A DNA stretch of 31,350 nucleotides. Source: Candidatus Micrarchaeia archaeon (GTDB lineage: Archaea > Micrarchaeota > Micrarchaeia > Burarchaeales > JACRGF01). The notes under the pieces are model-generated. The model saw only the letters and a list, made by a program, of their open reading frames with translations, had not been told where the DNA came from and did not search any database. The position numbers and the translations under genes were made by a program. The stretch is from contig JAWCPB010000009.1 in NCBI GenBank assembly GCA_038870455.1, positions 1-31,350 on the forward strand, read 5' to 3'. This document shows positions 1 to 31,350 of the stretch, in pieces (the stretch's first letter is position 1; every line of letters starts with the position of its first letter).

Positions 1-216
1 ACCCCGTACGTGGTCAGCGGAGATGCATGCATCGCATCCGCAGGAAACTACTCGCTGGCCGACTGCCTGCGCTCCTCTTCATCCACCTACTCGTTTTTCC
101 TCGCCTCCGGCTCCTCCCCGCCAGTATACTTCGCCCGCCGCGCGCTCGTTTTCGTTCCCGAAAACTATTCGGACGCGTGCAGGATAACCGTCAGGCGCGG
201 CAACTCGACCGGGTGA
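1..216 (+). CDS. 3' end of a hypothetical, probably secreted protein (truncated by the window start)
   Basis: Frame 1 is open from base 1 to TGA at 214-216, 4 nt before the next ATG. The peptide has three N-x-S/T sequons (NYS, NYS, NST) and three Cys. Confidence 0.55.
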   Translation, partial: TPYVVSGDACIASAGNYSLADCLRSSSSTYSFFLASGSSPPVYFARRALVFVPENYSDACRITVRRGNSTG

Positions 217-220
217 GAGC

Positions 221-964
221 ATGAGGACGCCGCTCGCGATTGCCGCAATAGCTCTTGCCCTTCTCCTGCTCGGATGCCCGCAGGCGAGGAGGGCGAAAGC
301 CGGCGACACCGTCGTTGTCGATTACACCCTGCGCTTGGCCAACGGCTCTTTCATTGACGCGAGCAATGCGTCGGCCGCCCAGGCGCTCGGAATTTTTGAC
401 CCAGAGCGCCTCTACCAGCCCGTCCGGACTAGGATCGGAAGCGGCGGCCTCATAGTGGGCTTCGAAGATGCGCTGGTCGGCATGGCCGAGGGCGAGAGCA
501 AGGAAGTGGCGGTTCCGCCCGAAAGGGCTTACGGCGAGTGGAGGCCCGAGCTCGTGCGCCGCATTCCACGGGAATACAACCTCTCGAGGACAGACACCAT
601 CGACCTGCCCGTCTTTCTCGCAAAGTACGGCAACAGGAGCGCGGGCGACGTCATCCTCCTGCCCAACTGGAACGCCACGGTGCTCGAGGTGAGCGACACG
701 GGCGTCGCAATCCGCCACAATCCACGCCTCAACCAGCTAATCCCTTTCGAGCCTTTTCCCCAGCGCGTGGTCTTCATCGGGGATGACTACATCACCATGC
801 GGCACGAGGCGGCAGTGGGCGATGTCGGCAAGTTCCTCAACGCCAGCGGCCTGACGAAGTTGAGGGTCATCGCGGCCGACGAGCAATTCCTCACGGTCGA
901 TGCGAACCATGAGCTCGCGGGCCAGACGCTGGTCTTCAACATAACGCTTCTGAAAATAGAGTAA
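221..964 (+). CDS. FKBP-type peptidyl-prolyl cis-trans isomerase (SlyD/archaeal type) with a lipoprotein signal peptide
   Basis: Motifs GDTVVVDYT, GLIVGFEDALVGM, VPPERAYG and VDANHELAGQTLVFNI. The hydrophobic N-terminus ends in the lipobox LLGC. Confidence 0.92.
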   Translation: MRTPLAIAAIALALLLLGCPQARRAKAGDTVVVDYTLRLANGSFIDASNASAAQALGIFDPERLYQPVRTRIGSGGLIVGFEDALVGMAEGESKEVAVPPERAYGEWRPELVRRIPREYNLSRTDTIDLPVFLAKYGNRSAGDVILLPNWNATVLEVSDTGVAIRHNPRLNQLIPFEPFPQRVVFIGDDYITMRHEAAVGDVGKFLNASGLTKLRVIAADEQFLTVDANHELAGQTLVFNITLLKIE

Positions 965-967
965 TCG

Positions 968-2179
968 CTATTTGTACCTGAGGAACGCCCCAACCCCGTA
1001 GAATCCTTTCAGGAACTGCACGCCCTCGGCCGTGTCAGTGCTTATCATTTCTATGGGGATGTCTTTTTCTTCCGCGAGAGCCACGAGCTCCTCTCCGATG
1101 TTCACGGCCTCTTTGACCTCGAGCTTTCCCCCGCACGCGTGCGCCTCCTCCTTTTCCTCGGTCGTTATTCTCTCGACTTCCTGTCCGCAGTTGCTGCACT
1201 TCATCTTCACTCTCTTGAGCTCGAGTCCCTCGCTGACGAGCAGGAGCTCCGCCTTGCCGCTCTGCAGCGCCTCCCTCACTTCCTTCTCCCCGTAAGTCGC
1301 CAGCCCCTCGCCAGTGACTTCTTTCATGAACCTGTCCAAAAGCGCTTTCTCTTTGATCAACTCCTGTTCCGCGATGATCTCCCCGCTTTTCTCGAGCACT
1401 TCCCTCAGCCCGTACTCGTCGGTATAGCCCGTGTCGACCACGCCAAGGATTTTGAGCTGGTAGTTGAACGGCCTTGCCTTGAGAAAGCTGTCCTTGGCCG
1501 GGCCCGGCCCGCCGACGATTATCCCCTTCAGGTTCTGCACGCCGAGAAAAGCCTCGTCCATGGACTCGCCCACCCGCTTGTAATACGTCTCGATCTCCTC
1601 CTCAATGATGCGCTGGTAACGCCTTGCGCTCTGACCGCCCTTGCCGTGCAGCTTGGCGTGCGCCATCGAGTGCAGTCTCTTGACGACTCTCGTGGTCTTT
1701 CCGGTCAGCAGCGCGATTGTCGCATCCCGGCCGTCCAGGACGACAAGCCCGTACGCTTCTTTCGCGGCCAGCATGCCCTCGAGGGGCTCGAGCACGAAAG
1801 CCGAGTCGCATCGGTAGAACTGCACTCCCAGCGGCTCGGGCGGGACTATCGCGAACAGCCTCACGTCCGGCTTTCCCTCCACTTTGGACACGTTCCCGCA
1901 GAAAACCGCCATGCCGTTGGCGGGCGGCTCCCTGTACATCTTGAGGTGGCCCATGATTTTCTCGAGTGCCGCCTGCACGTTGGTTCTCGTGCTCTTGCTC
2001 TTTATGTTGCCCGCCTGTCCGTACTCCTCCCGGAGCTTTCCGGTCACCTCAGCGAGGGGGTACTTTGGCGGAATGTACAGCGATATCAGTTCCGTGCCGC
2101 TTCCCCTCAGTCCCTTCAGGAACTTGAGCTGCTTGCGGAGCTCAAAGAGCTCCTTGCTTTTCTCAACCACCGGCATCAC
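968..2179 (-). CDS. prf1: Peptide chain release factor aRF1
   Basis: GTELISLYIPP, NIKS motif (GNIKSKSTR), YRCD, GGQS (KGGQSARRY) and C-terminal GVGAFLRY. Confidence 0.98.
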   Translation of the reverse strand: MMPVVEKSKELFELRKQLKFLKGLRGSGTELISLYIPPKYPLAEVTGKLREEYGQAGNIKSKSTRTNVQAALEKIMGHLKMYREPPANGMAVFCGNVSKVEGKPDVRLFAIVPPEPLGVQFYRCDSAFVLEPLEGMLAAKEAYGLVVLDGRDATIALLTGKTTRVVKRLHSMAHAKLHGKGGQSARRYQRIIEEEIETYYKRVGESMDEAFLGVQNLKGIIVGGPGPAKDSFLKARPFNYQLKILGVVDTGYTDEYGLREVLEKSGEIIAEQELIKEKALLDRFMKEVTGEGLATYGEKEVREALQSGKAELLLVSEGLELKRVKMKCSNCGQEVERITTEEKEEAHACGGKLEVKEAVNIGEELVALAEEKDIPIEMISTDTAEGVQFLKGFYGVGAFLRYK

Positions 2180-3300
2180 AGGACGAGCGGTTCTCCAGTT
2201 TTCGCGTCGTAGAAACGCACCTCGCCATTATCGAGGTTGTAGAGCGCCGTTGCGACCTGCAGCCTTCCCTCCCCGACCATCTGGCGCAGGAACGGGCTGG
2301 CCGAAAGATACCGTTCGAGCTGGTGCCGCGCGTTGTTCTTTATCGAGTTGTCCATGCTTGCCGCGTCAACCGCGGGCTTTATCGCCTCCACCAGCGAGCC
2401 GATGGGCGTGCCCGGGTCAGGCGTCTTCCCCTCCTCCAGCGCGCGATGCGTTTCCTTCACCGCCCCGCAGCCCGTGTGCCCCATGACCACCAGCAGCCTT
2501 GCGCCGTTTTTCCTCACCGAGTGCTCAACCGAGGCCAGCAGCGTGGGGCTGAAGACGTTTCCGGCAACCTTGAGCGTTGCCACCGCGCCCAGCGGCTGGT
2601 CGAACACTATGTCGGACACGCGCGAGTCGCTGCACGTCACCAGCACGGTGTGCGGGTTTTTCTCCACCTGCAGCTCGCCTGCCCCAAGCTTGCGCAGGAA
2701 CTCGCGGTTTCCGTCCAACAGTCGCCGCACCAGTTCCTGCGGCGCGTTCTTCGCATCAATGAAATGCACTTCCCCTGTCGCGTCGTCGTACATCGCCACG
2801 CCTGTCTTAACTTTCTTGCGCAGCACCTCGCTCTGCGCCAGCATGCTCCTCAGCTGTTCGCGCGCGTTTTTCTCCGCTGCCCTGCGCAGCTCCTCACCTC
2901 TCCTCACCCTCTCAACGGCCTTGCAGTCGTAGTGGCCCACCGCGAGCAGAAACCTGCTTCCCAGGTGCTCCGCCGCGTACTCCGCCGAGCCCAGCAGCGT
3001 CCTGTCGGCGCTCAAGCCCGCAGCATGCAGCCCGAAGACCTCGCCCAGCTGCGCGTTGAATATCCTGTTCGGGCTCATCTTGGCGTTGCTGCACGTGAGC
3101 ATCACCGTGTGCGGCCGCTGTCCCTTCTTCAGCTCCTCAGGCAGGCCGGGAAAAACCGCCTGCCTGAACCGCCCGTTTCCTTCAGCAAGCACTCTCAACA
3201 GCTCCATCCTCTTTCCCTCACCCAAGCGCCTTGCCTTTTCCAGCGCCCTGGCTATGTCCGCTCTGCCAGTTGTTTTTTCCACACTCACCCTTCTCAGCAC
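2176..3300 (-). CDS. Beta-class carbonic anhydrase with two tandem CA domains
   Basis: Two repeats of the beta-CA fold: TCSNAK...GHYDCKAV and TCSDSR...GHTGCGAV. Both end in Y-x-x-x-x-GEV-x-F. GTG start. Confidence 0.92.
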   Translation of the reverse strand: MLRRVSVEKTTGRADIARALEKARRLGEGKRMELLRVLAEGNGRFRQAVFPGLPEELKKGQRPHTVMLTCSNAKMSPNRIFNAQLGEVFGLHAAGLSADRTLLGSAEYAAEHLGSRFLLAVGHYDCKAVERVRRGEELRRAAEKNAREQLRSMLAQSEVLRKKVKTGVAMYDDATGEVHFIDAKNAPQELVRRLLDGNREFLRKLGAGELQVEKNPHTVLVTCSDSRVSDIVFDQPLGAVATLKVAGNVFSPTLLASVEHSVRKNGARLLVVMGHTGCGAVKETHRALEEGKTPDPGTPIGSLVEAIKPAVDAASMDNSIKNNARHQLERYLSASPFLRQMVGEGRLQVATALYNLDNGEVRFYDAKTGEPLVL

Positions 3301-3340
3301 GCGCCAATTTTTACGGGTGAGAATTTAAGAAATGCGCGTT

Positions 3341-4597
3341 TTACGCGATTTCGGTAATCTCGCCCATGTACTTCCTGAGCGCGTCCGGCACGGTAATGCT
3401 TCCATCCTCGTTCTGGAAATTCTCCATTATCGCGATGACCGCCCTCCCGACAGCCACGCCGCTTCCGTTCAGCGTGTGCACGAACTCTGGCTTTCCCTTT
3501 CTCCAGAAGCGCGTGCCCATCCTCCTCGCCTGGAAGTCAGTGCAGTTGCTGATGGAAGAGATTTCCCTGTATGTGCGCTGGCTCGGAATCCACACCTCAA
3601 GGTCGAATGTTTTCGCGCTCGCGAACCCCAAATCAGAAGCACACAGCTCAACCACCCGATATGGAAGCCCGAGCCTCTTGAGAGTCTCCTCCGCATCCGC
3701 CACCATCCTCTCCAGCTCGCTGTAGCTTTCCTCCGGCTTGGTTATCTTCACAAGCTCGACCTTGTCGAACTGGTGCTGCCTCAGCATGCCCTTGATGTCT
3801 TTGCCGTACGCGCCCGCCTCCCTCCTGAAGCAGGGCGTGAAAGCGCAGTAGTTGAGCGGAAGCACTTTCTCCTCAAGAATCTCGCCCGCATGAAGGTTTG
3901 TCAGCGTCACCTCCGCGGTCGGAATGAGGTAAAGCCCGTCCCTCTCGCACTTGTAGAGCTCTTCCTCGAACTTCGGCAGCTGGCCCGTTCCCTGCATGGT
4001 CTTCTGATTCACCAGATACGGCGTCCAGTGCTCGATGTATCCTCTCTCAGTCGCCACATCAAGAAAGAAGGCGGTCACCGCCCTCTCCAGCCTCGCCAGC
4101 TTCCCCCGCATGACGCAGAAGCGGTGGCCCGCAAGCTTCGCCCCCTTATCGAAATTCAGCATGCCGAGCTTTTCTCCAAGCTCATAGTGCGCTTTTGGCT
4201 CGAAATCGAATTCCGATGGTTTCCCCTGCCTCCTCACCTCCACGTTTTCCTTCCCAACCGGCACGCTGGCGTGAGGGATGTTTGGAATAACAAGCAGCAG
4301 CGCTTCCTCCCTCGCCTCGAGCTCCTTCACCTCCGCCTCGAGCGCGGCAATTCTTTTTGGCAAGTCGGCGAGCTCCTTGAGCTTCGCGTCCGCCTTGCCT
4401 CCTTTCTTCTTTATTTCCGCTATCTCCAAGGAAATCCTGTTCTTGCTGGCCTTGAGCGCGTCAAGCTCGGCCTTCTTTTTTCGCCATTCTTCGTCGAGCC
4501 CGAGCAGTTGGTCCGCGAGCGCGACCTCGGCTCCCCTCTTGGCCAGCGCATCCCGCAGGCTCTGCGGGTTCGCGCGAATCGCTTTAATGTCGAGCAT
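3341..4597 (-). CDS. serS: Seryl-tRNA synthetase (bacterial/eukaryal type)
   Basis: MLDIKAIRAN start, coiled-coil arm, LIPTAEV, FRREAG, RQHQFDKVE, EISSISNCTDFQARR and HTLNGSG. Confidence 0.98.
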   Translation of the reverse strand: MLDIKAIRANPQSLRDALAKRGAEVALADQLLGLDEEWRKKKAELDALKASKNRISLEIAEIKKKGGKADAKLKELADLPKRIAALEAEVKELEAREEALLLVIPNIPHASVPVGKENVEVRRQGKPSEFDFEPKAHYELGEKLGMLNFDKGAKLAGHRFCVMRGKLARLERAVTAFFLDVATERGYIEHWTPYLVNQKTMQGTGQLPKFEEELYKCERDGLYLIPTAEVTLTNLHAGEILEEKVLPLNYCAFTPCFRREAGAYGKDIKGMLRQHQFDKVELVKITKPEESYSELERMVADAEETLKRLGLPYRVVELCASDLGFASAKTFDLEVWIPSQRTYREISSISNCTDFQARRMGTRFWRKGKPEFVHTLNGSGVAVGRAVIAIMENFQNEDGSITVPDALRKYMGEITEIA

Positions 4598-4649
4598 TCT
4601 ATTCTCCTCTTGCTTCCGCTGTATTGCGTTGAAGGCTTTAAAACCCCTC

Positions 4650-5546
4650 TCAGCCAGCCTCGCCCTTGAAGAAATCCTTGAGCCGCTCGACGAGCTCCTT
4701 GCCTATTCTGACCTGCGCTTCCTTGCTGCTTGCGCCCAGGTGGCCGGTGAGGATGAGGTTGGGCGTGGCCAGCAGCTCGCCCCCGGGCGGCTCCTTTGTA
4801 GTCACATCGAGCGCAGCGCCAGCGATTTTTCCTTCCTTGAGCGCGGCGATGAGCGCGGCCTCATCGACAACAGCCCCCCTGGCTAGGTTGATGAGATAGG
4901 CGGTCTTCTTCATCTTGGCGATTGCCTGCGCGTTGATGAGGCCTCTTGTCTCTGGAGTCAGTGCAACGTGAAGCGAGATGACGTCAGAGGTCGCAAGCAG
5001 CTCGTCAAGTGAAACCAGCCTGACGCCCGCCTCCACTTCCTTCACATACGGGTCATAGGCGATCACTTTCATTCCCAGTGCGAGCGCCCTCTTTGCAACC
5101 TCCTTTCCAATCCTCCCATAGCCAACTATCCCAAGCGTTTTTCCGCCGATCTCCCGGCCGGTCAGCGCCTTCTTGTCAAAAGTGCCCTGCAGCAGGCCCA
5201 CATGCGCTTTCACGACATTGCGGAGGCCGCAGATCATGAGGCCTATGGCCAGCTCGGCCACGGCAGGGCTCGAGGCGTTCGGCGTGTTGATGACTTTAAT
5301 GCCCTTTGCCTCGCACGCCTTTACATCAACATTGTCGAGGCCCACGCCCGCCCTGGCAACCAGCCTGAGCTTGCTCGCGTTCGCAATCAGCTCGCTGGTC
5401 ACCCGCGTCTTGCTCCTCACAATGAGCACCTCGGCGTTCGCGAGCGCTGTCTTCAGGTCGGCGGGCTTGTTTTCCACTTCGCCGAGCTTCTTGATATCCT
5501 CGACTACTTCGGGCTCCATGTCGTCCGCGATGACGATTTTCATCAT
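4650..5546 (-). CDS. serA: D-3-phosphoglycerate dehydrogenase-like 2-hydroxyacid dehydrogenase (short form, no ACT domain)
   Basis: RAGVGLDNVD, NTPNA, GIVGYGRIG, NLARG, LDV...EPP and HLGASSKEAQ. It lies between an aminotransferase and serS. Confidence 0.85.
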   Translation of the reverse strand: MMKIVIADDMEPEVVEDIKKLGEVENKPADLKTALANAEVLIVRSKTRVTSELIANASKLRLVARAGVGLDNVDVKACEAKGIKVINTPNASSPAVAELAIGLMICGLRNVVKAHVGLLQGTFDKKALTGREIGGKTLGIVGYGRIGKEVAKRALALGMKVIAYDPYVKEVEAGVRLVSLDELLATSDVISLHVALTPETRGLINAQAIAKMKKTAYLINLARGAVVDEAALIAALKEGKIAGAALDVTTKEPPGGELLATPNLILTGHLGASSKEAQVRIGKELVERLKDFFKGEAG

Positions 5547-5552
5547 CCCACC

Positions 5553-6611
5553 TCACAACCCAAGAATCTTGTCTATTCGCTCGAGCAGGTCCTTGATGTC
5601 AGCCAGCGTCGTCTCGGCCATGTGCGCAATCCTGAAGGTGACGTCCTTTATCTTCCCGTATCCGTTGGAGATCATCATGCCCTGCGCCTTGAGCTTTTCG
5701 TTCAGCTCGCCGACGTTGATGCCGCGCGTGTTTTTGATCACGGTGAGCGTGTTGCTCTCGTAGCCGGGCTCCGGATACAGGTCGAAGTTTTTCTTGGCCC
5801 ACGCGCGCACGTAGTTCGCCATCTCGAGCCTCTCCGCGTACCTTTTCTCCAGCCCGCGGGCGAGGAGCCTGGCCAGCTGGTGATTGACCGCGAAGAGCAG
5901 CGACACCGCGGGCGTTGCGGGAGTGTTGTTCTTCTGGTTGTACTTGTCCATGTTGATGAAGTCGAAGTATTCCCCCCTGTTCGGCACGCTCTCGGCTCGC
6001 TTCATCGCGCGGTCGCTCACCGCGCAGAAGGCCAGGCCGGGCGGCAGGCCCAGGTCCTTCTGGGTTCCGAAGAGGCACACGTCAATGCCCCACTCATCAA
6101 CAGGGATTTTGACCCCTCCCATCGAGCTGACCGTATCAACGCACAGCAGCACGTCCGGGTATCGCCTGACGACGTCGGCGATTTCCTTCACCGGATTCAT
6201 CACACCGGTGCTCGTCTCATTGTGCACAACCGCCACCACGTCGTACTCGCCGGTCGCCAGCCTCTCGGCCAGGCCATCGGGTTTGTTCGCCTTTCCCCAC
6301 TCGACAGCAACCGCGTCGGCCTGCTTGCCGTTGTTCTGGAAAATCCTGTGCCATCGCTCGGAAAAAGCCCCGCAGGCGAGCACGAGCGCCTTTTTTGCGA
6401 CGAGGTTCCGCGCGCACGCCTCCATTATCCCGGTTGAAGACGAAGTGAATATGAACACCCTGTTCTTGGTGTACATGAGCTGCTGGAGCTTGGAAACCAC
6501 TTCGGCGTGCAGCGCCGCGTATTCCTTGCTGCGGTGGCCTATCATGGGCCTGCACATTTCCCTGTAATTCTCTTCCGCGACGGTGACAGGTCCAGGAATA
6601 AAGAGCTTCAC
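5553..6611 (-). CDS. Class V PLP-dependent aminotransferase (AGT/serine-pyruvate family), probable phosphoserine aminotransferase
   Basis: LFIPGPV, IGHRS, VHNETSTGV, VDTVSS, GTQK (PLP lysine) followed by LPPGL, and FRIAHM. GTG start, adjacent to serA. Confidence 0.9.
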   Translation of the reverse strand: MKLFIPGPVTVAEENYREMCRPMIGHRSKEYAALHAEVVSKLQQLMYTKNRVFIFTSSSTGIMEACARNLVAKKALVLACGAFSERWHRIFQNNGKQADAVAVEWGKANKPDGLAERLATGEYDVVAVVHNETSTGVMNPVKEIADVVRRYPDVLLCVDTVSSMGGVKIPVDEWGIDVCLFGTQKDLGLPPGLAFCAVSDRAMKRAESVPNRGEYFDFINMDKYNQKNNTPATPAVSLLFAVNHQLARLLARGLEKRYAERLEMANYVRAWAKKNFDLYPEPGYESNTLTVIKNTRGINVGELNEKLKAQGMMISNGYGKIKDVTFRIAHMAETTLADIKDLLERIDKILGL

Positions 6612-6653
6612 GCAAACACCCCCATCAGTCCCTTGTTTTTGAAGCTTTTAAAA

Positions 6654-7217
6654 TTACCCGTGCCTCAGGAGCTCGCTTCTCGCCTGCTCGACCTGCGCTC
6701 TCGCAACATCCTGCTTTCGCCTGAAGCCCGGCAGGAGCGACTCGCTGAAGCGGATGGGCAGCAGCGCCTCGTAAATGCCGTTCATGAGCTCGAACATCCT
6801 CTCCGCCTTCCGTTTGTCGCCTTTCTTGAGCGCCTCGAGCATCTCGCGCCTCAGCTCCCCCACGCAGTCCAGCAGGCCAAGGAGGTATTTCTCGAAAGGC
6901 ACGCCGAGCTCCTTGAAGTCGGGCACTTTTTTTCCCTGAATGAGGAGAAGCAGCACCTTCGCCTCGGCGTACTCCTGCTGGGAAGTGGAAAGAACGTGCT
7001 CGAATCCCTCGCTTATCCCCTTCGTTTTCTCCAACAGCTTCTCCACTTCAGACAGCCTTTTCTCCGCTTCCTCGATCTCGCCTGCGTGAATGTGTTTTAT
7101 GCACACGCTGCATCCGCGCACTATCTCGCGCGTTTCCCGCAGCAGCTCGTCCTGCGCCTTCTCCCTCCTCCGCAGCTCTGCGATGACTTCCTCAACGCCT
7201 TTCTCCAGCTCTTTCAT
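6654..7217 (-). CDS. Translin/Trax (C3PO) family protein
   Basis: All-helical 187-aa protein with REIVR, QEYAEA, YLLGLLDCVGELRR and RRKQDVAR, typical of archaeal translin-family proteins. Confidence 0.9.
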   Translation of the reverse strand: MKELEKGVEEVIAELRRREKAQDELLRETREIVRGCSVCIKHIHAGEIEEAEKRLSEVEKLLEKTKGISEGFEHVLSTSQQEYAEAKVLLLLIQGKKVPDFKELGVPFEKYLLGLLDCVGELRREMLEALKKGDKRKAERMFELMNGIYEALLPIRFSESLLPGFRRKQDVARAQVEQARSELLRHG

Positions 7218-7238
7218 GAGGATAGTTGGTCGAATAGG

Positions 7239-7246
7239 TTTATAAA
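7239..7246. promoter_or_regulatory. Probable TATA box serving the divergent translin and pyrH genes
   Basis: Self-complementary TTTATAAA in the 64-bp divergent spacer, about 22 nt from the translin ATG and about 35 nt from the pyrH ATG. Confidence 0.55.
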
Positions 7247-7281
7247 ATCCGAGTGCAAATCAGGTTCCGGGAGGTTTTCAG

Positions 7282-7959
7282 ATGGTCGTCCTGTCGATAG
7301 GCGGCTCGCTCATCAACCCCGGAGAGCCTGACGTCGTCTTCCTCCAGAACATGGCGAGGCTTCTGCGGAGGGTGAGCAAAAGGCACCCGGTTGCGATTGT
7401 TGCGGGCGGGGGCGTCGTCGCCCGCCAGTACGCCGAGGCCATGCGCAAGGTGGGCGGCAGCGAGTTCGAGGCCGACGAGGCGGCGATTCTCAGCACGCGC
7501 CAGAACGCCATGTTGCTCATCGCGGCGCTGAACGGCGCGGCCTACCCCAAGGTGCCGCTTGACTTTGACGAGGCGAGCAGGGCGAGCCTCTCCCACAGGA
7601 TAGTCATCATGGGGGGCACGATTCCGGGAATAACGACCGACACGGACGCCGCCCTTCTCGCCGAAAAACTGCACGCCTCCCGCTTGGTGAACCTCAGCAA
7701 CATCGACGCAATCTATTCCGGTGACCCGAAGCGCGACAAGCGCGCGAGGAGATTCACCCAGCTCTCCTATGACAAGCTCATCGAGCTCGCGAGCGCCGCG
7801 GACAAGCGGAGGGCCGGCACGAACTTCGTCTTTGACCTGCTCGCGTGCAAGATAATCGCGCGCTCGGGCATCGAGACGCACTTCGTGCACGGCAGGGACT
7901 TGGAGAGCGTCGAGCGTGCCATCGACGGCCTCAAGCACAAGGGAACCGTGGTCAGGTAA
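7282..7959 (+). CDS. pyrH: UMP kinase (archaeal type)
   Basis: VLSIGGS, IVAGGGVVARQY, MGGTIPGITTD, NIDAIYSGDPK, FDLLACKIIARS and C-terminal GTVV. Confidence 0.96.
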   Translation: MVVLSIGGSLINPGEPDVVFLQNMARLLRRVSKRHPVAIVAGGGVVARQYAEAMRKVGGSEFEADEAAILSTRQNAMLLIAALNGAAYPKVPLDFDEASRASLSHRIVIMGGTIPGITTDTDAALLAEKLHASRLVNLSNIDAIYSGDPKRDKRARRFTQLSYDKLIELASAADKRRAGTNFVFDLLACKIIARSGIETHFVHGRDLESVERAIDGLKHKGTVVR

Positions 7960-8392
7960 TCGAGACGGCGAGCCTCGTCCCTTCGCTCGCGTTATGCGCC
8001 GCGGCCGTTCCGGCATTCGCCTCCAGCACAAACGCATACGGGCTCTTTGGCTGATAGCGAGGGCATGGATCAGCCGTGCAGGGGACCGCACGCGAAATGC
8101 TGGCGATCGAGTAATCCTCACCCATGAAAATGATGTCCAGCGGAATTCTCGTGTTTTTCATCCAGAACGGCGTGGTGGAGTTCGCAGGCATGACGAAAAG
8201 CATGCCTCTGTCGGCAGCCAGGCTCTCGCGCCACATGAGTCCGGTCTGAATCTCCTGCGGAGTCTCCGCGACCTCGCAGGCAATGCGAAACCCATCCGGA
8301 AAAACGACTGCGCAGTGCTCTGCCTGGGGCTGGGCGCAGCCTGATAGAAAAATGAAAAAGAGAAGAAAGACGGGGGCTTTCAGGATTTTCAC
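7952..8392 (-). CDS. DUF192 family lipoprotein
   Basis: Lipobox LSGC, then EVAETP...[25 protein letters not shown]...CP.Y and VLEANAG. Confidence 0.92.
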
Positions 8393-10056
8393 TCTTCTCC
8401 CACGCCGCCCGTTCCGCCGGGCCCGCCCGGGCCTCCGCCGGGCGGCGTCGCGGGCGCTTTTCCCTTCGCGCTTATCATGTCGTCTATTCTCAGCAGCATC
8501 TCGGCCGCCTCGCTGGCCGACGCGATGGCCTGCTTCTTCACCTTGGCCGGCTCGATCACGCCCTTTTCCTTCATGTCGGCAACCTTCGCGGCGTACACAT
8601 CGACTCCCAGGTGGCGGCCGCTCGCCTTCTTGTGCTTGCTGCGCAGCAGCACGAGCGTGTCAATGGCGTCCATGCCCGTGCTCTCGGCGAGCGTGCGCGG
8701 AACGCTCTCAAGGGATTCGGCAAAAGCCTGGATGGCCAGCTGCTCGCGCCCGCCGATGTCCGTGGCGAACTTGCGCAGGCGGTTCGCGAGCTCCATCTCT
8801 GCCGAGCCCCCGCCGGTCACGTACTTTCCCTCCTCCACCGTGCTGGACACCGCACCGATAGCGTCCTTGATGGCGCGCTCTCCCTCGCTGACCACGTGCT
8901 CCGTGCCCGCCCTCACGAAAATGGTCACGCTCTTCGGGTCCTTGCACTTCTCGACGAACACCATCTGCTCGCCGGCGATTTTCCTTTCCTCTACGAGGCC
9001 CGCGAAACCGAGGTCCTTGCCCGTGAGGTCGTCGAGCGAGGTTGCTATCTGCGCGCCGGTTGCTTTGGCGAGCTTTTCCATATCGGACTTCTTGACCCTG
9101 CGCACAGCGGCGATGCCCTTCTTTGCCAGGAAGTGCTGCGCCACGTCGTCAATGCCCTTCTGGCAGAACACCACAGTGGCGCCGCTCGCGGCGAGCTTTT
9201 CCACCATCTCCTTGAGCATCTTCTCCTCTTGCTGGAGGAACGCGCTCATCTGCTCCGGCGAGGTTATCTCTATCTTCGCGTCGGTCTCGGTCTTCTCTAT
9301 CTCGAGAGAACAGTCTATGAGGGCTATCTTTGCATTCTCAATTTTCTTGGGCATGCCGGGATGCACGATTTCCTTGTCCACCAGCACGCCGTTGATGAGC
9401 TGGGTGTCCTCGATGTTGCCCCCCTCCTTTTTCTCGACTTTGATGAAGTCGTGGTCCACTCTGATTTTTCCATCCTTCTTTTCCGCGACCTGCTTGACCG
9501 CGGCGACAGTGATTTTCGCGAGCTTGTCCTTGGCCCCGCCCACGCCGACGGTCTTGCTTCCCATGGCGATGGCCGCGATGTTCTCCAGAATGGCCGTGTC
9601 TGCCAGCGTCACCGGAGTGGAGATTTCATCAAGAATCCTGTAGCTCTCCTGCGCGGCTTTCTTGTAGCCATTGATGATCGTGCTCGCGTGAATGTCCTGG
9701 TCGAGCAGCTCGCCCGCCCTCTTGAGCAGCTCGCCGGCCAGCATGGCCGCGGTTGTCGTGCCATCGCCGACTTCCTTGTCCTGCGTCTTTGCTATTTCAA
9801 CCATTATCTTGGCCGCAGGATGCTCGACGTTCATCTCCTCGAGTATTGTCGCGCCGTCGTTCGTGATGACGATGTCGCCCAGCTCGCTGACCAGCATCTT
9901 GTCCATGCCCTTTGGCCCCAGTGTCGTGCGGATGGCGTTCGCCACCGCCCACGCCACTGCGATGTTCGCGCGCTGTGCATCCCTGCCGAGAACGCGCGTG
10001 GCGCCCTCCGGCAGAATCAAAACCGGCTGCCCACTCAAATTCGTCTGCTGCGGCAT
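8389..10056 (-). CDS. ths: Thermosome (group II chaperonin) subunit
   Basis: [34 protein letters not shown] and AVRRVKKSD. Start set at MPQQTNL (ATG 10056), which has a GAGGTGA Shine-Dalgarno upstream. Confidence 0.98.
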
Positions 10057-10429
10057 ATTCTCACCTCGTTTTTTGAAGACAAAACTTGTTCCCAGAAGAT
10101 TTTTTCTCCTAAAACCGAAAATTTCCTTTTGCGGAAACGAATTTTTCTCCCTGCTGATGAGCATTTTCCTTGAAAAAATATAAATATCTTGCGTTCTCCG
10201 CGAAATCGTTTTAAAGCATTTTATGGCCTCGGCATGAAAAATCTGCAGAAAAAAGCGCTTTTTTCTTTAAAATACGCAAAAAATCAAGCATTCAAGGAAA
10301 AATAGGTGCGTTATTTTATCTGCAAGCGATGAGTTGCAGGAGATAGAGACCCTTTCGCGCGCGGCAGCCCACTAGGTTTAAATTCCTGCTTCACCAAATT
10401 CTCTTTCACTTGTTTGTGGGAGGGGTTGA
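10057..10429. promoter_or_regulatory. AT-rich divergent regulatory region between the thermosome gene and the rpe operon
   Basis: 373 bp, strongly AT-rich against the genome background. TATA-like TTTATA on the - strand near 10178-10183 and TTTAAA at 10377-10382. Perfect 20-bp palindrome at 10247-10266. Confidence 0.6.
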
Positions 10430-11086
10430 ATGGCTTCGGCGACTAGGAGCGGAAAGGTTGAGGTCGCGCCGGCCATCCTCGTCAAGGACAGGCAGAGCCT
10501 TCTCGCCGCAATCAACACAGTCAAGCGCTTCACTCCGCTCATTCACATTGATATAATGGACAACAAGTTCGTGCCCAACTCCACCATCAGCGTGAGCGAG
10601 CTGACCAGCATTCCCGATGGAGTAGGGTACGAGATTCACTGGATGGTCGAAAACCCGGCGGAACTGATCCCACGGGTCAGCGGAAGGCACCTTCACATCG
10701 TGCACATCGAGGCCGTGAGGGATAGGTGGCGGGCTGTTGAGGCCGCTGTGAAAAAAGCAGGCGGAGGGCTTGGGCTGGCCTTCAACCCAGAAACTCCAGT
10801 CGAGGCCGTCCTGCCTTTCATAGGCAGGGTGGAGAGGGTGCTCGTCATGGCCGTGCACCCCGGTTTTTCCGGGCAGCGTTATATTAAAGAAGTTGAGGCC
10901 AAAATAGCTTGGCTGAGGAAAAGGTTTCCTCGGCTTGACATTGAGGTTGATGGGGGGATTGACTTCGCAACCGCAGCGAGCGCTGTCAAGGCGGGCGCCA
11001 ACATTCTTGCCTCCGCGAGCACGATATTCAAGTCGCCTGAGCCTGGGGAGGCAATCGCGCGTTTGAAAAACGCAGGGAGAGAATGA
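10430..11086 (+). CDS. rpe: Ribulose-phosphate 3-epimerase
   Basis: APAIL, HIDIMDNKFVPN, EIHWMVENP, FNPETP, VMAVHPGFSGQ and IEVDGGI. Confidence 0.95.
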   Translation: MASATRSGKVEVAPAILVKDRQSLLAAINTVKRFTPLIHIDIMDNKFVPNSTISVSELTSIPDGVGYEIHWMVENPAELIPRVSGRHLHIVHIEAVRDRWRAVEAAVKKAGGGLGLAFNPETPVEAVLPFIGRVERVLVMAVHPGFSGQRYIKEVEAKIAWLRKRFPRLDIEVDGGIDFATAASAVKAGANILASASTIFKSPEPGEAIARLKNAGRE

Positions 11087-11940
11087 GGCAGAAGATTACC
11101 GACATCAAGACACTGAGGCTCATCGCCAACACGATTAGGCAGGACATCGTGCGGATGCTCTATCATGCCCGCAGCGGGCACTCGGCCGGCTCAATAGGCC
11201 TCGCGGACATATTCACCGCGCTCTACTTCAACGTGCTGTACCACGACCCGCACAACCCTGCTTGGCCTGACAGGGATAGGCTCGTCCTCTCAAACGGCCA
11301 TGTCTGTCCCGTGCTGTACGCCGCGCTCGCAAACGCCGGGTATTTCCCCAAAGAGGAGCTGCTCACCCTCAGGAGGCTGGGCAGCAAGCTGCAGGGGCAT
11401 CCTCACAGGGGAAGCCTGCCTGGCGTAGAGAACTCTTCGGGCCCGCTGGGCCAGGGCCTGTCGCAGGCCGTCGGCATGGCCATCGTCGCCAAGGCGGAGA
11501 GAAAGAGGTGGAGGGTTTATTGCGTGACGAGCGACGGCGAGCATGATGCTGGCCAGACCTGGGAGGCTGCCATGCTTGCTGCAAAGCACCGCCTCGGCAA
11601 CCTCACGGTCATCGTCGACCGCAACAACATCCAGATAGACGGATTTACTGAGGAAGTGCTTCCGCTCGAGCCCTTTGCCGAAAAGTACAGGGCCTTCGGC
11701 TGGCACGTCCTAGAAGTCGACGGCCACAACATAAAAAAGCTCATCGACGCCTGCGAGGAAAGCCGGGCCATCTATGAACGGCCGACGGTCATCATCGCCC
11801 ACACCATTCCGGGAAAGGGTGTGCCGTTCATGGAGTTTGTCACCGAATGGCACGGCAAGCCGCCTTCCAAGGAACAGGCGGATGAGGCTCTTGCAGTGCT
11901 CGACGTGGAAAAGAAGGCCATCGAAGAGGGCTTCGTGTGA
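11083..11940 (+). CDS. Transketolase, N-terminal (ThDP-binding) subunit
   Basis: SGHSAGS, DRLVLSNGH, LQGHP, SGPLGQGLS, SDGE...GQTWEA, DGHN and WHGK. ATGA overlap with rpe. Confidence 0.96.
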   Translation: MRQKITDIKTLRLIANTIRQDIVRMLYHARSGHSAGSIGLADIFTALYFNVLYHDPHNPAWPDRDRLVLSNGHVCPVLYAALANAGYFPKEELLTLRRLGSKLQGHPHRGSLPGVENSSGPLGQGLSQAVGMAIVAKAERKRWRVYCVTSDGEHDAGQTWEAAMLAAKHRLGNLTVIVDRNNIQIDGFTEEVLPLEPFAEKYRAFGWHVLEVDGHNIKKLIDACEESRAIYERPTVIIAHTIPGKGVPFMEFVTEWHGKPPSKEQADEALAVLDVEKKAIEEGFV

Positions 11941-11944
11941 GAAC

Positions 11945-12931
11945 ATGATAAGAAGCGACATGCACCTCGACCTGTCCGGGGCGACAAAAGCGCCGAGCAG
12001 GGACGGCTTTGGCAAGGCGCTTGTCGAGCTGGGTGAGGCGGACAGGGACGTGTGGGTGGTCACCGCGGACGTCTCCGAATCAACGCGCACGCACTGGTTT
12101 GCAGAAAAGTTTCCCACAAGGTTTGTTCAAGTCGGCGTCGCCGAACAAAACCTGGCCGGCGTGGCCGCGGGCATCGCGGCCTGCGGCAAAAAAGTTTTCA
12201 TCTCGGCTTACGGAGTCTTCTCGCCGGGCAGGAACTGGGACCAGATAAGAGTGGCCGTCTGCTACAATGACGTCAAGGTGGTTGTGCACGGCTCGCACAC
12301 GGGCATCACCGTGGGGCCTGACGGCGCATCGCACCAGGCGCTCGAGGACATCGCCATAACGCGCGTGCTGCCTAACCTCTCGGTGATCGCGCCGGCAGAC
12401 GCAGAGGAGGCGAGGAAGGCAACGCTCGCCGCAGCGGCCGTGCCGGGGCCCGTTTATATTCGGACGGCGAGGGAAAAGTTTCCCGTCTTCACCACTCCCC
12501 AGACCCCGTTCGAGTTCGGCAAGGCCAACGTTTATAGGGAAGGCAGCGATGTCGCTATTTTCGCGTGCGGCCCGATGGTGTTCGAGTCGCTCAAGGCGGC
12601 CGAGAGGCTGCAGGGACAAGGCATCTCCGCCGCGGTGATCGATTTGCACACGATAAAGCCGATCGACAGGAAGACGATTGTCGAGTGGGCCAGGAAGACA
12701 GGCCTGCTGGTCTCTGTCGAAGAGCACCAGGTGAATGGTGGGATGGGCTCTGCCATCGCCGAAGTGCTCGCCGAGGAGCACCCGACGCGCCTGCGCAGGC
12801 ACGGCGTCTATGATACATTCTGCGAGTCGGGCGACGTTCCGGACCTCATGAAAAAGTACAGGCTTGACGCGGCAGGCATAGCCGAAGTGGTCGCCGAGAC
12901 CGTGAAGGCGAGGGGGAGGGTGTTGGCGTGA
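11945..12931 (+). CDS. Transketolase, C-terminal subunit
   Basis: RDGFG, GVAEQNLAGVAAG, GPDGASHQALED, GPVYIR, TIKPID and VEEHQVNGGMGS. Start set at ATG 11945, just after the N-subunit stop. Confidence 0.96.
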   Translation: MIRSDMHLDLSGATKAPSRDGFGKALVELGEADRDVWVVTADVSESTRTHWFAEKFPTRFVQVGVAEQNLAGVAAGIAACGKKVFISAYGVFSPGRNWDQIRVAVCYNDVKVVVHGSHTGITVGPDGASHQALEDIAITRVLPNLSVIAPADAEEARKATLAAAAVPGPVYIRTAREKFPVFTTPQTPFEFGKANVYREGSDVAIFACGPMVFESLKAAERLQGQGISAAVIDLHTIKPIDRKTIVEWARKTGLLVSVEEHQVNGGMGSAIAEVLAEEHPTRLRRHGVYDTFCESGDVPDLMKKYRLDAAGIAEVVAETVKARGRVLA

Positions 12932-13584
12932 AGTTTTTTCTGGACACCGCGAATGTCGAAAAGATAAGGGAGGCCGCGGCCCTGGGCGTCATAGAGGGCG
13001 TTACGACCAACCCCACGCTCATCATGCAGGAGGGGCGTGACCACAAGACCGTCATTCAGGAGATTGCAAAAATCATCAGGGGGCCGATCAGCGTTGAGGG
13101 CGCGGAGGACAGCTGCGACAACATCGTGCGCGACGCGCTCGAGTTCGCCAAGTGGGCGCCTAACGTGGTGGTCAAGGTCCCGATGGATGTCGAGGGCATA
13201 AAGGCGGTGCGCGTTCTAGAAAAGAGGAACATCCGCACGAACGTGACGCTCGTGTTCTCGCCCTCTCAGGCGCTGCTCGCCGCAAAGGCGGGCGCGAGCT
13301 ACGTCTCGCCGTTCATCGGCAGGCTCGACGACATCTCTGCTGACGGCGTGCAGCTGGTGCGCGACATAGTTCAGGTCTTCAGGAACTATCCATTCAAGAC
13401 CGAGGTCATCGTGGCCTCCATTCGTCATCCAATGCACGTTGTCGAGGCGGCCAAAGCGGGCGCGCACATAGCCACCATCCCGCCCGGCGTGCTCGAGAAG
13501 ATGTGGCGGCATCCGCTGACCGACAGGGGCATAAAACAGTTTCAAGAAGACTACAAAAAGGCTCTCGAGAAGGCGAAGAAGTGA
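12928..13584 (+). CDS. tal: Transaldolase (short TalC/Fsa family)
   Basis: FFLDTAN, GVTTNPTL, ISVE, VVVKVP (Schiff-base Lys), NVTLVFS, YVSPFIGRLDD and ASIRHP. The SPF motif and the PPP context favour transaldolase over F6P aldolase. Confidence 0.93.
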   Translation: MKFFLDTANVEKIREAAALGVIEGVTTNPTLIMQEGRDHKTVIQEIAKIIRGPISVEGAEDSCDNIVRDALEFAKWAPNVVVKVPMDVEGIKAVRVLEKRNIRTNVTLVFSPSQALLAAKAGASYVSPFIGRLDDISADGVQLVRDIVQVFRNYPFKTEVIVASIRHPMHVVEAAKAGAHIATIPPGVLEKMWRHPLTDRGIKQFQEDYKKALEKAKK

Positions 13585-13588
13585 GGCG

Positions 13589-14551
13589 ATGAGAGAACGC
13601 TCCACCGCCATAGCCTATCCCACCATTCCTGTTCTCCTTCTCTGCGGGCTCAAGGACCCTGCCCGCCGCATTCCGTTCTATTCCACGATGGGGCTCGCGG
13701 TGACTGACTTCGGGGAGAGGGTGAGGACGGAGACTACGGTCGAGCGCGCACCCAAGGGAATCTCATTCACGGTCAACGGCGTTCCGGTGTCGGGAAAACG
13801 CGGGGCCGACATGCTGGCGATGGCAAGGCTTCTCTGCAAAAGGGCGCGCTACAAGGGCGGGCTGCGCATTTCATCCGTTAATCACGACATCGTCACCGGA
13901 AGCAGCGACTCGGGCGCCGCCGCTCTCGCAACCGCGCTCGCGGATTTTCTGGAGCTGAAAATGTCCAAAGAGGAGCTGGCTGAGATCGCCAGGCTTGGAA
14001 GCGAGAGCGTCTACCGCTCGCTGTACGGCGGGCTGTCCCTCACCGAGGTGCGCGGAGGGCGGTGCATCGCCGTGCAGCTCGCTTCTCCAGAGAAGCTGTG
14101 GGCATGGCGCGTGTTCGCAGTTCCTTTCACTGAGCTTGGCGCGCGCCACTCCGCGGACGAGATTCACGAGCGGGCGGTCAGGCACCCGCACTTTCCCGAG
14201 AGGGTTTGCTCCAGGCCCTCTTTCGTCAAGAGGGTGAGGGCTGCGCTACGGAGGGGCGATCTCGAGCGCGTCATGGCCATCGCCGAAGAGGATGCCATGA
14301 ACTTTCACTACATCCTCGAGTGGGTCGGCGTGCGCGTCATCAAAGACCCCATGTTCGCGGCGTGCAACCTCGTGAGGAGAATGCGTGAGGAGCGGGGGGT
14401 GCGCGCGTGGTTCACCGTGGCCGGCGGCAACATGGTTTATGTCTACACGCTCGCGCGGAACGCGCGCAGGGTCGAGGCCGCGTTGCGCAGGGAGTACGGC
14501 AGCAGGGTGCTCGCCTACAAGATAGCCGGCCCCCCGAGGATTGTGAGGTGA
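13589..14551 (+). CDS. Mevalonate 3-kinase-like GHMP protein (Thermoplasma Ta1305 type)
   Basis: Diphosphomevalonate-decarboxylase fold with AYPTI, N..IVTGSSDSGAAA, SESVYRSLYGGL, DEIH and EED...FHYIL..VGV.VI, matching the recalled Thermoplasmatales M3K pattern. The decarboxylase catalytic Asp (D-A-G-P-N) is absent (TVAGGNMVYV). Confidence 0.85.
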   Translation: MRERSTAIAYPTIPVLLLCGLKDPARRIPFYSTMGLAVTDFGERVRTETTVERAPKGISFTVNGVPVSGKRGADMLAMARLLCKRARYKGGLRISSVNHDIVTGSSDSGAAALATALADFLELKMSKEELAEIARLGSESVYRSLYGGLSLTEVRGGRCIAVQLASPEKLWAWRVFAVPFTELGARHSADEIHERAVRHPHFPERVCSRPSFVKRVRAALRRGDLERVMAIAEEDAMNFHYILEWVGVRVIKDPMFAACNLVRRMREERGVRAWFTVAGGNMVYVYTLARNARRVEAALRREYGSRVLAYKIAGPPRIVR

Positions 14552-14555
14552 GAGT

Positions 14556-15344
14556 GTGTTCGCCAAAAGCGAGGAGGAGCGTGCCCTCATAGCGACCGGG
14601 CTGAGCTTCGGCGAGGCGGCAAAGTACATCGGCAGGACGGGCGAGCTTGATGCCAAGCACAGGAAACGTTTTGACATCTTCATGCGCTATATGCGCGGAA
14701 TTTCAAGCGGGGAGGTGAACGAGCCGCTCATCGTCATCGTCGGAGGCATTCCGGGCACGGGCAAGACCACGCTCGCCAGCGAGCTCGCCGTCCGTCTTGG
14801 CATCCGCATCGTGCTCGGGGGCGACACGCTGCGTGAGTTCCTGAGGGGCATTGTCGATGAAAAGGCGCATCCAGTGCTTTTCTCGAGCGTGTACGAGGCG
14901 TGGAAGCACTTTGGCCCGGAGCCAACGCGTGATGCGGTCATAAAGGGCTATGTTGAACAGTCGCGCATCATAAACGCGTGCTTGGCGCGCATGCTCGACC
15001 GCTGCGAGCGTGACGGCGAGTCCGTCGTGCTCGAGTACCTTCACTTCCTGCCTTCTCTGCTGGTGCACCAGCTGCGTTTCAAGGGTGCGGTTGGCATGGC
15101 GCTCGAGCTGAAGAGCAAGGAAGAACACATCCAGAGGTTTCGCATGCGCCAGAGGTACAGCCACTTCAAGTCGCCCGTAGAGCGCCTCATCAACAACCTC
15201 GACAAGTACGAGGCTATGAGCGCGCACATGGTTGAAGACGCGCGCCGCCACAACATTCCCGTGCTCGAGAGCGGCGACATTCAGCGCGCCATCGACCAGG
15301 CGCTCGACATCGTTTATGAGAAGATGGAGAGATTGCTCAAGTAG
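14556..15344 (+). CDS. Mevalonate-3-phosphate 5-kinase-like P-loop kinase (2-phosphoglycerate kinase family, Ta0762 type)
   Basis: GGIPGTGKT P-loop, VLGGDTLREFLR, SVYEAW, IKGYVEQ, DGESVVLE and RLINNLDKYEAM. It lies between the two GHMP genes. GTG start. Confidence 0.82.
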   Translation: MFAKSEEERALIATGLSFGEAAKYIGRTGELDAKHRKRFDIFMRYMRGISSGEVNEPLIVIVGGIPGTGKTTLASELAVRLGIRIVLGGDTLREFLRGIVDEKAHPVLFSSVYEAWKHFGPEPTRDAVIKGYVEQSRIINACLARMLDRCERDGESVVLEYLHFLPSLLVHQLRFKGAVGMALELKSKEEHIQRFRMRQRYSHFKSPVERLINNLDKYEAMSAHMVEDARRHNIPVLESGDIQRAIDQALDIVYEKMERLLK

Positions 15345-15448
15345 GTGGTAAGCTGCCTGCCACACCCCAACCATCACGCGGCAGGAGCGGACAGCGCGGC
15401 CTGCTGCCCTCCGCTGTCCAGTCCTCCATAGAGCGTGCGACAGAGGAC

Positions 15449-16558
15449 ATGCTTTCGCTGTTGCGCGCGCGAGGATGGGGGGAAGAGCCTCTCCCACGGC
15501 TCAAGCCCCTCGGCAAAATAAGCGGCCGCGCAGCCTCAAGAGCCTGGTCCATCCTCGGGCTAGAGAAGTACCTGGGCATGGTCGACTCCAGGCTGCGCAT
15601 CGCCTTCTTTCCAAGCCTCACCCTGACAAACGACTCGACAACAACGAATGCGCTGGTCGAGTTCGATCCATCGCTTGCCGACGACCTCATCGTCATCGGG
15701 GGAAAAAAAGCGGAGGGCAGGCCGAGGGAGAGAGTGATCGAAACGGTCGATGCTTTTCGGGCGCGCTTTGGAATCACCTCGCGTGTGCGCGCCGCGACCG
15801 AGAACATCTTCAAGGGAGGCGGCTCGGGCAAGGGGCTCGGCACGAGCGCGGCCGCTGGAGCGGCGCTCGCCCGCGCGCTCGTGGGGGCCGCTCTTCCCGA
15901 GCACGTGGCAAACAAGCGCCTGCTCGCCCTCACCGCGCGCATTCTTGCAGGCTCGGCAACGCGCAGCGCGGCCGGCGGCTTCGCCCTGTGGCCTTCTCAC
16001 GCCGGCTATCTCGCCCGCCCGGACGACTCCTACGGCATCCGCGTTGATGACGGAAAAACAGACCTGAGGCTCGTCGTCGTTCCCATCCCGCAGTCCACTA
16101 GGACTGAGGACGCGCACGCGGCCGCAGTACGCTCGCCCCATTACGTCGCGTGGGCGAGGAGGAAGGCGAGCGAGGTTCCCGCCCTTCTCAACGCCGTGCT
16201 CGCGCGCGACGTCGAGGCCATAGGCAGGCACGCCGAGGAGGACTCGGTGTGGCTGAACAGGATTCTCACGAGCGGAGGCGGGTTTGACAACTGGGAGAAG
16301 GACACGCGCGCAGTGTTCGAGCTCGTGCGCGGCCTGCGCCGGCGCGGCCTGCTCGCGTATTCTTCCATAGACACCGGTCCGTCCGTTGCCGTCATAACGA
16401 CTTCGAGGGATGCCGAGGCGGTGCGCGGCCACCTCCTCTCTGCCCTCCCGCAGGAACGCGCTTCCTCCGTTTTTCTCGCCGATGTTGCCGGGCCGCCCGA
16501 AAAACTCGGGGGCGAGGGGGTAAAGAGCCTGATGGCGCAGCTCGAGGCGGCCGCATGA
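15449..16558 (+). CDS. Mevalonate 3,5-bisphosphate decarboxylase-like GHMP protein (Thermoplasma/Picrophilus BMD type)
   Basis: ILGLEKYLG..D...IAFFPSL, KGLGTSAA, GSATRSAAG...W.S, TEDAH....SPHY.AW...K, and a retained catalytic Asp in SIDTGPS. The true start may lie upstream. Confidence 0.82.
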   Translation: MLSLLRARGWGEEPLPRLKPLGKISGRAASRAWSILGLEKYLGMVDSRLRIAFFPSLTLTNDSTTTNALVEFDPSLADDLIVIGGKKAEGRPRERVIETVDAFRARFGITSRVRAATENIFKGGGSGKGLGTSAAAGAALARALVGAALPEHVANKRLLALTARILAGSATRSAAGGFALWPSHAGYLARPDDSYGIRVDDGKTDLRLVVVPIPQSTRTEDAHAAAVRSPHYVAWARRKASEVPALLNAVLARDVEAIGRHAEEDSVWLNRILTSGGGFDNWEKDTRAVFELVRGLRRRGLLAYSSIDTGPSVAVITTSRDAEAVRGHLLSALPQERASSVFLADVAGPPEKLGGEGVKSLMAQLEAAA

Positions 16559-16630
16559 GCGAAGTCGCTGCAGTGATCGGCGAGCGGAGGAGGCTCAAGC
16601 CCCTTCGCCGCGGCGAACGAGGCGGGCCGC

Positions 16631-17134
16631 ATGGCTGAAGTCGTTGCGGTGGTTGACGAGCGCGGCCGGGCAGTCGGAAGGGCGGCGCGGCGGACTGCTC
16701 ACAAAAAACGCCTTTTGCATCGTTCCGCGCACGTGCTTCTCTTTGACTCTGCCGGCAGGCTCTTCGTCCAGCGTCGCGCGCTCTCCAAAGACCTTTATCC
16801 CGGCAAGTTCGCCGCCAGTGCGAGCGGCCACGTGAGGCTCGGCGAGGGCGTGAGGCAGGCCGCGGCGCGCGAGCTCGCCGAAGAGCTCGGCCTCAGGGGC
16901 CTGAAGCTCATTCGCATTGCAACCATCCTCTCCTCCACACCTGAGGAGAATGAACTCTGCACCTACTTTAAAGCCGTTCTTCCGGAAGGCGCGCGCGCCA
17001 GCCCGAACAGAAAAGAACTTATACTGCGGGACAGCAGATTCCTCTCATGGCGGCAGGCCGCAGCGCTGAACCGGGAGAAGATTGCCCCCTCTCTCGCCAT
17101 CGCGCTGAGTCTGCGCAGACAGGGAAGGGTTTGA
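16631..17134 (+). CDS. Nudix-fold protein of the type 1 IPP isomerase (IDI1)/YfcD-like family
   Basis: VVDE.G...G, AH..RLLHRS, VQRRA..K..YPG, SGHV..GE...AAARELAEELG (Nudix box) and EENELC. The canonical IDI1 catalytic Cys is absent. Confidence 0.8.
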   Translation: MAEVVAVVDERGRAVGRAARRTAHKKRLLHRSAHVLLFDSAGRLFVQRRALSKDLYPGKFAASASGHVRLGEGVRQAAARELAEELGLRGLKLIRIATILSSTPEENELCTYFKAVLPEGARASPNRKELILRDSRFLSWRQAAALNREKIAPSLAIALSLRRQGRV

Positions 17135-17135
17135 G

Positions 17136-17912
17136 ATGAGCCTTGTTTTTGTCAAGCTCGGCGGCTCCCTCATCACCGACAAGACTAGGCCCTACACCCC
17201 CCGCGTTGAAGTGATCGAGAGGCTTGCGCGCGAGCTCGCCGGCTCCCTGCGGCAGAAGCGCCTGCGGGTTCTCGTCGGACACGGAAGCGGTTCCTTCGCC
17301 CACACGAGCGCCGCGAAATACGGCATAACCGAGGGGATGAGGGGAAAACGCGGCCTGCAGGGCTTCGCGAGGGTGCATCACGATGCCGCGCGGTTAAATC
17401 ATATCGTCACCCACGCGCTGCTCGATGCCGGCGTGCCGGCCGTGCCCGTGCCGCCCTGCGCCTCGGCCGTGGCGCACGCGCGCTCGCTCGCTGCATGGCC
17501 GCACGAGCCGCTCCTGCGTTTCCTCAACGCCGGCCTCGTGCCGGTCGTTTATGGCGATGTGGTGCTCGACCTATCGCAGGGCGCGGCCGTGCTCTCGACC
17601 GAAGCGCTGTTTGCCTACCTCGCTCCGCGCCTCCATCCAGCACGCGTGCTCGTGCTCGGCGAGACCGATGGCGTTCTTGACAGCCGGGGGAGAACGGTTC
17701 CGGAGATAACGCGGGCGAACCATGCAAAATTGCTCCCGCTCTTAGGGGGCGCGCGCGGCACTGACGTCACGGGCGGCATGCGGACCAAGGTCGCCGCCCT
17801 GCTGGCCATCGCCGATGTCGCGCCGTGCGCCATCATCAACGGCTTGAGGGAGGGTGCGCTGGAGAAGGCTCTGCTCGGAAAGCCTGTCGGAGGCACGAGG
17901 GTGCGGGCTTGA
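17136..17912 (+). CDS. ipk: Isopentenyl phosphate kinase
   Basis: Amino-acid-kinase fold: VKLGGSLITDK, GHGSGSFAH (IPK signature His), VPVVYGDVV and DVTGGMRTK. Confidence 0.94.
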   Translation: MSLVFVKLGGSLITDKTRPYTPRVEVIERLARELAGSLRQKRLRVLVGHGSGSFAHTSAAKYGITEGMRGKRGLQGFARVHHDAARLNHIVTHALLDAGVPAVPVPPCASAVAHARSLAAWPHEPLLRFLNAGLVPVVYGDVVLDLSQGAAVLSTEALFAYLAPRLHPARVLVLGETDGVLDSRGRTVPEITRANHAKLLPLLGGARGTDVTGGMRTKVAALLAIADVAPCAIINGLREGALEKALLGKPVGGTRVRA

Positions 17913-18163
17913 ACGCGCAGGAGATACTCAGGGCCGGCAGAGTACAGCTCAGGGTCAAGCACGTGGGCATTCTCCAGTTCCGCGAGTTCGTGGTGAAGAG
18001 GCTGAGCACCCCCATCGGCTCTTACCCGGTGCTCTACCTGAACAAGTTTCTTGACGCCAGCGAGTGCGTGCGCGTTGCCGAAGAGACGGGCCTTCCGGTG
18101 CAGACGCTGAACGGAATCTTCTTTCCCAAGGGAAAGGCCGCCAAAGATTTTGTAGGCCTCTAG
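17909..18163 (+). CDS. Small hypothetical protein (84 aa)
   Basis: TTG start overlapping the ipk stop (TTGA), genome-typical codon usage, and a stop overlapping the convergent gene. Translation MNAQEILRAGRVQLRVKHVG...PKGKAAKDFVGL. Confidence 0.7.
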   Translation: MNAQEILRAGRVQLRVKHVGILQFREFVVKRLSTPIGSYPVLYLNKFLDASECVRVAEETGLPVQTLNGIFFPKGKAAKDFVGL

Positions 18164-18642
18164 ACGTATTTTGCTGCGAGCGCGCCGATGGCCGCCAGCG
18201 CCGCCTCAATGATGCCGCCGGCCACGATGCCGATGATTGCGGCAACCACTGCAACGCCTGCGCCGAGCGCTCCCGCCTGCATCAGCGAGAGTATCACGTC
18301 CAGCGCCCTGCCCACTGCGTTGGCGATCACTCCCAAAGCAGCTCCGGCAACAAGCGCTTGCGGAAGCCCGCCTCTTTCGCGCTTGACCATTGTCCAGCCC
18401 ACGTAAAGGCCGGTCGCAAGCGCCAGGATGAGCGACACCAGTGCCGTGATGAACACCAGCGGCGGAACCGCCAGTGCGGCCAGGAAGCCTATCACACTCC
18501 ACACCACAAGCACGGCAAGCGGGAGCTTTATTGCCTCGTAGTATTCCCGGGGTGTCTTGCCCAGTACGGCTCCGGCAGGCGCTTTTGCAGCCTTCACCTG
18601 CGGCTTCGCCCTAGCCTTGGCCTCCCTCGCTTTCTTCGCCAT
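18160..18642 (-). CDS. Hypothetical integral membrane protein (about 4 TM helices)
   Basis: Basic N-terminus MAKKAREAK followed by four long hydrophobic Gly/Ala-rich segments. AGGTGG SD before ATG 18642. Confidence 0.8.
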   Translation of the reverse strand: MAKKAREAKARAKPQVKAAKAPAGAVLGKTPREYYEAIKLPLAVLVVWSVIGFLAALAVPPLVFITALVSLILALATGLYVGWTMVKRERGGLPQALVAGAALGVIANAVGRALDVILSLMQAGALGAGVAVVAAIIGIVAGGIIEAALAAIGALAAKYV

Positions 18643-18676
18643 AAGCAACCACCTGCACCACACTCTCGTTATGGGT

Positions 18677-19489
18677 TTAAAAAGGTTTTAGCACAGGGGG
18701 GGTTGCCCGCTTGTGGCCGCTTTCTGCATAAAGCCGGGCCACCCTGGCCACTAGCCAGCCCTTCACACCCAGTTCGCGCACAACCTTTTTCTCTCCCCAC
18801 TTTTTTTCGAACAGCGCCCACAGTACGGCGTCGATCTCGTCATAGGAAGCGCCCAGCTCTTCCTCGGCCGTCTGTCCGAGCCACAGGTTGGGCGAGGGCG
18901 GCTTTTCGACAATTGCGCGCGGCAGCCTCAGGTGCTTTGCGAGCTCCTTCACCTGGCTCTTGAGAAGTCCTCCGAGCGGCAGCACATCAACTCCACCGTC
19001 TCCGTATTTCGTGAAATAGCCCAGCAGAATCTCGCTGCGGTCGCCCGTTCCGATTACAAGACCACCGCTTCTCGCCGCAACATTGTACAGGCAGGCCATG
19101 CGCGCCCGCGCAGCGAGGTTTCCCTCATCCATCCTCGTCATGGGCCTCAGATAATTGCTCGCAAGCTGGATTTTCAGCGCATCGAGCGCAGGGGAGACAT
19201 TCGCTTCAATCAGGCGCACTCCAAGCATCTTCGCGACATCCCTTGCATGCATCGCATCAAGCTCGCGCGTCGCCCTCGCGGGCAGCAGCATCCCAATCGT
19301 GTTGCCCGCACCGAAAGCCTTCGCTGCGAGGCAAGCCGTCACGCTGCTGTCCAAGCCTCCGCTGAGGCCCACAACGCCCGCCGGCCGCCCCGCCCGCCTC
19401 GCGTACGCGCGCAGCTGCCGGACGAGGTTCTGTTCAATGCGGCCGCAATCTAGCCCTCTTATTTCCGCGAGGGCCTCTTCGATGCCCAC
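18677..19489 (-). CDS. nadE: NH3-dependent NAD+ synthetase
   Basis: VVGLSGGLDSSV, GNLAARARM, VIGTGDRSE..LGYFTKYGDG, KPPSPNLW.GQTAEEELG and HKR. Confidence 0.96.
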   Translation of the reverse strand: MGIEEALAEIRGLDCGRIEQNLVRQLRAYARRAGRPAGVVGLSGGLDSSVTACLAAKAFGAGNTIGMLLPARATRELDAMHARDVAKMLGVRLIEANVSPALDALKIQLASNYLRPMTRMDEGNLAARARMACLYNVAARSGGLVIGTGDRSEILLGYFTKYGDGGVDVLPLGGLLKSQVKELAKHLRLPRAIVEKPPSPNLWLGQTAEEELGASYDEIDAVLWALFEKKWGEKKVVRELGVKGWLVARVARLYAESGHKRATPPVLKPF

Positions 19490-19520
19490 GCAAAGCAGTT
19501 TTTCGTCCGTTATTTTAAGG

Positions 19521-20294
19521 CTAGCGGATGTAGCTGAGTTCCTCGCCTTTGACCGCGCCTTCTGTCACGGCGGCCTGCTTCTGCGCCTCCTTCTCCATCC
19601 TCTTCATGAACCTCTCGCTTTCCTTGGCCCTCTCCTCGAGCTTTGCCATGCTCACCTTCACCTCAAGGATTTTCGTGAGCGCCTCGAGCACGGCCTGCGC
19701 GCTCTTTGCATCGACATAGCCGCCGTGCGTTTCGCCCATGAGGCAGGCCCCGCGCATGCCCTGCAGCTTTCCGAGGCCGAGCAGCAGGCCGGCCGCGCCT
19801 ATGATCGAGCCGTTCGTCTCGCCGAACACTATGCCGAGCCGCTGCAGCGGCGGAATGAGTTCCTTGTGCGTGGCCGAGCCGAACACGCGCGGCTTCTCAA
19901 CCGTCTTGCCCACCCCATAACCCCCGAGCGTGTAGATCGTCTTTCCCTTGAGCTTTGCGAAGAACTTGAGTATCTTGTCGCACACCTCGTACTGCGCCTC
20001 GCTCGTGACCGCCTGCACGTCTCCCACGAGGATGAGTATGTCGCTGCCTTTCTTCGGGTTCCTCCAGGCGAACACCTTGTTCTTGAGCATGCGCAGCGTT
20101 CCGTTTCTCTTCATGAGAACCTGGTGCGGAAAGTGGGGGGAGTATATCTCGGCGATCTTCTCCGCCTTGAGCTCCCGCACGAGGTGCTCTGCCGCGAGCT
20201 TTCCCACGAGGCCGATGCCCGGCAGTCCCTCTATGAGAACAGGGTTGCGGAACCGCAGCTTCGCCTTTTTCCTGACGACAATCGTTGTTTCCAT
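19521..20294 (-). CDS. Proteasome assembly chaperone (PAC2) family protein
   Basis: LIEGLPGIGLVGKLA, HFPHQV, GDVQ, IYTLGGY, GSIIGAAGLLLG and CLMGETHG. Usual position downstream of nop10. Start at ATG 20294. Confidence 0.93.
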   Translation of the reverse strand: METTIVVRKKAKLRFRNPVLIEGLPGIGLVGKLAAEHLVRELKAEKIAEIYSPHFPHQVLMKRNGTLRMLKNKVFAWRNPKKGSDILILVGDVQAVTSEAQYEVCDKILKFFAKLKGKTIYTLGGYGVGKTVEKPRVFGSATHKELIPPLQRLGIVFGETNGSIIGAAGLLLGLGKLQGMRGACLMGETHGGYVDAKSAQAVLEALTKILEVKVSMAKLEERAKESERFMKRMEKEAQKQAAVTEGAVKGEELSYIR

Positions 20295-20446
20295 CACGCC
20301 AATCCCTTCGCGATTCTCCTGTATCTGGCCCACTTGTCTGCGAGCGACCACCGCGCGGGGTGGGCGAGCTTCGTGGGGGCGCCGCAGTGCTCGTTGCCGA
20401 GCGTGTAGTTCCCGCACACCATGCACTTTCTTAATTTAAACCTCAT
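20294..20446 (-). CDS. nop10: H/ACA RNP protein Nop10
   Basis: MRFKLRKCMVCGNYTL...CGAPT..AHPARWS..DKWARYR, downstream of aIF2-alpha. Confidence 0.93.
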   Translation of the reverse strand: MRFKLRKCMVCGNYTLGNEHCGAPTKLAHPARWSLADKWARYRRIAKGLA

Positions 20447-20447
20447 G

Positions 20448-21239
20448 TCACGCGGCTCGCTTGAGGGCGGCCCGCCCGCCTTCCCTCCTGATCTCTTCGC
20501 TGGCGCGTTCAAAGGCTTGTTCGAGAATGCTCTCGGCAGTCTTGTAATCATCCGCGACCACGACAACCTGGTAGTTCGGTGCACCCAGATAATGCGCGGC
20601 CACCTCCGCGCCAGCCTTCTCGGCGGTTTTTATGCTCGATAACGCTTTTTTTATGGTCTCCACGCCGTTCGGAGAAAAACTCTCGAGGACGAAGGTCGCG
20701 GCCACTCTCGCCCTCGGCTTTTTGATGTTCGCGCTCGCGACTTCCAGCAGCGCCTCCTTCCACGCCTGCGGCAGAGAGAGCCGTGCGAGCGCGGCCTCGG
20801 GGTTGAACGAGAGCTCCTCGAGGCCGGTGTACACGTCCCCAAAGGCTGCTTCGAGCGGCTCGCCGGCTTCCCGCAGCGCCTGCTCCGGGCTTTTCTTCAG
20901 TTTTTTCGCGGCCACCTCGAGCAGCCTCGCCCCGCGCTTTTCCCTCTGGCTGCGCTCGAGCGTCCTCTTCCTGTCGCCTTCGGTGACTCTCTTGAGGCTC
21001 AGGTCAATGAGGTTCTTCTCTGGCACGAAGCGATGCACCTTGGCGACGATGCGCTGGCCCTCCTTAAGGAACTCGTGTATGTTTTTTATCCAGCGCGGGG
21101 CGACCTCGCTGATGTGAATGAAGGCCTCCTTTCCCCCGTACTCGTCGAGCGAGCAGAACGCCCCATACGGAAAAATCTTCTTGACCGTGGCGATGACGAA
21201 CTCGTCCTGTTCGGGAAGCGGTTTTTTCTTCAGCGGCAT
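20448..21239 (-). CDS. eif2a: Translation initiation factor aIF2 alpha subunit
   Basis: S1 domain PE..E.VIATV..I..YGAFC.LDEY..KEAFIHISEV...WIKNI, plus IDLSLKRV and YLGAPNY. Confidence 0.97.
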   Translation of the reverse strand: MPLKKKPLPEQDEFVIATVKKIFPYGAFCSLDEYGGKEAFIHISEVAPRWIKNIHEFLKEGQRIVAKVHRFVPEKNLIDLSLKRVTEGDRKRTLERSQREKRGARLLEVAAKKLKKSPEQALREAGEPLEAAFGDVYTGLEELSFNPEAALARLSLPQAWKEALLEVASANIKKPRARVAATFVLESFSPNGVETIKKALSSIKTAEKAGAEVAAHYLGAPNYQVVVVADDYKTAESILEQAFERASEEIRREGGRAALKRAA

Positions 21240-21243
21240 GGCT

Positions 21244-21414
21244 TCAGCTCATTACCCTGACTATCTTTCCGTGCACGAGCGCCTTGGAGCCCCTCGGCTC
21301 TGCGAGCAGCTTGCTGCACACGCTGCACCTCACCGTGGTCGCGGCGTTGCTGAACACGTTCTGCTCGTTTCCGCACTCGCACTTCACCCTCAGGAACTTG
21401 CTCACGCGCTCCAC
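21244..21414 (-). CDS. rps27e: 30S ribosomal protein S27e
   Basis: Not in the ORF track (56 aa). Read manually as (M)ERVSKFLRVKCECGNEQNVFSNAATTVRCSVCSKLLAEPRGSKALVHGKIVRVMS. Alternative GTG start at 21405. Confidence 0.95.
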   Translation of the reverse strand: MERVSKFLRVKCECGNEQNVFSNAATTVRCSVCSKLLAEPRGSKALVHGKIVRVMS

Positions 21415-21415
21415 C

Positions 21416-21697
21416 TCAGCCCTTCACCTCGAGCTTTTCCCTTGTCCGCGGCCCCAGCACGCTCTCGGTTTTCTTCTTGCACTTGCTGCACTCGAGCAGC
21501 AGCCGCGGGCGCTTTCCCTGTTTTCGAACCGGCTTCTCGCCCGCCACCTTCCCCACGTACCCCCTTATTTTCCTCTCGTGCTGCAGGTTTCCCCACGCGA
21601 GCGTCCTCGGCCGCCCCCTGCTGGGGAGCTTGGCCTTGTGCAGCGTGTGCTGCCTGCAGTGCGGGCAGTATGTCCTGATCTCTGTCGGAACCTTCAT
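21416..21697 (-). CDS. rpl44e: 50S ribosomal protein L44e
   Basis: MKVPTEIRTYCPHCRQHTLH...GY.G...K..K...LLLECSKCKK zinc-ribbon pattern. Confidence 0.96.
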   Translation of the reverse strand: MKVPTEIRTYCPHCRQHTLHKAKLPSRGRPRTLAWGNLQHERKIRGYVGKVAGEKPVRKQGKRPRLLLECSKCKKKTESVLGPRTREKLEVKG

Positions 21698-21723
21698 GCG
21701 CTCACCATGCGGGGCAGAAGAAG

Positions 21724-22254
21724 TCACTCGATGTGCGCCATTCCCAGGCGCTCGAGGCGCGCCGCCTCGTTCTCGGGCAGGAGCACGTCCTCGCCGAGCT
21801 TGAACGGGCCGTAGTTCATCATGTCCTTGCCCACGAACTCGGGGACGTCGCGGAGTATCTTGACGCGGCGCTTGCTGAGCTCCCTCGCAGCCGCGCCCAC
21901 CTCCAGAATCCCTTGGAAGCGCGTGCTGCACTCGCGGAGTAGCTTGACAACCGAATCGAAGAGCGCCCTCTCCTCCCTCGTAAGGCCGTTGGCTTCTTCC
22001 TCGCCCCTTGCCGCGCGCAGGGCGAGAAGGAGAATCTTCTGCTCCCTCTTCGCATATATGTCGCGAAGAATTTTTAAAGTATTCTCGTATTCGCGCGCGG
22101 CGGCGAAGTCGAACTTTTTCTCGAGCCTGGACCTGCGCTCCGCCACGTGCGCGTTTACCCTGTCGTAGAAGTCGGCCTCGAGCTCGCATAGCCCGGGCTC
22201 TCTCTTCTCCCTCGCCTGAATCCGCCTGAGCTCCTCGTAGGAGATGTCCGCCAT
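21724..22254 (-). CDS. GINS complex subunit (Gins15/Gins51 type)
   Basis: ISYEELRRIQAREK...L..LEADFY, REQKI, LTREE..LF and C-terminal VPEFVG.D...YGPF..GE...LP...A..L. Located between priS and rpl44e. Confidence 0.9.
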   Translation of the reverse strand: MADISYEELRRIQAREKREPGLCELEADFYDRVNAHVAERRSRLEKKFDFAAAREYENTLKILRDIYAKREQKILLLALRAARGEEEANGLTREERALFDSVVKLLRECSTRFQGILEVGAAARELSKRRVKILRDVPEFVGKDMMNYGPFKLGEDVLLPENEAARLERLGMAHIE

Positions 22255-22390
22255 GCAGGTCGCCCATCGTTTTCTTTCGCGCGGCAAACTTGATTGGCAA
22301 CTTGTATTTATTCTTAACTTTTCACGCCTGAAAAAACAGCCCGATTTTTTTCCGAGAGACCGCACGAGAGAGGAAAAGAGGCAAAAACTT

Positions 22391-23506
22391 TCACGCGAGC
22401 ACGGCCGCCTTCTTGCAAAGCAGGTAGATCGCCGCGCCTTCAGGCAGCTCGGCCTCCTGATTCTCGAAAGGCCCGAAGCTCTGTTCGCCGAAGCGGAAGG
22501 CGGGCGCCCTCGCGACTTTCACGCGCACCGTGTTTTTCCCGTCAAAAGCCACCGCGTGCTTGAGCGGGTCAAAGGCATCCAAGTTCTTGAGGCGCTTTGC
22601 GAGCAGGCCCGTCTCGCCGTGCAGGCTGTCGGGCAGCCGGATGAGTTTCGTGGAGTCGGCCGTGACGTTCTGGTCTATCTTGTCGGCCAGCCGCACGCTG
22701 AGCTTTGCGGCAACGGCCGCCCAGAAAGCTTTGCGCTCCTGAATGTTTATCACATCCCAATTGCCCCTTTCTATTCCGGCAGCAACTTTTTCCTCTCTGG
22801 CGTAAAAGCGGTTTGCCGTTCTTGGGTGAATGCCGAGCTCGCCCAGTCTCTTTTCTTTCAGCGCACGCAGGAATGCTCGCGCCAGCTTTCCCCCCCAGCC
22901 CCCATCGTTTGGCATGGGCCCGCGCAACACCCGCAACTCATCGACAAAGAATATTTTCTGCAGGTCAAGGCCGTTTGCCATCAGGTAATCCACTATCTCC
23001 CGCCTCGCGGCGTTTTCGAGGCCGAGCACGTCAGCCCTCTGGATGTGGATGTGGTAGCCTCGGTTGCCGCTGAAATTGAGCTGTATCTCGTCCTTGGCAA
23101 GGCCGAAGTCCGGCACCAGAAACTCCTCGATGAGGCGCGCTGCCTCTTCCTTCACCGCGTTCAGGCAGGCATCGCACACCCACCCTCTTCCGTGCGCGCA
23201 GTTGAGAGCCAGCGCGTCCGCGTCCAAGTCAAACATGAGATCGCTTCCGATCCATCCCTTCTTCTGCATGGGCCGCGCGTCCGGAAATGCATAGCGCGCT
23301 GCGCTGTAGGAAACGAAGAAAGGTGCTTCCCTCGCCAGGAAGGCGGCCAGCTCCCTTTCGCCCGCGAACGCCATGTGTCTCGTCTCTATTTTCTTGCTCC
23401 AGCTGCCCACGCCGAACTCCCTCCTGCCCACTTCCTCGGGCGGGGAAGGTGGGTTTGCCGCGTACCATGCAGCGAACTTTTTTCTCACGAAAGCCTCTTC
23501 ATTCAT
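22391..23506 (-). CDS. priS: DNA primase small (catalytic) subunit
   Basis: RREFG, RHMAF, SAARY..P, DLMFDLDAD, zinc knuckle C.H....CDAC, FSGNRGYHIH and IDQNVTAD..KLIRLPDSLHG. ATG 23506 overlaps the priL stop. Confidence 0.97.
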   Translation of the reverse strand: MNEEAFVRKKFAAWYAANPPSPPEEVGRREFGVGSWSKKIETRHMAFAGERELAAFLAREAPFFVSYSAARYAFPDARPMQKKGWIGSDLMFDLDADALALNCAHGRGWVCDACLNAVKEEAARLIEEFLVPDFGLAKDEIQLNFSGNRGYHIHIQRADVLGLENAARREIVDYLMANGLDLQKIFFVDELRVLRGPMPNDGGWGGKLARAFLRALKEKRLGELGIHPRTANRFYAREEKVAAGIERGNWDVINIQERKAFWAAVAAKLSVRLADKIDQNVTADSTKLIRLPDSLHGETGLLAKRLKNLDAFDPLKHAVAFDGKNTVRVKVARAPAFRFGEQSFGPFENQEAELPEGAAIYLLCKKAAVLA

Positions 23507-24444
23507 TGTCCGGCCTCTTTCTTCCACGGCTTTTCCGCACCCGGCTTGTACTTGAGCGGCGTTCCAACCCTGCAGTCCGCCACGCACATCCCCTGCATGT
23601 CGAGCGCGGCGCAGGCGGGCACTCTGTAGCCTTTTTCCGCGATGAACGCCACCTGATAGCGCGTCGTCTTCTCATCGAAATCGGGCGCGGTCTGGAACAG
23701 CGCGATGACCTTCTCTTTGTCCAGCCCGATGTTCAGAAGGTATGCGGCGAGCGCGAAGCGCGCGTTGTGCGGAAGGTTTGCGCTCTCCGCCAGTTCCTCC
23801 AGCAATTTTTTTATGCACGGCGGATAAGCGCCCGCGGCCACCTTGATGACCGCAGGCGCTTCTTTCGGGAGCAGCGGCTCAAGCTCCCGCGCGGCCCTCC
23901 GCACTTCTTCCGGCGCGTTATCGATGCGCATGGGGAGGCTCCGCTCGATGCTTTTCTGGAGCGCCTCGCTTGCCACGCGAATGCATTCCGCGCGCGATAA
24001 CCCAACCCAGCCGTTTTCGACGGACCTGTTGGACAGCTTGTAGTCGATGCTGCGCGGCGCGTGCCTCAGGTAGTCGAACACCCGCATCCTGTACCTCCCG
24101 CCCTCCTTTTCAAACCGCACGCCCAGCTCGCCCGCCACGAGCGCGACCACCGCATCGTCCTCCCTCCTCAGCAGCTCGCCCGCCCTTTTGGCTTCTGCCA
24201 CAGCATAGCGGTTGATCGCTCCCCTCCTGTTCAGCAGCGAGAGGAGCACTCTCGCGGCGGCGTAGGACGCTATGTCCTTCACGGGCTCGCCCACGGCCGG
24301 AATGCTTCCCCGCAGCGCGCCGAGAACGCGCGCTCTCGCGCTGTCGAGAACCCCAGTGTCCGTTATCGAAACCTTTTCCCTCTCGAGAATTTCTTTTGCT
24401 CCGGAGCAAAAAGGATAGCGAGCGAGTTGAGCTAGCGACAGCAT
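23503..24444 (-). CDS. priL: DNA primase large subunit
   Basis: ARYPF, RYAVAEAKR, YKLSNRSVENGWV, YPPCI, LPHNARF, PDFDEKTTRYQV and Fe-S cysteines PAC...GMC..DC. Confidence 0.96.
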   Translation of the reverse strand: MLSLAQLARYPFCSGAKEILEREKVSITDTGVLDSARARVLGALRGSIPAVGEPVKDIASYAAARVLLSLLNRRGAINRYAVAEAKRAGELLRREDDAVVALVAGELGVRFEKEGGRYRMRVFDYLRHAPRSIDYKLSNRSVENGWVGLSRAECIRVASEALQKSIERSLPMRIDNAPEEVRRAARELEPLLPKEAPAVIKVAAGAYPPCIKKLLEELAESANLPHNARFALAAYLLNIGLDKEKVIALFQTAPDFDEKTTRYQVAFIAEKGYRVPACAALDMQGMCVADCRVGTPLKYKPGAEKPWKKEAGQ

Positions 24445-24473
24445 GTCTTCCCCTGTTTTTTTTGCGCGGGATA

Positions 24474-24479
24474 TTTAAA
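24474..24479. promoter_or_regulatory. Probable TATA box for the divergent priL and agmatinase genes
   Basis: TTTAAA about 30 nt from the priL ATG and about 24 nt from the agmatinase ATG. Confidence 0.5.
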
Positions 24480-24503
24480 CTCGCTTGCAGTATGCTTCCG
24501 GTG

Positions 24504-25358
24504 ATGAGGAAGTTTCTGTGGGCCGCCGCGAAGAGCCTCGAGGCAGCCGACTATGTCGTCTTCGGCGTTCCCGATGAGAGCGCCTCCTTCGCGAGGAGAC
24601 GCGGCGTTGCGAGAGCGCCTGACGCCATTCGCGCGGCAAGCAACGAGCGCGATGCCGTGGCGGGCGTGGGGGGTCCCTCTTTTCTCACAACCGGCGCGCC
24701 GCTCGAGCCAGCCCGGATTTTTGACGCGGGCAACATCCCGAAAACAAGGGCGGCTGATTTCGTGGCCGCGCTGGTTGAGAAAAAGAAGAAATTCATTCTC
24801 CTGGGAGGCGACCACAGCATTTCTTTCGAGGCGCTCAAGGGCGCGAGCGCGGTAAAAAGGCTGTCGTTCGTATATCTTGACGCGCATCCTGACTTCATCT
24901 GCTCGCGCGGCCACTACTACGGCTCTGTCGTGTGCGATGCAGCGGGCTTGGCCCACCTGCGCCTGCACTCAAGCGTCGAAATCGGTGTGCGCGCGCCCGA
25001 ACCGGAGGAGCTCGCCAACCTTAGGAGGGCGCGCGTGAAGACTTTTCCCGCGCTCGCCGTACAGCGTTTCGGCATTGGGAGGGTGCTCGCCAAAGCCCTT
25101 GAGCTGGTCAGCGGCCCTGTTTATCTCTCCATCGACTTTGACGTGCTCGACCCAGCCTTTGCGCCGGGAGTCAGCACGCCCGCGCCCGGGGGCATAAGCG
25201 CGCTCGAGCTGTTCAAGGCCGTCCACGATTTTGCTCAACACAGGGTGCTCGGCATCGACCTCATGGAAGTGTGTCCTCCTTTCGACTTCCAGCAGCACAC
25301 CTCCCACATCGCCGCGCGCGCGGCGATGGAGTGGATCTCCCTGCTTGAGGCATGGTGA
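24504..25358 (+). CDS. Agmatinase/arginase (ureohydrolase) family protein
   Basis: GVP.....RRG...AP.AIR.AS, LGGDHSIS, YLDAHPD, SIDFDVLDPAFAPGVSTP.PGG and DLMEVCP. Start uncertain (24492, 24501 or 24504). Confidence 0.92.
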   Translation: MRKFLWAAAKSLEAADYVVFGVPDESASFARRRGVARAPDAIRAASNERDAVAGVGGPSFLTTGAPLEPARIFDAGNIPKTRAADFVAALVEKKKKFILLGGDHSISFEALKGASAVKRLSFVYLDAHPDFICSRGHYYGSVVCDAAGLAHLRLHSSVEIGVRAPEPEELANLRRARVKTFPALAVQRFGIGRVLAKALELVSGPVYLSIDFDVLDPAFAPGVSTPAPGGISALELFKAVHDFAQHRVLGIDLMEVCPPFDFQQHTSHIAARAAMEWISLLEAW

Positions 25359-25360
25359 GC

Positions 25361-26533
25361 ATGCGCGTCTTCCTGTCAGCCTGCGGCGAAGGGCTGGGGC
25401 ATTCCTCACGCACGCTCGCGCTCTACAACGAGCTCAAGGGCAGGGGGCACGATGTTGTTGCGGCGAGCTACGGCATGGCGTTGAAGAGGCTGCGGGCGGC
25501 CGGGGCCAGAACGATCCAGACGAGGCCCGAGGTGCTCATGACGGGAGCCGATGGTCGGTTCGACCTCGTGGGCTCGATCATCCGCTCGCGCGGCACTCCC
25601 CTTGACGTCGCCAAGGCCTTCCTGGCCGAGCGCGCCTTCATACGCTCATTCGACGCCGATGTCGTGGTGAGCGACGCGCGCTTTGCCACGGTGCTGGCCG
25701 CGTTTGCTCAGCACGTTCCTGTCTTCTACATCACAAACCAGACTCACTTCATCCTGACCGGGGCCGAGGAGAGGCAGAAGGGGCGCACGCTGCTGGCCAG
25801 GGTGTTCAGCGCGCAGGAGCTCGAGCGCTCCGTCCTGGAGAGCATCATAGAGGTTCCGCTCAGCCTGCCGTATCCTTTCGCGCAGGAGATCGTCATCCCC
25901 GACTTTCTCCCCCCGGATACCATTTGCGCGCCGCTGCTCTCCAACGACCCGCGCGTGCGCGGCAAGACGCGTTTCGTGGGCCCCCTGTCGGTTCTCGCCT
26001 CCCGCCCGCCTCCTGTTCATCGCCCATCAAAAACCCCGCGCGTGCTCGTCACGCTGGGTGGGCAGGCTTTCAGGGCCGGCGAGTTCGACCGCCTGCTGGG
26101 CGTGCTGAGGAGAATGACCGACTTCAATTTCACCGTGGTCAGCATTTTTGCGAAAAAGAGAGCGCGCGCGGGCAATGTGCGCGTGCGGCCTTTCGTGCGG
26201 GACATCTTTCCGCTCATGTCAGCCGCCGACCTGCTCGTCATGCCTGCCGGCCACAGCGCCATCATGGAATCCATACTGCTGTGCAAGCCGGCGCTGCTGC
26301 TTCCGGACGCGCAGTGGCCCGAGCAGGAGAGCAACGCCGTCGTGTACGAGCGGCTGGGGCTCGGCCTGCGCTCTTCCCCGCTGGAACTGCATCTGCTTCC
26401 CGCGAAGCTGCGGGAGCTGCGCGAGCGAAGAGAGGAGTTTGTCCCTCGCCTGCGCAGGCTTTCGCTCGAGGCGAGGGGCGCGCAGAACGGCGCGCGCAAC
26501 GCGGCAGAGCTGTGCGAGAGTGCGGCTACTTGA
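25361..26533 (+). CDS. GT-B glycosyltransferase (MJ1255/MurG-like GT28-related family)
   Basis: CGEGLGHSSR, DVVVSD, ITNQ, IPDF.PP..I, FVGP, LVTLGG, AGHSAIMES...KP and PEQESNA. Alternative start at 25352. Confidence 0.88.
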   Translation: MRVFLSACGEGLGHSSRTLALYNELKGRGHDVVAASYGMALKRLRAAGARTIQTRPEVLMTGADGRFDLVGSIIRSRGTPLDVAKAFLAERAFIRSFDADVVVSDARFATVLAAFAQHVPVFYITNQTHFILTGAEERQKGRTLLARVFSAQELERSVLESIIEVPLSLPYPFAQEIVIPDFLPPDTICAPLLSNDPRVRGKTRFVGPLSVLASRPPPVHRPSKTPRVLVTLGGQAFRAGEFDRLLGVLRRMTDFNFTVVSIFAKKRARAGNVRVRPFVRDIFPLMSAADLLVMPAGHSAIMESILLCKPALLLPDAQWPEQESNAVVYERLGLGLRSSPLELHLLPAKLRELRERREEFVPRLRRLSLEARGAQNGARNAAELCESAAT

Positions 26534-27530
26534 CTTCTATGCCTCCTCGGCCGATGGGCGCCTCGAGCACACGGAAGCCTTTTTTTTGCACGGCTTCTGC
26601 AACCTTCCGCTTGTTTTCCTCCTTAACGAGAATGAGCACGCTTCCTCCCACTCCTCCTTTGCCGGTCATCTTCTCTCCGAGCGAGCCGTTTTCCCTTGCC
26701 GCCGAAATCGCATCCTCAATTTCCGGGGTGGAGACGCCCGCGTTCCTGAGCAGCTCGTGGTTGTCCCGCAGCGCGTCACCGAGCGCGGCCGCATCGCCGT
26801 CTTTCCTGAGCTCGGCTACCACCGTGTCATAAACAGAAAGAAACGGCAGCACGATTTTTTCTCTCTCTTCCGGAGTCAGCTCTTCCGGTTTTTTGTTTAT
26901 TCCGTGCGCGGCAGCGAACTTGGCATACATCGTGGTGCGCGTGCTCCACTCCCCCCTCGCCGTGTCTATGAAAAGCAGCGTGGTGCCCAGCGGCAGCTCC
27001 ACCTCTTTCTTCTCGAATCCGAAGCGCAGCGGGGCAAAGCTCTTTCTGACCTTCACGGGCCCCTCAAGAATCGCCTTTGCATCCATTCCGCTGGGCGCCT
27101 TTCCGTGCGCCAGCCTGTCCGACTCCTGCGCGCACTGGAAGAGCTCATCCACTCCAGGCACGATCCCGAGCGCGCTGTACAGCGCTGCGGCAAATGCGAC
27201 CGCCAACGAGGTGCTCGCGCCCATTCCCCTGGGAGACTTTATGTCAAACCATGCGATGAGCGGCCGCGGGAGCGCCGCCTTTTTGCACGCCCTCGTCACG
27301 ACCTGGGCGTACGGCCTCATGATGCGCGAGCCCAAGAAGCTTCCGTTCGCATACGCGCTCGCCGTGCCGAGGCGCGATTCCATCTCCACGCGCAGCTCGC
27401 CCTGTCCCTCGCTGATGCTCACGGCATTCCGCACCTCAACGGGCACAACGAGCGAGGGCGCGCCGTACACCACAAAGTGCTCGCCCGTCAGGATGACGCG
27501 CGAGGGCGCGCTCGCAAGGATTTTTTCCAC
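26526..27530 (-). CDS. mvk: Mevalonate kinase-like GHMP kinase (divergent)
   Basis: SAPSRVILTGEHFVVYGAP, P.GMGASTS, AHG..PSGMD, NHELL...GVST and KMTGKGG.GG. GTG 27530 chosen from TATA spacing; TTG 27536 is the alternative. Confidence 0.8.
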   Translation of the reverse strand: MEKILASAPSRVILTGEHFVVYGAPSLVVPVEVRNAVSISEGQGELRVEMESRLGTASAYANGSFLGSRIMRPYAQVVTRACKKAALPRPLIAWFDIKSPRGMGASTSLAVAFAAALYSALGIVPGVDELFQCAQESDRLAHGKAPSGMDAKAILEGPVKVRKSFAPLRFGFEKKEVELPLGTTLLFIDTARGEWSTRTTMYAKFAAAHGINKKPEELTPEEREKIVLPFLSVYDTVVAELRKDGDAAALGDALRDNHELLRNAGVSTPEIEDAISAARENGSLGEKMTGKGGVGGSVLILVKEENKRKVAEAVQKKGFRVLEAPIGRGGIEVK

Positions 27531-27560
27531 GGGCAAGATTGTGCGCTTGGGGTTTTAAAC

Positions 27561-28307
27561 CTATTCGACATCAATGCGCGGCGCGAGGTAGTACACGAGC
27601 TCGGCGCCGTCGAGGCTGTACTCGACCTTGATGGGCGCGTTGCTCTTGAGGTGCAGCGTGAGCGGGCTGTCATCCGGGCAGGCTTTTGTGATGTTGCTGA
27701 GATAGGAGAGCGGGAAAGTCGCCTTCGCAGCCTTCTTTGCCTTTATCTCCTCTACCGCGCTGGCCGTCCGCTCGCTCTCCACGTGCAGGTCGCCGATGTC
27801 CCCGTGTGCATCAACGGCGAGCCCGTTCTCGCTGGCTGACAGCGTGAGGTGGGCCGACACGAGCTCGGCGTCGCGTAGTATTTCCTTGAATGGCCCGGCG
27901 CGCATTCTCACGCTCGCCTCGTGCTCAAGCTTGGGCTCCTTCTGCGAGCCTGCCGGGATGTCGATGAGCGGCACCTTGAACGCCCGCCTTCCCTCGGCGC
28001 CCGAAAACTCGAGCACGAGACGGTTCTCTTCGGTCTTCATGGTCAGCCTCTCGCCGGCTCTCGCGCGCGCCAGGAACTTGCTGAGGTTGGAAAAACTCAG
28101 CCCCAGCTTTGCCGGCGCATCGACGCGGTATTCAGCAAAGCTTTTCTTCGGGGCCGCAAAGCACACCATGGCGATCTGGCTGGGATCCATCGCCTTGAGG
28201 CTCACGCCGTCCTCCCTTATCTCGAGCGCACCCTCCTCGATGAGGCTGACGATGGCATCGACGCAGCTCTTCCAGAACCTCGCATCCTCGACAACGACCT
28301 CGACCAT
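27561..28307 (-). CDS. pcn: Proliferating cell nuclear antigen (sliding clamp)
   Basis: AIVSLIEEG, LKAMDPSQIAMV, FKVPLID, FKEILRDAELVS, ATFPLSYL and YYLAPRI. Start at ATG 28307. Confidence 0.97.
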   Translation of the reverse strand: MVEVVVEDARFWKSCVDAIVSLIEEGALEIREDGVSLKAMDPSQIAMVCFAAPKKSFAEYRVDAPAKLGLSFSNLSKFLARARAGERLTMKTEENRLVLEFSGAEGRRAFKVPLIDIPAGSQKEPKLEHEASVRMRAGPFKEILRDAELVSAHLTLSASENGLAVDAHGDIGDLHVESERTASAVEEIKAKKAAKATFPLSYLSNITKACPDDSPLTLHLKSNAPIKVEYSLDGAELVYYLAPRIDVE

Positions 28308-28350
28308 TTTTCCACCCACACAAAAAGATGAAGTGGTTGCTGCACGCATC

Positions 28351-28356
28351 TTTAAA
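28351..28356. promoter_or_regulatory. Probable TATA box in the pcn / radical SAM divergent spacer
   Basis: TTTAAA about 22 nt before GTG 28378. Confidence 0.5.
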
Positions 28357-28377
28357 TGCTTTATTTCATTTTCCTGC

Positions 28378-29085
28378 GTGGGCTTTGATCCGCTCGCGCT
28401 CGCGAAGGAAACGGAGAAAATCGTTGCAAGGAATGCCGAGCGCAAGTATTATCGCTTCAGGCCGGCCGGCTTCTACGGCGGCATCGCCACAGCAGACTGC
28501 GTGGGCTGCAACCTGCGATGCGTCTTCTGCTGGGCCTGGAACGTCGTGACGAAGCCGGAGAGGGCGGGGAAATTTTTCTCGCCAGAGGAAATTGCGGAAA
28601 AGCTCGCCGCCATCGCGCGGCGGGCCGGCTTCGCCCAGGTGAGGGTAAGCGGGAATGAGCCGACGATTGCCAGGCAGCATCTTCTCGCTCTGCTGGCCGC
28701 GCTTCCCGCCGACCTCAGGTTTATTCTCGAGACGAACGGCATCCTGCTCGGTGCCGATGCCGGCTATGCGGCCGCGCTCGCCGAGTTTCCCAACCTTCAC
28801 GTGCGCGTTTCGCTCAAGGGCGCGAGCGAGAAAGAGTTTGAGAGGCTGGTGGGCGCGGTTCCCGAAGCCTTCTCCCTCCAGCTCAAAGCACTGGAAAATC
28901 TTCAGCGCGCCGGCGTGAGCTTTCACCCCGCAGCCATGGCCTCTTTCTCTTCGAGCGCGAGCATGGCCGCCCTCACCGAAAGGCTGGCGGCCATCCACCC
29001 CTCTCTTCCGAGCCGGCTCGAGCTCGAAGAGGTGGCTGACTATGGAGGAGCGTTCGCGAGGCTCCGCGCGGCAGGCCTACTTTAA
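28378..29085 (+). CDS. Radical SAM protein (archaeal conserved family, function unknown)
   Basis: RKYYRFR...FYGGIATADCVGCNLRCVFCW (CxxxCxxC), RVSGNEPTI, FILETNGILLG and VRVSLKG. GTG start. Confidence 0.92.
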   Translation: MGFDPLALAKETEKIVARNAERKYYRFRPAGFYGGIATADCVGCNLRCVFCWAWNVVTKPERAGKFFSPEEIAEKLAAIARRAGFAQVRVSGNEPTIARQHLLALLAALPADLRFILETNGILLGADAGYAAALAEFPNLHVRVSLKGASEKEFERLVGAVPEAFSLQLKALENLQRAGVSFHPAAMASFSSSASMAALTERLAAIHPSLPSRLELEEVADYGGAFARLRAAGLL

Positions 29086-30141
29086 GATGGCGTCGCATCC
29101 CGGCGGGGCTCCGAGCATGCCTGAGAGGAGGAGCTTGAAGTATCCAAGATAGGGAGCGCGCGCTATGACGCGGCCCTTCGACCTGTCCGCGGCCACGGGC
29201 TCGTTCCCGACCTGCACATCGAACTGCGGGTTGTTGTCCCCTTTTGTGAAGTAATACGTTTTTCCATCGACCAGCGCGGCGGCCTGCACGCGGTGGATGA
29301 TGCTGCCCGAGCGCGCGAACGCGTCTGCCGGAAGCGGCTCGTACACGATGACGTCGTTCGCGGTTGAGACGGGAATGGTTTTGCCCGCGAGCACCACTCC
29401 CTTCGCACACGGAACCCTTTCCCTCCCTCCTGAGAACCTCTGCCTCTCGCACCACCCGCAGACGAAGGAACCGTTTTTTACCTCGGCGCGCGCGGCCGGG
29501 TCGAGCAGGCAAGGCCGCTCGCCCGCCGCATCAACGCATATCCCGCACAGCATGCGGAAGGCGTTGCCCGCAGCGAGCGCACTCCACGCCTCTTTCGGCA
29601 CGTTCGCAACAGGCGCGCTGACTTCCCCTCCATGCAGCAGCACGATGTCGCCCCTCTCCAGGGCCGGCAGCATGCTGCACGACACGACCGCGTCCAGGGG
29701 CGAGCTCGTGCCGAGCAGGAGGCTCAGCCCGAACCAAAGCGCGAGCGCGGTGGCGACCGCGACCACAACCTCCTTCGCCTCTTTTCCCCATCCCGTCGCG
29801 CCTTTTTTCAGCTCGGCGTTCACCACGCTCTCGGCGAGCAGCAGCGCGAACGCGGCCGCCGCCGCTGCGAGCGCGAACCCCTCGCTGAACGCACTTCCCT
29901 TGGAGAGGAACGCGAGGGCGAGGAGCAGGGCGATGGCGTAGTAGAACGCTTTCGTTTCGTGCGCTTTAAGAAGAAGCTGCGGCGCGGCGTCCCTCGTCCA
30001 CTTGACCAGGCCCGCGAGCGCCAGCGCGATGAACGCCGCAACGGCCGAGCGCGTGAAGAGGAAGAGCGCGGCGCAGAGAAAGATCGAGAATACAACAAAC
30101 GCGTTTCTTCCCATCCATGCCTGAATTCTCTCAAGCGGCAC
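29077..30141 (-). CDS. Signal peptidase I (S26, archaeal Ser-His type) with extra N-terminal TM helices and a Cys-rich insertion
   Basis: AVVSCSMLPALERGDIV (catalytic Ser), DVIVY, IIHRV (His), TKGDNN and GRVIARAPYLGY. Start at GTG 30141 or ATG 30114. Confidence 0.85.
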   Translation of the reverse strand: MPLERIQAWMGRNAFVVFSIFLCAALFLFTRSAVAAFIALALAGLVKWTRDAAPQLLLKAHETKAFYYAIALLLALAFLSKGSAFSEGFALAAAAAAFALLLAESVVNAELKKGATGWGKEAKEVVVAVATALALWFGLSLLLGTSSPLDAVVSCSMLPALERGDIVLLHGGEVSAPVANVPKEAWSALAAGNAFRMLCGICVDAAGERPCLLDPAARAEVKNGSFVCGWCERQRFSGGRERVPCAKGVVLAGKTIPVSTANDVIVYEPLPADAFARSGSIIHRVQAAALVDGKTYYFTKGDNNPQFDVQVGNEPVAADRSKGRVIARAPYLGYFKLLLSGMLGAPPGCDAILK

Positions 30142-30683
30142 TAAATCCTCCCCCTCGACTCTCCTCTCGTCACGCCAGAGGCGATGAGGTGGGCGAGGCG
30201 CAGCCCCTCGGCCCCGGCCTGCCGCAGCGCCTCCTTGGCCTCGCGCTCGCCCACGCCAGCGAACTGGCAGTAGAACCTTCCGATCCTGTGGATGCCTCCC
30301 GCGCGTTCGATGAGCGCCCACCGCCTCTTGAAGTCCCTGAATTTCCTCAGCGCGGTCTTCACGTTCGCCGTGTCCGGCTTTCTCCTGACGAGCGTGAGCA
30401 CGGGCACGCCCGTGGCGGCCGCCAGTTTCTTTATATCAACGATGTTGAAACCGGCCAGCGTGATCGAGTGCAGGAGAATGAGCCGCAGGCCTTCCTTGAA
30501 TCGGCTGTTGTTGGCGAGCGCGGCCAGCTTGGCGGTGGCGTCGCTGCCGTCCCTGCGCACGCGCGTGGCCAGCACTCCCTCGACAACCCCGCTGCGCCAC
30601 ACCACTCCCACCACGAGAACCTCCTTCTCGCCCCTGGTGAATGGCGCGTCGTCTATGGCCAGAACGCGCGCTCCCCGCTTCAT
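30141..30683 (-). CDS. DUF99 family protein (endonuclease V-like)
   Basis: RVLAIDDAPF, VVGVVWR...VEG, DGSDAT, ITLAGFNIVD and EGLRLAHLIASG. Usual neighbour of rpoL. Confidence 0.9.
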   Translation of the reverse strand: MKRGARVLAIDDAPFTRGEKEVLVVGVVWRSGVVEGVLATRVRRDGSDATAKLAALANNSRFKEGLRLILLHSITLAGFNIVDIKKLAAATGVPVLTLVRRKPDTANVKTALRKFRDFKRRWALIERAGGIHRIGRFYCQFAGVGEREAKEALRQAGAEGLRLAHLIASGVTRGESRGRI

Positions 30684-30689
30684 GTTCCT

Positions 30690-30962
30690 TCACTTTCCTT
30701 TTTTAAAAGCAGCCCTGAATTCCTCGAGCCTTTTGGCGAGCTTTTTAACTGCGTCCTTGAGCGCGGTGAGGGCCTTCTTCTTTCCCGTCCTGACTATCAG
30801 CTTCGGGCTCGCCATCTGCGGGTGCTCGGTCACGCACGCCGCAAACTCCACGTCGTCGTCCTCGAGCAGCGTCTCGCGTAGTGCGTGGGGAAACGTGACG
30901 TCCTCTCCCTCAAATTCAACCTCGATGTGCCTGTCTTCTTTTTTCAGGAAATGCAGCTTCAA
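30690..30962 (-). CDS. rpoL: DNA-directed RNA polymerase subunit L (Rpo11)
   Basis: IEVEFEGEDVTFPHALRETLL.DDDVEFAAC..EHP...PKLIVRT. TTG start at 30962 with a GAGGTGA SD at 30968-30974. Confidence 0.93.
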   Translation of the reverse strand: MKLHFLKKEDRHIEVEFEGEDVTFPHALRETLLEDDDVEFAACVTEHPQMASPKLIVRTGKKKALTALKDAVKKLAKRLEEFRAAFKKGK

Positions 30963-30969
30963 GGAAATC

Positions 30970-31350
30970 ACCTCATCAGAACCAACCGATGACTTCGTCG
31001 CTCGCACCTCGCTGTCGCGAGGCTCGCTCCTCGTCATATCGTTGGTTCCGATACCTCCATCAGAACCAACCGACGGCTTTTCCGTCAACGCTTTTGCCGG
31101 ATCGCCGGCAAAAGGGTTGTATCGTTGGTTCCGATACCTCCGAACCGCTCCGAACCCAGGGGGCACCTTCGGTTCCCCCTAGGTTTGAGGTTCCTCCGTA
31201 ACCCCCTCCCCACGAGGGGGGAAGGTCTAGGACGAAGGGGGGATACTTCCCCCTTTGTCTTCCGTCAACGCTTTTGCCGGATCGCCGGCAAAAGGGTTGT
31301 ATCGTTGGTTCCGATACCTCCGAACCGCGGAGGGGCTGCGCCCCTCCCCA
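30970..31350. repeat. Mosaic of repeated palindromic units and GC-rich hairpins (REP/BIME- or MITE-like), running off the window end
   Basis: TATCGTTGGTTCCGATACCTCC occurs three times (31037, 31120, 31300). CATCAGAACCAACCGA occurs twice (30974, 31058) and is the near reverse complement of the first motif. A 69-bp exact direct repeat spans 31080-31148 and 31260-31328. Several stem-loops are also present. Confidence 0.85.

Follow-up and report, generated by a model that had tools for sequence, protein, structure and literature searches.

Gene content and order of the locus

The window is the whole stretch of DNA that was analysed, and it is 31,350 nucleotides long. The features identified in it are shown in Table 1. 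Five co-oriented genes (g1 to g5) had been predicted at 13589-17912, and they were found exactly there, all on the + strand. The gaps g1-g2, g2-g3, g3-g4, and g4-g5 are 4, 104, 72, and 1 nt long. The pentose-phosphate genes run in the same direction as g1 and are joined to it by overlaps or 4-nt gaps. Together they form a ten-gene co-directional string with the pentose-phosphate genes first and the M3K module last. The only AT-rich gap of the string precedes the whole of it; the gaps g2-g3 and g3-g4 are rich in GC and lack a TTTAAA-type box. The GC content of the window is 55-66% in 2-kb steps. The AT-rich region may be the promoter of the string, the ten genes are probably read from one promoter, and the pentose-phosphate genes would then be co-transcribed with g1 to g5.

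Table 1. Features of the window with their coordinates, strands, and sizes.
Feature	Coordinates	Strand	Size	Basis or remark
AT-rich intergenic region with TTTAAA-type boxes	10165..10429			letters read directly
Ribulose-phosphate 3-epimerase, split transketolase (N and C parts), transaldolase/FSA	10430..13584	+		NCBIfam
g1, M3K-like GHMP protein	13589..14551	+	320 aa	Pfam, NCBIfam, structure match, tree
g2, COG2074 P-loop kinase, long form, candidate mevalonate-3-phosphate 5-kinase (M3P5K)	14556..15344	+	262 aa	
g3, MDD-fold decarboxylase, Asp kept, candidate mevalonate 3,5-bisphosphate decarboxylase	15449..16558	+	369 aa	
g4, IDI1/YfcD-like Nudix protein	16631..17134	+	167 aa	
g5, isopentenyl phosphate kinase (IPK)	17136..17912	+	258 aa	NCBIfam, Pfam
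Divergent mevalonate kinase (MVK)-family GHMP kinase	26526..27536	-	336 aa	8.6 kb downstream of the module

The host genome is a 1.04 Mb MAG that is 90% complete. It had been expected to be a DPANN archaeon, and it was placed as Micrarchaeia, not Thermoplasmatales. The matching sequencing runs carry the label 'hot springs metagenome'. A 127-kb contig (L004) of a congeneric MAG (95% complete) is collinear with the five genes and all their flanks, and it also repeats the order of ribulose-phosphate 3-epimerase, split transketolase, and transaldolase. The dN/dS against the congeneric MAG is 0.06-0.17 across g1 to g5 (0.10 for g1, 0.06 for g2, and 0.15 for g3). The six neighbours that were compared likewise (Rpe, TktN, Tal, NadE, PAC2, and aIF2a) have dN/dS of 0.04-0.19. 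All five genes are under purifying selection.

The two MDD-fold proteins and the COG2074 kinase

The genes g1 and g3 are the sole two MDD-fold genes of the genome (tblastn). The original prediction stated that g1 has lost the catalytic Asp of the decarboxylases and that g3 has kept it. Both were confirmed by the motifs TVAGGN in g1, where Ala replaces the Asp, and SIDTGPS in g3. The NCBIfam equivalog cut-offs were missed by g1 (M3K, 166.5 bits, cut-off 440), g2 (M3P5K, 139.9 bits, cut-off 250), and g3 (BMD, 127.9 bits, cut-off 560), which counts against placing them in the M3K route. The cut-off was passed by g5 (IPPK_Arch, 178.3 bits, cut-off 120), which also matches Pfam AA_kinase at 111.9 bits.

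In Pfam, the protein g1 scores 78.2 bits for MVD-like_N and 53 bits for M3K_C. Its closest solved relative is Ta1305 (4rkp) at E 5.2e-31 and the second match is at 6.6e-11; no decarboxylase comes within twenty orders of magnitude of Ta1305. The tree check places g1 inside the M3K clade (16 of 60 rows, support 100/100) and outside canonical DMD and PMD. The larger tree also places it in the M3K clade (36 of 105 rows, support 100). M3K has been reported to differ from MVD at the KYWGK, P-loop, SES, and Asp283 positions (PMC4357925), and g1 shares these differences (no KYWGK, GSSD in the P-loop, SES, and no Asp283). One Arg of TaM3K has been called essential (PMC9254496); its counterpart in our alignment is an Arg that all 18 aligned homologues share.

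The decarboxylase g3 scores slightly better on the NCBIfam PMD model (MvaD, 144.3 bits) than on the BMD model, both far under their cut-offs, which counts against its reading as a bisphosphomevalonate decarboxylase (MBD). Its matches to solved DMD and PMD chains and to PtoMBD (7t71) all lie at E 1e-21 to 1e-22. The tree check groups g3 with MBD in a 22-row clade that includes the Thermoplasmatales enzymes (100/99) and excludes canonical PMD and DMD. A PMD-labelled sequence branches as the sister of the MBD-like superclade (98/93). The position of the g3 sub-clade as sister of the Thermoplasmatales MBD clade is weak (81/16), which is a further point against. The motifs EK[YF]LG, KGLG, and TRSAAG..W.S are common to g3 and MBD, and at the EK[YF]LG position PMD has [IV]KYHG and DMD has IKYWGK. 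A 3-residue insertion in the P-loop is common to g3 and PtoMBD relative to the solved DMD and PMD chains in pairwise alignments. The Asp kept in g3 is the Asp required in MBD (PMC9254496). All seven genomes of the wider MBD-like clade carry M3K and one COG2074 gene, and MVK was not found at E<=1e-15 in six of the seven, which argues that this clade, the g3 sub-clade included, works without mevalonate 5-phosphate.

The Haloarchaea-type route consists of MVK, phosphomevalonate decarboxylase, and IPK. The window likewise encodes an MVK-family protein, an MDD-fold decarboxylase with the Asp, and IPK. MVK could therefore be followed by g3 as an ATP-dependent phosphomevalonate decarboxylase and by IPK, with g1 and g2 otherwise employed. 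The higher PMD score favours such a route. ATP-dependent PMD-like chemistry is also conceivable for g3 because its GHMP P-loop is intact and a basic residue, an Arg, is kept on the beta9-alpha8 loop. However, branches of 100/100 and 100/99 part g3 from canonical PMD, g3 reads EKYLG instead of KYHG, and relatives of the same clade have no MVK. The two extra kinases clustered with g3 would also be left unexplained, even though they are conserved and under selection, and loci of Micrarchaeota, Aenigmatarchaeota, and Iainarchaeota repeat the g1-g2-g3 order. We consider this route improbable. In the M3K route, g3 is predicted to act without ATP.

The kinase g2 is the single COG2074 copy in the genome. 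Its top NCBIfam model is 2-phosphoglycerate kinase (2PGK, PRK04220) at 161.8 bits, which exceeds its M3P5K score and counts against the M3P5K reading. The neighbours in the Atlas are also automatically named '2-phosphoglycerate kinase family'. Pipelines had been expected to give this label to g2 and diphosphomevalonate decarboxylase to g1 and g3, which is only partly right; in NCBI the nearest homologues appear as 'hypothetical protein' and 'AAA family ATPase'. By these scores g2 could be a true 2PGK for cyclic 2,3-diphosphoglycerate synthesis that stands at this position by coincidence. Against this, its score is less than half of the cut-off of 343 and the match is limited to the kinase core (model positions 87-294). 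All 17 M3K-bearing genomes that are not of the Altiarchaeota type have exactly one COG2074 gene, and none of these 17 genes passes the 2PGK cut-off. Among 80 loci, 27 have a g2 homologue directly beside the M3K-like gene, all of them among the 37 loci outside Thermoplasmata and Altiarchaeota, and the adjacency is kept across at least four phylum-level labels. The characterised Thermoplasmatales M3P5K is also a COG2074 member (PMC8975820). A 2PGK role is thus very hard to credit. The tree check groups g2 with M3P5K, in a long-form clade (24 rows, support 100) opposite the Thermoplasmatales short-form clade; because this tree was built without a bona fide 2PGK as outgroup, it cannot separate M3P5K from 2PGK.

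The proposed route, the Nudix protein, and the retained kinase

We propose that g1 to g5 encode a Thermoplasma-type module of the lower mevalonate pathway (the rare, 3-phosphorylating M3K route), with a probability of about 0.62. What was observed directly is the gene content, the residues, the placement in trees, the synteny, and the purifying selection, and every enzymatic activity of the module is predicted from homology. The protein g1 would phosphorylate the 3-OH of mevalonate and g2 the 5-OH of mevalonate 3-phosphate. The decarboxylase g3 would remove the 3-phosphate and decarboxylate mevalonate 3,5-bisphosphate to isopentenyl phosphate, which IPK would convert to IPP. The gene order mirrors this reaction order, as had been predicted. 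IPP would be converted to DMAPP by a type-2 IDI that is encoded elsewhere in the genome (contig C6, 367.9 bits).

The Nudix protein g4 had been described as IDI1-like. It matches Pfam NUDIX at 56.7 bits; on the NCBIfam models it reaches 82.2 bits for IDI and 73.9 bits for YfcD, against cut-offs of 127 and 152. Its closest solved relative is the E. coli IDI-like Nudix hydrolase YfcD (2fkb, 3.4e-13), ahead of the IDI1 chains (about 1e-9). The Nudix fold is common to g4 and IDI1, and three His of g4 align with His of E. coli IDI. The relation to IDI1 stands. A point of difference from IDI1 is the Nudix box of g4, which by eye fits the full Nudix consensus. An isomerase role is unlikely because no Cys was found in the alignment at or beside the IDI1 catalytic position and a type-2 IDI is present. 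By these residues g4 is probably a hydrolase rather than the pathway isomerase. It would be accessory and may convert IPP and DMAPP to monophosphates that IPK recharges. The g4-IPK pairing occurs in the window and the congener only, among 30 loci examined, and it resembles the IDI-I/IPK synteny reported for CPR bacteria (PMC6107057).

Elsewhere in the genome are HMG-CoA synthase, HMG-CoA reductase, the type-2 IDI, two prenyl synthases, GGGP synthase, two UbiA-type transferases, and CDP-archaeol synthase (CarS). The isoprenoid branch is complete as judged by homology. The lipid self-sufficiency that had been suggested is unproven, as G1P dehydrogenase (PF13685) was not found in the genome (90% complete) or the congener (95% complete).

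The host has kept an MVK-family gene, unlike Thermoplasmatales, and this counts against a pure M3K route because such a route would not need MVK. The gene matches TIGR00549 over the whole model at 123.7 bits, under the cut-off of 163. Its protein has intact motifs, its best solved relatives are all MVKs (2x7i, 7.9e-19), and it lies inside the MVK group on a long branch. The dN/dS of 0.11 indicates purifying selection. MVK-family matches of 120-230 bits are present in 19 of 21 genomes of the order, so that the gene is inherited and not stray.

The archaeal-type route consists of MVK, AcnX phosphomevalonate dehydratase, a UbiD-type decarboxylase, and IPK, and it is the route of most relatives in the order. 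MVK and IPK are common to this route and the window, and AcnX was not found in the window genome (one 20-bit match, under the cut-off) or the congener. AcnX is present in 15 of the 21 sampled genomes of the order (14 at about 490-530 bits and the fifteenth as a split copy), usually within a few kb of MVK. Only the genus of the window has the M3K cassette and no AcnX among the 21 genomes, which points to replacement of the module with MVK kept. It seems that the cassette has taken the place of the usual archaeal route in this one genus, and it would stand functionally where the relatives have AcnX; the direction of the replacement is read from this distribution.

The retained kinase could also take part in a converging (grid) route. 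MVK would make mevalonate 5-phosphate, g1 would also or mainly phosphorylate its 3-OH, and the 3,5-bisphosphate would be reached in either order before g3, with g2 and MVK as parallel 5-kinases. The intact, selected, and inherited MVK-family gene supports this, and its product needs another outlet when AcnX, the usual consumer of mevalonate 5-phosphate in the relatives, is not found. Two Aenigmatarchaeota loci have M3K, M3P5K, decarboxylase, and MVK in a row. The Altiarchaeota-type genomes pair MVK with an M3K-like gene and have no COG2074 gene (11 of 11) or second MDD-fold gene, which also counts against the M3K route proper. However, the KYWGK phosphate-binding motif is lost in g1 exactly as in Thermoplasmatales M3K, which is not known to use mevalonate 5-phosphate. 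MVK is dispensable for the cassette, as none was found in six of the seven MBD-like-clade genomes, and the function of the MVK-like protein may have changed along its branch of 2.84 substitutions per site. We regard the grid as a possible arrangement, though an unlikely one, and the M3K route is preferred.

Distribution and origin of the module

The Thermoplasmatales route comprises Ta1305 (M3K), Ta0762 (M3P5K), Ta0893/PtoMBD, and Ta0103 (IPK) (PMC5177888, PMC9254496, PMC4357925). The four enzyme families and the reaction logic are common to the window. Both M3K proteins have no catalytic Asp and no diphosphate-binding motif, both decarboxylases keep the Asp, both 5-kinases are COG2074 P-loop proteins, and IPK is the last step in both. 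However, Thermoplasmatales M3K has Thr where the M3K of the window has Ala, and the Thermoplasmatales M3P5K is short whereas the long form of the window adds a conserved N-terminal extension of about 55-75 aa. M3P5K and MBD are adjacent in two of the four Thermoplasmatales genomes in which both were found (five searched), compared with a reaction-order cluster in the window. At each of the 31 Thermoplasmata loci, M3K stands as a lone gene.

The original prediction regarded the pathway as narrow to Thermoplasmatales and its presence here as novel. This does not hold, as reports of M3K and MBD from Micrarchaeota appeared in 2018 (PMC6107057) and again in 2022 (PMC8975820). The window adds a further Micrarchaeia genome that carries M3K, M3P5K, and an MBD-like gene. 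In 2024 the known range of the route grew to include Aenigmatarchaeota, Altiarchaeota, and Heimdallarchaeia (PMC11052028), and this non-acidophile distribution and DPANN/Asgard affinity agree with the window. No assayed enzyme from the non-Thermoplasmatales clades of the route was found in the parts of the pathway literature that were covered.

A transfer from host to symbiont had also been suggested. Such a transfer from Thermoplasmatales has been inferred for Ca. Micrarchaeum harzensis and relatives (PMC8975820). The M3P5K of four Micrarchaeota (L035, L043, L051, and L074) and the MBD of two of them (L035 and L043) nest with Thermoplasmatales. A recent gift of this kind, as for the acid-mine Micrarchaeota, is already contradicted for the window and is highly improbable. 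The genes g1, g2, and g3 each lie in DPANN/Asgard sister clades and not inside the Thermoplasmatales clades. The identity of the M3K is 26-34% to Thermoplasmata versus 36-42% to Heimdall-, Alti-, and Aenigmatarchaeota. The N-terminal extension of g2 is absent from the Thermoplasmatales short form, and the cluster occurs in 0 of 31 Thermoplasmata loci. By tree placement, the cassette is a DPANN/Asgard version of the predicted pathway.

The synteny check revealed that the M3K-M3P5K-decarboxylase order recurs across DPANN loci. In the parts of PMC6107057, PMC8975820, and PMC11052028 that were covered, neither this gene order nor the Nudix-IPK pair nor the AcnX replacement within one taxonomic order is described. 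The recurrent order in DPANN and the replacement of AcnX within one order are what we have identified as new here. The window genome also differs from Ca. Micrarchaeum harzensis, which has no HMG-CoA reductase (PMC8975820), by having this gene.

The gene string and its genome

Five co-oriented genes (g1 to g5) had been predicted in the window, and open reading frames were found exactly at those positions. These genes and other features of the window are listed in the table below. The reading of g1 to g5 as a Thermoplasma-type pathway in the form of a compact operon, in which mevalonate 3-kinase (M3K), mevalonate-3-phosphate 5-kinase (M3P5K), plus the decarboxylase of mevalonate 3,5-bisphosphate (MBD) form a cassette that is followed by a Nudix protein and IPK, is probably right. 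We give this reading a probability of about 0.6, where all activities are predicted from sequence.

Features of the window (NCBIfam figures are bit scores followed by the equivalog cut-off)
Feature	Positions	Strand	Description
Carbonic anhydrase	2176-3300	-	374-aa protein with two beta-carbonic-anhydrase (Pro_CA) stretches; apparent tandem duplication or fusion
rpe, split tkt, tal/FSA	10430-13584		Non-oxidative pentose-phosphate genes that continue into the mevalonate genes; the joints are 4-nt overlaps or gaps
g1	13589-14551	+	ORF; MVD-like_N and M3K C-terminal domain (Pfam); NCBIfam M3K 166.5/440
g2	14556-15344	+	ORF; P-loop kinase families (Pfam); NCBIfam 2PGK 161.8/343, M3P5K 139.9/250
g3	15449-16558	+	ORF; MVD-like_N (Pfam); NCBIfam PMD 144.3/475, BMD 127.9/560
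g4	16631-17134	+	ORF; NUDIX (Pfam); NCBIfam IDI 82.2/127, YfcD 73.9/152
g5	17136-17912	+	ORF; AA_kinase (Pfam); NCBIfam IPK 178.3/120, passes
66-aa ORF	17963-18163	+	Right after the IPK gene; coding-like GC3; without Pfam match; counterpart at the same place in the congeneric contig L004, 54% identical
MVK-family GHMP kinase	26526-27536	-	TIGR00549 123.7 bits, whole model 1-276

Genes g1 to g5 are the last of a ten-gene co-directional string in which they are preceded by genes for ribulose-phosphate epimerase, a split transketolase, and transaldolase/FSA, and the joints of the string are 4-nt overlaps or short gaps. Because the sole AT-rich, TATA-like gap that was seen when the intergenic DNA was inspected by eye lies upstream of the epimerase gene, and the g2-g3 and g3-g4 gaps are GC-rich, one transcript may reasonably be inferred for the whole string. 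No RNA runs were listed for positions 10300-18200, and one metatranscriptome of the same study contained almost none of the region's words, which has no bearing on expression. The linkage of pentose-phosphate and mevalonate genes is also exhibited by the congeneric contig, and its metabolic reason is not obvious.

The window covers the whole of contig C9 (31,350 bases) of a 1,038,003-base genome (G000) in 51 contigs, which is 90.04% complete and 0.86% contaminated. The description of the host as GC-rich and apparently DPANN was correct, as the GC of the contigs is about 56-63% and Micrarchaeia are placed under Nanobdellati (DPANN) in the NCBI taxonomy. The remaining genes of C9 are clearly archaeal (aRF1, thermosome, PCNA, PriS/PriL, aIF2-alpha, GINS, and RpoL), and the nearest homologues of g1 (87%) and g2 (91%) belong to a MAG titled Candidatus Micrarchaeia archaeon. 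The genome collection places G000 in a phylum whose genomes are small and belong to a single class. Gene order in the 127,666-base contig of the congener (MAG G044) matches that of the window between the carbonic anhydrase and agmatinase genes. Contamination or mis-binning was rejected since that contig has these five genes too, with their flanks unchanged. The sequencing runs that match the window are recorded as 'hot springs metagenome', and no tRNA or Rfam families were found in the window.

Assignment of the cassette genes

The only MDD-fold genes in the genome are g1 and g3, and its only COG2074 gene is g2. The protein of g1 matches PF22700 (78.2 bits) and the M3K-specific C-terminal domain PF21433 (53 bits), and each score exceeds the cut-off of 27. 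It falls below the NCBIfam M3K equivalog (NF040848; EC 2.7.1.185), whose cut-off is passed by none of the 301 genomes of the phylum sample. The closest solved relative of g1 is the M3K of T. acidophilum (Ta1305, E 5.2e-31), and the best decarboxylase is found at E 6.6e-11. It has been reported that M3K departs from true decarboxylases at positions 17-21, 72, 139-141, 192-196, and 283 in S. epidermidis numbering (PMC4357925). In the alignment, g1 follows M3K at those positions, where it has LLLCG in place of the KYWGK of diphosphomevalonate decarboxylase (DMD), the P-loop GSSD, and SES; GSSD and SES are the same as in Thermoplasmatales M3K. The first GHMP protein indeed does not have the decarboxylase catalytic Asp, as had been claimed, since g1 has Ala in TVAGGN, a position at which the M3K of Thermoplasmatales carry Thr. 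All 18 aligned homologues share the loop Arg of g1, which by alignment corresponds to the Arg reported to be essential in TaM3K (PMC9254496).

The MDD-fold trees were built from a chosen subset of 35 of the 79 proteins of M3K-like loci and 70 of the 150 listed representatives, which were labelled by their best NCBIfam model. In the careful 60-protein tree of the MDD fold, the 16 M3K-like rows are all united in a single clade (100/100), and the 105-row quick tree agrees (100). The M3K rows of Thermoplasmatales form a sub-clade (100/100), and g1 lies outside it with the congener and one other MAG (100/98). Gene g1 thus belongs to an M3K branch without assayed enzymes, in a clade apart from DMD, phosphomevalonate decarboxylase (PMD), and MBD. 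The tree check that accompanied the original prediction came out in its favour for g1, which groups with M3K and not with canonical DMD or PMD, and g1 is probably a mevalonate 3-kinase.

For g3, matches to the P. torridus MBD (7t71) and to the solved chains of DMD and PMD all lie at E 1e-21 to 1e-22, and pairwise similarity is therefore not decisive. MBD, PMD, and DMD share one fold, and a fold match would not separate them. The protein is below the cut-off of the BMD model (NF040847) and scores slightly higher with the PMD model. In the 60-protein tree, g3 is found in a DPANN clade of nine rows (100/98). This clade is nested in one of 22 rows (100/99), in which Thermoplasmatales-type MBD are the only sequences of a characterised group. 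The clade of 22 rows lies in turn within a 28-row clade (100/100), apart from canonical PMD and DMD, so that the same tree check also favoured the prediction for g3. The sister link to Thermoplasmatales MBD is weak (81/16), and g3 is outside the characterised MBD sub-clade. The g3 clade and true MBD have EK[YF]LG, KGLG, and TRSAAG..W.S in common, where PMD has [IV]KYHG and DMD has IKYWGK, and pairwise alignments exhibit a three-residue P-loop insertion in g3 and PtoMBD relative to the solved DMD and PMD chains. The catalytic Asp that the second GHMP protein was said to keep is present, as SIDTGPS of g3 aligns with DTGTS of 7t71 and DTGPS of Thermoplasmatales MBD; this residue (Asp309 of PtoMBD) has been reported to be required, by mutagenesis (PMC9254496). 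Both g3 and real MBD retain the P-loop and a basic loop residue, and the sequence is thus not decisive on whether g3 would be ATP-independent, with an ATP site that has become a lipid pocket.

Seven genomes (G324-G328, G332, and G333) have a decarboxylase that the tree places in the wider MBD-like clade. Five of them are in the g3 sub-clade, and the decarboxylase of G326 lies just outside it. Mevalonate kinase (MVK) was not found at E<=1e-15 in six of the seven, for which completeness is not given, and all seven have M3K and one COG2074 gene, which argues that the MBD-like clade works without mevalonate 5-phosphate. Phylogeny, signatures, and co-occurrence together suggest that g3 is probably an MBD, with ATP-independence as a predicted property.

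The protein of g2 matches the M3P5K model NF008996 over positions 2-191 of 193, with the Walker A motif GIPGTGKTT. It is under the M3P5K cut-off, and the 2-phosphoglycerate kinase (2PGK) model PRK04220 scores higher, also under its cut-off. COG2074 has been reported as the family of both 2PGK and Thermoplasma M3P5K (PMC8975820). A sequence search gave no close solved structure for g2 (best PDB match adenylate kinase 9, E 1.5e-4), the ESM Atlas gave only generic zeta-toxin/2PGK-family P-loop clusters that are not discriminating, and a word-index search gave 4 proteins only. The COG2074 tree (32 rows, none a verified 2PGK) exhibits two clades, each with support of 100. The short form of about 200 aa consists of Thermoplasmatales and four Micrarchaeota; the long form consists of 24 rows including g2 and has a conserved N-terminal extension. 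Of the 28 genomes that bear M3K, 17 have a single COG2074 gene; the other 11, all of the Altiarchaeota type, have none. None of these 17 genes passes the 2PGK cut-off. The M3K-like gene adjoins a homologue of g2 in 27 of the 80 loci, and all of these are among the 37 outside the Thermoplasmata and Altiarchaeota labels. The argument is thus genomic, from co-occurrence and adjacency to M3K, and g2 is probably an M3P5K.

Synteny, distribution, and history of the cassette

The gene neighbourhoods were compared in a tblastn census over 80 loci, and the results for the main groups are shown in the table below.

Neighbourhoods of M3K-like genes
Group	Loci	COG2074 next to M3K	Other neighbours
Thermoplasmata	31	0	None; M3K solitary
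Micrarchaeota	9	7	5 with a decarboxylase no more than 5 kb away
Aenigmatarchaeota	5	5	4 with a third gene
Heimdall/Asgard	8	7 (order M3P5K-M3K)	No decarboxylase in the vicinity
Altiarchaeota	12	0	9 with a bona fide MVK no more than 6 kb away

The scattered arrangement suggested for these genes in Thermoplasmatales was confirmed for M3K and not fully for the other two genes, as M3P5K and MBD are adjacent in two of the four genomes in which both were found (five Thermoplasmatales genomes searched). These co-oriented pairs are L098/L099 of Oxyplasma meridianum and L096/L102 of E-plasma.

Other arrangements were identified among the loci. The third gene of the Aenigmatarchaeota-type clusters (L016, L017, L018, L023, L029, and L046) groups with DMD and not with MBD, with support of 100 in the 105-row tree and 100/99 for three rows in the 60-protein tree, and in L018 and L023 it is followed by MVK. 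The Altiarchaeota-type loci (L006, L008, L010, L012, L015, L019, L028, L031, L032, and L055; genomes G306-G316) combine the M3K-like gene and a genuine MVK (218-251 bits), mostly beside it or within about 6 kb. COG2074 genes are missing from all 11 of these genomes, and a second MDD-fold gene is missing from 10 of them. Their M3K-like protein cannot be part of the standard M3K route. The Heimdall/Asgard loci (L009, L011, L013, L014, L020, L025, and L076) and L007 have an M3P5K-like gene and then an M3K-like gene. In genomes G317-G321, MVK adjoins a DMD-like gene (PF22700, 196-212 bits) and an MBD-like gene is absent, so that this mixed set contains no evident candidate for decarboxylation of the bisphosphate.

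The novelty claimed for the pathway outside Thermoplasmatales does not stand. It has been reported that a few Micrarchaeota have M3K, MBD, and IPK (PMC6107057, Mol Biol Evol 2018), that the three key genes are present in Micrarchaeota (PMC8975820, Nat Commun 2022), and that homologues of M3K, M3PK, and MBD from non-acidic sites are found in Micrarchaeota, Altiarchaeota, Aenigmatarchaeota, and Heimdallarchaeia (PMC11052028, Microorganisms 2024). The main claim was therefore in print before, and the finding leaves the map of isoprenoid biosynthesis as it was. The full-text literature search gave no description of the recurrent gene order, the replacement of AcnX by the cassette within one order, the retained MVK, or the Nudix-IPK pair. 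The DPANN/Asgard M3K, M3P5K, and MBD of a compact operon that is maintained by selection are good candidates for the first enzymology from non-acidophiles, which would test the explanation of the M3K route as an adaptation to acid.

An M3K-like gene (E<=1e-20) is found in 14 of the 301 sampled genomes of the phylum and in 9 of the 176 high-quality ones. Among the 21 genomes of the window's order, two low-scoring MDD-fold genes are found only in G000 and the congener; six other genomes have a DMD-like gene, and 13 have no MDD-fold gene. The archaeal-type phosphomevalonate dehydratase (AcnX) is found in 15 of the 21, a set that takes in the second genus sampled from the family of G000. It is intact in 14 (about 490-530 bits), split in one, and usually located a few kb from MVK. 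AcnX was not found in the congener or in G000, where the search gave only one 20-bit match below the cut-off. The simplest reading of these distributions would be that the genus swapped the archaeal-type middle section for a cassette that it imported, with MVK and IPK retained. The alternation of archaeal-type and Thermoplasma-type modules on the same MVK/IPK backbone in one order is a natural experiment in pathway replacement.

The host-to-symbiont origin that had been suggested for the cassette, from Thermoplasmatales, is not upheld, because g1, g2, and g3 are all found in DPANN/Asgard sister clades and the donor is thus not Thermoplasmatales. The nearest neighbours of the three genes differ, namely L005 for g1, a 'Diapherotrites' protein for g2, and L027 for g3. 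Host-derived transfer in Micrarchaeota has been proposed (PMC8975820). Four other Micrarchaeota loci (L035, L043, L051, and L074) have Thermoplasmatales-type M3P5K, and L035 and L043 also have Thermoplasmatales-type MBD. These loci are mosaic, as their M3K is of the DPANN type, and they agree with the published transfer for part of the pathway only. The 1.6-Mb genome of L005 (G326) has a g1-g2-g3 cluster and the closest non-congeneric M3K (58%); its record is titled 'uncultured Methanosarcinales archaeon', a label that is doubtful for such a genome.

Mevalonate kinase and the rest of the isoprenoid pathway

The MVK-family gene of the window scores below the TIGR00549 cut-off of 163. The best solved relatives of its protein are all MVKs, and it forms a very long branch inside the MVK group. 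MVK-family matches (120-230 bits) are found in 19 of the 21 genomes of the order, 7 of which pass the cut-off, and the gene is therefore regarded as the inherited, fast-evolving MVK of the lineage. Its dN/dS relative to the congener is 0.11. Thermoplasmatales gave weak matches only, to sugar-kinase-like GHMP proteins (57-82 bits), so the organism does not simply replicate the Thermoplasma arrangement.

With an MVK on the contig, mevalonate 5-phosphate may also be phosphorylated at position 3, in a converging route. A joint scenario, in which the AcnX/UbiD section was discarded, a DPANN/Asgard M3K-M3P5K-MBD cassette was imported, MVK was kept, the bisphosphate is formed in either order, and Nudix and IPK act as a valve, is unlikely as a whole. 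The AcnX/UbiD middle section relies on iron-sulfur and prenyl-FMN cofactors. Were the scenario true, mevalonate 3,5-bisphosphate would be reachable by phosphorylation at 3 then 5 or at 5 then 3, and some members of the M3K-like family outside Thermoplasmatales would be phosphomevalonate 3-kinases. It would also explain the Altiarchaeota-type genomes with only MVK, an M3K-like gene, and IPK, and the Nudix-IPK pair would be a monophosphate/diphosphate valve on the product pool. The Thermoplasma-type pathway remains the preferred reading of g1 to g5.

Gene g5 is assigned as IPK by the equivalog NF040647, which it matches over positions 3-259 of 259. The role of g4 as an IPP isomerase is not convincing, because among solved structures it is matched best by the Nudix hydrolase YfcD, the Cys position is Ser or Ala, and a type-2 IDI is present on contig C6 (367.9 bits, cut-off 281). 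The protein reads ASASGH, and its counterpart of the mutated Cys position in 1ow2 is Ser, whereas opposite the Cys of 2pny it has Ala; the IDI1 catalytic Cys is the one beside the metal-binding His (C67 of E. coli IDI). The scores with the IDI1 models TIGR02150 and PRK03759 are 82.2 of 127 and 52.7 of 105.8. The Nudix box, as judged by eye, fits the full consensus. Relatives of g4 are found in 97 of 301 genomes, two of the 97 (G203 and G034) being flagged as unpublished, and most relatives in the phylum also do not have the Cys.

Elsewhere in the genome, HMG-CoA synthase (568 bits), HMG-CoA reductase (334.6 bits), two prenyl synthases, GGGP synthase, two UbiA-type transferases, and CDP-archaeol synthase (CarS) were identified. 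The G1P dehydrogenase family PF13685 was not found in G000 or in the 95%-complete congener and is matched in 5 of the 21 genomes of the order. GGGPS, UbiA-type transferases, and CarS, which would need a glycerol-1-phosphate backbone from some source, are present in both genomes. The lipid genes of G000 may bear on the dependence of such symbionts on host lipids, with the missing G1P dehydrogenase match as a reservation. In comparison with the cultured Ca. Micrarchaeum harzensis, G000 differs in having the full acetyl-CoA-to-IPP branch and most ether-lipid genes.
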